From: a bacterium
Lineage (GTDB): Bacteria; Verrucomicrobiota; Verrucomicrobiia; Chthoniobacterales; UBA6821
NCBI GenBank assembly: GCA_037130175.1
Contig: JBAXTN010000006.1
Location: forward strand, 21,829-85,828
DNA: 64,000 nucleotides
Reading direction: 5' to 3'
The notes below the pieces were generated by a model. The model saw nothing but the letters and a program-made list of their open reading frames with translations. It ran no database searches and was not told the DNA's origin. The position numbers and the translations under genes are program-made. Numbering within the stretch: the stretch's first letter is position 1; every line of letters begins with the position of its first letter. Of this stretch, positions 1 through 64,000 are shown piece by piece.

Positions 1-1
1 G

Positions 2-2290
2 CTCTGGCAAAAGACGGGATGGCGCGTCGTGCTTCTGAGTGCCACCGAGGGGGAGGGGGAGCGTTTTCGAGAGCTTGCAGCTTCTTCCAACTTGAAAAAG
101 ATTCCCGAGACGAGGATCGGGGCGATATCCCGTGGGTTCTGTTTTCCACAGGGGAAGCTTGCCGTGCTCTCCGATGCGGAGCTTTTCGGTCGTTCTGCAA
201 CACAGCGACTGCGTCGCCTGCAACAACGAAGGGAGCGTCAACGGATGGCCCGTTCAGCGATGGATTTCACGGAATTTGCCGAGGGCGATCTCGTGGTGCA
301 TTCGGATCATGGATTGGGGCGGTATCTTGGTTTACAGAGACTCCCGTCGGCGGACGGGACGGAGGGGGAAGTCCTCGCTCTGGAATTTGAGGGTGAGGCG
401 CGACTCTTTGTTCCGATCGAACAAGCCTGGCAGGTCTCACGGTATGTGGGAGTGGGGAGACATCTCCCCGATCTCTCCAGACTGGGTGATGACAAGTGGC
501 AGAAGTCGCGTCAAGCAGCCGAGAAATCGGTTTTTCTGTACGCCGGGCGACTTCTGAAACTGCAAGCAGAGCGTGAAACGGGACAAGGGCATGCCTTTGG
601 CCCCGATACTCCGTGGCAACGGGAACTCGAACAGAGTTTTCCCTACAGGGAAACCCCCGATCAGCTGAGGGCTCTTGGTGAAATCAAGCAGGATATGGAA
701 TCACGCCGTCCCATGGATCGTCTGCTCTGCGGGGATGTTGGATTTGGCAAAACCGAGGTGGCCCTGAGAGCGGCTTTCAAGACGCTCATGGGTGGCAAGC
801 AGGTTGTCTTTCTCGCCCCCACCACAGTCCTGGCCCAACAGCATGCAAGAACGCTTAGGGAACGGATGAGTGAGTATCCGGTCAGCATTGAGCTCCTGAG
901 TCGTTATCGCACTGCCGCCGAACAAAGGCAGGTGGTGAAGGGATTGGCCGACGGATCGGTCGATCTGGTCGTTGGCACACACCGTCTTCTTTCACCCGAC
1001 GTGAGTTTCAAGAATCTTGGGATGGTCATTGTTGATGAGGAGCAACGCTTCGGAGTGAAACATAAGGAGGTATTGAAAAACCGGTTCCGTCTCGTCGATG
1101 TGCTGACGCTTTCCGCAACCCCGATACCGAGGACACTTTATCTCTCGCTCATGGGGGCGCGTGATATGTCGGTGATCGAGACTCCCCCTCCTGCCCGTCA
1201 ACCTGTGGAGACGGTGATCTGCGCCTATGATGAACGGATCATCCGCGATGCCATCCAGAGGGAACGAGCCCGTGGCGGGCAGGTATTTCTCCTGCACAAC
1301 CGGATCGGTTCCATTGAAAAGGTGGCGGCGCGGGTCTCTGAACTCTGCCCAGGTGCCCGCGTGCTAATCGGTCATGGCCGGATGGAGGAGGGAGAGTTGG
1401 AGGGGGTCATGAAACGCTTTGTCGAGGGGGATGCCGATGTGCTTGTCTCTACCACGATCATCGAGAGCGGTCTTGATATTCCGAATGCGAATACGATCAT
1501 CATCGACCGCGCCGATCGCTTCGGCCTTGCCGATCTCTACCAACTGCGGGGCCGCGTCGGAAGAGGTCGCCAGAAAGCCTATGCCTATCTGATGCTTCCC
1601 CGGGACATGATGATGGCGGGAGAGGCCAGAAAGCGCGTGCAGGCAATCAGGCAATATTCCCAGCTCGGAGCAGGGTTTCGGATCGCAATGCGTGATCTGG
1701 AAATACGGGGCGCCGGGAATCTCCTCGGCACAGCCCAGAGCGGACACATCGCTGCAGTCGGTTTTGATCTCTATTGCCGGATGCTTCGTCAGGCTGTGGA
1801 GAGAATGAAGGGAGTGCCTGGATCAGCAGCATCTCCACTTGATCAGCAGGCGTTGCTGAGGCTCGATTTTGTAGCGCTTACCGAGGAGGAGATGATGACC
1901 GGTTCCACTGCGGGCAAGGAAGGTAAAATTCATCGCTGCGGTGCCTATATTCCCGTGGAGTACCTTCCAGAGGCGAAGCTTCGCATCGAGGCGCACCGTT
2001 CCCTGGCTGCCGTCCCCAACCCTGAAGCACTCGAGGGTTTGAGTGATGCTTGGCGCGATCGTTTCGGCCCTTTTCCAAAGGAAGTTTCGCATCTGCTCAT
2101 GATGGAACGCATCCGCAGGGCAGCCGCCGACAGGGGAATTACAAAGGTTGAAACACGGGGGGAACGACTCATGCTGACGCGTCGCGGGGATTTTCTTCTG
2201 ATGGGGCATAAGTTTCCGCGCTTGACGGCTTCCAAACCCGCTTCCAAGCTTTCCGAGATTTTACGCATTCTCGAGGCACTGAAACAGTAA
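2..2290 (+). CDS. mfd: Transcription-repair coupling factor Mfd, C-terminal ~760 aa (5' end lies upstream of the window)
   Basis: The frame is open from base 2, with no stop before the listed ORF 29..2290. It has a CarD/TRCF RNAP-interaction segment (GDLVVHSDHGLGRYLGL), SF2 helicase motifs GDVGFGKTEVA, IVDEEQRFGV, TLSATPIPRTL and QLRGRVGRG, then a TRCF C-terminal domain. Confidence 0.95.
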   Translation, partial: LWQKTGWRVVLLSATEGEGERFRELAASSNLKKIPETRIGAISRGFCFPQGKLAVLSDAELFGRSATQRLRRLQQRRERQRMARSAMDFTEFAEGDLVVHSDHGLGRYLGLQRLPSADGTEGEVLALEFEGEARLFVPIEQAWQVSRYVGVGRHLPDLSRLGDDKWQKSRQAAEKSVFLYAGRLLKLQAERETGQGHAFGPDTPWQRELEQSFPYRETPDQLRALGEIKQDMESRRPMDRLLCGDVGFGKTEVALRAAFKTLMGGKQVVFLAPTTVLAQQHARTLRERMSEYPVSIELLSRYRTAAEQRQVVKGLADGSVDLVVGTHRLLSPDVSFKNLGMVIVDEEQRFGVKHKEVLKNRFRLVDVLTLSATPIPRTLYLSLMGARDMSVIETPPPARQPVETVICAYDERIIRDAIQRERARGGQVFLLHNRIGSIEKVAARVSELCPGARVLIGHGRMEEGELEGVMKRFVEGDADVLVSTTIIESGLDIPNANTIIIDRADRFGLADLYQLRGRVGRGRQKAYAYLMLPRDMMMAGEARKRVQAIRQYSQLGAGFRIAMRDLEIRGAGNLLGTAQSGHIAAVGFDLYCRMLRQAVERMKGVPGSAASPLDQQALLRLDFVALTEEEMMTGSTAGKEGKIHRCGAYIPVEYLPEAKLRIEAHRSLAAVPNPEALEGLSDAWRDRFGPFPKEVSHLLMMERIRRAAADRGITKVETRGERLMLTRRGDFLLMGHKFPRLTASKPASKLSEILRILEALKQ

Positions 2291-2322
2291 GCTCCCATTT
2301 CGGAACATTCCTTTCACTGCCT

Positions 2323-3312
2323 TTGCCGATCATGATCCCTTATCGATTCCTTACATTTCTAGTCCTTTTGATCCTTCTTTCCGTTCCGCTTCGGGCAGCC
2401 GAAGAGGTGGTGAACGGTATAGCCGCCGTAGTGAATGGTGAGGTCATTACTTTTTCGCAGGTCCGGGAACTGGCGGCGGCTCAGGAAAAATCAGCTTCCG
2501 AGGTGTACCACGGTGAGGAACTCCAGAAGAAACTCAAGGATGTGCGTCAGCATACGATCAAGGATCTCATCGACAGGGCGCTCATCTTGCAGGAGTTCAA
2601 AAAACGGGAATTCAATATTCCCGGATATGTGGTCGATGACAGCGTGCAACGCATCATCCGGCAGGAATTTGGCGGTGATCGCATGGCCTTTGTCCGAACC
2701 CTTCAGGCTCAGGGATTCTCCATGGCCCGATTCCGTAATATCGAGAAGGACAAGATCACCGTGCAGGCGATGCGACAGTCCAAAGTCAGCGACAACATCA
2801 TCGTCTCGCCGGTCAAGATCCGGGAATTTTACAATAAAAACGCAGGGACCTACACGACTCCTGAACAGGTCAAGCTCAGGATGATCGTGCTTCGGGAAGG
2901 GACTGCTTCAGGGGGTGATGCCACCGATCCTGGTGTGGGCAAAAAGCAGATGGCCCGAGAGATCCATGACAAGCTTGCGGGAGGGGCTGAGTTTGACCGT
3001 CTTGCCCAGATGTATTCGGAAGACTCCACAAATGAATCAGGGGGGGATTGGGGCTGGATCGAGCGCAAGACTCTTAATGAAGAACTCGCCAAGGTGGCGT
3101 TTTCAATGAAGAAGGGGCAAATCAGCGATGTTATCCAAATTGACAACGCATTCTATATTATCATGGTGGAGGACAAGAAACCGGCGATTACCAAGCCGTT
3201 GTCCGAAGTACAGCAGGAAATCGTCCAGAACCTGATCCAGCAGGAAAAACTCAAGACGCAGGATCAGTGGCTGGAGAGCCTGCGCAAAAAGGCCTATATC
3301 AAGATTCTGTAG
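2323..3312 (+). CDS. Periplasmic chaperone / parvulin-type peptidyl-prolyl isomerase (SurA/PpiD-like)
   Basis: Signal peptide (FLTFLVLLILLSVPLRAAEE), a SurA-N-like helical region and a C-terminal parvulin PPIC domain (SGGDWGWIERKTLNEELAKVAFSMKKGQISDVIQIDNAFYIIMVEDKK). The start is TTG 2323 or ATG 2332. It lies directly upstream of pdxA, as surA does in E. coli. Confidence 0.85.
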   Translation: MPIMIPYRFLTFLVLLILLSVPLRAAEEVVNGIAAVVNGEVITFSQVRELAAAQEKSASEVYHGEELQKKLKDVRQHTIKDLIDRALILQEFKKREFNIPGYVVDDSVQRIIRQEFGGDRMAFVRTLQAQGFSMARFRNIEKDKITVQAMRQSKVSDNIIVSPVKIREFYNKNAGTYTTPEQVKLRMIVLREGTASGGDATDPGVGKKQMAREIHDKLAGGAEFDRLAQMYSEDSTNESGGDWGWIERKTLNEELAKVAFSMKKGQISDVIQIDNAFYIIMVEDKKPAITKPLSEVQQEIVQNLIQQEKLKTQDQWLESLRKKAYIKIL

Positions 3313-3358
3313 GCAAGGAAGATTGAGGATTTGAAATCTGATCCGCCGGTTTTTCCAG

Positions 3359-4228
3359 ATGAAAGATTCTTCCCTCCCCGTCATCGGTCTCGTTGCCGGC
3401 GATCCCGCAGGTGTAGGGCCCGAGTTGCTGGCCGAGACATTGAAACAGGTTCCCGCAGGTGTGTGTCTGCAAGTCATCGGCGACCCATCGCCTTGCAATT
3501 CAGGGGTTCCTGACAGGGAAGGATCACTCCGAGCCATTGCTTCGCTTGAAGAGGCGGCACGGAGGGTCGTTGCCCAAGAGTTGGCGGCGGTTGTCACCGG
3601 ACCTGTAAACAAAAGGCATCTGCACGAGGTTGGATTCGAATTTCCCGGACAGACTGAATTTTTCGCTGCGCGGGCCAGAGTGAACAACTTTGCCATGTTG
3701 CTCACTGGAGGCGGTCTGACCGTGGCGCTCGTCACCGCTCATCTGCCGCTCAAGCTGGTTTCAGAACAGCTTACCACCTCTGAGATTGTCAGGGTGGGGG
3801 AACTGCTGGCGGACTTTCTGAAGCGACGAGGGATTCCTTCACCCCGTATTGCCGTGGCGGGGCTCAATCCTCATGCGGGGGAAAACGGAGATTTGGGGGA
3901 TGAGGAGCTCGTGGTGATTGCTCCGGCCCTCCCCCTATTGAACGCTGCGAGTCCCGGCACATCCTTCTCCGGACCCTGGAGCCCTGACACGGTTTTCTGG
4001 AGAGCCTCCCAGGGAGAGTTTGATGCCGTCCTCTGCATGTATCACGATCAGGGACTGATCCCGCTGAAGTTACTCGGCTTCCACGTCGGGGTGAATGTGA
4101 CGATCGGCCTCCCGTTCATCCGTACAAGCCCCGATCATGGAACTGCCTATGAGATCGCAGGAAAAGGAATTGCCCGCCCTGAGAGTTTTCTCTCAGCTGT
4201 GCGACTGGCTGCCGAGTTGGTACGATGA
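3359..4228 (+). CDS. pdxA: 4-hydroxythreonine-4-phosphate dehydrogenase
   Basis: PdxA motifs are present end to end: GDPAGVGPEL, TGPVNK, FPGQTEFF, AHLPL, GLNPHAGENG, MYHDQGLIPLK, SPDHGTAYEIAGKG. Confidence 0.93.
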   Translation: MKDSSLPVIGLVAGDPAGVGPELLAETLKQVPAGVCLQVIGDPSPCNSGVPDREGSLRAIASLEEAARRVVAQELAAVVTGPVNKRHLHEVGFEFPGQTEFFAARARVNNFAMLLTGGGLTVALVTAHLPLKLVSEQLTTSEIVRVGELLADFLKRRGIPSPRIAVAGLNPHAGENGDLGDEELVVIAPALPLLNAASPGTSFSGPWSPDTVFWRASQGEFDAVLCMYHDQGLIPLKLLGFHVGVNVTIGLPFIRTSPDHGTAYEIAGKGIARPESFLSAVRLAAELVR

Positions 4229-4366
4229 AATTTGCGTGGAGAGGCTAGCTGTGATCTCAGGAAAAGCTAATTATACCTGCGCTTGCCTAAGCCATACCCC
4301 TGTGCAGAGTATGGACATAGAAACAGTTTTTCATCAGAATCCTGACACGTCCTCCCACCCTCCCTT

Positions 4367-5413
4367 ATGAAACATCACTTCTTTTCATCAGTCATTCTGG
4401 CAACTCTTTTCCTGATGCTGTTGCCTATCGCATCCCGTGCCGAACTCCCTCAGGAACAGGCTTTTCATGAGCTGATCGGCATGGAGGTGAGAAACTACCA
4501 GAATGAAAAGCTGGGCAGGATTCAAAGCATCATCGCCGATGTCGCAAATGGCCGCATTGCGGAGGTTGTTGTCAACTCAGGTGGGGGCTTTGCGGGCATG
4601 GGCGGCAAACTCATCGCGCTCCCTCCGCGTGCGCTCGTTCCTGATTTCACTGCCAAGGTTCTGAGAGTCGATGTAAGCAAGGCGCGCTTCGACGCAGGGC
4701 CACGATTTGACTCGTCCCATATGAAGGAAGCTACACAGCGTGCCAAAATCGCCGAGGTCATTCGTTATTATGGATTGGTGCCGTGGTTTGCGTTGGATGG
4801 GCAGAAGTTGGAAAAAAACGGCCAGCTCCTTCAGCTTGACCACCTGGAGAGAACCTCTCACATCCTTGATTTGCCGGTTCATTCCTCCAAAGGCGATTAC
4901 CTCGGCATGGTTGATACCCTCTTTATGGATGTGCCGAAGGGGTTTCTCTATCATGTCGTTGTTGCCGATCCTTCGAGATCCCTTCCGCATCGGGTTCTGC
5001 AATCCCGATCTCTCAGCTACAATCCTTCGAAGACACGTCTGATCTGGGATGCCTCATATGTCGATGTAGCGGACAAGCCTCTCTTTCAATGGAATGGGAA
5101 TGACAGGAGGACTTTCCAGCAGGAGTCATATGTCAATAGGGAGCCTGGCGTCGCTGCGGGACAACCGCTCCGCCAAGGAACGGATCAGCGTGACCGGGAC
5201 AAGACAGCTCGCATCAGGGCGTCGATCCAAGCTGATCCCCAGCTTGCAGTGGCGGCCAAAGGCGTCGAGGTGGCCACATGGCATTCCCTGACCACCTTGA
5301 GGGGACAGGTCACTTCGGAGTCAATCCGCCAGAAAATTGGACAAATTGCGCAAAATGCCGGACGTCCCGAGAATGTGAGCAATCTGATTCAGGTCGGTGG
5401 AGTTGCCCGCTGA
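4367..5413 (+). CDS. Secreted PRC-barrel domain protein with C-terminal BON-like domain
   Basis: N-terminal signal peptide (VILATLFLMLLPIASRA). There are two PRC-barrel-like segments (MEVRNYQNEKLGRIQSIIADVANGRIAEVVV; DLPVHSSKGDYLGMVDTLFMDVPKGFLYHVVV) and a BON-like C-terminus (VEVATWHSLTTLRGQVTSESIRQKIGQIAQNAGRPENVSNLIQV). Confidence 0.7.
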   Translation: MKHHFFSSVILATLFLMLLPIASRAELPQEQAFHELIGMEVRNYQNEKLGRIQSIIADVANGRIAEVVVNSGGGFAGMGGKLIALPPRALVPDFTAKVLRVDVSKARFDAGPRFDSSHMKEATQRAKIAEVIRYYGLVPWFALDGQKLEKNGQLLQLDHLERTSHILDLPVHSSKGDYLGMVDTLFMDVPKGFLYHVVVADPSRSLPHRVLQSRSLSYNPSKTRLIWDASYVDVADKPLFQWNGNDRRTFQQESYVNREPGVAAGQPLRQGTDQRDRDKTARIRASIQADPQLAVAAKGVEVATWHSLTTLRGQVTSESIRQKIGQIAQNAGRPENVSNLIQVGGVAR

Positions 5414-5536
5414 GCAGGCACTCAGGTCCGGAGGAGATTTTCTTCCAAGAGAAGAGCCGAGGGAATCCGCTGATTATCGTCGGGGAGAGTCTTTTTGTAA
5501 CCGGCGTCCGGAAAGAAGTGTGGTGAAAGACAGTTT

Positions 5537-7054
5537 TTGATTGATCGAAGAGGCCAGTCCGTTTGGTCTTTAAAGGTGGAACAGTCACCTCTCAGCGAAC
5601 TCGTTGCCGTCCGTCGGCAGAAACTTGCAGCACTCCGTGATCTCGGAGTCGATCCCTTCGGCCAGGCTTTTGAAACCAGTGGCACCGTGGCCGAGGTCAG
5701 GGCTGCCTTTGCGGAAGGTCTGGCCGTCCGACTTGCGGGGCGCATCACCGCCTACCGCGACATGGGGAAGAGTCGCTTTCTTGATCTCTCTGACATCGGC
5801 GGACGGATGCAGGTCTATCTGAATGCCAAGGAGGTCGATGCGGCGGCCCTTGCCGTGGCTGCCCAACTTGACATCGGGGATTTTATCGGTGTGGAGGGAG
5901 AGTGCTTCACCACGAAGACGGGTGAGCCAAGCATCAAGGTGAAAGGTCTCACGATGCTTTCCAAATCACTCCGTCCACTGCCTGACAAGTGGCATGGGGT
6001 TCAGGATGCCGAGACACGCTACCGCCAGCGTTACCTTGATCTGATTGCCAATCTTGATTCACGCGAGACCTTCCTGCAACGCACCATGATCGTCCGCGAG
6101 ATCCGGAAATTTCTTGATGAGCGCGGATTTCTTGAAGTCGAGACACCGATGATGCAGGCGATACCCGGAGGAGCAGCCGCAGAGCCGTTCAAGACCCATC
6201 ACAATGCCCTCGGGATGGATTTTTATCTTCGCATCGCTCCCGAGCTCTATCTCAAGCGCCTGCTGGTGGCTGGGTTTCCTAAGGTCTTTGAACTCAACCG
6301 AAGCTTCCGCAATGAAGGGATCTCACGACGCCATAATCCCGAGTTCACCATGCTAGAGGCCTATTGGGCTTATGCTGATTTCAATCTTATGTCCGTTCTT
6401 GTCGAGGAGATGGTCTGCCATCTCGCCGTGATGCTCGGGAATGCAGACCTTCAGGTGCATCATCGCGACGCCGGGGGGGAGATCACGCGCACGATCAATC
6501 TCTCACGCCCATGGAAGCGCGCTTCATACGAGGAGTTGATCGAGAGCGCTGTACCGGGGTGGTTTGCGATGGATAAATCCGGCAAGCAGCAACGCTGCAC
6601 CGAACTCAAACTCGATATTTCCCATTGTCCCGAGGAATTTGAAATGACCCAGCATGTCTTTGAAAAGCTGGTGGAGGAGAAGACCATCGATCCCTGTTTT
6701 GTCACCCATGTTCCCAAGGAGCTTGTCCCGCTGGCCCGCCTCAATGATGCCGATCCCTCTAAGGTCGATGTCTATGAGCTGATCATCAACGGTCAGGAAA
6801 TCTCACCCGGATATTCCGAGCTGAATGATCCCGATCTCCAGAGGCATAGGTTGGAGCACCAGGCGGGGGAGGAACAGCAGAAGATCGATACGGAATTTTT
6901 GGAGGCGATGGAATACGGTATGCCTCCCGCAGGCGGAATTGGGATCGGCATTGATCGGCTCGTCATGCTACTGACGGGAGCCGAGTCGATCAGGGATGTC
7001 ATTCTCTTTCCGCATTTAAAGCAGCGTCCGGCGCGGGGCGCTGGGGAAGCGTGA
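5537..7054 (+). CDS. lysS: Lysyl-tRNA synthetase, class II
   Basis: OB anticodon-binding domain plus class II motifs (FRNEGISRRHNPEFTMLEAY; MPPAGGIGIGIDRLVMLL). The listed start is TTG 5537; an in-frame GTG at 5576 is an alternative. Confidence 0.95.
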   Translation: MIDRRGQSVWSLKVEQSPLSELVAVRRQKLAALRDLGVDPFGQAFETSGTVAEVRAAFAEGLAVRLAGRITAYRDMGKSRFLDLSDIGGRMQVYLNAKEVDAAALAVAAQLDIGDFIGVEGECFTTKTGEPSIKVKGLTMLSKSLRPLPDKWHGVQDAETRYRQRYLDLIANLDSRETFLQRTMIVREIRKFLDERGFLEVETPMMQAIPGGAAAEPFKTHHNALGMDFYLRIAPELYLKRLLVAGFPKVFELNRSFRNEGISRRHNPEFTMLEAYWAYADFNLMSVLVEEMVCHLAVMLGNADLQVHHRDAGGEITRTINLSRPWKRASYEELIESAVPGWFAMDKSGKQQRCTELKLDISHCPEEFEMTQHVFEKLVEEKTIDPCFVTHVPKELVPLARLNDADPSKVDVYELIINGQEISPGYSELNDPDLQRHRLEHQAGEEQQKIDTEFLEAMEYGMPPAGGIGIGIDRLVMLLTGAESIRDVILFPHLKQRPARGAGEA

Positions 7055-8379
7055 ACACCGATAAGGAATCAGAGGAGGAGTATCAGGGGCCCCTAGGGTT
7101 ATTTCCTGTCCCGTATTCTCGGGGTGTCTTCAACTTTCATTGGTTCAATTTCTTCAATGCAATCTGCTTCCAGATCATTTTGGGAGCCCCCACCGTGCTT
7201 CTGGCTAAGGAACTTGGCGCCAGTTCGACAATCCTCGGCATCATTGCGGCCTTCACTCCCCTGATGACAACGCTTCAATTGCCGGCGGCCAGACACCTTG
7301 GAATGTATAGCTACCGATCCTTTACCCTGATGGGGTGGGGTCTTAGGTCGATCTTTATCGCCACCTCGGCGATTGTTCCCCTGCTCTACTTTTTCACGAA
7401 GGAAATCCGTCTGGGACTACTCCTCGCAAGCCTCTTCTTTTTTAATGTCCTGAGGGGTATTTCATCGGCGGCGTTCCTTCCCTGGATCACCAATGTGGTG
7501 CAGGGAACGATGAGGGGAAGGTTTATCAGCATCGACCAGACATTTGTCTATGGCGGTTCCCTGATCACCATGTTCCTCTCATCACTGATGATGAGAGGCC
7601 AGGTGGAACCGTGGCGCTATTCACTGGTGCTATGGCTTTCCGTGGCCGGATCCGTGATCAGCCTGCTCTTTCTCCGTCTCATTCCCGACCCTCCTCATCC
7701 TGATCGGGAGAAAAGCCCCTCCCGGCCGGTTCCCCTCCGCGTGATGGTGTCGCTGGAACCCTTCCGTAACAGCATCCTCTTCAGTCTTCTCTTCACGACT
7801 GTTGCCGGTGGTTTGGGAGTCTTTCCGATCGAGTATCTCAGGATGCAGGCTCAATTTTCCCCATCCGCGATCTATGCCCTCTCCGCTGCTTCCTTCATTG
7901 CACCGATGATCACGCTCCAGTGGGTCGGTGCCCGAGTGGATCGTCTGGGAAGCATCCCGATGATCCGATATTCAGTCTCTCTCTTTGCAGTGGTTCTCGC
8001 ACTCTGGTTTGCCATGTCAGCGGGACTCATTCCCCACGATTGGAAGCTTGTCCTGCTACTCAATCTGCTTGGAGGTGTCGCGATGGCGGGGGTCAATATG
8101 GCCAACCTCCATCTCGGAATGGCGGTTGTTCCGGAGTCCGGCAAGAATCATTTTTTTGCAATGACCACGGTGATCACCAGTTTTGGAATGGGAATTGTTC
8201 CTGTGCTCTGGGGCTGGCTGCTTGATGCGCTGGGTGGGATGGATTTGGTGTATGGTCCCTTTCATCTTCGACGACACAGCATTTACTTTCTGGGCGTCTG
8301 CCTACTTTCCCTATGCACGCTGCTAGCAAGCAGAATACTGATTGATCCGGGTCAGAGTGGCAGGATGAAAAAATCCTGA
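7051..8379 (+). CDS. MFS-type transporter
   Basis: 442-aa polytopic membrane protein. It has two blocks of hydrophobic helices separated by a charged loop (PDPPHPDREKSPSRP). The GTG start overlaps the lysS stop (GTGA). Confidence 0.7.
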   Translation: MNTDKESEEEYQGPLGLFPVPYSRGVFNFHWFNFFNAICFQIILGAPTVLLAKELGASSTILGIIAAFTPLMTTLQLPAARHLGMYSYRSFTLMGWGLRSIFIATSAIVPLLYFFTKEIRLGLLLASLFFFNVLRGISSAAFLPWITNVVQGTMRGRFISIDQTFVYGGSLITMFLSSLMMRGQVEPWRYSLVLWLSVAGSVISLLFLRLIPDPPHPDREKSPSRPVPLRVMVSLEPFRNSILFSLLFTTVAGGLGVFPIEYLRMQAQFSPSAIYALSAASFIAPMITLQWVGARVDRLGSIPMIRYSVSLFAVVLALWFAMSAGLIPHDWKLVLLLNLLGGVAMAGVNMANLHLGMAVVPESGKNHFFAMTTVITSFGMGIVPVLWGWLLDALGGMDLVYGPFHLRRHSIYFLGVCLLSLCTLLASRILIDPGQSGRMKKS

Positions 8380-8419
8380 TTCAGATTTTTCTCTTTAGGA
8401 TTTTTCTTACCCCCGAGAC

Positions 8420-9739
8420 ATGGCACCGTTCGGTATGAGTTTGCCTGCACCGCTCTTTCTGGCGGCCCGTTATTTAAAACCTAAGCGCACTTTTCTGGCT
8501 GTAATCACACTGATCTCCGTGATCGGGGTGACGCTTGGAATCACTGTTCTGATTCTTGTGATGTCAGTCATGACGGGATTCGAGAAGGAACTGCAACGCA
8601 AAGTGATAGGGTTTGATGCCCATCTCCTGATTTCAAATAACGGTCTCATGGACGAGTGGCATGATGTGGCTGCCAAAATTGCAAAGGCTCCCGGAGTGCT
8701 GGCTTCTGCTCCCTTCGTGCAGGGGCCTGTGATCGTGGAGTTCAATCATCAGAGACTTGCCCCTAAAATTAGGGGGGTTGATGCCGGGCTCGAAAAAAAA
8801 ATGGATGATCTTTCCAAGTTCATCATTGCCGGGAAACTGGATCTTGATGGAGACAACGCCGTCGTCGGCTCTGAGTTGGCACGGGCGCTTGGCGTTCATG
8901 TGGGCGATGTCATCACCATTTACTCGCCGAGAAATCTCGGTGAGGTGATCGAGCGGCTTGATCGGCTCAAGAAGAGTCATGGCAAATCCACAGAAACGAA
9001 TAAGGGAGGGGATATTGACTCTCTGCGGGAGCTTGTGTTGCCTACAGAGGTCACTGTCACGGGAATCTTTGAGAGTGGTCGTTATCTCTATGACAGCGAG
9101 TTTCTCGTCGTCCCTCTGCATATCGCCCAGGAGCTCTACGGTCTTGGTGGTTCAGTGCATGGACTTGCCGTGCGAACCATTGACCCGGATCGTGCCGCCG
9201 ACATCAGGGAAGAAGTGCGCGCTCTCATCGGTGATGATCTCTCCTGTACGACTTGGATGGATATGAACAAGCAGCTCTTTGATGCCATTTCCATGGAGCG
9301 CCATGTCATGTTTTTCCTGCTCATGTTCATTATTCTTGTGGCCGCCTTCGGCATCATGAACACCCTCATTACCATGACCGTTCAGAAAACCCGTGAAATC
9401 GGTGTCCTCAAGGCACTCGGTGCCCGCACATGGCAGGTGATCTCTGTCTTTCTGATCCAGGGAATGGTGATCGGTGTGTTTGGTGTCGCCAGCGGGCTTG
9501 CCCTTGGTATGACTCTTATCCGCTGGCGCAATGAGGTGAGTCAATGGCTGGCCCACACGCTTGGCGTGGAGATTTTTCCTCGGAGCGTCTATCAATTTAA
9601 TGAAATTCCCGCCGAGGTCGTGCCAAGCGATGTGGCGATGATCTGTCTCTGCGCCTTTATCATCTGCTCACTTGCGGCACTTATTCCGGCATGGATCGCC
9701 TCCCGGCTTGATCCGGTTAAAGCCCTGCGATGCGAGTAG
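8420..9739 (+). CDS. LolC/LolE-family lipoprotein-releasing ABC transporter permease (MacB/FtsX-like)
   Basis: N-terminus LFLAARYLKPKRTFLAVITLISVIGVTLGITVLILVMSVMTGFEKELQRKV, a large periplasmic domain and a C-terminal FtsX 3-helix bundle (KTREIGVLKALGA...). ATG 8435 is an alternative start. No lolD-like ATPase gene is adjacent. Confidence 0.85.
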   Translation: MAPFGMSLPAPLFLAARYLKPKRTFLAVITLISVIGVTLGITVLILVMSVMTGFEKELQRKVIGFDAHLLISNNGLMDEWHDVAAKIAKAPGVLASAPFVQGPVIVEFNHQRLAPKIRGVDAGLEKKMDDLSKFIIAGKLDLDGDNAVVGSELARALGVHVGDVITIYSPRNLGEVIERLDRLKKSHGKSTETNKGGDIDSLRELVLPTEVTVTGIFESGRYLYDSEFLVVPLHIAQELYGLGGSVHGLAVRTIDPDRAADIREEVRALIGDDLSCTTWMDMNKQLFDAISMERHVMFFLLMFIILVAAFGIMNTLITMTVQKTREIGVLKALGARTWQVISVFLIQGMVIGVFGVASGLALGMTLIRWRNEVSQWLAHTLGVEIFPRSVYQFNEIPAEVVPSDVAMICLCAFIICSLAALIPAWIASRLDPVKALRCE

Positions 9740-9768
9740 GATCGGATGCAGGATTCAGAACGAAGGGG

Positions 9769-10332
9769 CTAAAAAAACGCCAGCCTTAACCCGTCGATCA
9801 TCAATGCCGCCCCGAAGAGGATGGCTCCCCAGCAGGCGACATCCCACCGCCATTTTGCCCCACAGACCCAGCCGATCAGATCACGGTGAAGATAGGGCAT
9901 GCCGACGAGGAAGAGTCCGGCAAGCGCCCAGACATAAGCCAGAGATGCCAGTGCGAAATGGAGAAAACCATGTTGAAGGAAGGTAGTTTCAAGAACCGGA
10001 TGTGCCGCCAGTAGCAGAAGGAATCCAAGAGAACGCGAGGAGAGGAAATCAGGCACAAACTTCCAGAGGAGTGCCGCCCCCACCACAATTGCGATCATCA
10101 CCATGTTACGCATTGGGGAAAATTCACCCAGATCCGTCGTCGCTGCGACAATCAGTAGCCAGAGGACAGTGACTGAAAGCAGAACGGTTCCCCAGGTGCG
10201 GGATCGCGGAAAAGCCCGGGCCGTGGTCATGAAGAAATCCGCAGCCAGCAGGCCAAAGAGATGGGATGCGAGAATCGGAGTCCCGATCAAGATGGCGACA
10301 ATCGGAAGATCGGGGGTCGAAGAAAAGTCCAT
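9769..10332 (-). CDS. Hypothetical integral membrane protein
   Basis: ORF 9769..10392 encodes several hydrophobic helices. Internal Met21 (MDFSSTPDLPIVAILIG, 10332) avoids overlap with the rnc stop region. No recognisable family. Confidence 0.55.
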   Translation of the reverse strand: MDFSSTPDLPIVAILIGTPILASHLFGLLAADFFMTTARAFPRSRTWGTVLLSVTVLWLLIVAATTDLGEFSPMRNMVMIAIVVGAALLWKFVPDFLSSRSLGFLLLLAAHPVLETTFLQHGFLHFALASLAYVWALAGLFLVGMPYLHRDLIGWVCGAKWRWDVACWGAILFGAALMIDGLRLAFF

Positions 10333-10373
10333 GAGGATTGGGAATAAAATTGAGGGTCGTGATGTTGTGGCCT

Positions 10374-11093
10374 TTATCTCCGAACTTGCCAAGCTTCCGC
10401 AGCAAGTGCCGCCGCCGCCGCCGCCACTTCGGCCTCCTTTTTACTATGGCCTTCCCCTTCGCCGAGGTTCAACCCCTCCCAGCATACACGACAGCGGAAG
10501 TGCTTCAGATGCTCGGGACCGCTCTCCTCCAATAGTTCGTAAACCGGAGCACTTGGTGCAAGGGCCTGAAGCACCTCCTGAAGTTTTCCCTTGGGATTGA
10601 TTTCCTCAGGTTCTGCAGCCACTGCATCGAGATCGGCGGCAGCAACCCTCAGGATGAAGATCCGCGCCGCTCCAAGACCTCCATCGAGATAGATGCCGCC
10701 CACGAGAGCCTCGAACGAATCTCCCAGCGTCGATGCCCGTTGGCGACCGCCGCTCGCTTCCTCGCCTCGCCCCATCATGAGATGATCGCCCAGTTCGAGA
10801 GTGCTGGCATGCACCTTCAGGGCGGATCTGGAGACGAGCCGAGTGCGGATCTTGGTCAACTGGCCCTCGGTGAAATCGGGAAACTTGTGAAACAGCTCCT
10901 CCGTGATGACAAGTTGCAGGACGGCATCACCTAGAAACTCAAGCCGCTGGTTGTCGAAGGGATAATCCTTTCTTTCTAGAGAAATACTGGAGTGGGTGAG
11001 TGCCTCGGCGAGCAAAAGCGAGTTTCTGAATTTGTAGCCGATCCGCGTCTCCAGCGGATTCATGAGATGATGTGGTGCCGAACGATTCTCCAT
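10374..11093 (-). CDS. rnc: Ribonuclease III
   Basis: RNase III signature NQRLEFLGDAVLQLVITE, followed by a C-terminal dsRBD (NPKGKLQEVLQ...GPEHLKHFRCRV...GEGEGHSKKEAE). Confidence 0.93.
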   Translation of the reverse strand: MENRSAPHHLMNPLETRIGYKFRNSLLLAEALTHSSISLERKDYPFDNQRLEFLGDAVLQLVITEELFHKFPDFTEGQLTKIRTRLVSRSALKVHASTLELGDHLMMGRGEEASGGRQRASTLGDSFEALVGGIYLDGGLGAARIFILRVAAADLDAVAAEPEEINPKGKLQEVLQALAPSAPVYELLEESGPEHLKHFRCRVCWEGLNLGEGEGHSKKEAEVAAAAAALAAEAWQVRR

Positions 11094-11170
11094 GAGTAGC
11101 TCTCCAGTAATGCGCCGGCATATTGTTGGCGCAAGCTCTTTTCAGAGAGAGTGCTGAACTCTTTAAAAGG

Positions 11171-11590
11171 CTACCAGCAGTTCCCGCGTTGCCAGTTGCC
11201 GTTGTTACGGTAGTTGCCGCCGTAATAATTATTGCGGTTCCAGTTAACTTGATAATTATTGGGACCGCACCAGCGGCCGTTGTTGTAATACCGGGGTCCT
11301 CCACGATAGTAGCAGCCATTACCGAAATAATAGCCGTTCCTGTAGGCACAGTACTGGCCTCGATGCCAATAACCGTAGCCATAACCGGGATAGAATGTCG
11401 GGGCTATGACAACGGAGGGCATACCGTAGGTAGGCCCGTAATAGGGTGCCGGGGGAGGAGGGCCGGGATTAAACACAACACGATTCGGAACGTTGCCGTT
11501 GTAGGGAGCACCGGGCACTGCGCATCCTCCAAGGAGCAAGGGGAGTAGTAGGGTAAAAACCAGTACAAAAACTGAACGAAGTCGATGCAT
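11171..11590 (-). CDS. Small lipoprotein, Gly/Tyr/Asn/Pro-rich with scattered Cys
   Basis: Signal peptide with lipobox (LLLPLLLGG-C). The mature part is low-complexity and aromatic-rich (YGYGYWHRGQYCAYRNGYYFGNGCYYRGGPRYYNNGRWCGPNNYQVNWNRNNYYGGNYRNNGNW). Confidence 0.7.
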   Translation of the reverse strand: MHRLRSVFVLVFTLLLPLLLGGCAVPGAPYNGNVPNRVVFNPGPPPPAPYYGPTYGMPSVVIAPTFYPGYGYGYWHRGQYCAYRNGYYFGNGCYYRGGPRYYNNGRWCGPNNYQVNWNRNNYYGGNYRNNGNWQRGNCW

Positions 11591-11744
11591 TGCTCCATTC
11601 GTTCAGACATTGCTGATCAGTGGAAGTTCAAATGAACTTCGATCGTGTGAATGAAATCAGCATTCCTGGTCACTTTTCTTTTGCACTGACCAGATCTTGA
11701 CGATAAAACTTGCCTCCCTGATTTCCTTTTGGAAACGGAAAATC

Positions 11745-11819
<75 letters not shown>

Positions 11820-12153
11820 GCTTAAATGCTGGATCTAGAGGTGATTTCCCTCTTTCTATAAAAGCACCTCGGCCACTTTTTCAGTAGTTTTTGCCACCCA
11901 TCGCGTGCCGCCACCGCCCCTTTTGTACGAGAGGATGATTTAGAAATCATTACCCGAGTGGCTCAAAGCCTGCCTGCTATTGATGCAACGCGGTAAAATC
12001 TATAACGGGCATCGGCGTTTGATTTCTGGCCTAAGCGGCATCTCCATTGGCTGGGGCTGAAGTGTGACGAGATTGTAACAATTGAACCCTTGGTTGTTGA
12101 GCGATTGGTCGTTAAACCTGCGCGGCTTAAAATAACCAACAATCTATATTTCA

Positions 12154-14190
12154 ATGAAAAAACTCGGACTGCTCGTAACTATTCTTGCACTACTAGGAGG
12201 CAAAGCCTTCGCGGCAGCCGGCGCCGAACTGAGCAACAATTCCACCACCGGTATCTTGCTAGGATCTGGTACCGAAACCATCGATGGGGGCGTAAGCCTG
12301 ACAGTGAGTGGCAGCACCGACGCCATCCAAGTCACTAATAATTCTACGATCGTCAACAACGGGACTATTTCTCAAACAGGTTCGGCCAGAGCCATCCGGC
12401 TTACCAATGCGGGTGTGACACTGGTGATTACGAATTCGAGCACTGGAGTGATGCAGGCGAGTAATAGCGATGTCGTTGCGGTCACTAAATCCTCCAACGA
12501 TAATGTCTATCTCTACAACTCCGGTACGATCAACTCGATCAACTCGTCTGCCGGTGGCAATCAGGGCATTAACTGGAGCGTTATCACGACGGGTACAAAC
12601 GTCCTTTACAACTACGGATCTGGCACCATCACGGCGGCCAATGCAGATGCGGTACGTCCGGGTGCAGGCGGTATCATTTACAATGCCGGCACGATCAAGA
12701 GCACGACCACCAACGGTAGCGGTAGCGATGGCATCGATGCCCAGACCAACTCAGGATTCACTGTCGTCAATGCCTTTACCAACGGAACCGGACTGATCGA
12801 AGGTGGAAGACATGGGATCACTGGTGGTATAACTAACGGATCTGGAAATTACTCTGTAACAATCACGAACAACACTGGAGGAACCATACAGGGAGACAAC
12901 GGCTCTGGTATCAATATTGATGGGATCAACGGGAGCGAAATCGTTTCGGTCATCAATAACGGCACAATTACGGGCAACGGTCACTCCCTGGCAGTCGAAA
13001 CCAACGCAGTGAGTCATGACGGTGATGGTATTGACGTCGACGGCATCCTCAATCTTACCAACACAGGAACCATCCGCTCTATCGGAGCTTATAGCACAAA
13101 TGGAGCGATTGCCTACAGTGAGGGACTTACCATTGGTGGTGGTATCATCGTTAACTCTGGCCTGATTGAGGGAACCAACACGGCCGGTTATTCCAACACA
13201 CTGGGACGCGGAATCTCATTTCTCGGCAACGACACAACCAATAACCCCACAGGACGTGAACAAATCTATGGCAACTGTGTGGTGACCAACCAAGCTGGTG
13301 GCATCATCCGCGGTGGAAATGACTCGGCTATCGTCGTCGATGGTCCTGCCAACACCAATGGCTACACGGTGAGCATCAACAACCAGGCCGGCGGCACGAT
13401 CCAGGGAGGAAGTAGCTCCAACGCAGCAATTGCGGTGGGTTCCAACAGCGCCACCATTATTAACTCCGGCACGATCGACGGATCCTCTAGCGGCAAGGCC
13501 ATCTCATTTCAGGGAGGCACCAACTTGGTCCAAATCACTGGAGGAAGCGCTGTGGTTCGGGGTGACATCATTGGATCAGTCGGTGGATCTAACTCGTTAA
13601 CCATTGCAGCGGGTACGGGAAACAGTTTTAGCTTCAGTAATTCGGTCTCCAATTTTAGCTCCATCCAATTACAGAGTGGTACGACTACTCTTCTTGGAAG
13701 TAATTCATTTGGAGGAGCGGTGAGCGTCTCAAATGGCGCTATTCTAGCCGCGGGTTCAGGTGGAGCTGGCAGCTTAAGTTTTTCACAGGGGTTAACACTT
13801 GTCTCCGGATCAATCCTCCAATTTGCTCTTGGAGGCACTAATAGTTTCACTTCTATCCATATGACGGGTGGATCTACATTAACCTACGGGGGAACTTTGC
13901 AGTTTAACCTTTCCTCTTACAATTTTGTCACCGGGGATACCTTCACTCTCTTTGACTTATCTGGTGGAACTTATACGGGTGATTTTTCCTCGATCATGGA
14001 TGGAGGGATCTCCTTTACGAAATCCGCCGGGATCTGGAGTGCCAATGATGGTAACAACCACTCGCTTGTTTTCAACGGATCTACCGGTCAGTTGAGTGTT
14101 AGCGCAGTCCCCGAACCCTCCACCTACGCGCTCTTCGGCCTTGGTGCGCTGTCTCTCTTGATTGCTGCTAGAAGGAAGAAGGCTTTATAA
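12154..14190 (+). CDS. PEP-CTERM-anchored surface protein with autotransporter-passenger-like beta-helix repeats
   Basis: Signal peptide (LLVTILALLGGKAFA) and about 600 aa of G/S/T/N-rich beta-strand repeats (NxGTIxG..., GGTIQG..., SGTIDG...). The C-terminus VPEPSTYALFGLGALSLLIAARRKKAL is a canonical PEP-CTERM sorting signal. Confidence 0.88.
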   Translation: MKKLGLLVTILALLGGKAFAAAGAELSNNSTTGILLGSGTETIDGGVSLTVSGSTDAIQVTNNSTIVNNGTISQTGSARAIRLTNAGVTLVITNSSTGVMQASNSDVVAVTKSSNDNVYLYNSGTINSINSSAGGNQGINWSVITTGTNVLYNYGSGTITAANADAVRPGAGGIIYNAGTIKSTTTNGSGSDGIDAQTNSGFTVVNAFTNGTGLIEGGRHGITGGITNGSGNYSVTITNNTGGTIQGDNGSGINIDGINGSEIVSVINNGTITGNGHSLAVETNAVSHDGDGIDVDGILNLTNTGTIRSIGAYSTNGAIAYSEGLTIGGGIIVNSGLIEGTNTAGYSNTLGRGISFLGNDTTNNPTGREQIYGNCVVTNQAGGIIRGGNDSAIVVDGPANTNGYTVSINNQAGGTIQGGSSSNAAIAVGSNSATIINSGTIDGSSSGKAISFQGGTNLVQITGGSAVVRGDIIGSVGGSNSLTIAAGTGNSFSFSNSVSNFSSIQLQSGTTTLLGSNSFGGAVSVSNGAILAAGSGGAGSLSFSQGLTLVSGSILQFALGGTNSFTSIHMTGGSTLTYGGTLQFNLSSYNFVTGDTFTLFDLSGGTYTGDFSSIMDGGISFTKSAGIWSANDGNNHSLVFNGSTGQLSVSAVPEPSTYALFGLGALSLLIAARRKKAL

Positions 14191-14211
14191 TCCCTTCGTC
14201 ACCTTTACACT

Positions 14212-14244
14212 CCCCCGCTTCCTTTGTTGGGGGCGGGGTTTTTG
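14212..14244 (+). terminator. Rho-independent terminator after the 12154..14190 gene
   Basis: CCCCGC (14213-14218) pairs with GCGGGG (14233-14238) and is followed by TTTTT. It lies about 20 nt after the stop codon. Confidence 0.6.
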
Positions 14245-14497
14245 TTGCATAAAGAGCGTTACAAAATCGAAACAAAGCTTCCTCGCTAACTGGAAGAAAG
14301 GGAAAAACAACTCCCCAAACAGAAAATCAGACGAGTTAACCGTTTTGTTCAAAAGAAAAGATGGCTTTTTGTTCGGTAAGACACCCAGGAACTGTGTTTA
14401 AAGGCGGATAAAACAAAAATTCATTTTCTTGTGAAATATCTCTTGCGCTCTGGTTGGGAGTATGTTTTCATTTTCATACGAAATCACAATTTCACCC

Positions 14498-15481
14498 ATG
14501 AAAAACAAATCACTCCTCCTCGTTCTTGCCATTGTCTCTGGTTCATCATTCTGCCTTAAAAGTGCCCACGCTCAAAACCTCACCGTATCGAACTTCCAAA
14601 GCATCGATGTTCCGGGGGCTTCCCAGACCCTGGCTTATGCCATTGCGGGTAATACAGAGGTCGGTCAATACACTCAAAATGGCGTCACCTATGGTTTTGC
14701 GGAAACGGGCTCAAGCATCACGACCCTGAATCACGCCACCGACAGGACGCCGGCCAATACTTACCTTAGAGGAGTTTATGTCGATCCCAACACAGGAAAT
14801 ACAACATTGCTAGGGGGCTACTACAGCAAAGATGGTCTCTCCCATGGCTTCTCGCAAACCGGAGGAGTCTATACGGCGATCAATGATCCCAAGGGCGTGT
14901 CTACTTATGTCTTCGGGAAGTCTGGAGAAACCGTGGTGGGATATTATAATCTGGCCAATGGTAATAGTATCGGGTTCAGCATGACCGGAGGAACCTATTC
15001 AGATATCATTGATCCCAATGCCGGGACTCATACCTACCTGCGAAGCATCTCTGGAAATACAATCGTTGGAGATTACACTGATAAAAATAATGTCAGCCAT
15101 GCTTTTTCAGAGACTGCCGGACTCTTCACCGACATTAATCTTCCGCCGGGCGTGCAATCTTCCTCTGCGCGGGGGATCTCTGGAAACATAGTTGCGGGTT
15201 TCTACACTGACCTCAATGGGATCACCCAGGGTTTCCTCGAAATGGGCACAACCTTTACACCGGTTATTGATCCGGCGGGTGGCCTCGGTAGCAAAACCTA
15301 TGTGACCGGTATTTCCGGTAATGAGATTGTCGGCTATTATACGACTGCCGCTGGAGTGAGTCATAGCTTCACGGCAGATATTGCAGTTGCACCGGGAGCT
15401 CCCGCTCCCCCCGTGACCGCTTGCTTGGCATTTGCAGGAGTTCTCCTGCTCCAAGCACTTCGGAACCGTAAGACTGCTTAA
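14498..15481 (+). CDS. Secreted HAF-family extracellular repeat protein with atypical C-terminal anchor
   Basis: The likely start is Met13 (MKNKSLLLVLAIVSGSS, signal peptide); the ORF opens at 14462. It carries about 7 repeats of the form ISGNxIVGxYTxxxGxSHAF/HGF/QGF. The tail is APGAPAPPVTACLAFAGVLLLQALRNRKTA. Confidence 0.82.
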   Translation: MKNKSLLLVLAIVSGSSFCLKSAHAQNLTVSNFQSIDVPGASQTLAYAIAGNTEVGQYTQNGVTYGFAETGSSITTLNHATDRTPANTYLRGVYVDPNTGNTTLLGGYYSKDGLSHGFSQTGGVYTAINDPKGVSTYVFGKSGETVVGYYNLANGNSIGFSMTGGTYSDIIDPNAGTHTYLRSISGNTIVGDYTDKNNVSHAFSETAGLFTDINLPPGVQSSSARGISGNIVAGFYTDLNGITQGFLEMGTTFTPVIDPAGGLGSKTYVTGISGNEIVGYYTTAAGVSHSFTADIAVAPGAPAPPVTACLAFAGVLLLQALRNRKTA

Positions 15482-15692
15482 GAGGCATTTCTTGGTCATT
15501 TCAAGCCTCGTTTCGCTCTCTAGGTGTCGGGACTTTTTGTTTTGTATAATCAAGAGCTTTGAATCCGTTTGAATTTATCCCCTTTCAGATGTGATTGTTA
15601 CGATTCCGACAAAGAGCAAATTCTTCTTGCTGGAATGGCAAAATGAGATAGGGTCTCAATAACAACTTTCTAGGGTCTTCATACAAAGACTT

Positions 15693-15725
15693 CCCCGTAG
15701 AGCCGTTCGCTCACGGGGCTTTTTT
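15693..15725 (+). terminator. Strong intrinsic terminator-like hairpin, about 210 nt after one gene and about 40 nt before the next start
   Basis: CCCCGT(A)GAGC-CGTTC-GCTC-ACGGGG forms a 10-bp interrupted stem, followed by CTTTTTT. Confidence 0.7.
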
Positions 15726-15764
15726 GTGCCTGCGTGGGAAATAACCCAAAACCGCAGTCATATT

Positions 15765-16310
15765 ATGAAAAAAATCATTCTCGCCCTCGCTCTCGTGGCA
15801 GGGCTTACCTCATTCGCTGGAAATGCGAAGGCTCAGCAACAGTTTGCATTTAGTTTTACAGGTAACACTACTCCTGGCGGTCCATTTTACACTGATACGA
15901 TCCAAGGAATTCTAACGTTAAATTCACAAGGAACCGCAGCAACGAGTGTCTATGTAACAAATGACATCGGAGGTAATGTTAACGTTTTAAGTTACAATTT
16001 TAATGAATTTGTTAATGCGAACAGTTTCACTGTGAGCAATATAGGCGGAGTCCCTACGATAATTGCTGGTCAGTATAATGGTTATGCCGGTAATGGTGCG
16101 GATGGACTTTCTCTTAATTATGTTGGTTCTGGTTCTCAAGTTTATGTATCTGAATACGTTATCGCTGGGGCAATCGTTTTGAACGAAATCTCTATTTCAA
16201 CTGGTATTGGAGGCACAACCTTCTCAGCAGTCCCCGAGCCTTCGACCTACGCTCTCTTCGGACTTGGTACCTTGGCTCTGATTATTGCCTATCGCAGGAA
16301 AGTCGCTTAA
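15765..16310 (+). CDS. Small PEP-CTERM-anchored secreted protein
   Basis: ATG 15765 gives MKKIILALALVAGLTSFAGNAKA (signal peptide); the listed ORF opens at GTG 15726. The C-terminus VPEPSTYALFGLGTLALIIAYRRKVA is nearly identical to the tail of the 12154 gene. The coding sequence is AT-rich. Confidence 0.85.
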   Translation: MKKIILALALVAGLTSFAGNAKAQQQFAFSFTGNTTPGGPFYTDTIQGILTLNSQGTAATSVYVTNDIGGNVNVLSYNFNEFVNANSFTVSNIGGVPTIIAGQYNGYAGNGADGLSLNYVGSGSQVYVSEYVIAGAIVLNEISISTGIGGTTFSAVPEPSTYALFGLGTLALIIAYRRKVA

Positions 16311-16334
16311 ACAGACTTCAGTTTTTCATAGAAG

Positions 16335-16364
16335 CCCATCCTCTTAATTGGGGATGGGTTTTTT
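16335..16364 (+). terminator. Rho-independent terminator after the 15765..16310 gene
   Basis: CCCATCC (16335-16341) pairs with GGATGGG (16352-16358), with loop TCTTAATTG, followed by TTTTTT. Confidence 0.75.
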
Positions 16365-16465
16365 GTTTCTAGGGACCCTCCCAGCCAAAACCATAAAATC
16401 CATTCGTCTGGTCACCTGTAATTCATTCAGCTAATCCGTACCGTTGCTTAACCGGTGTAATAAAA

Positions 16466-17728
16466 ATGATCCATCATCACGTACTTCTGTCAGTTGTAGG
16501 GCTTGCATTAAGCCTTAATCTCCCAGCTCAAACCACGAGCACTGTTCAAGCCGAAGGTGGTGCCACAAACTTTGAAACTGCCGGGTTTGTGGAGGCCAGC
16601 AAGTTTGTACCTGTGACGATGCTCTCAGGTTCCTTGCACTCGGTAGGTGCGCAAGCCTACAACAACGGGCTTCAGAACGCCTATCAGCTCCAAAACGCAG
16701 GTGCGACAACTTCAATTCTCGGCACGCCTCTTCTGCTGCGGCGAATTAGGGAAATTTACGCGATTGATTATCTCCGACGCCAGAGCAGGAGTGACGAGTT
16801 CACAAAGGCCTTGGCAAAAGCAGGCAGGGATAAAGTTAACTCAGTCATCAATGTTGCCAAAGATCCTATCGGCTCCGTCATGAATCTGCCCAAGGGAGCC
16901 TCCCGATTCTTTGGAAATGTCGGAGAGGGACTCAAAGGAGTTCAGGGCGGGAATGGGGGGGGTGCCATAGAAGCCGCAACCGGCATGAGCAGGGAAAAAG
17001 CACGGCTGGCATTCAAGCTTGGAGTAAGTCCCTATACGGATAATCAGGAGTTACAGGAGCAACTTTCCAATGCCGCTTGGGCGATGGCCGGCGGTGGACT
17101 TGTGCTGAGTGCCGCGAGTGTCGTTGTGCCTGGAGTAGCCGGCACCGCACTGACGGCAATAGGAGGAAACCAGATTCTTCAGAATCAGCTTATCAATACT
17201 CCTCCCAACCAGTTGAGGATCATGAACCGCAAAAAGCTCTTTGCTCTCGGTCTTGATCGCGATCAGGCCGACGCCTTCTTGATGCAGCCTTGCTACACAC
17301 CGGAAAATTTCACCATCATTGTAGATGCCCTTTCCCGTATCGGCCTGAATCCAGAAGCATTCCTTAATGAGGCGAATTTAGCGGCTAATCCCGAAGATGC
17401 TTTCTATTTCCAAAGGATTGCTCAACTACTTCTGCAATATCAGCAGAGCGTGACGCCAATCCAGTCCCTTCATGTAAAGGATGGTCTTGTTTGCGGCCTC
17501 GATAAGAATGGCATTCTGGTAGTACCCGTATCTCTTGATTACGGGATCTGGAGTGAAGGCATTTCAAAGCGGATCGATGAGTTTTCAACGCTCCTCCAAG
17601 TAAATACAAAGGTCAAAGGACTTGCTTTATGGACCGACGGTCAGCTTTCAGCTCGTCTTCGCGACGAGCTGAACCAGCGTAATATCTCTTATCAGATGCT
17701 CGCCTTGGATTCAGTGACTTTGAAGTAG
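16466..17728 (+). CDS. Hypothetical secreted protein (420 aa)
   Basis: N-terminal signal-like segment (VLLSVVGLALSLNLPAQT). The ORF is long and uninterrupted. I recognise no family. Confidence 0.6.
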   Translation: MIHHHVLLSVVGLALSLNLPAQTTSTVQAEGGATNFETAGFVEASKFVPVTMLSGSLHSVGAQAYNNGLQNAYQLQNAGATTSILGTPLLLRRIREIYAIDYLRRQSRSDEFTKALAKAGRDKVNSVINVAKDPIGSVMNLPKGASRFFGNVGEGLKGVQGGNGGGAIEAATGMSREKARLAFKLGVSPYTDNQELQEQLSNAAWAMAGGGLVLSAASVVVPGVAGTALTAIGGNQILQNQLINTPPNQLRIMNRKKLFALGLDRDQADAFLMQPCYTPENFTIIVDALSRIGLNPEAFLNEANLAANPEDAFYFQRIAQLLLQYQQSVTPIQSLHVKDGLVCGLDKNGILVVPVSLDYGIWSEGISKRIDEFSTLLQVNTKVKGLALWTDGQLSARLRDELNQRNISYQMLALDSVTLK

Positions 17729-17745
17729 CCACTGATTTTTAGTCA

Positions 17746-18153
17746 TCAGCGACGGAAGGATCCAGAGCGACCACCCGATCCGTGCCAAGAGCCGGATCCT
17801 CCACCCCATGAAGCAGAGCCACCACGGTAACCGTTCGCGCTGCCTGAACCGCCTCCCCACGAGGCGGAACCTCCGCGATAGCCTTGGGCATTGCCCGATC
17901 CGTTATTCCATGATGCGGATCCACCGCGTGAGTTATTGTAGTAGCCGCTGTTGTTGTAGCTGTTGCGGTAGGCATTGTTGTAATAACTGCCTCCATAGAA
18001 TCCAGCGCCACCCCAGCCATAGGCGGGGACGACAGCGGCAGGAGATCCGTAGACTGCAGGTCCCGTGGAATAAACGCCGCTGCAACCCGTTTGGGAAAGA
18101 AGCATGAAGGGGCAGAGAGCCACCAGAGCAAGGAGGGAGAGGTGTGATTTCAT
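17746..18153 (-). CDS. Small lipoprotein, Gly/Ser/Tyr/Asn-rich with 17-aa tandem repeats
   Basis: Met48 of ORF 17746..18294 gives MKSHLSLLALVALCPFMLLSQTG-C (lipobox). The longer ORF would overlap the upstream gene. The mature part contains GGSYYNNAYRNSYNNSGYYNN followed by RGGSASW(N/G)(N/G)GSG(N/S)A(Q/N)GY repeats. Confidence 0.72.
   Translation of the reverse strand: MKSHLSLLALVALCPFMLLSQTGCSGVYSTGPAVYGSPAAVVPAYGWGGAGFYGGSYYNNAYRNSYNNSGYYNNSRGGSASWNNGSGNAQGYRGGSASWGGGSGSANGYRGGSASWGGGSGSWHGSGGRSGSFRR
17785..17928 (-). repeat. In-frame 51-nt tandem repeat (about 2.8 copies) inside the lipoprotein gene
   Basis: It encodes RGGSASWNNGSGNAQGY / RGGSASWGGGSGSANGY / RGGSASWGGGSGSW. Coordinates were derived by counting codons back from the stop. 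Confidence 0.7.
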
Positions 18154-18172
18154 GGGGAGTTCTCGGTGAGGA

Positions 18173-18922
18173 TTAGCGGCCTGAGGAATGGAGTACGGCA
18201 GCAAAGGGGATCTTAGAGAATCCAAGCGGTTGATGAAATTCGAAGGAAGAACTTGAAAGCCAAGGATGCAGGTTCCATCGGGAGAACTCGACAACAGTAC
18301 GCGGATACATGGGCCTGTCTGTAAAAGTGACGGCTAGTCTTCGAGGAAGTGCATCACGACCCGCATCAATCCAGATTTCCCAATTTACATCGGGTGATCT
18401 GAAGGCGAGATGATCGCATGCAACCCCATTGACTTTCGTGCGACCGATAACAATCCCACTCAGAAGATTGCGCGTCAGAATGGAGTAGGGATCGCTATAA
18501 AACAGAGGCGAGGAGGGAAATCGAATTCCCGTTTCACGGGTCAAACCAGTAAGCATGTCGTCCAATGTAGAAGGGGCACTCGTCGTGGAATAAACCTTTT
18601 TCTGAGGGGCAAGAGCTGAAACGGATGCTCCATTATAGAAAAAATTAAAGGCAGGAGCATCACCGCCAAGCTCCGCGCGGAGTTTATCGGGTCGCTTGAG
18701 TGCGATATTTCCCGTAGAAAAGAGTGTGATGAGTTGTCCTGTGAAAGCAGGTACTTCCAAAATACTCTTCGAGCGCACAGTGAAAGATTTTGCGCTAGAG
18801 AGGGAAGTGCTCATGTTCTTGAGCAAGGCGAGGGCTGCTGGATCAACCGCAGCTTTTTTCTCAGCGTGAAGAGGAGAGGCGATCAGCAAAGCTGAGAGGG
18901 ATAGAATGCCGAATGTTTTCAT
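18173..18922 (-). CDS. Periplasmic protein, tentatively LolA-like / DUF2092-type
   Basis: Met13 gives MKTFGILSLSALLIASPLHA (signal peptide). The size (~250 aa) and sequence flavour (ALLKNMSTSLSSAKSFTV...LKRPDKLRAEL...VNGVACDHLAFRSPDVNWEIWID) resemble DUF2092 as I remember it. The family call needs an HMM search. Confidence 0.55.
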   Translation of the reverse strand: MKTFGILSLSALLIASPLHAEKKAAVDPAALALLKNMSTSLSSAKSFTVRSKSILEVPAFTGQLITLFSTGNIALKRPDKLRAELGGDAPAFNFFYNGASVSALAPQKKVYSTTSAPSTLDDMLTGLTRETGIRFPSSPLFYSDPYSILTRNLLSGIVIGRTKVNGVACDHLAFRSPDVNWEIWIDAGRDALPRRLAVTFTDRPMYPRTVVEFSRWNLHPWLSSSSFEFHQPLGFSKIPFAAVLHSSGR

Positions 18923-19218
18923 GGTTTGGTTTAGGGGGGGTGTAAGTGAGGTGATCACATAACAATCTGCCTGAGGGATAAAAGCACTTCCAATCTACAG
19001 GAGAAAGATTCTTCTAGGGAGCGGTTACAATTTCACATTTTGAAATATTCGTCACAATGAGCTTACCCGATGATTTGGCCAGAGCTAGGTTGAGGGTCTG
19101 GAGGCATTGAGCGGATGATTTTTAACTCTGGATTTGTATCCGACTTGGGAGGAAGTGCACGAAAGCATTTACAGGACAGTCGTTTCCTGCGACCTTCTCG
19201 CCCTGACAGTTTTCCTTC

Positions 19219-20550
19219 ATGGCAAGAGACCTCTTTCAAAAATGCCGCGACTATAGCGACTCTGCGGATGCCCGGGCACAGGGATTTTACCCTTACTTCC
19301 GTTGCATCGAGGAGAGCTTGGGCAATCATGTGATCTGCGAAGGCGAGAGCAAGATCATGATCGGGTCCAATAATTATCTCGGACTTGCCCAGGATCCCCG
19401 CGTCGTCGAGGCCGCCTGCGCCGCAACGCGCAGATACGGGGCGGGCTGCACCGGTTCACGCCTGCTCAACGGTACGATCACGCTTCACAATCAACTGGAA
19501 GAAGCCCTTGCCGATTTTCTCCAACGGGAATCCGTCATGCTTTTTTCCACCGGATTCTTTGCCAATCAGGGAGCATTGGCAGCACTTCTGGAATCCGACG
19601 ATGTGATTCTCTGCGACAGGGAGAACCACGCCTCGATCATCGAGGGGTGTCAGGTCTCTCCGGCAAGGCTGATTCCCTACCGACACAATTCCGTCGATGC
19701 CCTGTACAACCGTCTCAAGCGCGTTCCCGAAGAGGCAGGCAGGCTCATCATCATGGATGGAGTGTTCAGCATGTCGGGTGACATAGCCGATCTGCCTCCC
19801 ATGGTCCGGGCCGCCAAGGAATATGGGGCCGTCATGTATGTCGATGAGGCACACTCTCTCGGGGTGCTTGGCCCTGAAGGGCGGGGCACGGTACACCACT
19901 TCGGCGTGAATGATGATGTGGAGATCGTCATGGGAACTTTCTCGAAGTCACTTGGCTCGATGGGTGGATTTATCGCCGGATCGCGGGAGATGGTGGAATT
20001 TCTCAAACACAAGGCCCGCTGTTTCATCTTTACCGCCTCGCTGGCTCCGGCTGTCGTCGGAGGTGTCCTCAAGGCCCTTGAGATTATGCGTGCCGAGCCT
20101 GAGCGTATCGAACTGCTCTGGCGCAATACCCGTAAAATGCATGAGGGCTTCAAGTCGATCGGTTTCAAGATAGGTTCCACCCAAACTCCGATTGTGCCGA
20201 TTCTGATCGGCAGCGAGTCCAAGGCATTTGCCTTTGCCCAGAGGTTGTTTGAAGAAGGGGTCTTTGCCACTCCAGCCATCTACCCAGCCGTCCGCTATGG
20301 CGAGGCAATCGTCCGTACCAGTTTCATGTCGAGTCACACGGAGGAGGATCTTGATAAGGTGCTCGACATTTTTGCCCGCATTGCCCGAGAACTTGGAACT
20401 TTCGATGATCCAGCATACACAGAACCAGGCCGCCGTCGGAATGTCTTCGATTTTGCCCTGCCGGACCGCGGCGGAGCTGAAAAAGTTCGAACAGATTCCG
20501 GAACTTCTACACTCAACGGATCCGGGCTTCACGCCTCCGTTTCCCGGTAG
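19219..20550 (+). CDS. PLP-dependent alpha-oxoamine synthase, serine palmitoyltransferase-like
   Basis: The AOS family fold is present throughout: GSNNYLGL, CTGSRLLNGT, DRENHASII, MDGVFSMSGD, YVDEAHSLGVLG, and the PLP lysine in GTFSKSLGSMGG. The N-terminus FYPYFRCIE is typical of the Spt/KBL-like branch. About 45 aa of C-terminal tail lie beyond the usual family end and overlap the next gene. Confidence 0.88.
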   Translation: MARDLFQKCRDYSDSADARAQGFYPYFRCIEESLGNHVICEGESKIMIGSNNYLGLAQDPRVVEAACAATRRYGAGCTGSRLLNGTITLHNQLEEALADFLQRESVMLFSTGFFANQGALAALLESDDVILCDRENHASIIEGCQVSPARLIPYRHNSVDALYNRLKRVPEEAGRLIIMDGVFSMSGDIADLPPMVRAAKEYGAVMYVDEAHSLGVLGPEGRGTVHHFGVNDDVEIVMGTFSKSLGSMGGFIAGSREMVEFLKHKARCFIFTASLAPAVVGGVLKALEIMRAEPERIELLWRNTRKMHEGFKSIGFKIGSTQTPIVPILIGSESKAFAFAQRLFEEGVFATPAIYPAVRYGEAIVRTSFMSSHTEEDLDKVLDIFARIARELGTFDDPAYTEPGRRRNVFDFALPDRGGAEKVRTDSGTSTLNGSGLHASVSR

Positions 20551-21559
20551 TGTCTTCAAACTGATCGAGCCGAAATCCGTCTTCGTGCAGAAGCACGGGG
20601 AGGTGCATCCCCTGATTGCCTATCGTGATGGCAAGCCGGTCGGTCGCATCGCCGCCATCGTCAATCGTTCACACAATGGCTACAACAAGGATGCCGTTGG
20701 TTTTTTTGGGTTTTTCGATTCGATTGATGATCAAATTGTCGCGACCGCACTGATGGAAGCGGCCTCCAAAATTTTACTGGCCAAGGGGATGACCTCGATG
20801 CGAGGCCCTTATAACCCCTCCATCAACGATGATTGCGGTATTCTGGTGGAGGGATGTGAGCGCCCGAGCTTTGTCTCCATGCCTTGGAATCCGGTCTATT
20901 ACGCCAAACTCGTGAAGGGTGCCGGATTGGAGGGTGTGCGCACCCTCTATGCATGGGAAGTGCCGTTGCTGCGTGAGGCACCAGAGAGGGTCAACCGCAT
21001 CGTTGACCGCATCAAGAAACGCAGTAAAGTCACCGTGCGTCCGATTAATCTGAAGGAGATCAAGAAGGAGATGGAGATCATCCATCGACTCTACAACCAA
21101 TGTCTGGATCGCAATTGGGGTTTCTACCCCATCGCCCTTGAGGATCTGCTTCATGCAGCGGATGATCTCAAGGCTATCGCCAATCCGGAACTCATCCTCT
21201 TTGTCTGTATGGATGGTAGGGAGGTGGGATTCTCCCTTGCCTTGCCAAATGTGAATGAGGTTTTCCATGCATCACGAGGGCGCAAGGGAATCCTTCGTTT
21301 TCTCGAAATGGCTCTGCGTCTCCAGTTCCAAAAAATCAAAACAGATCGTCTCTGCGTGCTGGGGGTGGAGCCCGCCTACCGTGACAAGGGGCTTAGTGCC
21401 CTGCTCTTCTTTGAGAGCTTCCGTGTGGCGAAGGCCAGCTATGAAGTTTCCGAAATTTCCTGGGTCGAGGCAAATAATGTCGAGATTCTGGAGGGTGCGG
21501 AACTAATGGGCGGGTATCGCTCCCGCACCTACGAGCTGTTTGAGAAGACGCTGGTGTAA
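20405..21559 (+). CDS. Large GNAT-superfamily N-acyltransferase (~380 aa)
   Basis: ATG 20405 or ATG 20441 within ORF 20228..21559. The family pattern is DPGFTPPF...HGEVHPLIAYRDGKPVGRIAAIVNRSHN...VGFFGFFDSIDD...MRGPYNPSINDDCGILVEG...NWGFYPI...VLGVEPAYRDKGL. Confidence 0.8.
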   Translation: MIQHTQNQAAVGMSSILPCRTAAELKKFEQIPELLHSTDPGFTPPFPGSVFKLIEPKSVFVQKHGEVHPLIAYRDGKPVGRIAAIVNRSHNGYNKDAVGFFGFFDSIDDQIVATALMEAASKILLAKGMTSMRGPYNPSINDDCGILVEGCERPSFVSMPWNPVYYAKLVKGAGLEGVRTLYAWEVPLLREAPERVNRIVDRIKKRSKVTVRPINLKEIKKEMEIIHRLYNQCLDRNWGFYPIALEDLLHAADDLKAIANPELILFVCMDGREVGFSLALPNVNEVFHASRGRKGILRFLEMALRLQFQKIKTDRLCVLGVEPAYRDKGLSALLFFESFRVAKASYEVSEISWVEANNVEILEGAELMGGYRSRTYELFEKTLV

Positions 21560-21574
21560 GTTCAATTATTTTTA

Positions 21575-22585
21575 ATGGAACTCCTTCTCACCGGAGCTAC
21601 GGGATTTGTCGGGAGGAATCTCCTGCTACGATTGATTCCTGACGCTCGTTTCTCTAGAATCATCCTTCCGGTTCGCGATCCCGAGAAACTCAAGATGCAG
21701 CTCAGTATGGAATTGCGCGACGCGATGACTATGGATCAACTCGGAGATCGTCTTCAGATCGTTAAGGTTTCAGGCGATGCATGGGAAATTCCCGGGAGGG
21801 TGCGACCCGATCTCGCCATTCATGCAGCGGGACGGCTCTTTGGCCGGGAACGCGAGGGATATTTCCAGACCAATATGCAGGGAAGTCTCAATCTCGCAAG
21901 GCAACTGCCCGAGATCACGCGCATGATCGTCCTTTCTTCCTTGGCCGCGGGAGGGCCGACTCCGAAGGGAAAGGAGTCTCGAAGCATGGATCATGATGAT
22001 GCCCCCTTTTCTTTCTATGGAGCCTCGAAGCTTGCGATGGAAAAGAGATTGCAGGAAAAACTTGGCTCACGATTGCTGATCCTTCGCCCTCCGATGGTTC
22101 TTGGGGCTAGGGATACGGCCACTGTGCCACTTTTTCAAATGGCGAAGGGAGTGGTGCGGGTTAAACCGGGATTCCAGCCCAAGCAGTATAGCTGGATCGC
22201 TGTGGATGATCTCTGTGATGCTTTGCTCGCAGCAGCAATGTCGCAGTGGCCCGATGATCGGAAGCCGTTCTATCTCACGGGCAGCGGGAGTATCACCGAT
22301 ACCATGTTGCTTGCCACGGCGGCAGAGGTCATTGCTGCACGAGGCATAACCCTTCCGCTCCCGCACGCAGTGATCCAGGGAGTGTCTATATTGCTGGATT
22401 CCATTCCAGCCCTGCGTGAAGCCGTGCCAAGCCTCGGCCGGGATCGTGTGCGGGAAATCCTACCCAACCGCTGGGTCTGTGATGGGAGCGAGTTTGCCAA
22501 GGCTTTTGATTGGAAACCACGCAGGGGATTCGCTGAAACATTGAAGGCGACTGCCGAGTGGTTAAAAAACCGGGATAAAATTTAA
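21575..22585 (+). CDS. NAD(P)-dependent epimerase/dehydratase-family (extended SDR) oxidoreductase
   Basis: Rossmann motif LLTGATGFVGRNLL, catalytic YGASK, 336 aa. Confidence 0.85.
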   Translation: MELLLTGATGFVGRNLLLRLIPDARFSRIILPVRDPEKLKMQLSMELRDAMTMDQLGDRLQIVKVSGDAWEIPGRVRPDLAIHAAGRLFGREREGYFQTNMQGSLNLARQLPEITRMIVLSSLAAGGPTPKGKESRSMDHDDAPFSFYGASKLAMEKRLQEKLGSRLLILRPPMVLGARDTATVPLFQMAKGVVRVKPGFQPKQYSWIAVDDLCDALLAAAMSQWPDDRKPFYLTGSGSITDTMLLATAAEVIAARGITLPLPHAVIQGVSILLDSIPALREAVPSLGRDRVREILPNRWVCDGSEFAKAFDWKPRRGFAETLKATAEWLKNRDKI

Positions 22586-22599
22586 GTTCCCCATTTACC

Positions 22600-23163
22600 T
22601 CAGTTCAACGAGAGATCATCCGGTGCCTCCGCCAGCAGGCGATACCACGGACCGAGTTCCCTCATGATGCCACGCCAGCGAGCCATTCCCTCTTCGGGAG
22701 TGGTCACAGCCTTCAGGAGCGGAGCTGTGGGAGGGAGGATAAGCCATGATTTTTGCCTGATCTCCGACTCCAATTGTCCTTCGGACCATCCCGCATAGCC
22801 GGTGAAAGCCCTGAATCCCCTATTGTCCGACATCGAAAGACTCTCTTTCCGGTCGAAAGATTCAAAGCTGGCCCCTTGTTCCATGAGGAGGATACGGGCA
22901 AGAAGTAGTTGCTGTTGTTCGACAGGCCCCCCTTCAAAGACGGGAACTTCCTTCAGGTCATCGGGCGACTCGGTCAGTTCCCCCAGTGTTCTCCCGCTGG
23001 GACGATTCAGGATCACTCCCAGAGCACCCTCCTTTGTTTCGTGGCGTGTGAGGAAAATAATCGAGCGACGGAAGTTGGGGTCCAACAAGGTCGGAACGGC
23101 CACCAAAAGGGATCCCGTCAGATCGGCGTGTTCATTCTGAGGGGATTTCATCGGGCGCATCAT
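22600..23163 (-). CDS. YqgE/AlgH-family protein (UPF0301)
   Basis: LTGSLLVAVPTLLDPNFRRSIIFLTRHETKEGALGVILNRP...GGPVEQQQLLLA...FTGYAGWSEGQLESEI matches the family. An internal Met (23163 or 23151) gives the usual ~185 aa; the ORF opens at 23286. Confidence 0.85.
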   Translation of the reverse strand: MMRPMKSPQNEHADLTGSLLVAVPTLLDPNFRRSIIFLTRHETKEGALGVILNRPSGRTLGELTESPDDLKEVPVFEGGPVEQQQLLLARILLMEQGASFESFDRKESLSMSDNRGFRAFTGYAGWSEGQLESEIRQKSWLILPPTAPLLKAVTTPEEGMARWRGIMRELGPWYRLLAEAPDDLSLN

Positions 23164-23376
23164 TGAGTTTGTAGCTTTTTTTGTGCCGGTTTCAACCCGA
23201 TCCTGCAAGCAGGTGAACAGGGCCTTCGGTTCTCTGCAAAATACGCTAACTGCAAAAAACTCAAGAAATTTCTTGATCATGATCACCTGATGGGCTTCTA
23301 TTACCTCCCTTTTTTCGCCGGAACAGGCGCAAGAATACCTTTTTAAGACTCACAGCGACACTTTCCCTAACAAGCC

Positions 23377-23802
23377 ATGGCCAAAGAAATCACAGGACAG
23401 ATCAAGCTTCAGATCCCAGCAGGGCAGGCCAATCCAGCACCCCCGGTGGGTCCCGCGCTCGGTCAGCAGGGTGTCAACATCATGGCCTTCTGCAAGGAGT
23501 TTAACGCCGCCACGCAGAAGCAGGCAGGGGATATTCTTCCCGTTGTCATTACCGTTTACAAGGACAAGACCTTCACTTTCATCACCAAGTCTCCTCCGGC
23601 GGGTGTTCTTCTCAAGAAGGCTGCCGGCATTGCCTCCGGTTCCAAGGAGCCGAACAAAGTAAAGGTTGCCAAACTTTCCAAGAAGCAGGTCATGGATCTC
23701 GTCAAAATCAAGATGAAGGACATGAACGCCCGTAACGAGGAGGCTGCTTTCCGTACCCTCTGTGGAACTGCCCGCCAGATGGGGATCGAGATCGAAGGCT
23801 AA
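23377..23802 (+). CDS. rplK: 50S ribosomal protein L11
   Basis: [44 protein letters not shown]... is full-length L11. Confidence 0.97.
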
Positions 23803-23871
23803 GCGCTGCAAATTTTCAACATCAACACCCAACCCGCAGGAGGTTCTAGAACCGCTTGAACTGCAAAAAGT

Positions 23872-24570
23872 ATGCAAAACAAACGCAGCAAACGCTATCG
23901 CGCAGCCTCTGAGCTCGTCGAGAAAGGTCGCAAATATCCCCTGAGTGACGCACTTGCCGTCCTCAAGAAAATGCCGCCGACAAAATTTGACCAGACCGTC
24001 ACCGTTTCACTCCGTCTGGGGGTTGATCCCAAGCAGAGTGACCAGATGGTTCGGGGAACCTGCCCTCTGCCGCATGGAAGTGGTAAAAATGTCCGCGTGC
24101 TTGTCTTTGCAACCGGAGTCGCGGCAACCGCCGCAAAGGATGCCGGTGCTGAGTTTGTCGGGTTTGAGGATCTCCTGAAAAAAGTTCAGGGTGGATTTTC
24201 GGATTTCGATGTGGCTATTGCCACTCCAGCCGCAATGGTTGAGGTGCGTAAGCTCGGAAAGGTGCTCGGACCCCGTGGGCTGATGCCCAACCCAAAGACC
24301 GGAACCGTGAGTGACGACACCGCCAAGGCAGTGCAGGAAGTCAAGGCCGGCCGCGTAGAGTTCAAGCTTGATAAGAATGCAAACATTGCCGTTCCCGTCG
24401 GTAAGATTTCTTTCTCGGAAGCGCAGCTTCTGGATAACGGAAAGGCCGTCATCGAGGCGGTCGTCAAGTCCCGCCCAGCTACCGCCAAGGGGGCCTTTGT
24501 CGAGGCGGTCACACTTGCCGCCACCATGCTCCCCGGTATCGCCGTGGATGCCTCCCCTTTCCTCAAGTAA
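23872..24570 (+). CDS. rplA: 50S ribosomal protein L1
   Basis: [35 protein letters not shown]...[14 protein letters not shown] is full-length L1. Confidence 0.97.
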
Positions 24571-24600
24571 CAGAAAGAACTTTAACCAGGAACTACCACC

Positions 24601-25206
24601 ATGCGCCCTGAGAAACCCACAATTGTCGAGGATGTCAAACTCCGCCTTGCTAACTCACCCTTCCTGATCGTCGTCGAATACGGCGGCATGAATGTCAATC
24701 ATTTTGCCGAGTTGCGCAACCGCCTTGCCGGTGCCGGAGCCACGCTCACTGTCATTAAGAACACCTTCCTCCGCCGCTCCATCAAGGATGCCGGCTACCC
24801 GGAGCTCGATGCCCATCTGACAGGGCAGACTGCGTTTGTGGTTGGCGAGAAGGACATCTGCGCTTCGGCCAAGATTCTAAAGACTTTCGCCGCTGAATTT
24901 GAGAAACCCGCGATCCGTGCCGGCATTCTCGATAATTCCGTGCTCACGACCGACGAAGTGATCGCATTGGCTGATCTGCCAAGCAAGGAAGTCCTGCAGG
25001 CACAGCTTCTTGGACTGCTCCTTCAGCCCGCCACCCGCCTCGTGCGCACGCTCAACGAGCCAGCCGCAAGCTTGGCTCGGGTGCTTCAGGCCATTGTCGA
25101 AAAGGCTCCCGCTGCGCCTGCAATGGAAGCCCCATCGGAGCCTGTCTCCGCTGTGGAGGCGCCTGTTGCCGAGACCCCGGCATCAGAGGCTCCCGCCGCT
25201 GAATAA
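24601..25206 (+). CDS. rplJ: 50S ribosomal protein L10 (with A/P/E-rich C-terminal extension)
   Basis: The L10 core runs from KPTIVEDVKLRLANSPFLIVVEYGGMNVNHFAELRNRL to LQAQLLGLLLQPATRLVRTL. The tail is PAAPAMEAPSEPVSAVEAPVAETPASEAPAAE. Confidence 0.93.
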   Translation: MRPEKPTIVEDVKLRLANSPFLIVVEYGGMNVNHFAELRNRLAGAGATLTVIKNTFLRRSIKDAGYPELDAHLTGQTAFVVGEKDICASAKILKTFAAEFEKPAIRAGILDNSVLTTDEVIALADLPSKEVLQAQLLGLLLQPATRLVRTLNEPAASLARVLQAIVEKAPAAPAMEAPSEPVSAVEAPVAETPASEAPAAE

Positions 25207-25374
25207 CGACAGTATTCCAAACCAACAATTTTCTAACCGAAACAAATTTCTCCCGGCGTACGAAGCCACGACGGGTGAAGGAAAAACAACACGATGAATA
25301 GTCGGGCCGGCGGCTGCCGGTCTCAAATGTCCTGAGGCTTCGGGACGCGACGTCATCAAAATCCAAAAAACACC

Positions 25375-25764
25375 ATGTCCGACAATCAAGCCCTCGTAGA
25401 TCAACTCAGCAACCTGACAGTCCTTCAGATCGCTGACCTCGTTAAGTCCCTCGAAGAAAAGTGGGGCGTTAGCGCCGCCGCTCCCGTAGCAGTTGCTGCT
25501 GCCGGTGGAGCCGCTGCCGGTGGAGCCGCTGCTCCAGCAGCCGAAGAGAAGACCTCCTTCGATGTCATCCTCAAGGAAGTTGGCGCCAACAAGATCGGCG
25601 TCATTAAAGAAGTGCGTGCCGCAGTCCCAGGACTCGGTCTTGCCGAGGCCAAGGCTCTCGTCGAGAGCGCTCCCAAGGCGATCAAGGAAGGTGCCACCAA
25701 GGAAGAAGCAGAAGAGATCAAGAAGAAGATCGAAGCTGCCGGCGCCAAGGCTGAGATCAAGTAA
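25375..25764 (+). CDS. rplL: 50S ribosomal protein L7/L12
   Basis: N-terminal dimerisation helix, an Ala/Gly hinge and the C-terminal domain [45 protein letters not shown]. Confidence 0.97.
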
Positions 25765-25779
25765 TTCAAGGCGGTTTTT

Positions 25780-25831
25780 AACCGGTCATCGGCGTGAATG
25801 GAAAATTATCCCATTGACACGATGGCCGGTT
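25780..25831 (+). promoter_or_regulatory. Long stem-loop just after the rplL stop (possible processing or attenuation element)
   Basis: AACCGGTCATCG (25780-25791) pairs with CGATGGCCGGTT (25820-25831), with one G-U pair. An inner AATGG/CCATT extension is present. No U-run follows. Confidence 0.4.
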
Positions 25832-25903
25832 GCCCGTAAAAGAAAAAGTTCCACCTGTCCCGAGCCCTGCACCCCGGTCACACGACACCTCATTACTTTG
25901 CGA

Positions 25904-25945
25904 CCGTTGCCGCCCGCGCTAACCACGCGACTGACGGCTTTTTTT
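25904..25945 (+). terminator. Candidate attenuator/terminator in the rplL-rpoB spacer
   Basis: An imperfect GC-rich hairpin (CCGT...CGCG-loop-CGCG...ACGG) is followed by T7 (25939-25945) and a second T7 (25953-25959). The position is analogous to the E. coli rplL-rpoB attenuator. Confidence 0.35.
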
Positions 25946-26099
25946 CCTGCTGTTTTTTTCAATTTTCTGTCTCCCCCCGGAGCCAACAACCCGTTCTCTT
26001 TCCTTGTGATGCAGCCTTTTCAGGCTGTAGCCATTAAGGGAGAGGCTGCCATTACGGCGATCCCAAGCGACAACCACGCGATACCACTGACCCTGCACC

Positions 26100-29000
26100 A
26101 TGTCTGACCGCATCTCCTTCGGCAAACTCTACGAGGCCATCCAGCCGCCGAACCTCATTGAACTGCAGATCAAATCGTACGAAGAATTTTTTCAAACGGG
26201 GGTCGAACCTTCGAAGCGGAAGAATGTTGGCCTGCAGGCAGTTTTCCGTGAGTTCTTCCCAATTTTTGGATTTGAAGAGAAATCGAGTCTCGATTTCGTA
26301 AGTTACAGTCTTGAAGAGCCCAAGGTGGGCCCCGTGGAATGCCAAATTGATGGCCAGACCTACAGCGCCCCTCTCTATGTGACTTTCCGTTATAAAGACG
26401 AGAAGTCCACGAAGGAAGAAAAGGTCTACATGGGTGAAATTCCCCTCATGACCCGTCAGGGTACCTTTATTGTCAATGGAGCCGAGCGCGTCGTTGTCAG
26501 TCAGTTGCATCGTTCTCCCGGTATTTGCTTTGAATCGGACATTCACCTTAATGGAAAGCTCCTCTTTGGATTCCGTATCATTCCTGACCGTGGTTCCTGG
26601 ACGGAAGTGCAGTTCGATACAAACGATCTGCTATATGTCTATCTTGACCGTCGCAAACGCCGTCGCAAGTTCCTGGCCACGACTTTCCTGCGAGCACTGG
26701 GTTATCCTACGGACGAGGAAATCGCCTCTCTTTTCTACAAAATTGAGTCGTTGAAGCTCTCCGACAAGCTTGACGAGGAAGCGATGAGCACCAAGGTGCT
26801 GCTTGCCGATGTCCGCGAAGGTGATGCCATCATCGCCCGTGCCTATGAACCTCTCACGCCCGCAGTCATCCGTGATCTCATCCGCGCGGGACACAGCAGC
26901 GTCAAGGTGATCGACACCAAGGAAGATGATACCATTGTCAAATCCCTGAAGCGCGATCCCGCCCACAGTGAGGAGGAAGCCCTCAAGGACATCTATCGCA
27001 AACTCCGTCCTGGAGATCCTCCAACAGTTCAGAATGCCCGCGGCATGCTGAAGAGGCTCTTCTTCGATTCCAAACGCTACGATCTCGGTCGTGTCGGACG
27101 ACACAAAATCCAGCAGAAGCTTGGTCTCGATCCCAAGATCGACGACCGCATTCTCCGCAAGGAAGATATTGTTGAATCCATGCGCTATCTCCTCAAGCTG
27201 CGCAAGGGTGACGGAATGACGGATGATATCGATCATCTGGGCAGTCGTCGTGTCCGCACGGTAGGCGAACTTCTGGCCAACCAGTGCCGCGTCGGTCTTT
27301 CCCGTACTGAGCGACTAGTTCGTGAGCGCATGGCGCTTTACGATCCAACCATTGATCACATCACTCCTCAGAAACTGATCAATCCCAAGTCGTTGAGTGC
27401 CGTGGTACGTGATTTCTTTGGCCGTTCCCAGCTCTCGCAGTTCATGGATCAGACGAATCCACTCTCCGAGCTAACCCACAAGCGCCGGCTTTCGGCCCTT
27501 GGGCCCGGAGGTCTTTCCCGTGAGAGAGCCGGATTTGAGGTGCGCGATGTCCACCCTTCGCACTATGGCCGTATCTGCCCCATTGAGACTCCTGAAGGTC
27601 CCAACATCGGACTGATCAGCTCACTAAGCACCTATGCACGGGTCAACGACTTCGGCTTCATCGAGACTCCTTACCGCAAGGTTAAGGGGGGATGTGTTAC
27701 CGATGACATCGAATACCTGACCGGTGATCGTGACGAAAACTTCTATGTCGCCCAGGCCAATTCACCCGTAGATAGCAAGGGTAAGTTCCTCGGGGAGACG
27801 GTTTCCTCGCGTTATCGTGGCGATTTCGTTGAAATTGAACCGGAGAAAGTTCAGTACATGGATGTTTCTCCGAAACAGTTGGTCTCGGTGGCTGCCGGTC
27901 TGATTCCCTTCCTCGAGCATGATGACGCGAATCGCGCCTTGATGGGATCCAACATGCAACGCCAGGGAGTGCCTCTGCTCATCTCAGAGTCGCCCATCGT
28001 CGGTACAGGCATGGAGGGCAGGGTTGCCAGAGATTCCCGCGCGGTGGTGGTTTCCGAATCCAATGGCAAGGTTGCTTCAGTCGATTCACAAAGAGTCATC
28101 GTCACCAAGGATGGCGAACTTCCCGAAGGAAAGAAGAAGATCAAGGACGATCCTGAAAACGGGGTTCGGGTCTATGACCTCCGCAAGTTCATGCGCTCCA
28201 ACAGCAGTACATGCATTAACCAGCATCCTATCGTCAAGAAGGGGCAGGTTATCAAGACGGGTGATGTTCTTGCAGACGGCCCGAATACTGAAAACGGCGA
28301 GCTCGCCCTAGGTCGCAATGTACTCGTCGCCTTCATGCCTTGGAACGGATATAATTTCGAGGATGCCATCATGATCTCGGAACGCGTGGTCAAGGAGGAC
28401 ATCTACACCTCGATTCACATTGATGAATTTGAAATCGGTGCCCGGGATACCAAACTTGGTCCTGAGGAAATCACCCGTGATATTCCCAATGTCAGCGAGG
28501 AAGCCCTTCAGAATCTTGGCCCGGACGGAGTGATCCGCATTGGTGCCGAAGTGAAGCCCGGTGACATTCTGGTTGGAAAGATTACTCCGAAGAGTGAAAC
28601 TGAACTTGCGCCTGAAGAGCGTCTTTTGCGAGCCATCTTCGGGGAGAAAGCCGCCGATGTGAAGGATACCTCCCTCACCGTTCCTTCAGGTACCTATGGC
28701 ATCGTCATGGATGTGCGCGTCTCCTCCAAGGAGAAGGCTGCCAAGACCAAGATGACACCAAGTGAATCCAAGCGTCAGCAGAAGATGATTCAGGAGGACA
28801 ACAAGAAGCGTAAGGACGAGCTCTTCGAGCAGCTCACCGAGGCCCTTGCCAATGTCCTGCTTGGTGAGAAGATCCCTCTCGATGTTGTCAACGGAGAGAC
28901 GGGTGAGATCATCATTCCCGCCAATCGCAAGATCACCAAGATGCTGCTCCGCAAGCTTGCCGGCGTCTATAATGTGGTCGAAATCGATCCGAGTCCGATC

Positions 29001-29900
29001 CGCAACAAGATCCGCGAGATCATCGGTCAGTTCGAGCACCGCTTTGCCGATCTCGAGAACGAGAAGGAAGAAAATCTTGGCCGCGTCGAAAGCGGTGACG
29101 ATGTCGATCCTGGCATCATTAAACAGGTCAAGGTCTTCATCGCCAGCAAGCGCAAGCTCTCTGTTGGTGACAAGATGGCCGGTCGTCATGGAAACAAAGG
29201 CGTTGTTGCCAAGATCGTTCCCGAGGAGGACATGCCGTTCCTGCCCGATGGAACTCCTGTTGACATCGTGCTCAATCCACTTGGTGTGCCGAGTCGTATG
29301 AATGTAGGGCAGGTTCTCGAGACTCATCTGGGTATTGCTGCCAGGGCTCTTGGATTCAAGGTGGCCACCCCTGTCTTCGACGGAATTCCAGAGAGCCGCA
29401 TCCGCGAATACCTTGTGGAAGCCGGTCAGAAGGAAGGTTTCTCATGGATTCAGGAGAATGGCAAATCCACCCTCATCGACGGTCGCACCGGCGAAGTTTT
29501 TGACCAGCAGGTTGTGGTGGGTGTCATCTACATGCTCAAGCTTGGACATCTTGTCGCCGACAAGATCCATGCCCGCGCCGTTGGTCCTTACTCCCTCGTT
29601 ACCCAGCAGCCGCTGGGTGGCAAGGCCCAGTACGGAGGACAGCGTTTCGGAGAGATGGAGGTCTGGGCGCTTGAGGCCTATGGTGCCGCCTATACGCTAC
29701 AGGAATTGCTCACCGTCAAGTCGGACGATGTGCAGGGCCGCACGCGCATTTACGAGAGCATTGTCAAGGGAGACAACTCTCTGGAGGCCGGAATTCCCGA
29801 GTCCTTCAATGTGCTCATCAAGGAAATGCAGGGACTCGGACTTGATGTCCGTGTGGGTGGCAAGACTGCCCCCCTTCCCCTTGCCGACTCAGCAGCCTAA
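26100..29900 (+). CDS. rpoB: DNA-directed RNA polymerase subunit beta
   Basis: 1266 aa with conserved blocks throughout ([64 protein letters not shown]). Confidence 0.99.
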
Positions 29901-29939
29901 TCAACTTACCGCTTAGCCAACCGCAGCATATTAAGAGCC

Positions 29940-32900
29940 ATGACCGAAACAGCACTCGCACCAACATTTGATCTTCAAGCGGATCCCAAAAAGGCCTCCT
30001 TCGACGAGGTCGGAATCACCGTTGCAGCCCCTGAAACAATCCGGGGCTGGAGTAAGGGAGAGGTGAAAAATCCTGAAACCATCAACTACCGCACTTTCAA
30101 ACCTGAAAAGGGCGGTCTTTTCTGCGAGCGCATTTTCGGGCCAACCCGAGACTGGGAATGTTCCTGCGGAAAGTACAAGCGCATCAAGCATAAGGATGTT
30201 GTCTGTGACCGCTGCGGTGTTGAGGTGACACTTAGCCGAGTCCGACGTGAGCGCATGGGACACATCGATCTCGCTGTTCCTGTTTCGCACATCTGGTTTT
30301 ACAAATGCATGCCGTCCCGTATCGGCCTCATGCTCGACCTTACCGGTCGTCAGCTTGAGCGGGTCATCTATTACGAGGATTACATCGTCATTGATCCAGG
30401 CAAGACCCCTTTTGAAAAGGGCCAACTCCTTACAGAAGTAGAATTCCGCGAAGCAGAGGATCAGTACGGCGAAGATTTTGTCGCTGGAATGGGAGGCGAG
30501 GCGATTCAAAAACTTCTCCAGAACATTGATCTTCTCGAAGAGCAGGTCGTCATCGAGAAGCAGATGACACAGACCAAGAGCAAACAGATTCGCAAGAAGC
30601 TGGCCAAGCGTCTGAAACTTGTTCAGGGATTCATCAGCTCAAAGACCCGTCCCGAGTGGATGATCATGAGCGTGCTGCCTGTGATCCCTCCTGATCTTCG
30701 TCCTCTTGTTCCTCTCGAAGGGGGACGGTTTGCGACCTCCGATCTAAACGATCTTTACCGTCGCGTCATCAACCGCAACAACCGTCTCCGCACGCTCCTC
30801 CAGCTCAAGACCCCGGAGGTCATTATTCGCAATGAAAAGCGGATGCTTCAGGAAGCTGTTGATGCTCTTTACGACAATGGCCGTCATGGCCGTGCTGTGA
30901 CCGGAGCCGCCAACCGTCCTCTCAAATCTCTGAGCGACATGCTCAAGGGCAAGGGGGGTCGATTCCGTCAGAACCTGCTCGGCAAACGAGTCGATTACTC
31001 GGGTCGTTCCGTCATCGTCATCGGGCCTGAGCTGAAGCTCAATCAGTGCGGTCTTCCCAAGAAGATGGCGCTCGTTCTCTTCGAGCCATTCATCATCCGA
31101 CGCCTCAAGGAGCTCGGCTATGTGCACACGGTGCGCAGCGCTAAGAAACTGATTGAACGCCAGACCCCGGAGGTTTGGGATATTCTGGAAGAAGTCACCA
31201 AGGGACATGCCGTTCTCCTGAACCGCGCACCGACCCTGCACCGTCTCTCAATTCAAGCCTTTGAGCCGATTCTCATCGAGGGTGAGGCGATCCGGGTGCA
31301 TCCGCTTGTCTGCACGGCCTACAATGCAGATTTCGATGGTGACCAGATGGCTGTCCATGTTCCTCTCTCCGTCGAGGCACAGCTTGAAGCCCGTACGCTG
31401 ATGCTGGCTCCCAACAACATCTTCTCTCCATCCAGTGGAAAGCCGATCACCAATCCGTCGCAGGACATTCCTCTCGGTTGCTACTATCTGACCCAGAATC
31501 CCCGCGTTGTGCTTGGGAAGGATGGCAAGGCCCCCGCGGAGAGTCGCATGCCTCTCTTTGGCGCAGCTAGTGAAGTGGAACTCGCTCTCTCGGAGGGAAG
31601 TGTCAGAATCCATACCCGTATCCGTCTTCAGAATCCTGACCGGGGAGCGCAGACCGTTTACGGTAACAGCGAACTGCCAGTCATCGAGACGACGGTTGGA
31701 CGAGTGCTTTTCAACCAGATCTGGCCCAAAGAGCTCGGATTTTACAACAAGGTTGCCGGCAAGAAACAACTGAGCGACATCATCTGGCGCTGCTACAAAG
31801 CAGTCGGTCAGGCACTCACTGTGGAAACCCTGGACAAGCTCAAGGAGCTTGGATTCCGCGAGGCCACTCGCGCTGGTGCCTCCATCGGTATCAATGACAT
31901 GATCATTCCGAAGGAAAAGGCTGCCCTTGTCGAGGGTGCCCAGAAACAGATCGCCGAAGTTCAGAAACAATATCGCCGTGGTATCATCACCGATGGTGAG
32001 CGAAAGAACAAAGTGCAGGACATCTGGACACACACCGGCGAGGAACTTGCCAACGCCCTTTTCCGCACCCTTGAGCACAACGATGGCCGTCGTGAAGCCA
32101 ATCCTGTCTTCATGATGGTCGATTCGGGTGCCCGAGGCAACCGTACCCAGGTCAAGCAGCTTGCGGGAATGCGCGGACTCATGGCCAAGCCATCGGGTGA
32201 GATCATCGAGCGCCCCATTCTTTCAAACTTCCGTGAGGGACTTTCAGTTCTTGAGTATTTCATCTCGACACACGGTGCCCGCAAGGGACTTGCCGATACG
32301 GCTTTGAAAACAGCCGATTCGGGCTATCTGACCCGCAAACTTGTTGATGCCTCTCAGGATGTAATCATCACTTCCGAGGATTGCGGTACGGTCAATGGTA
32401 TTGTTGTCCGTCCCATCTACGAGGGAGATGAGGAAGTCGTCAGCCTAGCCACCCGTATCATCGGTCGGGTCAGTTGTGAAACGGTAAAGGATCCAGTCAC
32501 CTCGCAACCAATCATCAAGGCCAGCCAGCTTATTGATGAGGAAATTGCAGCCGCCCTTGATAAGGTCGGACACGAGCAGCTTAAGATCCGTTCCGTGCTG
32601 ACCTGCGAAAACAAGCGCGGAGTCTGCGCGAAGTGCTATGGTCGCAATCTTTCCACCGGTCTCATGATCGGGCTTGGAGAGGCGGTCGGCATCATTGCCG
32701 CACAGTCCATCGGTGAACCTGGTACCCAGCTCACCATGCGTACCTTCCATGTCGGTGGTACTGCCAGCGGAACCTTTAAGCAACCTGTGATCAAAGCCAA
32801 GAACGAGGGTGTCATCCGCTTCAACGATCTGCGTGCCGTTCAGGCTCTGGACGGAACCTACATCGTCCTTTCCAAGAATGGAACGGTGGGCATCCATGGC

Positions 32901-34070
32901 AAGGATGGGCGCGAGCTGGAAAGTTACCCCGTTGTCATCGGTTCGGTCATCTCAATTGCCGATGGAGGCACAGTGAAAAAAGGCGAAACCTTTGTTCAAT
33001 GGGATCCTTACAATGTGCCGATCATTACCGAGAAGAATGGTAAGATCGAATTCCGGGACATGATCAGCGGCGTCACCATCCGCAAGGAGGTCGACGATGA
33101 GACTGGAGTCATGGGGACCGTGGTCATCGAGCACAAAGAGGATCTGCATCCGCAGATCGTCGTGGTTGATTCCGCCGGGACCATCGTGGCCAGTTATTCC
33201 ATTCCTGCCGGAGCTCACCTTGATGTCAAGGAAGGCGAAAAAGTTCAGGCGGGACAACGACTGGCCAAGACGCCTCGTAAGATCGCCAAGACCAAGGACA
33301 TTACTGGTGGTCTTCCCCGCGTTGCCGAACTTTTCGAAGCCCGCCGTCCAAAGGATGCCTGCGAGATCGCCCGCATCGACGGTATTGTCGATATCGGCGG
33401 TACGGTTCGGGGCAAGCGCAAGCTGATCGTCCGTGATCCGCAGACCGGCACCGAGGAAGAACACCTCATCCCGCTTTCCAAACACATCATCTCCTTCAAG
33501 GGTGATTTCGTGAAGAAAGGACAGCAACTCACCGAAGGGCCTGTCGTCCCTCATGAGATCCTTGATGTCTGTGGGCCTCAGGAGCTTCAGGAACATCTCC
33601 TGAACGAAGTTCAGGAAGTCTATCGTCTCCAAGGTGTCGAAATTAATGACAAGCACATCGAAATTATTGTCCGTCAGATGCTTCGCAAGGTGAAGATCAC
33701 CGATCCTGGTGATACGACACTGCTGTGGGGCGATCAGATCGACCGTCTGGAATTTGAGGCTGAAAACGAGCGCGTCAGTGCAAAGGGTGGCAAGCCAGCC
33801 GAGGCGGCTCCGGTGCTCCTTGGTATCACCAAGGCATCCCTCGAGACAGACAGTTTCATCTCAGCCGCTTCCTTCCAGGACACGACCCGCGTGCTTACAG
33901 AGGCAGCCACTTTCGGCAAGTCCGACAGACTGCGCGGATTCAAGGAGAATGTCATCATGGGGCATCTCATTCCTGCCGGCTCCGGATTCAAAACGAACCG
34001 TAATTTCGAACTGGTTCATCATGGGGACCAAGCTCTCGATGAGGATCAGCACACAGAAGAAGCCGTTTAA
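29940..34070 (+). CDS. rpoC: DNA-directed RNA polymerase subunit beta'
   Basis: 1376 aa. It has the zinc-binding N-terminus ([23 protein letters not shown]), the catalytic [12 protein letters not shown] motif, and trigger-loop and clamp regions. Confidence 0.99.
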
Positions 34071-34129
34071 AACCCATCCGTTAAGCCCACGCTCCATCAT
34101 ACTCCTTAGCCCAGCAACCCATCCTTCCT

Positions 34130-34876
34130 ATGCCTGTTGAAACAATGACCGAACTTCTCGAAGCGGGTGTCCATTACGGACACCAGACCAAACGCTGGAA
34201 TCCGCGGATGCGCGATTTCATTCTCGAGGAAAAAAATTCCATCCACATCATCGATCTTTCCAAGACTGTCGGCCAGTTGATCGCTGCCGGAGAATTTCTC
34301 TCAGGAATCGTTCGTCAGGGGGGGAAGATCCTTTTTGTAGGATGCAAAAAACAGGCTCAGGAAGCTGTCAAGGAAGCCGCACAAGCAAGTGGTCAGTTCT
34401 ATGTGAATCAACGCTGGCTTGGTGGTACGCTCACAAACCTTGTGACTATCCGCAAGAGTGTCTCAAAATTGAAGGATTTTGAAGCCCTTGAGAAGAGTGC
34501 TGGATTCCACAAGATCAACAAAGCTGAGGCTTCTGCTCTCCGCCGTGAGGCCAACCGTATCCGTCAGAATCTTGAGGGTGTGCTTGAGATGGAGAAACTT
34601 CCCGATGCCATCGTCATCATAGACACGGTCAAGGAGGCCATTGCCGTTGCTGAATCCCGTCGTCTCGGCATACCCATTGTTGCCATCGTCGATACCAACA
34701 GCAATCCCGAGGAGATCAATTATCCGATCGCAGGTAATGACGATGCGATCCGCGCCATCCGTATCATTCTTCAAAAAATCGTTGATTCCCTTGCCAAATC
34801 CGGCGGCGGTCGTGCCCCTGGCTCTCCCGCAACTGTTGTGGCAGCGGTCGAGGAATTGACAGCTGTCGCTGAGTAA
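34130..34876 (+). CDS. rpsB: 30S ribosomal protein S2
   Basis: LLEAGVHYGHQTKRWNPRM...VNQRWLGGTLTN...IVAIVDTNSNPEEINYPIAGNDDAIRAI. Confidence 0.97.
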   Translation: MPVETMTELLEAGVHYGHQTKRWNPRMRDFILEEKNSIHIIDLSKTVGQLIAAGEFLSGIVRQGGKILFVGCKKQAQEAVKEAAQASGQFYVNQRWLGGTLTNLVTIRKSVSKLKDFEALEKSAGFHKINKAEASALRREANRIRQNLEGVLEMEKLPDAIVIIDTVKEAIAVAESRRLGIPIVAIVDTNSNPEEINYPIAGNDDAIRAIRIILQKIVDSLAKSGGGRAPGSPATVVAAVEELTAVAE

Positions 34877-34911
34877 TCGACTCACGACAACCCAACCGCA
34901 AAACCAAAAAT

Positions 34912-35532
34912 ATGGCTGATATTTCACCAGTCCTCGTCAAGACCCTCCGCGAAAAAACAAACGCCGGCATGATGGATTGCAAGCGCGCCCTGACCGAAGC
35001 TGGCGGAGACATTGAGAAAGCTGAATCCATTCTCCGTCAAAAAGGGATCGCAAGTGCGGGCAAGAAAGCCTCCCGTGCCGCCAAGGAGGGCATCATCGCC
35101 TCCTACATTCACCTTCAGGGAAAGGTTGGTGTTTTGGTCGAGATCAACTGCGAGACCGACTTTGTAGCCAAGAACGACAATTTTCGTGATTTCGTCAAGG
35201 ACATCACTCTGCAAATCGCCGCAGCCCATCCGCTCGTCGTCTCGCGCGAACAGGTTGATCCCACCCTTGTCGCCTCGGAACGCGAGATCTACAAGGCTCA
35301 GGTGCACGGCAAGCCGGAGGCCATCGCCGAGAAGATCGTTGACGGCAAGTTGGATAAATATTTCAGCACGATCTGCCTTCTTGAGCAGGCTTGCATCAAG
35401 AATCCTGACATTACCGTGAAGGATCTTATCGGCACCAAGATCTCTGAACTCGGCGAGAATATCGTCATCCGTCGATTTACCCGCTACATGGTGGGTGAAG
35501 AGAGCGGTCATTCCGAAACCGAGGGTGAATAG
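34912..35532 (+). CDS. tsf: Translation elongation factor Ts (short form, 206 aa)
   Basis: LVKTLREKTNAGMMDCKRALTEAGGDIEKAESILRQKG...YIHLQGKVGVLVEINCETDFVAKN. Confidence 0.95.
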   Translation: MADISPVLVKTLREKTNAGMMDCKRALTEAGGDIEKAESILRQKGIASAGKKASRAAKEGIIASYIHLQGKVGVLVEINCETDFVAKNDNFRDFVKDITLQIAAAHPLVVSREQVDPTLVASEREIYKAQVHGKPEAIAEKIVDGKLDKYFSTICLLEQACIKNPDITVKDLIGTKISELGENIVIRRFTRYMVGEESGHSETEGE

Positions 35533-35574
35533 GCCGCACAAGCCTGGTTGCTCTTCTAAAAAACAAGGATACCG

Positions 35575-36036
35575 ATGACTCTCGCGAGCCTGCTCTCCGA
35601 GGATCAGATCATCCCTGAATTGTCGGCAACGGATCGCTGGCAGGCTCTGGACGAAATTGTCTCGCATCTTGTGGCGGAGGGGCATCTTGATGCCGAATTC
35701 CGCGCTGATGCGATCACCGCCCTGTGTCATCGTGAGGAAACGATGAGCACCGGCATAGGGTTTGGTATCGCTATTCCTCATGCAAGCTGCGATGCCGTAA
35801 AGGAAGTGACAGCCTGTTTCGCCCGCTCCAAGGCTGGTGTTGATTTCGAATCACTCGATGGGAAGCCGGTGCATTGTATCGTCCTCTTTCTGGTTCCGAA
35901 GGATCAGTTTCAGACCCATCTGCGCACCCTGGCTGCCATTGCCAAGTTCCTGAACGACCCTGTCGTGCGTGGGGAGTTGGCATCGGCATCGGATGCCGAT
36001 GCGATTCTTAAGGTCTTTGAGCGGAAAGCTGCGTAA
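35575..36036 (+). CDS. ptsN: PTS EIIA(Ntr)-like regulatory protein
   Basis: EIIA fructose/Ntr fold with the phosphorylatable His in STGIGFGIAIPHAS, 153 aa. Confidence 0.8.
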   Translation: MTLASLLSEDQIIPELSATDRWQALDEIVSHLVAEGHLDAEFRADAITALCHREETMSTGIGFGIAIPHASCDAVKEVTACFARSKAGVDFESLDGKPVHCIVLFLVPKDQFQTHLRTLAAIAKFLNDPVVRGELASASDADAILKVFERKAA

Positions 36037-36059
36037 GTCCGTAGGCTTACGGGAGGATG

Positions 36060-36181
36060 TTAGCTTTTTAGACTGAAGACTGTTAGGTGTGATTCCGAAC
36101 AGCCTTTATTTTAAATGAAGGCGAGGGGCGGGTGATGCCGTTCTTTTCCCGTCCTAAGAGTCTAACAGACTAAAAGCCTAA
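36060..36181. repeat. Imperfect ~28-nt inverted repeat flanking a ~65-nt core in the ptsN-argS spacer
   Basis: Left arm TTAGCTTTTTAGACTGAAGACTGTTAGG (36060-36087). Right arm CCTAAGAGTCTAACAGACTAAAAGCCTAA (36153-36181). About 22 positions are complementary by eye. Confidence 0.5.
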
Positions 36182-36194
36182 ACCCCTATTTTCC

Positions 36195-37907
36195 ATGCCC
36201 CTTCAATCCAACCTCACTTCCCGCGTGGCCGATGCCCTTGCCGTGGCGGGGATTGACCGCAAGTTTGCCGTCATCACACCCGCTGCCGATACGAGATTCG
36301 GGGATTATCAAACGAATGCGGCAATGGTGGCGGCAAAGTCGTTGAAAACAAACCCCCGTGAGGTGGCGGCACGGATCCTGACCCATCTTTCCGTGGAGGA
36401 TCTCTGTGAGAAACCACAGGTCGCCGGGGCAGGCTTTATCAATTTCAAGATCCTCAATGCGGCACTGGCTGATGCGGTCAATGCCATCCGTGTCGATGAA
36501 CGGCTGGGAGTGGAACCTGCGGTGACGCCGCAGACCATCGTCATTGATTTCAGTTCACCGAATGTGGCCAAGCCAATGCATGTCGGTCATATCCGCAGCA
36601 CGATTCTCGGCGATTCTCTCGCCCGTGTGGCCCGCCATCTCGGGCATCGCGTCATCACCGACAATCATATCGGCGACTGGGGCACCCAGTTCGGGAAAGT
36701 GATCTACGGATGGAAGCACTTCCTCAACAAGGAGGCCTTGGAAGCCGCCCCCATCGAGGAACTTGTGCGTCTCTACCGAGAGGTGAACGCCCTTGAAGAA
36801 TCCAATCCTCAGATCAGGGAAACGGTGCGCGGAGAGTTGGTGAAACTTCAACAGGGGGATGAGGAAAACCTGATCATCTGGAAACAGGCAGTCGCCTACT
36901 CCTGGAAAGAATTTGAACGCCTCTACGGACTTCTCGATATTTCTTTTGATCAATGCCTGGGGGAGAGCTTTTACAACGACGCCCTCGGTCCACTGGTGGA
37001 GCGGCTGTTGGCCAGCGGTATTGCAGAGATCAGCGAAGGAGCTGCCTGTATTTTCTTCCGTGATCTTCCCTCACTTGAGGAAAAGCCGTGTCTCATCCGC
37101 AAGGGTGACGGTGGCTATCTCTATGCCACAACCGATCTGGCGACGCTGGAATATCGCGAGGAACGATGGAAACCGGATTCCGTATGGTATGTGACCGGTG
37201 TTCCACAGCAGCTCCATTTTGACCAGGTTTTTGCTGCCGCGCGCAAACTTGGTATCACGGGAGATCTGCGCCATGTCGCCTTCGGCAGTATTCTTGGTGA
37301 GGATCGCAAGATGATGAAGACCCGTTCCGGCGAGAATGTGGAGCTGGGAGCCATGCTCAATGAGGCGATGGAACGCGCCTTGGCCGTCGTCGCGGAGAAA
37401 AATCCTGATCTGCCTATCGAGGAACAGAAAGAGATCGCGAAGATCATCGGACTCGGTGCCGTGAAATATGCCGATCTGATGCAGCACAGGCTGACAGATT
37501 ATGTCTTTTCATGGGAGAAGATGCTCTCTTTTCAGGGGAATACGGCCCCCTATCTACAGAACGCCTATGTCCGCATCCGCTCGATTTTCCGTAAAGCTGT
37601 GGAGAGTGGAGTCTCAACGGAAGATGCGGAAATCATCATCCAAGCTCCGGCAGAGCGAGCCCTGGCACTTCAGATTCTCCAATTTGGAGAAGTGCTTCAT
37701 TCCGTGCTGGATGATCAACGACCCAATCTCCTTTGCCTCTATCTCTACGAACTCGCCAACAACTTCCACAGTTTCTATGAAGCGTGCCCCATCCTCAAAT
37801 CGGAGGGAACTATCCGCGAGTCGAGACTGGCTTTGGCCGGAGTGACGGCGAAGGTGCTGAAAACGGGACTGGGACTATTAGGAATTTCCGTCCCAGAAAG
37901 GATGTAG
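36195..37907 (+). CDS. argS: Arginyl-tRNA synthetase
   Basis: Class I HIGH region SSPNVAKPMHVGHIRSTILGD, a DALR anticodon-binding domain and the typical C-terminal ...PERM. Confidence 0.95.
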   Translation: MPLQSNLTSRVADALAVAGIDRKFAVITPAADTRFGDYQTNAAMVAAKSLKTNPREVAARILTHLSVEDLCEKPQVAGAGFINFKILNAALADAVNAIRVDERLGVEPAVTPQTIVIDFSSPNVAKPMHVGHIRSTILGDSLARVARHLGHRVITDNHIGDWGTQFGKVIYGWKHFLNKEALEAAPIEELVRLYREVNALEESNPQIRETVRGELVKLQQGDEENLIIWKQAVAYSWKEFERLYGLLDISFDQCLGESFYNDALGPLVERLLASGIAEISEGAACIFFRDLPSLEEKPCLIRKGDGGYLYATTDLATLEYREERWKPDSVWYVTGVPQQLHFDQVFAAARKLGITGDLRHVAFGSILGEDRKMMKTRSGENVELGAMLNEAMERALAVVAEKNPDLPIEEQKEIAKIIGLGAVKYADLMQHRLTDYVFSWEKMLSFQGNTAPYLQNAYVRIRSIFRKAVESGVSTEDAEIIIQAPAERALALQILQFGEVLHSVLDDQRPNLLCLYLYELANNFHSFYEACPILKSEGTIRESRLALAGVTAKVLKTGLGLLGISVPERM

Positions 37908-38208
37908 CATTGGGTGGGCTTGGGACTTTCGCACCCCGCGGCGTTCTGCTGCGCTCGCAGTATAAGATATACAGTTTCGCTTGCAGGCCTTGCGCTGCAT
38001 AGAAACTTCCTGCGCCCTGCTGCAAAGAGAGTCAAGAAGGGGAAACTTGCTGTCTGTCAGAAATGGGGATAGAGGTTGCCGATGAGTATTGCGTTGAGAA
38101 ATGTTTGAGATTCTTGGGAGTCCCTTTTTCAGCCGAACTTCTCTGATGCAGGAGATTTAAGACGAATAAATTCTTCGCCTAATTTTAGTTAGGCCATTTT
38201 CAAGCGAC

Positions 38209-38457
38209 ATGACTTTACAAGACGAAGACGAGCTACATCGACTGACGGAGATGCTTCGGGAGGTAGAGTCCACACTTCAACCTGACTCGCCTTTACGCGA
38301 AGCAGTCAAGAAAGCTGGGCTCAGTTTAACATTTTCATATATTCATAAACTGAGGCCAGAGATCGAGCGTATATATTCAGGTCTTGGGACAGCAACGGTT
38401 TCTAAAGCACAGCGAGAGAACCTCGTTAAGTTGGGATTAAATCCTGACGCCGATTGA
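38209..38457 (+). CDS. Hypothetical small protein (82 aa)
   Basis: The only ORF in a noticeably AT-richer ~650-nt gap. The predicted protein is helical and charged (MTLQDEDELHRLTEMLREVESTL...). I recognise no homology. Confidence 0.35.
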   Translation: MTLQDEDELHRLTEMLREVESTLQPDSPLREAVKKAGLSLTFSYIHKLRPEIERIYSGLGTATVSKAQRENLVKLGLNPDAD

Positions 38458-38581
38458 ATATGGCGGTAATACGGTCTAACCAATCACTGGAGCGAATCCT
38501 AGGCATTCACCGATCATTTTAGCGACCACCATCTTACGGATCTCTCAGTCCAAGCCTCTAACCCTCCAACCTCTCGCGTAC

Positions 38582-39997
38582 TTACGCCAGGAGGGCATCC
38601 AGGACTTGTTTGGCGGTGTAGGTTTTTTCTCCCGGAGTGAGGAAGGCGGCGATGTTGGCCACCTGATCTCCAGCTGTCAGGATGGGGGCTTCGATCTGGC
38701 CGTTGGAATGGATCTGACCGAGGCCGATGCTCGCCAGCAGTGAGTTGCACAGGCATCTGCGGCCTTCCGTTTCGTCGGGATTGCCTCCCTTGGCGACGAA
38801 TTTGTCCACAGGCTCCGCGGAGCAACGGAAGCCGGATGTGCCATCCTCTTTTCGATAGGCTTGACGGAGGAATCCGAGATCGCAGACGCGGTTGCGTGCC
38901 TCGTAGATTTCTTCTTCGGAGAGGGTTCCCTCGGCCTGAACGACCTTGAAGGGAAAACCGGTGGGTGAGGCACTCGGATCAGTGAAGAGTTCCACTGTGC
39001 CCGCGAGACTCTTTTCAATGATCTGCTGCTTGAGTTCGTCGGTAAGGCCCGACTCTTCGCAGAAGGCAAAAGGCGTTCCGACTTGGATACCCACGGCACC
39101 GAGGGAGGTGGCCTCTTTCAGTTTTCCGGGAAGCCCGAAGGATCCGGCAAGCCAGAAGGGTAGGCCTAGGGCCTGGATTTTTTTCAGATCGGGAAGATCG
39201 CGTTCGGTGTAGAGAGGCTCTCCTCGTTCGCTCAACTGCATGACTCCGCGAGGGGGGGCATTGTGTCCTCCGGCGGTTGCTCCCTCCACAATAAAGCCAT
39301 CGACCTGACCTGTTGATTTGCGGGCAAGCGAGATAGCAAGGGTGGCTGAGGAGACGATGGCGAGGAACTTGGGGCGTTTCAGGAGGGGAGCGTTGCCCCC
39401 CCACAAGCTCTGGGGATCAAGGGAGAGTAAAAATTCTTCTCCCGGAAGCGCCTGCTCGACATCGAGTCTCATGGTCACCGCCTTGCCAAGGGACAGTTCG
39501 TCAAGGATCCCCGGAATGGAGCGTGGAATGCCGGCTCCCATCAGAACAAATGCCACGCCCGCCAGCATAGCTCCATAGATGGAGGGAAGGGTGGAGGTCT
39601 GGATTTTCTCAAGGAAGTTGATTCCGACGAGTCCCTGATGTCCTTCTTTGGCAAGAAAGACTTCCGTGAAGTTGGCGAGGATGGTGAGTTCGGTGGCGAG
39701 TTGTGAGTCGTGCTGGGAATGTAGGGGGATACCCCTGAAGGGTTGATTTTCAGCCTTTCCTCCCGGGATGAAGTAGCGGGTCAGGATCCGCTGCGCCATT
39801 TCAGGAATGGGAAAGGCCTCAAAGGCTCTCCTGACATTGCCGCTGAGATCGCCCAGTTGCAGGCGTCTTGCAAGGACGGCATCGATGGCGGTTCCGGAAA
39901 CGACGCCGAGCTGTCCGAGCCGGGCGATAGTGTTGGCCAGTTTCCAGTTTGAGACACCGACGCCCATGCCTCCTTGAATGATTTCGGGATACTTCAT
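38582..39997 (-). CDS. FMN-dependent nitronate monooxygenase / 2-nitropropane dioxygenase-family oxidoreductase (long, 471 aa form)
   Basis: N-terminal IIQGGMGVGVSNWKLANTIARLGQLGVVSGT and a TIM-barrel FMN site (GFIVEGATAGGHN). Confidence 0.78.
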   Translation of the reverse strand: MKYPEIIQGGMGVGVSNWKLANTIARLGQLGVVSGTAIDAVLARRLQLGDLSGNVRRAFEAFPIPEMAQRILTRYFIPGGKAENQPFRGIPLHSQHDSQLATELTILANFTEVFLAKEGHQGLVGINFLEKIQTSTLPSIYGAMLAGVAFVLMGAGIPRSIPGILDELSLGKAVTMRLDVEQALPGEEFLLSLDPQSLWGGNAPLLKRPKFLAIVSSATLAISLARKSTGQVDGFIVEGATAGGHNAPPRGVMQLSERGEPLYTERDLPDLKKIQALGLPFWLAGSFGLPGKLKEATSLGAVGIQVGTPFAFCEESGLTDELKQQIIEKSLAGTVELFTDPSASPTGFPFKVVQAEGTLSEEEIYEARNRVCDLGFLRQAYRKEDGTSGFRCSAEPVDKFVAKGGNPDETEGRRCLCNSLLASIGLGQIHSNGQIEAPILTAGDQVANIAAFLTPGEKTYTAKQVLDALLA

Positions 39998-40047
39998 ATG
40001 TGATGGAAAACGGCACGAGGCCGTTGATCACGAAAACTCTATCTTGA

Positions 40048-40788
40048 TTATGCCGCGGTAGCAATGAGTTCAATATCCTCACATCCCTGGCTTCGAAATT
40101 GTTGGATCACAGAGGGGTGGGTACCGAGCTGTTGTAGTTGGGCATGGAGATCTTCCAGATCCTGGGCGGTATGGAGAAGGGGATGCACCGTAGTGCGGAG
40201 TTGATAGGCAATGCCTGCCTCAAGGATCAGTTGCAGCGAGGCCTGAACGCGGGCTGCCGATCCCTCCATCCCGGTGATGAGGTCGTATCGGGAGTCCAGC
40301 GGTGCCTTGATGTCGAGACCGACCCAGTCGAGCAGATGAAGAATCGTCTTCAATCGATCGGGAAGCGATCCAGAGGTATGGAGGCCGATGCGATAGCCCA
40401 TCTGACGCGCCTCTTCTATTGCGCTCTTCAGTGCGGATTGTGCAGTCGGTTCCCCTCCGCTAAAGACAACACCATCGAGAAATCCCACGCGTTCGTGGAG
40501 AAAGGATCGCGCTTTCTCCCAGTTCCATTCCCCCTGATTGTCCGTCGGATGGTATGGGCGCAGGTGTGTATTGTGGCAATAGCGACATCCCCACGGGCAG
40601 CCCTGAAGAAAGAAAACGGCTGCCAGTGTGCCTGGAAAATCGACGCTCGAGAAGGGAACCACTCCCGCGAGCACCAGCTCCCGATTCGAGGGAATCGGAT
40701 CAGGAGAGTTGACTCTCAAGTTCGCGTGAGGTAGCCGATGCAGTCGATGCGCTGAGTGGATGCTCGACGAAGTGACGGCGTTCGGCAT
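40048..40788 (-). CDS. nrdG: Anaerobic ribonucleoside-triphosphate reductase activating protein (radical SAM)
   Basis: SSVDFPGTLAAVFFLQGCPWGCRYCHN contains the CX3CX2C cluster; GVVFSGGEPT follows. The start is uncertain: ATG 40788, or a TTG/GTG near 40720-40690, which would reduce overlap with the small upstream ORF. Confidence 0.85.
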   Translation of the reverse strand: MPNAVTSSSIHSAHRLHRLPHANLRVNSPDPIPSNRELVLAGVVPFSSVDFPGTLAAVFFLQGCPWGCRYCHNTHLRPYHPTDNQGEWNWEKARSFLHERVGFLDGVVFSGGEPTAQSALKSAIEEARQMGYRIGLHTSGSLPDRLKTILHLLDWVGLDIKAPLDSRYDLITGMEGSAARVQASLQLILEAGIAYQLRTTVHPLLHTAQDLEDLHAQLQQLGTHPSVIQQFRSQGCEDIELIATAA

Positions 40789-40903
40789 GTTCTTCTTTCT
40801 TGCCACGATTGAATTGGGAGACTGGGCGATGGTATCCCATGACACGGGTCCAGACTTCGCAGGGCTGGCGTTCGCTATCGTCGAGTTGGGTGGTGTTTTG
40901 CAT
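40700..40903 (-). CDS. Stand-alone NrdD C-terminal glycyl-radical domain (67 aa); either a split gene or a frameshifted fragment
   Basis: ATG at 40903 gives MQNTTQLDDSERQPCEVWTRVMGYHRPVSQFNRGKKEEHAERRHF.... This carries the RVxGY...RPV...NxGKxxE glycyl-radical signature that is missing from the nrdD ORF ending at 40923. Confidence 0.6.
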   Translation of the reverse strand: MQNTTQLDDSERQPCEVWTRVMGYHRPVSQFNRGKKEEHAERRHFVEHPLSASTASATSRELESQLS

Positions 40904-40922
40904 GGTGTGGTTTGTTTTGGGG

Positions 40923-42998
40923 TTATGCGGCTTGGGTGATGGTTTGCTGCTGGCTGGAGGCTTGTTTTTTCGCCAGGATTTCCTGATCGCAGCGAGGGCA
41001 GAAGGTGTGTTCCCCTGCAAGGTAGCCGTGGTTGGGGCAGATAGAGAAGGTGGGGGTGATGGTGATGTAAGGAAGCCGGAAGCGGGAAAGCACCCGCCTG
41101 ACGAGATCCCGGCAGGCCTGAGCACTGGAAAGGCGCTCATTCATGTACAGGTGGAGAACGGTTCCCCCGGTGTAGCGCCTTTGAAGTTCCTCCTGATGCG
41201 TGAGTGCCTCAAAGGGATCGTCAGTCGCACCGACTGGCAGCTGGCTTGAGTTGGTGTAGTAAGGGGCGGCTTCAGTACCCGCATGGAGCAGACCGGGAAA
41301 CTTGATGCGATCGACTCGGGCGAAGCGATGGGTGGCTCCCTCGGCTGGAGAGGCTTCAAGGTTGTAGAGATGCCCTGTTTTTTCCTGATAGTGGGTCATG
41401 CGTTCCCTCATGTGATCGAGTAACCGCACGGCAAAATCTTTTCCCCACGGGGTAGTGATATCTTCAAAACCGCCGGAAAAATTCCGAACGCACTCGTTCA
41501 CCCCGTTGATTCCAATGGTGGAAAAATGGTTTCGGAGGGTGCCGAGGTAGCGCTTCGTATAAGGAAAGAGTCCCTCGTCCATGTGGCGCTGGATGACCTT
41601 GCGTTTGAGTTCCAGACTCTCGGAGGCCAGATCCATGAGATGATCGAGCTGGGTATGGAGATTCCGTTCGCTGCCCCGGCAGATATAACCGAGACGGGCT
41701 GCATTGAGGGTGACGACACCCACCGATCCGGTCTGCTCCGCCGAACCGAAGAGTCCGTTGCCCCGTTTGAGCAATTCGCGCAGATCCAGCTGGAGACGGC
41801 AGCACATGGAGCGCACCATGCGGGGCTCGAGATCGGAATTTAGGAAATTCTGGAAGTAGGGGAGACCGTATTTTGCCGTCATTTCAAATAGGAGATCGGC
41901 ATTCTCCCCCTCCCAGACGAAATCCTTGGTGATGTTGTAGGTAGGAATCGGGAAGGTAAAGACCCGCTGCTTGGCATCGCCCTCCATCATCACTTCCAGA
42001 AAGGCTCGGTTGAGCATTGCCATCTCGGGTGCTAGATCGCCATAGGTGAATGGCATCTCCTTGCCCGCCAGCATGGGATGATCCCCGGCCAGATCGACGG
42101 GGCAAGTCCAATCAAAGGTCAGGTTGGTGAAGGGGGTCTGGGTGCCCCAACGGGAGGGAACATTCAGATTGAAAATGAACTCCTGCATGCATTGTTTGAC
42201 ATTCTCGTAATCAAGCTCGTCCTTGCGGACATAGGGGGCGAGGTAAGTGTCAAACGAGCTGAATGCCTGCGCTCCAGCCCATTCATTCTGGAGGGTTCCA
42301 AGAAAATTGACCATCTGTCCCATCGCCGTACGGAGATGCTTCGGCGGACCGGATTCGATCTTGTTGGGAACGCCGTTGAATCCTTCCCAAAGCAATTGTC
42401 TCAGCGACCATCCGGCGCAATATCCTGAGAGCATGTCGAGGTCATGGATGTGAAAGTCTCCCTCCCGGTGGGCATTGCCGATCTCCGGGGAATAGACATG
42501 ACTGAGCCAATAGTTGGCTGTCACTTTTCCCGCCACGGAAAGAATCATCCCGCCAAGGGAAAAACCCTGGTTGGCATTGGCATTCACGCGCCAGTCGCTG
42601 CGGTCGATGTACTCCTGGACCGATCCTATGGCATCGACCATGGCTGCCTTTCTGTCGCGAATCCGACGGTGGGCCTCCCGATAGACGATGTAGGCTCGTG
42701 CTGTCGTGAAGAGCTGATTTTCCATCAAGGTACGCTCCACAAAATCCTGAATCTGCTCGACTCCGAGCACCCGTTGCACGGGGGGGCTGGAAATGTAGGC
42801 AAGCACCTGCGCCGCGAGGGATTCCGCTTTGGTTGCGTCGAATTCCTCGGTTGCTACCCCCGCTTTGGTGATGGCTGCAATGATTTTTGCCTCGTCAAAT
42901 TCAACAAGTGCACCATCGCGCTTCCTCACGCAGACGGGAAGTTCCCGCAGGGGCATGGGTGTCTCTTGGAGTGGAATATCTATCATGGGGGTTTTCAT
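40923..42998 (-). CDS. nrdD: Anaerobic (class III) ribonucleoside-triphosphate reductase, large part lacking the glycyl-radical loop
   Basis: ATP-cone (VRKRDGALVEFDEAKIIAAITKA), active-site region VRSMCCRLQLDL, and zinc-site region SICPNHGYLAGEHTFCPRC. It then runs into a Q/S/T-rich tail and a TAA stop. Confidence 0.9.
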   Translation of the reverse strand: MKTPMIDIPLQETPMPLRELPVCVRKRDGALVEFDEAKIIAAITKAGVATEEFDATKAESLAAQVLAYISSPPVQRVLGVEQIQDFVERTLMENQLFTTARAYIVYREAHRRIRDRKAAMVDAIGSVQEYIDRSDWRVNANANQGFSLGGMILSVAGKVTANYWLSHVYSPEIGNAHREGDFHIHDLDMLSGYCAGWSLRQLLWEGFNGVPNKIESGPPKHLRTAMGQMVNFLGTLQNEWAGAQAFSSFDTYLAPYVRKDELDYENVKQCMQEFIFNLNVPSRWGTQTPFTNLTFDWTCPVDLAGDHPMLAGKEMPFTYGDLAPEMAMLNRAFLEVMMEGDAKQRVFTFPIPTYNITKDFVWEGENADLLFEMTAKYGLPYFQNFLNSDLEPRMVRSMCCRLQLDLRELLKRGNGLFGSAEQTGSVGVVTLNAARLGYICRGSERNLHTQLDHLMDLASESLELKRKVIQRHMDEGLFPYTKRYLGTLRNHFSTIGINGVNECVRNFSGGFEDITTPWGKDFAVRLLDHMRERMTHYQEKTGHLYNLEASPAEGATHRFARVDRIKFPGLLHAGTEAAPYYTNSSQLPVGATDDPFEALTHQEELQRRYTGGTVLHLYMNERLSSAQACRDLVRRVLSRFRLPYITITPTFSICPNHGYLAGEHTFCPRCDQEILAKKQASSQQQTITQAA

Positions 42999-43181
42999 CG
43001 GGAATCCTATATATTGTGGTATTTTTTCGGTTTATTGGAAAATGAACACCATTAGTGCTACCTTGAGAAGACGGCGAGTAAAAGAAAAATTATTCTCTTT
43101 TTTACTCTGTGTCATTCTAAATTTTAGAAAAAACCCATGCTCAGAGACCCTGGCAGCTGGGGTAAGAGGGAATCAGGGCAT

Positions 43182-43220
43182 AAAAAAAGCGCCGACCGAG
43201 TTCTCGGTGGCGCCTTTTTT
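43182..43220. terminator. Bidirectional intrinsic terminator downstream of rpsR
   Basis: A7 - GCGCCGACCGAG / CTCGGTGGCGC hairpin (one bulge) - T6. It lies 12 nt beyond the rpsR stop on the minus strand. Confidence 0.75.
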
Positions 43221-43231
43221 GGAAGGAAGCT

Positions 43232-43474
43232 TTATTTCATCAGCAAAGCGGCACGGGATCGCTTGATCTCACGAGTGATCTTGCGGTGAAGATGTGCGGC
43301 CAGTCCGGTCATGCGACGGGGAAGGATCTTTCCGCTTTCGGTGGTGAATTTTTTCAGAAGATCGGGATTTTTAAAATCGACGGCATCAACGGAAATATCG
43401 AGGCGACGGCGTGGCATGCAGCGGTTGGCACGGCGGAAGTTGGAGCGGCGCTGCGGTGTTTTGGGAATACTCAT
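43232..43474 (-). CDS. rpsR: 30S ribosomal protein S18
   Basis: DFKNPDLLKKFTTESGKILPRRMTGLAAHLHRKITREIKRSRAALLM. Confidence 0.93.
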   Translation of the reverse strand: MSIPKTPQRRSNFRRANRCMPRRRLDISVDAVDFKNPDLLKKFTTESGKILPRRMTGLAAHLHRKITREIKRSRAALLMK

Positions 43475-43506
43475 GGTGATGTCTCTGTGCGTTGTAAAAA
43501 GAGGGA

Positions 43507-43680
43507 TTATTTGGTCTCGCGGTGGAGAGTGTGGCGGCGAAGGTTCGGATTATACTTCTTCTTCTCAAGACGGCCGGGCGTATTGAGACTCTTCTTGTTG
43601 CGGGTCGTGGTATAGCGGGATACGGTTTTTCCTTCGGCAACCGCTTCGGTGCACTCAAGTGTAATGATGTCGCGTGGCAT
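43507..43680 (-). CDS. rpmG: 50S ribosomal protein L33 (57 aa; below the ORF-track cutoff)
   Basis: Hand translation of the minus strand gives [57 protein letters not shown]. It has only one Cys, so it is not the CxxC...CxxC zinc-ribbon form. Confidence 0.88.
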
Positions 43681-43725
43681 AAAATTGATGGTTGATAGTT
43701 TGTGATGCTGGCCAGGGATTGGAGC

Positions 43726-44541
43726 CTAGCTGTTCTCTGCTGTCTCTTCCTCTTCGCTTTCAGTCTCCTCTTCGGTCAGGCCAAAGAGCGAGTTGATATG
43801 AGGCCTGACACTGTGATGGTGCTGGCGTTTTTCAAGCTCAGCCTGACATTCCACCGTATAACGGGTGAAAGGAAGGGCTTCGAGGCGGTCGTGACGGATC
43901 GGCTTTTCACAGATATCGCACACGCCGTAAGACCCATCATCGATTCTTTTGAGCGCTTCGTCAATCTCGTAAAGCGACCCCTGTTCCTTGGAGAGCATGC
44001 TCAGGGCAAAGTCGCGATCGTAAGCATCGCTTCCCGCGTCGGCCTGATGCATCCCAAAAGCCGAGGTCTCACTTCCGGTATGAAGATTATCGCGTGCGAC
44101 ACCCCTCATGGAGTCAAGCAGGGTATCCTTGAGTTCGAGGAGGCGTTGGCGCTGTCTTGTCAGAAAGGGGGTCAGCTTATTTTTACTGGCCGCCGGTTTG
44201 CGGATGAACTGCTGGGCAAGAACCCGATCCGAAGATGAGGTAGTCTTAGTGGTGGCGGTTTTGGATGGGGAAATTTTTGCCTTGGAGGTCTTCTTTGCCG
44301 GGGTCAATGCAGATCCGGCAGCTTTGGAGGGGGCATTTTTAACAACCTTTTTTACCGTTGCCTTTGCAACAGGTTTTTTGGAGACAGGCTTCTTGGTAAC
44401 TGTCTTCACTGCTGGTTTCTTTACCTGCGGCTTCTTCGCAGCCTTCACGGATTGTTTGACGGCAGCACCGTGCTTAGCTCCTTTTGAGGAGGCTTTGGCT
44501 GCTGGTTTGACGGGCTTTTTAGCAGGTTTTTTCTTGGCCAT
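43726..44541 (-). CDS. DksA/TraR-family zinc-finger protein with long Lys/Ala/Pro-rich (histone H1-like) N-terminal domain
   Basis: The first ~110 aa are KKPAKKPVKPAAK...-type repeats. The DksA core follows: coiled coil with DAGSDAYDRDFALSML, finger GVCDICEKPIRHDRLEALPFTRYTVECQ (three of four Cys), and an acidic tail EEETESEEEE. Confidence 0.82.
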   Translation of the reverse strand: MAKKKPAKKPVKPAAKASSKGAKHGAAVKQSVKAAKKPQVKKPAVKTVTKKPVSKKPVAKATVKKVVKNAPSKAAGSALTPAKKTSKAKISPSKTATTKTTSSSDRVLAQQFIRKPAASKNKLTPFLTRQRQRLLELKDTLLDSMRGVARDNLHTGSETSAFGMHQADAGSDAYDRDFALSMLSKEQGSLYEIDEALKRIDDGSYGVCDICEKPIRHDRLEALPFTRYTVECQAELEKRQHHHSVRPHINSLFGLTEEETESEEEETAENS

Positions 44542-44767
44542 ATCGGATTGTGAACGAATTCGTGAGGGATGTTCTGTCTTTGTATTGAAAAATGGGGGAG
44601 GGGCTTGTTACATCTGACTGCCTAATCCCGCAAGCGAAATCGCCCCCAATTTTAAACAGGCAGGCCGGAGACATTCTCCCGCGCAGCGGGTCGGTCTCCT
44701 CGGCGGCATGATCGGGTATTGTCGAGGGAGAATACACTCCCTAGGATGAAACGCTTATTCCCGAATA

Positions 44768-46033
44768 ATGAAACCTCTACCCGGATTCCGAGACCTCTTT
44801 CCTGAGGACTTCGCGCGGCGCGCCTATTTGGTGAGCCACTGGCGCGAAACGGCGCGGCGCTATGGCTTTGTCGAGTTCGACGGGCCGACGCTGGAATCTG
44901 CCGAACTCTATCGCAAAAAAAACAGCGGTGGAGAGATTCTGGGTCAGTTGTATGAATTCACCGACAAAGGGGATCGCGCTGTCGCTCTACGACCCGAGGT
45001 CACTCCCACGCTCGCACGCATGGTTGCGGAGAGGCACCGTGACTACCCGAAGCCGCTGCGATGGTTCAATGTCGGCACATGTTTCCGTTATGAGCGCCAG
45101 CAACGGGGACGGTTGAGGGAGTTTCTCCAGTTTAACTGTGATCTTCTGGGAGATGCATCCTCCGCATCGGATGCCGAAGTGGTTGCCTTGTTGATCGATC
45201 TCCTTCGTTCATTCGGTCTTACGCACAAGGACTTTGTCATCCGTCTGAGCAATCGTCAGGCATGGTATGAATTTCTCGAAGGTCATGGAGTTGAAAAAGA
45301 GCGCGCCGGGGAGTTCCTGAGTATCGTTGATAAGATGGAGCGTGAACCCGCCGAGAAGACGGAGGAGAAACTGCTGCCCTTCGGCATATCCCTCGCCTCG
45401 TTGCGTGAGTTTGTGGAGCGCTCGGAGATCCCGAGCCTTGATCCGCTGCTGGCTGATCTCGAAGCACGCGGATTGCGGGATTTTGTGAGACCTGATCCGG
45501 GCGTGGTGCGTGGGTTGGCTTACTACACCGGCATCGTTTTTGAGGCCTTTGCGCTTCAGGGGAATCTACGGGCCATTGCTGGTGGTGGTCGCTATGATCG
45601 TCTGCTAAAAGACCTAAGCGACGGATCTGCTGATCTGCCGGCGGTCGGTTTCGGTGTCGGCGATGCCGTCCTGCTGGAACTCATCAATGAAATCCCTGCC
45701 GCCAAAGTCCAAGAGGAAGCGGTCCTGAAAGCGGATGCCCCGACACAACTCTATCTTGTGATTGCCGCCGAGGAGCGGCGCCTCTCTGCACTCTCACTTG
45801 CCCAGCAACTCCGTTCTGCTGGCTGGCGCGTGGCCTTTTCTCTTGGTGCCGAACGGGTTGGTAAACAGTTTGGTGCTGCCGAGGTCTCCGGAGCCGCCTA
45901 TGCTGTGGTCATTGGAGCCGAATGGCCCAGAGTGAAGGTTAAACGCCTCGCCGATCGTCATGAGGAAGAGCTTACGGAAGGAGGCCTCCTTGCATGGCTT
46001 CAGGAAAATCGAAATCTGAAAGCCGAGGTCTGA
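44768..46033 (+). CDS. hisS: Histidyl-tRNA synthetase
   Basis: Class II motifs (LRPEVTPTLARM, CFRYERQQRGRLREFLQFNCDLLG, AIAGGGRYDRLL) plus a C-terminal anticodon-binding domain. Confidence 0.95.
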   Translation: MKPLPGFRDLFPEDFARRAYLVSHWRETARRYGFVEFDGPTLESAELYRKKNSGGEILGQLYEFTDKGDRAVALRPEVTPTLARMVAERHRDYPKPLRWFNVGTCFRYERQQRGRLREFLQFNCDLLGDASSASDAEVVALLIDLLRSFGLTHKDFVIRLSNRQAWYEFLEGHGVEKERAGEFLSIVDKMEREPAEKTEEKLLPFGISLASLREFVERSEIPSLDPLLADLEARGLRDFVRPDPGVVRGLAYYTGIVFEAFALQGNLRAIAGGGRYDRLLKDLSDGSADLPAVGFGVGDAVLLELINEIPAAKVQEEAVLKADAPTQLYLVIAAEERRLSALSLAQQLRSAGWRVAFSLGAERVGKQFGAAEVSGAAYAVVIGAEWPRVKVKRLADRHEEELTEGGLLAWLQENRNLKAEV

Positions 46034-46152
46034 AGATCAGGCCGGAAATCAATCAAACCAGATACATAGCGAACAAATAAAAATACACCTTGGATCATTG
46101 AATCCTTTTTCAGGTTTCAAGTTTCAGGTTTCATCCTTCTCGCCATTTTCTT

Positions 46153-47931
46153 ATGCACTACCGTGATTGCCTCTGCGGCGCCCTGCGCCCATCTGACATT
46201 GGACGCACCTTGACCCTCAGTGGTTGGGTTGCCGGACGCCGTGATCATGGAGGGTTGATCTTCATTGATCTGCGCGACCGCGACGGGATCACCCAGGTGG
46301 TGTTTCGTCCCGAGGTTCATGCCGAGGCTGCTGCTGCCGCGCACAGTCTTCGATCCGAAGATGTCATCACGGTCAGCGGTGAGATCGTCGCCCGTCTCGC
46401 GGGAACAGAAAATTCCAAACTCCCGACAGGTGAAATTGAACTCGTTGCCGCCACGCTCACTATCCTTAATCGTTCGGAAGTGCCACCCTTTCCCATGGAT
46501 GAACGCATCGCCAACGAAGATCTCCGCCTGACGCATCGCTTCCTCGATCTGCGCCGTCCCGCGATGGCGGCTAATCTCCGTCTCCGTCACCGCGTAACAA
46601 AATCGATCCGTGATGTGCTTGATACCGAGGGATTCTGGGAAATCGAAACTCCGATTCTCTCCAAGAGCACACCGGAAGGAGCCCGTGATTTTCTTGTTCC
46701 CTCACGCCTCACCCCGGGGAGCTTCTATGCGCTGCCACAGGCCCCGCAGCAGTACAAGCAACTCCTGATGGTCGGTGGTGTGGACAAGTATTTCCAGATA
46801 GCCCGGTGCTTTCGGGATGAGGATCTCCGCGCCGACAGGCAACCTGAATTCACTCAGGTCGATATCGAGGCGTCCTTTATCAGGCCTGATGATCTCTATG
46901 CGTTGATCGAAAAAATGTTTCAACGCATTTTTCGTGAATCCCGCGGTGTCGAAATCACCGTTCCCTTCCAGCGCATGCCTTATTCCGAAGCAATGAACCG
47001 CTACGGGAGTGACAAGCCCGATACCCGCTACGGGATTGAAATCAGGGATGTGGGGGATGTCTTCAAGGAGAGTCAGTTCAAGGTTTTTCGCGCCGCACTT
47101 GAAGCGGGAGGTGTCGTCAAAGCCGTCAACGCCAAGGGATTTGCCTCCATCACCACCGGTCAGATCGAGGAGCTTACCGAAGTTGCGAAGAGCGCGGGAG
47201 CCAAGGGGTTGGCCTTCATCAAGGTTGAATACGGCGAATGGAAATCACCCATTGTGAAATTCTTCAGCGATGCGGAGAAGAAGGCCCTGACCCAATGCCT
47301 CGGCATTGAGGAGGGAGATCTTATTCTCTTTGGTGCCGACACTTGGGAAACAGCCTGCACGGCGCTGGGTCGGGTGCGTCTGCGTGTGGCGGATTTGCAG
47401 AAGCTGCCGATCGATCTGCTCCAACTTAATTTCCTCTGGGTTGTTGACTTTCCGATGCTTGCTTACAACGCAGAGGAGAAAAAATGGAATGCTGTCCATC
47501 ATCCCTTCACTCGTCCCAAGGCCGAGGATCGCGAATTGCTCAAGGATACCTCCAAGCTCGGAACTCTCCGCGCCGAGGCTTACGACATTGTGCTCAACGG
47601 TGTGGAAATCGGAGGTGGCAGCATCCGTATCCATGAGGGCGATCTGCAATCAGAAGTCTTCTCTGTCCTTGGAATCAACGAGGTTGAGCAGGAAGAGCTC
47701 TTTGGACACCTGCTCCGGGCTTTCCGTCATGGCGCGCCGCCTCACGGTGGTATAGCGCTTGGTCTTGACCGGTTGGTCGCGCTGATCGCTGGTGAGGAGT
47801 CGATTCGTGAAGTAATCGCCTTCCCCAAGAACAACCGTGGCGTCGAACTTCTGACCGCCTCTCCGGCGACTGTGGAACCAAAACAGCTGCGCGAACTGTA
47901 CATCGCCTCCACGGTCAAACCAAAGGAGTAG
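46153..47931 (+). CDS. aspS: Aspartyl-tRNA synthetase (bacterial type, 592 aa)
   Basis: OB domain (GWVAGRRDHGGLIFIDLRDRDGITQVV), CFRDEDLRADRQPEFTQVDIE, the GAD insertion, and GGIALGLDRLVALI. Confidence 0.96.
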   Translation: MHYRDCLCGALRPSDIGRTLTLSGWVAGRRDHGGLIFIDLRDRDGITQVVFRPEVHAEAAAAAHSLRSEDVITVSGEIVARLAGTENSKLPTGEIELVAATLTILNRSEVPPFPMDERIANEDLRLTHRFLDLRRPAMAANLRLRHRVTKSIRDVLDTEGFWEIETPILSKSTPEGARDFLVPSRLTPGSFYALPQAPQQYKQLLMVGGVDKYFQIARCFRDEDLRADRQPEFTQVDIEASFIRPDDLYALIEKMFQRIFRESRGVEITVPFQRMPYSEAMNRYGSDKPDTRYGIEIRDVGDVFKESQFKVFRAALEAGGVVKAVNAKGFASITTGQIEELTEVAKSAGAKGLAFIKVEYGEWKSPIVKFFSDAEKKALTQCLGIEEGDLILFGADTWETACTALGRVRLRVADLQKLPIDLLQLNFLWVVDFPMLAYNAEEKKWNAVHHPFTRPKAEDRELLKDTSKLGTLRAEAYDIVLNGVEIGGGSIRIHEGDLQSEVFSVLGINEVEQEELFGHLLRAFRHGAPPHGGIALGLDRLVALIAGEESIREVIAFPKNNRGVELLTASPATVEPKQLRELYIASTVKPKE

Positions 47932-48016
47932 CTTGTGACACTCGCGAATGGCGGCGTTGGTCTGCGCTTGAGCACCTTGCTCGCTATCATCTCACTCTGA
48001 TTCAAACTTTTCACTT

Positions 48017-48397
48017 ATGGTGCCTCAACTTCTCCCAGGATTTGAGGCAACCGTGGATCGCGTGGTCTATGATCCCGATCTCCCTGCCTCACCTGACCAA
48101 CCGCACCCGTTCATCTACTACATTACGATCCTGAACGGGAGTGATCAGACGATTACGGTAAAAGGACGCAAATGGGTGGTTCGTGCTGAGAATGGGCAGG
48201 TCACCGCAGTCGAAGGTGACGGGGTGGTCGGCTGCTTCCCTCGGCTTGAACCGGGAGAAGCTTTTTCCTACAACAGCTACCATACGACTGCGGGTCGAGC
48301 TGTTGCCGAAGGTGCCTATCTCGCCCTCACCGAGGCGGGAGAGGCTGTCGTGGCTAAAATCCCACCTTTCAATTTAATTCCTCCAGGTGCCTTATGA
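48017..48397 (+). CDS. apaG: ApaG (DUF525) protein
   Basis: FIYYITILNGSDQTITVKGRKWVVRAENGQVTAVEGDGVVGCFPRLEPGEAFSYNS is the typical ApaG beta-sandwich, 126 aa. Confidence 0.88.
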   Translation: MVPQLLPGFEATVDRVVYDPDLPASPDQPHPFIYYITILNGSDQTITVKGRKWVVRAENGQVTAVEGDGVVGCFPRLEPGEAFSYNSYHTTAGRAVAEGAYLALTEAGEAVVAKIPPFNLIPPGAL

Positions 48398-48499
48398 AAG
48401 CAATCGGAACTTACGGTAACGCGCGGTGCGATTCAGCAGATGTTTCCTGAAGAAGCGTTGGTTTTGTTTTCCCTGATTATTCACAAGGGGTAGTAATGG

Positions 48500-49231
48500 A
48501 TGCCGATGACGACAGAGTTCTTTGAGGAAAAAATCCCACGATCCTTTGTTTTTTCCCCTCTTCCCGAAGTGCCGCCTGCGGGCAGGGAGGCCGTGATTGT
48601 CATTGCTGATATCCCTCAGATAAAGCCCGTCCTGCTACCCGATGCGGAGTTGCAGAGGGTTGCAAAGCTGACTCATGCAGCCTCAAGGGATCGATTTCTT
48701 GCAGGCCGTTATCTGGTTCGTGGAATTTTATCAGCTTGGTTGGATATGGATTCGGAGAAGATACCCATTGAAATCACTGCCTCTGGAAAACCTTTTTTCA
48801 ATCATCACGAATTCGGCATTTCACATACTCAGCAATTGGTGGCAGCGGTTTTTTCGCCGATGCAGGCAGGCATCGACTTGGAAAAGGAACGCCCCCTCGA
48901 TTTCCATGCATTAGCCAACAGGTTCTTTTCTGGGGAGGAAGTCAGCTCTCTTGCCCGATCACAGAATCTCTCGGATTTTTTCCGTTTCTGGTGTTGCCGA
49001 GAGTCGGCGATCAAGGCCGATGGCAGGGGATTAGGAAAGCTGCTTGATGTGACGGCTGTGAGCCCTCCGAGTGGGGCAGCAGAAAGAGCGTCCATAACAT
49101 TGGTCACGATCGAAGGCGTGGTGTGGCATGCCTATCCATGGGTCCTGCGAGCCGGTATCCACGGAGCCGTTGCCTTCCGGGATATACCAAGTGTAATTCA
49201 CTGGTGTGATCTCAGGGAACCGTTAGGCTGA
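48500..49231 (+). CDS. 4'-phosphopantetheinyl transferase (Sfp-type)
   Basis: PPTase motifs FGISHTQQLVAAVF, GIDLEKERP and FWCCRESAIKADGRGL. Confidence 0.82.
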   Translation: MPMTTEFFEEKIPRSFVFSPLPEVPPAGREAVIVIADIPQIKPVLLPDAELQRVAKLTHAASRDRFLAGRYLVRGILSAWLDMDSEKIPIEITASGKPFFNHHEFGISHTQQLVAAVFSPMQAGIDLEKERPLDFHALANRFFSGEEVSSLARSQNLSDFFRFWCCRESAIKADGRGLGKLLDVTAVSPPSGAAERASITLVTIEGVVWHAYPWVLRAGIHGAVAFRDIPSVIHWCDLREPLG

Positions 49232-49237
49232 TCTTTC

Positions 49238-50461
49238 ATGTCATTTCAGGATCTTGGATTATTCGAACCAATCGTGCACGGCGCACAGAGGATGGGTTAT
49301 GTAGAGCCTTCACCCATTCAGGAGCAGGCCATACCCACCGTGTTGCGTGGCGGGGATCTGATCGCCTCCGCCCAGACGGGTACCGGGAAGACGGCTGCCT
49401 TTGGACTACCTATTTTGAGCCGACTCGAGGTGGCAACGGGCAAGATACGCTGTCTGATCCTGGAGCCAACCCGCGAACTGGCTCTTCAAGTCGAAGCGGC
49501 ATTCAAGGATTTCTCCGCATTCACCGATCTTGAAACGGTGGTGCTTTTCGGAGGAGTTGGATACGGCACTCAACGGGACGCCCTCCAACGGGGGGTTGAT
49601 ATCATCATCGCCACGCCGGGCAGGCTGCTTGATTTCCTCCAGCAGGGAGAGGTTAGTTTCGCCGACATTTCCATTCTGGTGCTCGACGAAGTGGACCGGA
49701 TGCTGGACATGGGGTTTTTGCCTGATGTCCGCCGCATCGTGGAAAAATGTCCCAAGGAACGCCAGACACTCCTCTTTTCCGCAACTGTTCCGGATGAGAT
49801 CGAGCGCCTCTCCTCCTGGTGTCTTCGTAATCCTGAAAAAATATCGATAGGGGCACGACGCTCTGCCGCTGAAACCGTGAAGCATGCATTTTACCCGGTT
49901 GCCGTGGCTCAGAAATTTGATCTACTCAAGGCGATGCTCGATCGCACGGACTATCATAGTGTCCTCATTTTTTGCCGTACCAAGGATGGGGCCGACCGGA
50001 TCGCCCGCCAGTTGGAGAGTGAAAATCACAAGGTGGCGGTCATGCATTCCAACCGCTCGCAGCAGGAGCGGATGGATGCGCTCGAGGGATTCAAAGATGG
50101 ACGGTATGAAGTCATGGTGGCCACGGACATAGCCGCACGAGGTATCGATATCGCGGGGGTCAGCCATGTCATTAATTTCGATGTGCCGCAGCACCCCGAA
50201 GATTATGTACACCGTATCGGTCGCACAGGGCGTGCGCAGAGTGAAGGAGATGCCTTTACCATCATGACGGCTGAGGAACTTCCTCATGTGAAGGCGATAG
50301 AAACTTTCATTGCGCAGAAGGTGCCTCGTGAGAAACTGGAAAACTTCCCCTACCTTTTCACTATGCTCTTCCAGGAAGAAGAAGCGGCCCGTGTGCTCAA
50401 AAACATCAGGGGCGCACGCACGCTCAAGGGCTATAGCTATGGTGCCCGTAAGAAGCGATAG
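49238..50461 (+). CDS. DEAD-box ATP-dependent RNA helicase
   Basis: Q motif (PSPIQEQAIP), AQTGTGKT, PTRELA, VLDEVDRM (DEVD variant), SAT, and HRIGRTGRA. Confidence 0.93.
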   Translation: MSFQDLGLFEPIVHGAQRMGYVEPSPIQEQAIPTVLRGGDLIASAQTGTGKTAAFGLPILSRLEVATGKIRCLILEPTRELALQVEAAFKDFSAFTDLETVVLFGGVGYGTQRDALQRGVDIIIATPGRLLDFLQQGEVSFADISILVLDEVDRMLDMGFLPDVRRIVEKCPKERQTLLFSATVPDEIERLSSWCLRNPEKISIGARRSAAETVKHAFYPVAVAQKFDLLKAMLDRTDYHSVLIFCRTKDGADRIARQLESENHKVAVMHSNRSQQERMDALEGFKDGRYEVMVATDIAARGIDIAGVSHVINFDVPQHPEDYVHRIGRTGRAQSEGDAFTIMTAEELPHVKAIETFIAQKVPREKLENFPYLFTMLFQEEEAARVLKNIRGARTLKGYSYGARKKR

Positions 50462-50475
50462 GTGATGATCGGGAT

Positions 50476-51222
50476 GTGAGTCAGCAAGGATGGGAGATGC
50501 ATCATTTTCCAATCGTTCATAGCAAGCATGCCGATCAATCCGGAGAGTGCTGTCTAGTCTCCATTCTCTCCAAAAAATATTCCGGAATACAAAAGCCCGT
50601 TTTTGTATTGCTCTGCATGGTGATGCTCTGCGGGAGTGTGATAAGCAAGTCAGTGGAGCCGGCAGTACCCCTCGGAGAGCAGATACTCTCGGTTTCTCCT
50701 GACGGGAAATTTCTTGTCCGTCGTGAAAAAGCAGAGCCCGGTGAACATGGTGAGGCCCGCAAGAATTTGGAGATTTGCTCCAAGTCGGGAAAAATTTTGT
50801 ATTCATGGGCCAGCGGACTTGGAGCTACGACGATGCTCTGGAGCCCGGATGCACACTATCTCGCGGTGAACGACATGCCGGGGGAGCATGGGGATCTTGT
50901 GCGTCTCTTTGCCCTTGATCCGGTAAAATTGGTCGTCACACCGTTGCGTGAACCCGACGGTAAAAAACTACTTCATGACGAAGAGGTGCGGCATGGTTCC
51001 TTTCTTTCTGCACTGGATGAAGTACATCTTCGTGCAGTGGAATGGAGGGATGGCAGGCTCTGGTGTCTGCTCACGGGGACTGCCCATCCCAAACGACAAC
51101 CGATGGTTCATGTCCCGTTTCATCGACTTTGGGTATTTGGGTTAAGTGGTGTCGAGCCCCCTGTTTTAGAGGAAGAGTGGACGAGGGATCTGCCAGGAGA
51201 GCGGGCCGAGAGAAAGCAGTAA
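50476..51222 (+). CDS. Hypothetical (probably secreted) protein
   Basis: Uninterrupted ORF with an internal hydrophobic segment (VFVLLCMVMLCGSVISKS) that looks like a signal peptide, so the true start is probably downstream of 50476. I recognise no family. Confidence 0.5.
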   Translation: MSQQGWEMHHFPIVHSKHADQSGECCLVSILSKKYSGIQKPVFVLLCMVMLCGSVISKSVEPAVPLGEQILSVSPDGKFLVRREKAEPGEHGEARKNLEICSKSGKILYSWASGLGATTMLWSPDAHYLAVNDMPGEHGDLVRLFALDPVKLVVTPLREPDGKKLLHDEEVRHGSFLSALDEVHLRAVEWRDGRLWCLLTGTAHPKRQPMVHVPFHRLWVFGLSGVEPPVLEEEWTRDLPGERAERKQ

Positions 51223-51293
51223 GCCAATCTATATATAGCCATTCCTTGCAGCGGCATAGGGCTTGGCTGTGTCGCGTCGCTCGGGCTATGGGG

Positions 51294-53579
51294 CTAATAA
51301 TTGTCGATCTTTGGCAGCTGAAAGAGATGGAATCCTTTTTTCTTGGGTTTCGGTGTTGGAGAGGGATCGAGTTTGTTCCTGATGTCTTTGGCTCTTCTGC
51401 CAAGCTCCGACTCGCTCCCTTCACTGATACTGGCTTTCTCCATGGCTTCGTTGGAATCGACAACGACCGGTTGAATCATGACGACCAGTTCACTGCGCCG
51501 TCTGGTTTTTTTACTCTGTCCTCCGAGGAGTGGTCCGAGGATTGGGATTTTTCCGATGTAGGGAATGCCGGCATCATCAATGGTTTTGTCATCCGTAATG
51601 AGTCCGCCAAGAACAATCGTGGAACCGCTAGGGACACGAACGGAAGTGGTGAGTTCCTGAGTCAGGATGTTCGGTACGCTATTGCCGCCAATATTCACAT
51701 AGTCCCCGAGTTTGTCATTATGCTGGGCAATCTGGAGGTTCACTTCGTGGTCGGAATTGATCAGCGGAATGACTTCCAGTTTGAGAACGACAGGCTGATA
51801 ACCGACGGTCGAGTTGACTGAGGATCCGCTGATACCGGGCGTGGTGTTGACCTGGGTGGTCGTTGGAACCGGAACATTCTGACCTGAGAAGATCGTGGCT
51901 TTCTTGTTGTTGCTGGTATAGACGACGGGGCGTGCAAGTGTCCGGAATTTTCCGGTGGATTCCAGAAAATGAGCATAGGTGCTGATGCCCTGAGCCACGG
52001 TGCCGTAGACAGTGAGGCCCGTGAGGGCGGAAGGGAAGGAGTTGATGGCATTGGTGAGGCCGGTAGTGACCAGGTTGGTCAAGGCTCCCGCAAAGGTGTT
52101 GTTCAATGCGGCACCGAGTAGATTATTGCTACCGCCGTTATTGAGCTTGGCAAACCAGGAGGCGCCATAGTCGATACCCTCCGTCAGCTGTAGTTGACCG
52201 ATGACGGCAGCGAGATAAACCTGCTTCGGGCGCTGGTCAAGCAGGTCGATGATTTCCCTAGCCTTGTTTTTGGTGTCAGGAGGTCCGTAGACGATGATGC
52301 TGTTGGCGTTGGGGTCGGAGATGATATTTGCCGGACCGATCGTGACGGACTGAGGGGTGCTTTGCTGGGGTTCCGGGAGTTTATCGGCGGTATTGGCCAC
52401 CGCGCCTCCACTGCCGCTGGAAGTACCTGAACTCCCCCCCGAGGATGAACTCTGGGTTGGAGGGGGTGTCGGAGCAGGAGTTGAACTTGCCTGTCCTGAC
52501 TTGCGGCTGTCGGCATCATCCTTCCCCTTGAGCATATCGACAAGGACGGGAAAGACATCATTGACGGGAAGATAGTTAAGAGGACGAACGAGAGGTAAGG
52601 ATGAGTCGGCTGGCTGATCAAGTTTGCTGATTAGCTCACGCAGATATTTATAGTTCTCGGCCTTGACGATCATGAGAATCCGGTTTGTCCGCTTGTCGGC
52701 GATGAATTGTGGTTTGCCGCTTAAGAGATGAACCTCGCCACCCGCGGTGACTGATCCTCCTGTATTCCCCTGTGGCTGACCTGCTGGTCGAGTCGCTCCG
52801 GTTCCAGTGCCTGTAGCAAACATGGCATTGAGTGTTTCGACCGTTTTTTCAGCATTGGCGCGTTGAAGCGGAATGAATTCGGTAATGATCTTGCTGGGTT
52901 CCCGATCGACGACATCAAGGATGGCGAGGATTTTACGGATGACGGGGGTTTTTTCAGTGATGATGAGGGCGCTCGTGTTGGGGACGGAAACAAGGGATGT
53001 GGATGGGCTGACCTGAATGATCCCCTGAATAATCGTGCTGGCTTCATCGGGGCTGAGAAACCGCAGTGGTTTGTAGAAACTGACCAGCTTGTCACCATTC
53101 TGAGGGAGTTGAGATTCCTCCAGATAGAGAGGCAGACCCTCCGTACGCACAAGTCGGCTCGGGCCGAGAATCTTGACGGTCTTTTCATCCACCGGTACGA
53201 GCGTATAACCGTTTAGAAGCAGAGAGCTCTCGATCATCGCAACCGCTTCACTCAGCGGAATTTCATTTGCCGCGAGAATCGTCAGTTCAGGGCCTGCCAG
53301 ATTGGAGTCGCGTATGATTTTTTTGCCCGTGAGCTGTTCGTAGTAGTTGAGCACTTCATTGACAGAAGTGTGCGGGAACTGGATGGAAGTTGTTTTTTCT
53401 CCAGAGGAATTTACTGAAGGCTGAGGAGTTGGTGCCTGCTGAGTGCCTGCCATATCGGGTATGCCGCCAGCCGGGCGGTCTGGAGGAAGGGTCTGCTGGG
53501 CGTGGACGAGTGAAGAAACAATCAGGATCAATCCTGAAAGAAGGAAGAGCAAAAATGGTTTGAGCAATACGGGTTTCAT
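51294..53579 (-). CDS. gspD: Type II secretion system secretin
   Basis: Signal peptide, N0-N3-like domains, a Ser/Gly/Pro-rich linker and the secretin C-domain (VPSGSTIVLGGLITDDK...GIPYIGKIPILGPLLGGQSKKTRRRSELVVMIQPVVV). Confidence 0.92.
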   Translation of the reverse strand: MKPVLLKPFLLFLLSGLILIVSSLVHAQQTLPPDRPAGGIPDMAGTQQAPTPQPSVNSSGEKTTSIQFPHTSVNEVLNYYEQLTGKKIIRDSNLAGPELTILAANEIPLSEAVAMIESSLLLNGYTLVPVDEKTVKILGPSRLVRTEGLPLYLEESQLPQNGDKLVSFYKPLRFLSPDEASTIIQGIIQVSPSTSLVSVPNTSALIITEKTPVIRKILAILDVVDREPSKIITEFIPLQRANAEKTVETLNAMFATGTGTGATRPAGQPQGNTGGSVTAGGEVHLLSGKPQFIADKRTNRILMIVKAENYKYLRELISKLDQPADSSLPLVRPLNYLPVNDVFPVLVDMLKGKDDADSRKSGQASSTPAPTPPPTQSSSSGGSSGTSSGSGGAVANTADKLPEPQQSTPQSVTIGPANIISDPNANSIIVYGPPDTKNKAREIIDLLDQRPKQVYLAAVIGQLQLTEGIDYGASWFAKLNNGGSNNLLGAALNNTFAGALTNLVTTGLTNAINSFPSALTGLTVYGTVAQGISTYAHFLESTGKFRTLARPVVYTSNNKKATIFSGQNVPVPTTTQVNTTPGISGSSVNSTVGYQPVVLKLEVIPLINSDHEVNLQIAQHNDKLGDYVNIGGNSVPNILTQELTTSVRVPSGSTIVLGGLITDDKTIDDAGIPYIGKIPILGPLLGGQSKKTRRRSELVVMIQPVVVDSNEAMEKASISEGSESELGRRAKDIRNKLDPSPTPKPKKKGFHLFQLPKIDNY

Positions 53580-53598
53580 GGGATTAATCCGCGCTTTC

Positions 53599-54240
53599 TC
53601 AGGGCTGTGGCGGGGTCACCATCGGACGGCGGATGATGCGGTGCGTTTGTGGTGCGATGACGGGTGATTGCCCTGTGTTGATGGCGCCGGGAGGCTGCGG
53701 TAACGGAGGTAACTTCACTCCCAACTGTTTTACGGCAGCGGGGGAGCCGGGGACTTGAAGCGCGGTGGGTTGAACCTGTTGCTGTGGGGTCGCCTCCAGA
53801 TAGCCGATGGTTCCTGTCACGGCACCGACTCGAATCGTGGCTTTCTGCGGAAGCGCAGATCCCTCCCGGATGAGGGTGACTAGGGACATGTTCTTGGTAT
53901 TGGGTGTGCGAGTCAGCATTTCCCGACTCTGGTCAGTCCGGTCAAAAACAAAAATTTCCTCCACTCCCCCGATTGTGACAATTCCTGTCAGGGCATACCT
54001 TTCAGCCAAAGGGGAGCTCTCCTCGGCTGTCGGCAGGGAGAAAGGTGACCGCTGGAGCAATGTTTGAAAATCCTCAAGAGTTCTTGGTTTTTCCCATGGT
54101 GATGCCGGGAGGGAGGCGGTTGATTCTGTGTGCGCGGCAGGGATCATGCACAAGGTGATGCTGAACAAAGCAAGGCTCGACCGCATCATGAGGCTTAGGC
54201 ATGCGGCATGAGAAAATGTCTTTGGCATTTCCTTTCTCAA
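53599..54240 (-). CDS. Hypothetical T2SS accessory protein (position equivalent to GspC/PilP)
   Basis: N-terminal hydrophobic anchor (SLALFSITLCMIPAA) and a Pro/Gln-rich C-terminus. It lies between the GspM-like gene and gspD. The call rests on position only. Confidence 0.4.
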   Translation of the reverse strand: MRKEMPKTFSHAACLSLMMRSSLALFSITLCMIPAAHTESTASLPASPWEKPRTLEDFQTLLQRSPFSLPTAEESSPLAERYALTGIVTIGGVEEIFVFDRTDQSREMLTRTPNTKNMSLVTLIREGSALPQKATIRVGAVTGTIGYLEATPQQQVQPTALQVPGSPAAVKQLGVKLPPLPQPPGAINTGQSPVIAPQTHRIIRRPMVTPPQP

Positions 54241-54806
54241 GGTATGGCAGGGTGTGAGGAGTTGGTTGATGCGGTTGCCGGATGGAAATATTGCCGCAGT
54301 TCCAGTTCGGCGACGACATTGGGTGGCTGTGCATCACTCCGCAATGCCAATTTATCGAGGGATCGCCATCCTGTCGGAGTTTGCAAGGCGAAGAGATAAC
54401 GGACAACTCCAGCAAAAGGGCCGGAGAGTTTCACTGAAACCCCGACGCTGGAGCCATCGGGAATGTCCTGAGAGGGAAGAAGATTCTCTTCGATTACCTT
54501 CAGGCCGGCCTTCTCAGCTTCACTCTGTTCCAGCTTAAGCAGGCGGGCACTTGCATCGTCAGATTGCATCTCCGGCATGGGATGGGAGCCGACCCATTTC
54601 ATGGCGGGTTGCAGGGTTGTTGCCAGATTCAACCAGCTCTGATCGGAGGCAAGTTCGGTTTTGGCCGCGGTCATCGCCTGCTGAACCTTGGTGCGAGCTT
54701 GGAGAAAAGCTCGCAGTCCAAGCATGTTCAGTCCAATAAAGACGGCTCCGCACAAAATCAAAAAAAGTGTTTTTTCACTTCGAGCCAGCGGTCTCATGGG
54801 TTGCAT
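54237..54806 (-). CDS. GspM/PilO-like bitopic inner-membrane protein
   Basis: An internal Met (MQPMRPLARSEK) is followed by a single TM (TLFLILCGAVFIGLNMLGL), a coiled coil, then a small periplasmic domain. It follows the GspL-like gene. Confidence 0.5.
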   Translation of the reverse strand: MQPMRPLARSEKTLFLILCGAVFIGLNMLGLRAFLQARTKVQQAMTAAKTELASDQSWLNLATTLQPAMKWVGSHPMPEMQSDDASARLLKLEQSEAEKAGLKVIEENLLPSQDIPDGSSVGVSVKLSGPFAGVVRYLFALQTPTGWRSLDKLALRSDAQPPNVVAELELRQYFHPATASTNSSHPAIP

Positions 54807-56145
54807 CGGGTCGGGTTCCCTCCATGTCGAAGCGTACGCTGTTTTTGCCTGCCAGTTGAGGCTGGGAGGCATTCCAATCGTACTCTTGCAGGAGTGGATT
54901 TTTTTTGAGTTGTTCGATCGCGCTGTAGGCCTGAGTTACATCCGTAGTTTCTCCGGAGAGGTGAAGGCGACCCTGTTCAAGTGAGAAAAGGGTGAGGCGC
55001 ACTTTTCCAGCTTGGGTGGGAGCAGCTACCGACGCAAGAAGATCGAGAGCATAGGTGTTCGGATCAATCACCGGTCTCAGGGCCCTCCAGCGGCTGGATT
55101 GAAGTTGGGCGTCAAGCGCAGGTTGCTCAATTTTAGAAATTTCTTTACGAAGACGATTTAAGGCCGCCTGCCGGATAAGCAGATCGCCGGCTCCCCAAAG
55201 CAAGAGAAGCAGATAGAAAATCACCCCGGCAATGGCAAGGGAGAACAATTTTTCCCGCTGTTTGACACGGCTCCGTTGTGTCTTGGCTTGAGAGGGGGGC
55301 AGATCAAAAGTCTCCTGCCGAAGCAGGGGAGGGGTGGGATCGGAGTCACGGCGGATGATTCTGGACTGGGGCAGTGTCGCCGCGAGCGAAGCGATGCATG
55401 ACAAGGCAGATCCCTCGGGAAGCCCGTCGCACAGTATCCGCACAGGCAGATGCTGCAACACTCCCTCTGCGAGTAGTCTTAGCGAGATGCGATGAATGAG
55501 GCCGCCGATATCATGATGTCGGGCGCTACAGAAGCAAACAGGTGTTTGATTCCGGTAAAAAGACATTTGAATCACCCCCCATTCTTTCCAAAGGATAAGA
55601 TCGTGATCGAGCGAACCTGCCAGGAGCCGGGAAGGAAGTTCGAATCGGGTGGCGCTTTTCCAGTCCGTGGGCATGATCTCTTCGGGAAAAGGCTCATCAG
55701 GTGCCACTGCCAAAACCAGCCGTCGGTTTTCAGTCTGAAGGATCGGCAGGACGAGCATAGACTCTTCCATGCCTCGCTTGAGAAGATGCCTGCCGGATAA
55801 TTCAAGGCGTACAAGATCGGAGCTTTCTCCCTCTCCGGCTATCCAGAGTGGCCATGCAAAAAGAGCGGATGAGGGAAGGCAGACGATACGATCCGTTGCT
55901 GGAGGGGTTGCGGCATCCGGTGAAAGTAGAGCGGGTGCCTGATCCGGTGAGAGAACCCACCGCTCCCATGTGCCCTCCGTCCGACCGGGGCGTTCCACGA
56001 TGGAGCGACCCTGTGGTTTTTTTGTGTGGGCATGCGCCGCGCTCTTCCCAAGCCTTGGAAGGGGCGGTTTTTTTTGATTCTCCTCGACGATTGATTTGGA
56101 ATCGCGGGAGGCCATATCGGGCGACGGGCTCATTGTTCCATCCAT
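54775..56145 (-). CDS. GspL-like (PilM/PilN-like fusion) T2SS assembly protein
   Basis: About 300 aa of cytoplasmic domain, one TM (LFSLAIAGVIFYLLLLLWGAGDLLI) and a PilN-like periplasmic domain. It sits after gspK. Confidence 0.55.
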   Translation of the reverse strand: MDGTMSPSPDMASRDSKSIVEENQKKPPLPRLGKSAAHAHTKKPQGRSIVERPGRTEGTWERWVLSPDQAPALLSPDAATPPATDRIVCLPSSALFAWPLWIAGEGESSDLVRLELSGRHLLKRGMEESMLVLPILQTENRRLVLAVAPDEPFPEEIMPTDWKSATRFELPSRLLAGSLDHDLILWKEWGVIQMSFYRNQTPVCFCSARHHDIGGLIHRISLRLLAEGVLQHLPVRILCDGLPEGSALSCIASLAATLPQSRIIRRDSDPTPPLLRQETFDLPPSQAKTQRSRVKQREKLFSLAIAGVIFYLLLLLWGAGDLLIRQAALNRLRKEISKIEQPALDAQLQSSRWRALRPVIDPNTYALDLLASVAAPTQAGKVRLTLFSLEQGRLHLSGETTDVTQAYSAIEQLKKNPLLQEYDWNASQPQLAGKNSVRFDMEGTRPDATHETAGSK

Positions 56146-57071
56146 CCTAGCAGATTGCCGGAAGATTGGGCATTATCTGTTGAGCCTCCGCTCAGAATGA
56201 CCGTGATGTGCCGCTTGACGCCATTGCATAACCCCGTGCTCTCTATCCGCCTCACACTGCCGACGACATCACAGGCATCCAGAATCACCGACTGCTGCGC
56301 TCCTGTGCATCCCATTAGGGAGACAGCATGGGAAATCGTATCCACTGTCAGGTCGTCACTGCTTCCATCAATGCCATCCTTCCCAGAGCGCAGGGTAATC
56401 CATTGATCGGCCTGTTCCCGTGAGAGACCGAGAAAGTCGGTGAGAATCAACTTGGGCGCATGGAGAATGTTAATCTTTCCGTTGTAGTGGGTGGTGAATG
56501 CATTGCGCCAGTCCGAATGGGCGTGGATCACGGGGGCAAAGCCGAGCACAAGTGCCATTTCGGAGGTTGAGACGAACGGTGCATCGGGAGGAAATCCCGC
56601 CCGCCCCACGGCCTCATATTCCGCTTTTTTTGCCCCATACAGCGAACGGACGGGGGTGGTGCTCTGCCAGTCATAAAGTCCGTCGGCTGCCACATCGCTT
56701 TCGCTGATGCTAAGTCCCCAAGTAATGAAAAGCTTCTTGAGTAGATCGCGCCGGTCAGGAGATGCGGCGAGAAGGGAGTTAGGGTTGATGAGGCCTGATT
56801 CATCACTGATAGTGACCTTAAACCCTTCCCCCTTGTCACTGGTATGATGTTCCAGTAGCGGATCGCCTGGCCCTATTCCGGGATTCATCGCCAGAGCAAT
56901 GCCGCTTAAGGCCTGCTGGCGTGCCCGGAACTGCTTTCCCTCCCGTGTTTCCTCGGAGATCCAACCTTCGATGATGCCCGCGAGTAGAATGGTGATGGCT
57001 GCAAGCATGGCAATCGTCCAGAGCACCATCGGCAGTGCCATGCCTGACTGATAGTGTCGGACGCGGCTCAT
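56130..57071 (-). CDS. gspK: T2SS minor pseudopilin GspK
   Basis: N-terminus GMALPMVLWTIAMLAAITILLAGI lacks the Glu+5 typical of the other pseudopilins. The body is large and globular, and the gene sits at the end of the pseudopilin series. Confidence 0.75.
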   Translation of the reverse strand: MSRVRHYQSGMALPMVLWTIAMLAAITILLAGIIEGWISEETREGKQFRARQQALSGIALAMNPGIGPGDPLLEHHTSDKGEGFKVTISDESGLINPNSLLAASPDRRDLLKKLFITWGLSISESDVAADGLYDWQSTTPVRSLYGAKKAEYEAVGRAGFPPDAPFVSTSEMALVLGFAPVIHAHSDWRNAFTTHYNGKINILHAPKLILTDFLGLSREQADQWITLRSGKDGIDGSSDDLTVDTISHAVSLMGCTGAQQSVILDACDVVGSVRRIESTGLCNGVKRHITVILSGGSTDNAQSSGNLLGWMEQ

Positions 57072-57739
57072 TTTTTTGGCGGAATGGGGGCAGGAGCATT
57101 CGACTCAGTAAGGGGAAGGGGAGGAGGTGTTGCGCCAATCGGAGGAAGATAAAACACTGCATCCAGCGGATGAGGGAGTTCATCTATTTCCAGTTGCAAC
57201 CGTACAAGAACCGGACGCGGACTGCCTGCGGGCAGTTCCTCCTTCCACTGGAGAACATTGTTGGAGCCGGTCATGAAGGACCAGCGCGGTTTTCGGATCT
57301 TCGGCAGAAGAGGCACCCCCCGGGAAGCGAGTACCTCGGCCCGCTGGCGATCCGAGGCGTTGGCGGGAATGGTGAGCATCGTCATGGTTCTGGTACCGTC
57401 GGATCGGGCGCGTGCTGTCAAAACCAGGGAACCTCCCGCGAGACTTGGCTGGCCAAAGATCTCCTGCGGCTTGGCAATGACGAGTTGCTCTCCCGGTTCG
57501 AGTGCGACTGATCCTTGCGCGGGAAGATTGAGAAAGGCGTCACGAGTCACGCGCAGAAAGGCATCAAGACGCCTTAGGATGAGTTGTTGCGTCATGGTCG
57601 TTTGCGATGCGCTGATGGCTGAGCTGACGATCGCGTAAACACAACCGGCCAGCAGAGCCATGATGGTCATGGAAATCACGACTTCCAACAGGGTGAATCC
57701 CTTGGGATGTTTTCTGCTGATCGTGCAGGGTGTCATCAA
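57068..57739 (-). CDS. gspJ: T2SS minor pseudopilin, GspJ-like
   Basis: Prepilin-type N-terminus KGFTLLEVVISMTIMALLAGCVYAI, 223 aa, between the I-like and K genes. Confidence 0.65.
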   Translation of the reverse strand: MMTPCTISRKHPKGFTLLEVVISMTIMALLAGCVYAIVSSAISASQTTMTQQLILRRLDAFLRVTRDAFLNLPAQGSVALEPGEQLVIAKPQEIFGQPSLAGGSLVLTARARSDGTRTMTMLTIPANASDRQRAEVLASRGVPLLPKIRKPRWSFMTGSNNVLQWKEELPAGSPRPVLVRLQLEIDELPHPLDAVFYLPPIGATPPPLPLTESNAPAPIPPKK

Positions 57740-58131
57740 TTGTTTATCAGGATGGATGCAGTCTCACTCTGCTTATCGAGTGTGGCTGAGATCGTCAGTT
57801 TCTTGATGTTCTGGATCTCGATGCCGTCTTTGTTTTTGACGGGATAAGGAACAAGGGTTTCCTCGAGCCGGATGCCGTGGTTGTCTTTTGCTTCCAGAAC
57901 CAATCTCTGGGTTTGGAGGGGGAAGCCCATGCGGAGGGCAAGTTGAGATTCGAGTTCGGAACGGATCATGGCGCGCTGACGGACTTCCAGAGCAGCCTCG
58001 ACAGCTGTATTGAGTGCCGTGATCAGACCCACGACTGCAATGGCAAAGACACCAAGGGCGATCATGACCTCAAGGAGGGTGAAGCCATGGCCGCTTTTCC
58101 CTCCATCCTCAGTCAGAGGAAGTCTATTCAT
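57736..58131 (-). CDS. gspI: T2SS minor pseudopilin, GspI-like
   Basis: Prepilin-type N-terminus [27 protein letters not shown], 131 aa. Confidence 0.65.
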
Positions 58132-58603
58132 CGTCGTGGAGAAGCTGCGCGGTCAGCGCATCAAATGACATCGTGACCACATGGTTGGCATCGTAAATTT
58201 TTAATTCGAGAGGTTCGCAAATCCCGGCGGGGTTGAATTGCCAGACTTGATTGGTTCTGGGGAGATGAAATTTTGAGTCATTGAGACCCTTGACCTCAAG
58301 ATGCCACCCGGAAGGAAGTGGGACGCTGCTGATTCCGCTGGTTGTGATTTTGAGATTTTGGATTTCCCCGGATTCGATGGCCTTGGCCCGTGCATTCTGC
58401 GCAGCAGTAACTATGGCGTCAGAGGCCCGATCTCCGGCAGAGTTGGCATAGGCATCGTAGAGATAGGGTATGGATGCTGCCACCATGATCGCAATCAAGC
58501 TAAGAGCGATAATGATTTCCAGCAGTGTGAACCCTCCCGTATAGGATCCGGGGGAGAGAATAACCCGCGGGGGCCTATCTGCCGATATTACTCGGATCGC
58601 CAT
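58124..58603 (-). CDS. gspH: T2SS minor pseudopilin, GspH-like
   Basis: Prepilin-type N-terminus [24 protein letters not shown]. The start is uncertain (Met at 58603, 58636 or 58675). Confidence 0.65.
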
Positions 58604-59012
58604 CTTTGCCCTGCGGTCCGAGTGAGTAGAGGTCATACCCGTCCGTTTTGAATTTACCGGGATTACGATAGACATATTTCTGACCCCACGGATCCAGCGG
58701 AACAGACTCCATCAATTTTTTCCAATGCTGGGGTTTGGGATCTGAAGAGGGAAGCTGAACAAGTGCTTCGATACCCTGATCTGTGGTCGGTTTGCGGTAG
58801 TTAAGCATTTCATAAGTGCGAAGCTGCATGGAGATGGCCTGAATGTCGCTATTTGCCCTTTGTTCTTTGGCTACATCCAGATTGCCTCCAACCAGATAAA
58901 TGGCGGAACCGACAAGCACGGCAATGATGCCGAGAACCAGCATGATCTCAAAGAGCGTATATCCGGCTTGATCCTTCAGCAGAGAGGGGCGAAGAGAGAG
59001 GGGCTTGTTCAT
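58575..59012 (-). CDS. gspG: T2SS major pseudopilin GspG
   Basis: Met22 of the ORF gives leader [17 protein letters not shown] followed by [18 protein letters not shown]. The GspG body is [33 protein letters not shown]. Confidence 0.9.
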
Positions 59013-59125
59013 GATGACGGGAATCTGTGGCAAGGCTAGGATGATGGTTTGTTTGCACCGTGCACCATGGCCCACACTATCTCTTCCAAGAAATGCTTCG
59101 GGTCAAGCGCTACTCGCTTGATTTT

Positions 59126-60358
59126 CTAATTTACAGTGAGGGGTGGGGTTGCACGGAAGAGTGATGGAGGAGGGTTCCCATAGGCAGATCCGGTGGAGAG
59201 CGTTTCCTGTGATGCAGGGCCGGACATCACAGGCTGAGCCGAGGTTGAGGGATTGGTGCTTGCTGGTAATGGCGCAGATGAAATCGTGAGGGGTGTAAAC
59301 AGAAGATCCACCCGCGCCTTCTTTAAATGGACGGGTTGACCTTCATCTCCCGCCACCCTGTGAAGCGTCATGAGCACCGAGTTATCCCCTTCTTTCCAAA
59401 GCTGGGCCGGTATAAAGATCGATGCGGGTCGCCATCCTGCAAGTAGCAGGCGTCCCGAATTCGAGAAAATAGTGCTCGGGGAGCTCAGGGAGAAAGGAAG
59501 GGATCTGAGTGCTCCAAGAAATGTACCGTTGACACTCACTTCAATTGAGGATTCCGGATCAAGTCCTCCGATTTCCGCCTGAAGCATGCTCCCCTGTGGT
59601 TTGGAAGCCAGAGGAAGAATGAATTCGATGCTTCCCGCTGAATTGGGGGCATCGATTCGCCTGGGCTGTGAGGAGAGTTCAGCGTGGATGACCTTGCCTT
59701 CCTGCCGATCTCCTTCCCTGGCAGGGAGATCAGTCCCTGATATTTCTTCGGCGCTGAGCAGTGGTTCGTCTTCCGCTGCAAGTCCCGGAATAAAATCAGG
59801 GCCGAGCGCTGCGATGCTTAGTTCCCTGGCGGGCCGAAGCGTGACCGAGATCATTCTTTCAAATCTCCCTACGTATCCGACGCGCAGCATTCCTCCGTCG
59901 AGGGCAAGGGATTGAGAAATGAGCAAAGTGCGGGCATTCAATCCGAGTGCGACACCTGCCTCACCAAGGCCCGCGCTTAGCAGGACGCTCTCCCCATCCT
60001 TGGGTATCCATTCGACCACAGGGCCTCCGTCACCGTGATCCTGAAAGACGACGGTCAGCGCGAAACAGCCGATGACATCCTGCGATGCCAGGGATGGCAC
60101 GGGAATGAGCACGGAATCAGTGTCATTCTGGACAATTGCATCACTGATTTCCCAGGCGGGTCGGGTGGTTTGAATCACCTTGGGTTGAAGAGTCACTGTC
60201 AGGGGTTGGAAAGAATCAATGCCCGTGCCCGCCACTCCCTGTGAGGTTGAAATGAGAAAACATCCCACAACAAACACACGCATGAGGGTGTGCAGGAGTG
60301 CCTGTGATGGAAATGCTTTGTTCATTGCCTGTGCATCGGTGAACATTCTCCTACCCAT
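59126..60358 (-). CDS. Hypothetical exported protein, first gene of the pseudopilin operon
   Basis: 410-aa ORF with a hydrophobic N-terminal segment (LMRVFVVGCFLISTSQGVAG) and a Ser/Pro/Thr-rich C-terminus. I recognise no family. Confidence 0.55.
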   Translation of the reverse strand: MGRRMFTDAQAMNKAFPSQALLHTLMRVFVVGCFLISTSQGVAGTGIDSFQPLTVTLQPKVIQTTRPAWEISDAIVQNDTDSVLIPVPSLASQDVIGCFALTVVFQDHGDGGPVVEWIPKDGESVLLSAGLGEAGVALGLNARTLLISQSLALDGGMLRVGYVGRFERMISVTLRPARELSIAALGPDFIPGLAAEDEPLLSAEEISGTDLPAREGDRQEGKVIHAELSSQPRRIDAPNSAGSIEFILPLASKPQGSMLQAEIGGLDPESSIEVSVNGTFLGALRSLPFSLSSPSTIFSNSGRLLLAGWRPASIFIPAQLWKEGDNSVLMTLHRVAGDEGQPVHLKKARVDLLFTPLTISSAPLPASTNPSTSAQPVMSGPASQETLSTGSAYGNPPPSLFRATPPLTVN

Positions 60359-60453
60359 AGAAGTTCCGGGCGAGAAGAGTAAAACTCACCGAATCTGCAA
60401 ATAGCACTTTTCCTGATGTGGCCCTTCCCTAAGAATGCCGCTTCTGTCACCTG

Positions 60454-61707
60454 ATGCCTTTTTTTTCTTACCGAGCCCTAGATGCCGCTGGTCGCACCGA
60501 AACGGGGCGGGTCGAAGCTTTATCCGGATCTGATGCTTACCGTAAGTTGCGCGGACGAGGGCTTCAGCCTGCCAAGGTGACGGCGGAAGAGGAGTCTGCT
60601 TCCACCGGTCAGGGGAAAAAACCTGCGCTTGCGAAACTAGCGGGTGGAACGGGGGGGCAACTTCAGAAGCTTGCGTCGCAGCATTTGCTGTTTTTTACCG
60701 AGGAGTTGGCGGAGCTTCTCGACGCCGGATTACAACTCGAAGGAGCGTTGAAAGTCATCGAAGAACGCCAGGAGCGTTCCCCTGTCAAATTGGTTGCAGC
60801 AACCCTCCGCCAGCAGGTGAGGGAAGGAGTGGGATTTTCCAAGGCCCTTCGTAACTGTGGGGGGTCTTTTGATCCGCTTTATTGCAATCTGGTTGCCGCA
60901 GGTGAAGCCGGAGGAGTGTTGCCGCAGATTCTGCGCAGGCAGTGCGCTCATCTTGAGATGGTGGGGGAGTTAAGCAAGAAAGTGACTTCAGCCCTTGTCT
61001 ATCCGGCCATTGTCTTTTCATCGGCGATCCTGCTGATGTTTATTTTTCTCACATTTCTTGTACCCCAGCTTTCAGTGCTTCTTGGAAAATCCGGACAGAA
61101 ACTTCCTGTGATCACTTCGCTGTTGATCAATGTCAGTCTTTTCTGCGGACATTGGTGGTGGGCAATTCTTGCCGTGATCGGTGCGCTGGTGACAGGGGCG
61201 AGGCTGTTTGTTGCCACTCCGGGTGGACGGGAATGGTGGCATCGTTCGCAACTCAAAATTCCGGTGATTGGGGCCGTGCTCAAGGCGAGATTTTATGCCG
61301 AGGTGATGCAAAACCTCTCCACGCTAGTTTCCAACGGGGTGACGATGCTCTCTGCCATGGAGTTGATGAGGGGCGCCACCGGGAATGTCTATCTCCGTAG
61401 TCTACTCGATCAACTGACCGAAAAGGTGAGGGAGGGAAGTTCCATCGCCGCGGCAATGAAGCGGACGGGTTTCTTCCCTCCGGTGCTTCTCGACATTCTC
61501 GCGGTCGGAGAGCAGACGGGGGATCTGGCGGGAGCCTTGGCTAGGGGGGCGAAGCGTTATGACAGGGAGCTATCCTCGCGCATCCAACACCTGACTACTC
61601 TGATCCAGCCTGCAGTGATCCTGATTGTTGCTCTCTTTGTCGGCGTGGTAGCCTACTCGATGATTGCAGGCATTCTTACCAGTGTGAATTCGCTCAAAGT
61701 TCACTAG
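60454..61707 (+). CDS. gspF: T2SS inner-membrane platform protein GspF
   Basis: 417 aa with a duplicated GspF/PilC domain (FTEELAELLDAGLQLEGAL...; FYAEVMQNLSTLVSNGVTMLSAM...VGEQTGDLAGAL) and three TM segments. Confidence 0.92.
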   Translation: MPFFSYRALDAAGRTETGRVEALSGSDAYRKLRGRGLQPAKVTAEEESASTGQGKKPALAKLAGGTGGQLQKLASQHLLFFTEELAELLDAGLQLEGALKVIEERQERSPVKLVAATLRQQVREGVGFSKALRNCGGSFDPLYCNLVAAGEAGGVLPQILRRQCAHLEMVGELSKKVTSALVYPAIVFSSAILLMFIFLTFLVPQLSVLLGKSGQKLPVITSLLINVSLFCGHWWWAILAVIGALVTGARLFVATPGGREWWHRSQLKIPVIGAVLKARFYAEVMQNLSTLVSNGVTMLSAMELMRGATGNVYLRSLLDQLTEKVREGSSIAAAMKRTGFFPPVLLDILAVGEQTGDLAGALARGAKRYDRELSSRIQHLTTLIQPAVILIVALFVGVVAYSMIAGILTSVNSLKVH

Positions 61708-61785
61708 GGTCGGGCCGATTAATATTAACGATCTTTTAGATCGTCTTTTAAGGGTTGCGTCGTGATGAAAAAGTTTCTATTCTCC

Positions 61786-61809
61786 AATTGTGACGAAATT
61801 GTCACAATT
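61786..61809. promoter_or_regulatory. Perfect 9-6-9 palindrome, candidate transcription-factor operator upstream of the TpsB gene
   Basis: AATTGTGAC-GAAATT-GTCACAATT. The arms are exact reverse complements and contain TGTGA/TCACA (CRP-like half sites, but with 8-nt rather than 6-nt spacing). It lies about 87 nt upstream of GTG 61896. Confidence 0.45.
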
Positions 61810-61895
61810 AAGGATTCCAATGTTAGAAAGCTTTTCTGATAAGGTGAACCGCTATTTCCCTTATTAAAACGGGGAAGTCACTTCTTTATTCATCC

Positions 61896-63635
61896 GTGAC
61901 GCTTCATCACAGCACATCTTTATTTTGCATTTTTTGCACCCCCACGGGGTGCGGGCGAAAGGGCGTTGTGATTTTTGCCCTTCTGTCATTGGCTTTGATA
62001 TCAGAGGGGAGTGCTCAAAACGCACACACCGTGCAGGGGGATGAGCCCCCACCGGTTCCTGCCGTGGCGTCATCCCCAAGTGGTGCCTCAACCAATGCTC
62101 CCAAGGGGCAGATGCTCTATATCAAGGAGTTCCGCGTTCTTGGTTCACATCAGCTGAACCGCAGTGAGATTGAAAAAGCAGTCTATCCCTTCATGGGGCC
62201 CGAACGCACTCCTGAAGATGTCGAACAGGCGCGTGCCGCGTTGGAAAAAGTGATTCAGGACAAGGGATTTGGAACAGTAAGTGTGCAGATTCCGCAGCAG
62301 ACGGGAAAGCGAGGCATTGTTTTTCTTCAGGTTGTCGAGGCCAAGGTCGGACGGTTGAATGTCGAGGGCTCCCGTTTTTTCACGCTTGATGCAATTAAGA
62401 AAAAAGTTCCTTCCCTCGCCCCCGGAACGGTGCCCAATTTCAATCAGGTGTCGACGGAGATCATGTCACTCAATCAATGGAGTGACCGTCAGGTCATCCC
62501 ATCGATCACCCCAGGATTCGAACCCGGCACTGTCGATGTGAATCTTACGGTCAAGGATACACTTCCCTGGCATGGAAGTGCCGAGTTCAATAATCGTTAT
62601 AGTCCCAATACTGTTCCCTATCGGGTAAATCTTGCATCAAGCTACGACAATCTCTGGCAACTCGGTCACTCGATAGGCGGATCCTTTCAGGAAGCCCCCC
62701 AGAACACCTCCGAGGCTCTCAACTGGAATGTCTTTTACACAGCCCGTTTCCCTCACATCGACTGGCTACGCCTGAATCTTTCCTACGGGAGTCAGAACAG
62801 TAATGTCTCTACGCTCGGTGGTTCTGCTGTGAATGGTGCGGGACAAACGGCCGCATTCCGATTTCTGGCAGCCCTCCCCACTGAAAAGGACTTCAGTCAG
62901 TCTCTGAGTGCGGGCATTGACTTCAAGCATCTCGACCAGGCAGTCAATGCGACGGTCATCACTCCTGAATTGGCGACCCTTCCTCCCACACCCCTCGATT
63001 ACTGGCCGATCCGTATCAACTACACCGCTATTTGGACACCGAAGGACTCTACCACCATATTCAACACTGGACTTTCCTTCGGCGTTCGCGGTGCGGTCTT
63101 GCCGGTTCCCGGCTTTGGCTCATACGGCAATGAAGACCAGTTTGCCAATCTGCGTTACAATGCTGATGGGGGGTTCTTTGTTCTGAAAGGCGATCTCTCC
63201 CATACCCATGAGCTACCCGGAGGGTTCCAGATTTATGCAAAAGTCCAGGGGCAGGTTTCGCCCGAGCCGCTTGTCTACAGTGAACAGTTTGCGGCAGGTG
63301 GACTTGACACAGTGAGGGGGTATCTGGAAGGGACTGTGGCAGGCGACAATGCTTTGTTTGGGAGTGTGGAACTTCGCACTCCCTCACTTGCCGGTCATCT
63401 TGGAATCAACGAATGGCGCTTTTATGGATTCCTTGAAGGGGGGCGCGTGACAATCAACCAACCGCTCCCAGATCAACTGGCCTTCTGGAATATGGAAAGC
63501 TACGGGATCGGATCGCGCATCAGAATGTTCAAGTATCTCAACGGATCCATCGATGTGGGAGTGCCTCTGATCACCCAAACCCCCGTGATCGCCAATTCCT
63601 ATCTTGTGACCTTCCGTCTCTTTGGAGAATTTTAA
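61896..63635 (+). CDS. ShlB/FhaC/HecB-family (TpsB) outer-membrane transporter with POTRA domains
   Basis: POTRA region (IKEFRVLGSHQLNRSEIEKAVYPFMG...VVEAKVGRLNVEGSRFFTLDAIKKKVP), a 16-strand-type barrel and a C-terminal F. GTG start; the signal sequence is VVIFALLSLALISEGSAQ. Confidence 0.85.
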   Translation: MTLHHSTSLFCIFCTPTGCGRKGVVIFALLSLALISEGSAQNAHTVQGDEPPPVPAVASSPSGASTNAPKGQMLYIKEFRVLGSHQLNRSEIEKAVYPFMGPERTPEDVEQARAALEKVIQDKGFGTVSVQIPQQTGKRGIVFLQVVEAKVGRLNVEGSRFFTLDAIKKKVPSLAPGTVPNFNQVSTEIMSLNQWSDRQVIPSITPGFEPGTVDVNLTVKDTLPWHGSAEFNNRYSPNTVPYRVNLASSYDNLWQLGHSIGGSFQEAPQNTSEALNWNVFYTARFPHIDWLRLNLSYGSQNSNVSTLGGSAVNGAGQTAAFRFLAALPTEKDFSQSLSAGIDFKHLDQAVNATVITPELATLPPTPLDYWPIRINYTAIWTPKDSTTIFNTGLSFGVRGAVLPVPGFGSYGNEDQFANLRYNADGGFFVLKGDLSHTHELPGGFQIYAKVQGQVSPEPLVYSEQFAAGGLDTVRGYLEGTVAGDNALFGSVELRTPSLAGHLGINEWRFYGFLEGGRVTINQPLPDQLAFWNMESYGIGSRIRMFKYLNGSIDVGVPLITQTPVIANSYLVTFRLFGEF

Positions 63636-63656
63636 CTTTTTCAGCCCAGCTTTATC

Positions 63657-64000
63657 ATGAAAAAACGCTTCTTGTTTTCCACCGGTCGAGTCTCGATGGC
63701 TCTCCCTTTCGCAATTTTAACGGCAGCTTTCCTTTTCTCCGGATCCCTCCAGGCCAGAACATGGTGGAATGACGCATGGCGCTCTCGAACCAAAATCACG
63801 CTGGATACAACGGATAACGGGGTTCCCGTCACGGATGCTATCGGGACGGCGACAGTTCTCCTGCGTCTCCACGACGGGAATTTTAACTTTAACTCAGCCA
63901 AAGAGGACGGAAGCGATCTGAGATTTGTTACTGCTGACGACAAGACCCTGTTGGCTTCCCAAATCGAAAAATTCGATCCTGTGATGAACGAGGGATTTGT
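63657..64000 (+). CDS. DUF2341-domain protein, N-terminal 114 aa (runs off the window; often the N-terminus of MotA/TolQ/ExbB-type proteins)
   Basis: ATG 63657 gives MKKRFLFSTGRVSMALPFAILTAAFLFSGSLQA (signal). It is followed by WWNDAWRSRTKITLDT...GSDLRFVTADDKTLLASQIEKFD, matching the DUF2341 pattern. The frame is open to the window end. Confidence 0.65.
   Translation, partial: MKKRFLFSTGRVSMALPFAILTAAFLFSGSLQARTWWNDAWRSRTKITLDTTDNGVPVTDAIGTATVLLRLHDGNFNFNSAKEDGSDLRFVTADDKTLLASQIEKFDPVMNEGF

What the first reader, a model, noticed from the sequence alone, without database searches (positions are those of the whole stretch)
19219..22585. Spt-like synthase + large GNAT + extended SDR: candidate sphingoid-base/ceramide (or sulfonolipid) lipid cluster
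Three co-directional, tightly packed genes are involved. The first is an alpha-oxoamine synthase of the serine-palmitoyltransferase-like branch (FYPYF N-terminus, PLP Lys in GTFSKS). The second is a ~380-aa GNAT-superfamily N-acyltransferase. The third is an NAD(P)-dependent epimerase/dehydratase-family reductase (GATGFVG, YGASK). These are exactly the enzyme classes of the bacterial ceramide route worked out in Caulobacter. There, Spt condenses serine with an acyl thioester, a GNAT-type bCerS N-acylates, and an epimerase/dehydratase-family CerR reduces the 3-keto group. The same chemistry (AOS plus SDR reductase) also underlies capnine/sulfonolipid synthesis, so the head group cannot be read from the sequence. 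Sphingolipid-type lipids are not a textbook trait of Verrucomicrobiota. No dedicated ACP or acyl-ACP synthetase gene is adjacent. A Sfp-type PPTase sits at 48.5 kb, but that is probably unrelated.
Basis: partly seen in the sequence, partly recalled or inferred. Interest (0 to 1): 0.6.

Follow-up and report, generated by a model that had tools for sequence, protein, structure and literature searches.

The report
Verrucomicrobial ceramide synthesis operon spt–bcerS–cerR
Three tightly packed genes in this freshwater Verrucomicrobiota contig are the bacterial ceramide (sphingolipid backbone) pathway already defined in Caulobacter, so this is a correct but largely expected find in a phylum where such lipids have not yet been measured.

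Summary

- **AOS (alpha-oxoamine synthase) gene.** It sits in a 100/100-bootstrap clade with the crystallised Sphingobacterium multivorum serine palmitoyltransferase, outside Kbl and BioF. All SmSPT (S. multivorum SPT) active-site residues are kept.
- **"Large GNAT".** It is a tandem-GNAT protein of the YghO/CC_1154 family, which is the bacterial ceramide synthase (bCerS). It is 29% identical over 97% of E. coli YghO, and the family profile scores 378 bits on YghO.
- **Extended SDR.** Its family profile scores 187-206 bits on the E. coli and Sphingomonas proteins at the CerR (CC_1164) position, more than on any solved structure.

Across 80 species-level genomes from about 12 phyla, the AOS lies directly upstream of the GNAT in 62 of 77 evaluable loci. 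The full trio is present in 45 of 63. Natural Spt-bCerS fusion proteins exist.

No AcpR or AasR gene is in the window, which fits a CFB-type, acyl-CoA-using Spt. The sulfonolipid reading is unlikely.

Such clusters were already reported across phyla, including 22 Verrucomicrobiota MAGs (Black Sea study), so this is a new member of a known kind.

Two side findings came up. Verrucomicrobial Spt has a C-terminal tail encoded in a 110-nt out-of-frame overlap with bcerS. Public gene calls truncate bcerS.

The parts
19219..20550 (+). spt: serine-palmitoyltransferase-like alpha-oxoamine synthase, 443 aa. The catalytic domain covers residues 1 to about 395 (nt 19219-20403). A lineage-specific 48-aa C-terminal tail follows.
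   Evidence: - Pfam Aminotran_1_2, E 8.5e-57.
- NCBIfam best hit is SerpalmtaseCFB at 483.8 bits, below its 640-bit cut-off.
- PDB best hit is S. multivorum SPT at 390 bits, against Kbl 264, cysteate acyltransferase 249 and BioF 202.
- In an NJ tree it falls in a clade with SmSPT at 100/100 bootstrap, and all Spt separate from Kbl and BioF at 99/100.
- N51, G79, S80, H137, S184, D209, A211, H212, T240, S242 and K243 match the SmSPT active site.
20404..20550 (+). C-terminal extension of Spt, sequence DDPAYTEPGRRRNVFDFALPD... Its last 110 nt (20441-20550) overlap the bcerS start in a different frame.
   Evidence: - All 17 verrucomicrobial loci have a tail of 28-50 aa, and most of them share the motif PGRR[KR]NVFDF. 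AOS genes of other phyla stop at the end of the domain.
- In 13 of the 17, the stop is a TAG inside the Gly-Ser codons of the bCerS motif PFPGS.
- In L012 the overlap is tandemly duplicated and each copy keeps one frame intact.
20441..21559 (+). bcerS: tandem-GNAT N-acyltransferase of the YghO/CC_1154 (bacterial ceramide synthase) family, about 372 aa. An alternative in-frame start is at 20405. Public gene calls start at 20585 and are truncated.
   Evidence: - The family alignment begins at about this Met.
- AF2 model has pLDDT 89.3 and shows a two-GNAT-domain fold. The N-terminal 50 residues are modelled at pLDDT above 90.
- Foldseek top hits are tandem GNATs: 2wpw, 5kf1, 7q3a and MshD.
- 29% identity over 97-99% of its length to E. 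coli YghO and to the Sphingomonas N-acetyltransferase. Profile A1 scores 378 and 358 bits.
- An R-x-x-G-x-S CoA-loop motif (YRDKGLS) sits in the C-terminal domain, and R303, G308, W341 and N346 are invariant.
21575..22585 (+). cerR: extended-SDR NAD(P)-dependent reductase of the CerR (CC_1164) family, 336 aa.
   Evidence: - Pfam Epimerase, NAD_binding_4 and 3Beta_HSD.
- Invariant TGxxGxxG, S121/S122, Y148 and K152 across 30 cluster-linked homologues.
- Profile A4 scores 206 bits (Sphingomonas) and 187 bits (E. coli) on the SDRs at the CerR position. The best PDB chain scores 143 bits, and NDUFA9 scores 82 bits over nearly its full length.
- Pairwise identity is 25% (E 4e-15 and E 2e-13).
- There is no signal peptide: the Rossmann motif starts at residue 5.

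Best explanation
The three genes form an spt-bcerS-cerR operon that makes the (dihydro)ceramide backbone.

Proposed steps:
1. Spt, a PLP-dependent alpha-oxoamine synthase, condenses L-serine with a long-chain acyl thioester to give 3-ketosphinganine. The thioester is most likely acyl-CoA, because the enzyme belongs to the Sphingobacterium-type clade and no AcpR or AasR gene is present.
2. The tandem-GNAT bCerS N-acylates this amine from a second acyl thioester.
3. The extended-SDR CerR reduces the 3-keto group with NAD(P)H.

The order acylation-then-reduction follows the Caulobacter model (PMC11087976). Natural Spt-bCerS fusion proteins fit that order.

Shown here: family membership of all three proteins, conserved catalytic residues, conserved synteny and the fusions. 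Inferred: the substrates (serine, chain lengths, CoA versus ACP), the order of steps, and that the lipid is actually made. No head-group-modifying gene is adjacent, so the final lipid class is unknown.
For: **Spt**
- PDB phmmer: SmSPT 390 bits, Kbl 264, cysteate acyltransferase 249, BioF 202.
- NCBIfam best hit is SerpalmtaseCFB.
- NJ bootstrap 100/100 with SmSPT and 99/100 against Kbl and BioF, with the active site identical to SmSPT.

**bCerS**
- Full-length 29% identity to E. coli YghO and to the Sphingomonas N-acetyltransferase beside lptF/lptG. Profile scores are 378 and 358 bits.
- PMC9386255 lists yghO with CC_1154 as the same gene class, one of the two genes required for dihydroceramide biosynthesis.
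- Tandem-GNAT fold.

**CerR**
- Profile scores of 206 and 187 bits on the SDRs at the CC_1164-equivalent position, above every PDB chain.

**Context**
- AOS is directly upstream of the GNAT in 62 of 77 evaluable loci, the SDR is adjacent in 48 of 63, and the trio is complete in 45 of 63. These are species-level loci from about 12 phyla.
- These three are the only families conserved around the GNAT.
- Spt-bCerS fusions P0303 and P0330, and a bCerS-fatty-acyl-AMP-ligase fusion P0366.
- A PAP2_3 gene (the superfamily of Aur1/IPC synthase, from my own knowledge) follows the trio in 15 loci, mostly of Gemmatimonadota.
- The reverse search of Sphingomonas and E. coli sphingolipid proteins against the window hits only these three genes.
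- The Black Sea study reports bCerS and CerR co-localised with Spt-like genes in many phyla, and 22 Verrucomicrobiota MAGs with Spt-like proteins.
Against: - There are no lipid data for this organism or, in the library searched, for any Verrucomicrobiota.
- The AOS score of 483.8 bits is below the curated NCBIfam equivalog cut-off of 640.
- Pairwise identity to the reference bCerS and CerR orthologues is only 25-29%.
- The Caulobacter proteins themselves could not be fetched, so the link runs through their published E. coli and Sphingomonas orthologues.
- The tandem-GNAT family is large (5571 representatives at 50% identity). Some members have no AOS nearby (13 of 80 loci; Roseomonas, Rubrobacter and Streptomyces plasmid copies), so the family is not exclusively ceramide synthase.
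- Amino-acid specificity of AOS enzymes cannot be read with certainty from sequence.
Confidence: 0.85

Rival explanations
1. The cluster makes a sphingolipid-like lipid from a different amino acid. Alanine or glycine would give 1-deoxy(methyl)ceramides, and other amines would give N-acyl aminoketone or aminoalcohol lipids or signalling molecules. The three reaction types would be the same.
For: - SmSPT also accepts L-Ala and Gly, at lower efficiency (PMC10196870 abstract).
- The Black Sea supplement notes that 1-deoxyceramides come from the same enzymes.
- The AOS falls below the SPT equivalog cut-off.
Against: - All residues that contact L-serine and PLP in SmSPT are conserved in the window protein and across the GNAT-linked clade: N52, G80, S81, H138, T241, S243 and K244.
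- The partner enzymes are the ceramide ones.
Confidence: 0.08
2. The cluster makes sulfonolipid or capnine. The AOS would condense cysteate with acyl-CoA (CapB/SulA-like), the SDR would reduce dehydrocapnine, and the GNAT would N-acylate capnine.
For: The enzyme classes are the same. Cysteate-C-fatty acyltransferase (28eh) and the Alistipes SulA-like enzyme (7u7h) are detectable homologues of the AOS at 249 and 236 bits.
Against: - The AOS is much closer to SPT (390 bits) and sits inside the SPT clade at 100/100.
- The GNAT and SDR belong to the bCerS and CerR families.
- The immediate neighbours are DUF2092, DUF179 and an unknown 420-aa protein, none of them a cysteate synthase.
- CapB and SulA were not included in the tree.
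Confidence: 0.04
3. The three are unrelated housekeeping enzymes that happen to be adjacent: BioF or Kbl (JGI annotates the AOS as BioF), an acetyltransferase and a sugar epimerase.
For: Public annotations are generic or say BioF. The SDR's top NCBIfam hit is a sugar-epimerase-like family, HpnA, at 46.5 bits.
Against: - The trio is conserved across about 12 phyla.
- Fusion proteins exist.
- The AOS is excluded from Kbl and BioF at 99/100 bootstrap.
- No bio or tdh genes are nearby.
Confidence: 0.02

Closest known systems
Caulobacter crescentus ceramide pathway: Spt (CC_1162/CCNA_01220), bCerS/CerS (CC_1154/CCNA_01212) and CerR (CC_1164/CCNA_01222). Sources: Olea-Ozuna 2021; Stankeviciute 2022; PMC11087976; PMC11324152.
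   Same: The same three enzyme families are present: AOS-type Spt, YghO-family tandem-GNAT N-acyltransferase, and NDUFA9-like extended-SDR reductase. The chemistry is presumably the same. Homology was shown through the published E. coli and Sphingomonas orthologues.
   Different: - There is no specialised ACP (AcpR) or acyl-ACP synthetase (AasR), and no LptF2/LptG2 or head-group genes nearby.
- The three genes form one compact operon, whereas in Caulobacter they are spread over about 10 genes.
- The Spt belongs to a different clade from the rhodobacterial Spts (36% identity).
- Identity to the reference bCerS and CerR orthologues is only 25-29%.
Sphingobacterium multivorum serine palmitoyltransferase (PDB 3a2b, 8guh; PMC10196870)
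   Same: It is the closest solved relative: 45% identity, 390 bits, and an identical active-site residue set. It is a soluble homodimer-type AOS that uses palmitoyl-CoA directly.
   Different: The window protein has a 48-aa C-terminal extension that SmSPT lacks. It falls below the NCBIfam CFB-SPT equivalog cut-off (483.8 against 640 bits).
Spt-like, bCerS and CerR clusters in uncultured bacteria (Black Sea metagenomes, PMC11334938)
   Same: This is the same kind of co-localised cluster. That study counted 1271 MAGs from 38 phyla with Spt-like proteins, 22 of them Verrucomicrobiota. One of my related loci (L059) is a Black Sea Ignavibacteria MAG.
   Different: This contig comes from a different metagenome (JGI 3300021605), with Chthoniobacterales as nearest relatives. 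The verrucomicrobial tail and overlap do not appear in the passages of that paper I read.
E. coli B / ETEC yghO-aasR-epi-acpR-spt cluster (PMC9386255)
   Same: YghO is a full-length homologue of the window GNAT, and the epimerase-family gene is a homologue of the window SDR.
   Different: The E. coli cluster is the five-gene rhodobacterial type, with a dedicated ACP, a fatty acyl-AMP ligase and lptF/lptG paralogues.

Membership tests
Bacterial serine palmitoyltransferase (Spt) | Fold-type-I AOS with a PLP-binding Lys and the His/Asp/His PLP-contact residues | tested here: met
   Aminotran_1_2, E 8.5e-57. K243, H137, D209 and H212 align to SmSPT K244, H138, D210 and H213.
Bacterial serine palmitoyltransferase (Spt) | Clusters with characterised SPTs to the exclusion of Kbl and BioF | tested here: met
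   NJ tree of 23 sequences with 100 bootstraps gives 100/100 with SmSPT and 99/100 for all Spt against E. coli Kbl plus BioF. HemA, CqsA and CapB were compared by score only.
Bacterial serine palmitoyltransferase (Spt) | Reaches the curated NCBIfam equivalog score (NF047600 CFB-type, cut-off 640 bits) | tested here: not met
   483.8 bits. It is the best family hit but below the cut-off. The model was built for the CFB (Bacteroidota-type) group named in it, whereas this contig is verrucomicrobial.
Bacterial serine palmitoyltransferase (Spt) | Catalyses serine plus acyl thioester to 3-ketosphinganine | not testable with these tools
   This needs an enzyme assay.
Bacterial ceramide synthase bCerS (CC_1154 / YghO family) | Full-length homology to the genetically defined CerS or its published orthologues | tested here: met
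   29% identity over 97% of E. coli YghO (E 3e-47) and over 99% of the Sphingomonas orthologue (E 3e-49). Profile A1 scores 378 and 358 bits. The yghO = CC_1154 equivalence comes from PMC9386255. The Caulobacter sequence itself was not available.
Bacterial ceramide synthase bCerS (CC_1154 / YghO family) | GNAT acyl-CoA N-acyltransferase fold | tested here: met
   The AF2 model has pLDDT 89.3 and pTM 0.87. Foldseek gives probability 1.00 to tandem GNATs. A conserved R-x-x-G-x-S loop is present in the C-terminal domain.
Bacterial ceramide synthase bCerS (CC_1154 / YghO family) | Genomic linkage with spt and cerR | tested here: met
   The gene is adjacent to both in the window. AOS is upstream in 62 of 77 loci and the trio is complete in 45 of 63. 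Spt-bCerS fusions exist.
Bacterial ceramide synthase bCerS (CC_1154 / YghO family) | N-acylates 3-ketosphinganine or sphinganine | not testable with these tools
   This needs an enzyme assay.
Ceramide reductase CerR (CC_1164 family) | Homology to the SDR encoded beside acpR and spt in rhodobacterial sphingolipid loci | tested here: met
   Profile A4 scores 206 bits (Sphingomonas) and 187 bits (E. coli), against 143 bits for the best of 177,635 PDB sequences. Pairwise identity is 25% (E 4e-15 and E 2e-13) over nearly the full length.
Ceramide reductase CerR (CC_1164 family) | Conserved NAD(P)H-binding site and similarity to NDUFA9 (PMC11087976) | tested here: met
   TGATGFVG and the S-Y-K triad are invariant. 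NDUFA9 chains are hit at E 3.5e-22 over profile positions 5-301, although NDUFA9 is not the top PDB hit.
Ceramide reductase CerR (CC_1164 family) | Reduces the 3-keto group of oxidised ceramide or 3-KDS | not testable with these tools
   This needs an enzyme assay or a knockout.
Rhodobacterial five-gene dihydroceramide system (Spt, AcpR, AasR, CerR, CerS) | Dedicated ACP (AcpR) and acyl-ACP synthetase (AasR) encoded with spt | tested here: not met
   tblastn of Sphingomonas AcpR and the E. coli fatty acyl-AMP ligase against the whole window gives no hit at E <= 1. No ACP or AMP-binding family is conserved around the trio in 80 loci.
Capnine / sulfonolipid pathway (CapA/CapB/CapC, SulA) | AOS closest to cysteate-C-fatty acyltransferase, with a cysteate synthase present | tested here: not met
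   28eh scores 249 bits and 7u7h 236 bits, against 390 for SPT. The neighbours are DUF2092, DUF179 and an unknown protein. The rest of the genome is not available.

The most novel reading that the evidence does not exclude
Verrucomicrobial Spt carries a selected, lineage-specific C-terminal peptide with the motif PGRR[KR]NVFDF. It is encoded in a conserved 110-nt out-of-frame overlap with bcerS. The peptide could dock Spt onto bCerS or the membrane. Alternatively, the overlap could couple translation and fix the Spt:bCerS ratio, making a non-covalent counterpart of the Spt-bCerS fusion proteins seen in other lineages. That would channel 3-ketosphinganine straight to N-acylation. If so, the locus would bear on the disputed order of steps in bacterial ceramide synthesis, and would be a clean natural case of a dual-coding segment kept by selection in both frames.
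Probability: 0.15. Interest if true: 0.5.

Novelty: new member of a known kind. Interest (0 to 1): 0.3.

Why it matters
The locus adds a well-supported genetic case that freshwater Chthoniobacterales (Verrucomicrobiota) can make ceramides. I found no published lipid measurement of sphingolipids for this phylum.

That bears on reading environmental sphingolipid and long-chain-base signals as biomarkers. It also bears on envelope biology in the PVC (Planctomycetes-Verrucomicrobia-Chlamydiae) group.

Practically, the three genes are mis-annotated or under-annotated in public records. They are labelled BioF, "N-acetyltransferase" with a truncated start, and "NAD(P)-dependent oxidoreductase". The compact three-gene, ACP-independent operon is a convenient minimal cassette for heterologous ceramide production.

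The pathway and its wide distribution are already published, so a specialist would not be surprised.

Tried and rejected
- **Reference paper unavailable.** The key paper (Stankeviciute 2022) is not held under its DOI or PMC id, so Caulobacter CCNA_01212 and CCNA_01222 could not be compared directly. The Black Sea supplements hold no sequences.
- **GNAT sequence searches.** The sequence search of the GNAT against PDB gave nothing useful, and NCBIfam has no model for it.
- **First genome scan failed.** The 52-sequence alignment A1 was too diverse for the search for related loci. The smaller alignment A2 worked.
- **Alphaproteobacterial loci.** I looked for a Caulobacter-type context (lptF/lptG, ACP) around the alphaproteobacterial members L055 and L057 and did not find one. 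The link came instead from tblastn against plasmid records.
- **Retracted fusion.** The apparent 768-aa AOS-GNAT "fusion" ORF in L040 is a spurious open frame in a high-GC genome. The AOS stops 27 nt before the GNAT.
- **Promoters and terminators.** The scans found no more sites than in shuffled sequence.
- **Structural support for the SDR.** The profile hits many extended SDRs, and NDUFA9 is not the top PDB hit. The NDUFA9 resemblance is therefore real but not discriminating.
- **Literature searches.** Searches for sphingolipids in Verrucomicrobia returned only the Black Sea study.

Full report
**What is in the sequence**

Three co-directional ORFs occupy 19219-22585.
- An alpha-oxoamine synthase (AOS) at 19219-20550, 443 aa.
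- A GNAT-superfamily ORF open from 20228 to 21559.
- An extended-SDR ORF at 21575-22585, 336 aa.

Pfam gives Aminotran_1_2 (E 8.5e-57), a weak Acetyltransf_1 hit (24.9 bits) and Epimerase/NAD_binding_4/3Beta_HSD.

The contig is a JGI lake metagenome scaffold, 3300021605 Ga0194054_10000121. NCBI holds the same three proteins as MEI6322047-49 from a MAG labelled only "bacterium". They are annotated as a generic aminotransferase, "N-acetyltransferase" and "NAD(P)-dependent oxidoreductase". JGI calls the AOS of a close (at least 90% identical) relative "8-amino-7-oxononanoate synthase".

The nearest genomes are Chthoniobacterales MAGs, with AOS 88%, GNAT 77% and SDR 61% identity.

**The AOS is an Spt**

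Against NCBIfam the best model is the CFB-type serine palmitoyltransferase at 483.8 bits. That is ahead of the BioF/Kbl-related subfamily (410), beta-proteobacterial Spt (401), Kbl (391) and BioF (388). It is below the curated 640-bit equivalog cut-off.

Against all PDB sequences the ranking is:

| PDB protein | Bits |
|---|---|
| Sphingobacterium multivorum SPT | 390 |
| Bifunctional 8-amino-7-oxononanoate synthase/Kbl (7poa) | 319-320 |
| SPT chains labelled only "serine palmitoyltransferase" (2jg2 group, which I take to be Sphingomonas) | 290-297 |
| Kbl | 264 |
| Cysteate-C-fatty acyltransferase | 249 |
| BioF | about 200 |

I built an NJ tree from the window AOS, 17 GNAT-linked AOS proteins from other phyla, SmSPT, the Sphingomonas and E. 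coli-B Spts, and E. coli Kbl and BioF. The window protein falls in a clade with SmSPT and all GNAT-linked AOSs at 100/100 bootstraps. All Spts separate from Kbl and BioF at 99/100.

The residues that contact PLP and L-serine in the SmSPT crystal structures are N52, G80, S81, H138, S185, D210, A212, H213, T241, S243 and K244 (PMC10196870). All are identical in the window protein and invariant in the clade, apart from one T241S change.

**The "large GNAT" is a bCerS-family protein**

An exhaustive HMMER search finds 5571 50%-identity representatives, typically 370-385 aa. They align from about the MSSILP methionine at nt 20441.

An AlphaFold2 model (pLDDT 89.3, pTM 0.87) shows two GNAT domains. 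Foldseek against the PDB returns tandem GNATs at probability 1.00: the clavulanate-pathway protein 2wpw, glucosamine N-acetyltransferase 5kf1, MAB_4324 and mycothiol synthase.

The link to ceramide synthase came from a tblastn search of plasmid records, some of which are really chromosomes. The window protein aligns end to end at 29% identity with two proteins.
- **E. coli YghO.** In that record yghO is followed by a fatty acyl-AMP ligase, an epimerase-family SDR, an ACP, an AOS, and lptG/lptF paralogues.
- **A Sphingomonas parapaucimobilis N-acetyltransferase.** It lies beside lptF/lptG, a 420-aa AOS (whose N-terminus I recognise as the S. paucimobilis SPT), an ACP and an NAD(P)H-binding SDR.

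PMC9386255 (Fig. 9 legend) lists exactly these genes as the rhodobacterial sphingolipid set. It groups "aca: CC_1154, yghO ECD_02850 ..." and "epi: CC_1164, ECD_02852 ..." as the two genes required for dihydroceramide synthesis. PMC11324152 names CC_1154 as cerS and CC_1164 as cerR.

A profile of my 52-sequence GNAT alignment scores 378 bits on YghO and 358 bits on the Sphingomonas protein. The window gene is therefore a member of the bCerS family, at about 29% identity to the rhodobacterial branch.

**The SDR is a CerR-family protein**

Thirty cluster-linked homologues share invariant TGxxGxxG, Ser121/122, Tyr148 and Lys152.

Their profile scores 206 bits on the Sphingomonas SDR upstream of acpR-spt and 187 bits on the E. 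coli one. Pairwise identity is about 25% (E 4e-15 and E 2e-13) over nearly the full length. Against the whole PDB the best score is 143 bits, for a putative oxidoreductase (3wj7). NDUFA9, the protein to which CerR is said to be homologous (PMC11087976), is matched at E 3.5e-22 over positions 5-301.

The CerR-position proteins are thus the closest known relatives of this SDR family.

**Conservation of the cluster**

A scan of one genome per GTDB species with a GNAT alignment found at least 551 species. The 80 best loci come from these groups:
- Verrucomicrobiota (Chthoniobacterales, Terrimicrobiaceae)
- Gemmatimonadota
- Ignavibacteria and other Bacteroidota
- Zixibacteria
- Binatia
- Poribacteria
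- Thermodesulfovibrionia
- Bdellovibrionota
- Planctomycetota
- Acidobacteriota
- Cloacimonadota
- Alphaproteobacteria

Synteny counts:

| Feature | Loci |
|---|---|
| AOS within 400 nt upstream of the GNAT | 62 of 77 evaluable |
| SDR adjacent | 48 of 63 evaluable |
| SDR downstream, same strand | 34 |
| SDR upstream, divergent | 17 |
| SDR upstream, same strand | 7 |
| Full trio | 45 of 63 evaluable |

Clustering all ORFs of these loci shows that these three families are the only widely conserved ones. No ACP or AMP-binding family is conserved.

The fourth most frequent family occurs in 15 loci, the examples seen being Gemmatimonadota. It is a PAP2_3 protein. From my own knowledge this is the superfamily of Aur1/IPC synthase, so it is a plausible ceramide head-group transferase.

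Two independent 50%-identity clusters are natural Spt-bCerS fusion proteins, P0303 and P0330. One is a bCerS fused to a fatty acyl-AMP ligase 31% identical to the E. coli cluster's ligase (P0366). One is a tandem double bCerS (P0241).

Searching the Sphingomonas and E. coli sphingolipid proteins back against the 64-kb window hits only these three genes, and finds no AcpR or AasR.

**Mechanism**

The best-supported reading has three steps.
1. Spt condenses serine with acyl-CoA to give 3-ketosphinganine.
2. bCerS N-acylates it.
3. CerR reduces the 3-keto group.

Family membership, catalytic residues and linkage are shown here. Substrates and the order of steps are inferred.

The absence of AcpR and AasR is expected. 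The enzyme belongs to the Sphingobacterium-type clade, whose crystallised member uses palmitoyl-CoA. The rhodobacterial clade prefers acyl-AcpR.

The Spt-bCerS fusions fit the Caulobacter model in which acylation precedes reduction. They do not prove it.

**Rival readings**
- **Sulfonolipid.** This is disfavoured by the AOS scores and by the identity of the two partner enzymes.
- **A different amino acid (1-deoxy lipids).** This cannot be excluded from sequence.
- **Chance adjacency of housekeeping enzymes.** The synteny excludes this.

**Comparison with what is known, and novelty**

The pathway was defined genetically in Caulobacter. It was predicted in hundreds of species and nine phyla by Stankeviciute et al., as cited.

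The Black Sea study extended Spt-like proteins, often with bCerS and CerR co-localised, to 38 phyla. It counted 22 Verrucomicrobiota MAGs.

I found no report of measured sphingolipids in Verrucomicrobiota in the searchable library.

This locus is therefore a new member of a known kind.

**Side observations**

*A verrucomicrobial Spt tail.* All 17 verrucomicrobial AOS genes, and none from other phyla, carry a 28-50-aa C-terminal tail, most of them with the motif PGRR[KR]NVFDF. In 13 of them the tail ends at a TAG embedded in the Gly-Ser codons of the bCerS motif PFPGS. That gives the 110-nt out-of-frame overlap seen in the window (20441-20550).

In locus L012 this segment is tandemly duplicated. 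The first copy keeps the Spt tail frame intact and the second keeps the bCerS N-terminus. This suggests that both frames are under selection.

*Truncated public gene calls.* Because of the overlap, public gene calls start bcerS at 20585 or later (324, 315 or 253 aa). That removes about 48 conserved residues that the model places in the first GNAT domain at pLDDT above 90.

*bcerS-cerR without spt.* Some Terrimicrobiaceae have a bcerS-cerR pair with no adjacent spt.

Noticed in passing
window 20404-20550 (overlap 20441-20550); loci L003-L025: Verrucomicrobial Spt proteins carry a 28-50-aa C-terminal tail that is absent in other phyla; most copies share the motif PGRR[KR]NVFDF. In 13 of 17 loci the tail ends at a TAG inside the Gly-Ser codons of the bCerS motif PFPGS. 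This gives a conserved 110-nt out-of-frame overlap of spt and bcerS.
   Followed up: partly
L012 9771-10130: In one Verrucomicrobiae MAG the overlap segment is tandemly duplicated. Copy 1 keeps the Spt-tail frame intact and copy 2 keeps the bCerS N-terminus intact, while the other frame in each copy is degenerate. This suggests that both reading frames of the overlap are selected.
   Followed up: partly
window 20441-20584: Public gene calls (NCBI MEI6322048.1, JGI, ENA) start the GNAT at 20585 or later, giving 324, 315 or 253 aa. They cut off about 48 conserved N-terminal residues that form part of the first GNAT domain in the model. JGI names a close (at least 90% identical) relative of the AOS "8-amino-7-oxononanoate synthase".
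   Followed up: yes
P0303, P0330, P0366, P0241 (proteins): Natural fusion proteins exist: Spt-bCerS at about 780 aa in two separate clusters, bCerS fused to a fatty acyl-AMP ligase at 940 aa, and a tandem double bCerS at 784 aa.
   Followed up: partly
L033 12027-12998 and 14 further loci (examples seen are Gemmatimonadota): A PAP2_3-superfamily gene (PF14378) directly follows cerR. It is a candidate ceramide phospho-head-group transferase. No such gene lies near the trio in the window.
   Followed up: partly
L009 9932-12142; L022 2603-4673; L017: Some Terrimicrobiaceae and Chthoniobacterales genomes have the bcerS-cerR pair with no spt next to it. In L009, leuA and a carbonic anhydrase lie upstream.
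   Followed up: partly
L083 (E. coli PN43 record NZ_MG591698.1) 1-10092: E. coli yghO sits beside a fatty acyl-AMP ligase, an epimerase-family SDR, an ACP, an AOS, lptG/lptF paralogues and a flippase-like gene. This is the rhodobacterial sphingolipid cluster described for E. coli B in PMC9386255. The record is typed as a "plasmid" but carries the chromosomal glc operon.
   Followed up: partly
one search hits H1-H18 (Roseomonas, Rubrobacter, Streptomyces, Nonomuraea and Klebsiella plasmid records): Full-length members of the same tandem-GNAT family occur on plasmids and chromids. In Roseomonas, nucleotidyltransferase and "dATP pyrophosphohydrolase" annotations lie under the match. The family may have functions beyond ceramide synthesis.
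   Followed up: no
window 12154-14190, 14462-15481, 15726-16310: Three secreted, repeat-rich proteins lie upstream of the cluster. Two of them end in a PEP-CTERM-type sorting signal (VPEPSTYALFGLG...RRK).
   Followed up: no
window 18173-18958 (-) and 17746-18294 (-): A DUF2092 periplasmic protein (Pfam E 1.9e-58) and a small Gly/Ser/Asn/Tyr-rich ORF lie divergently just upstream of spt. Neither is conserved next to the trio beyond close relatives.
   Followed up: partly
window 48500-49231 and 51294-57071: The Sfp-type PPTase sits between aspS (46153-47931) and a DEAD-box helicase (49238-50461), so it is not linked to the lipid cluster. A type II secretion block (secretin GspD, GspK-like) follows on the minus strand.
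   Followed up: yes
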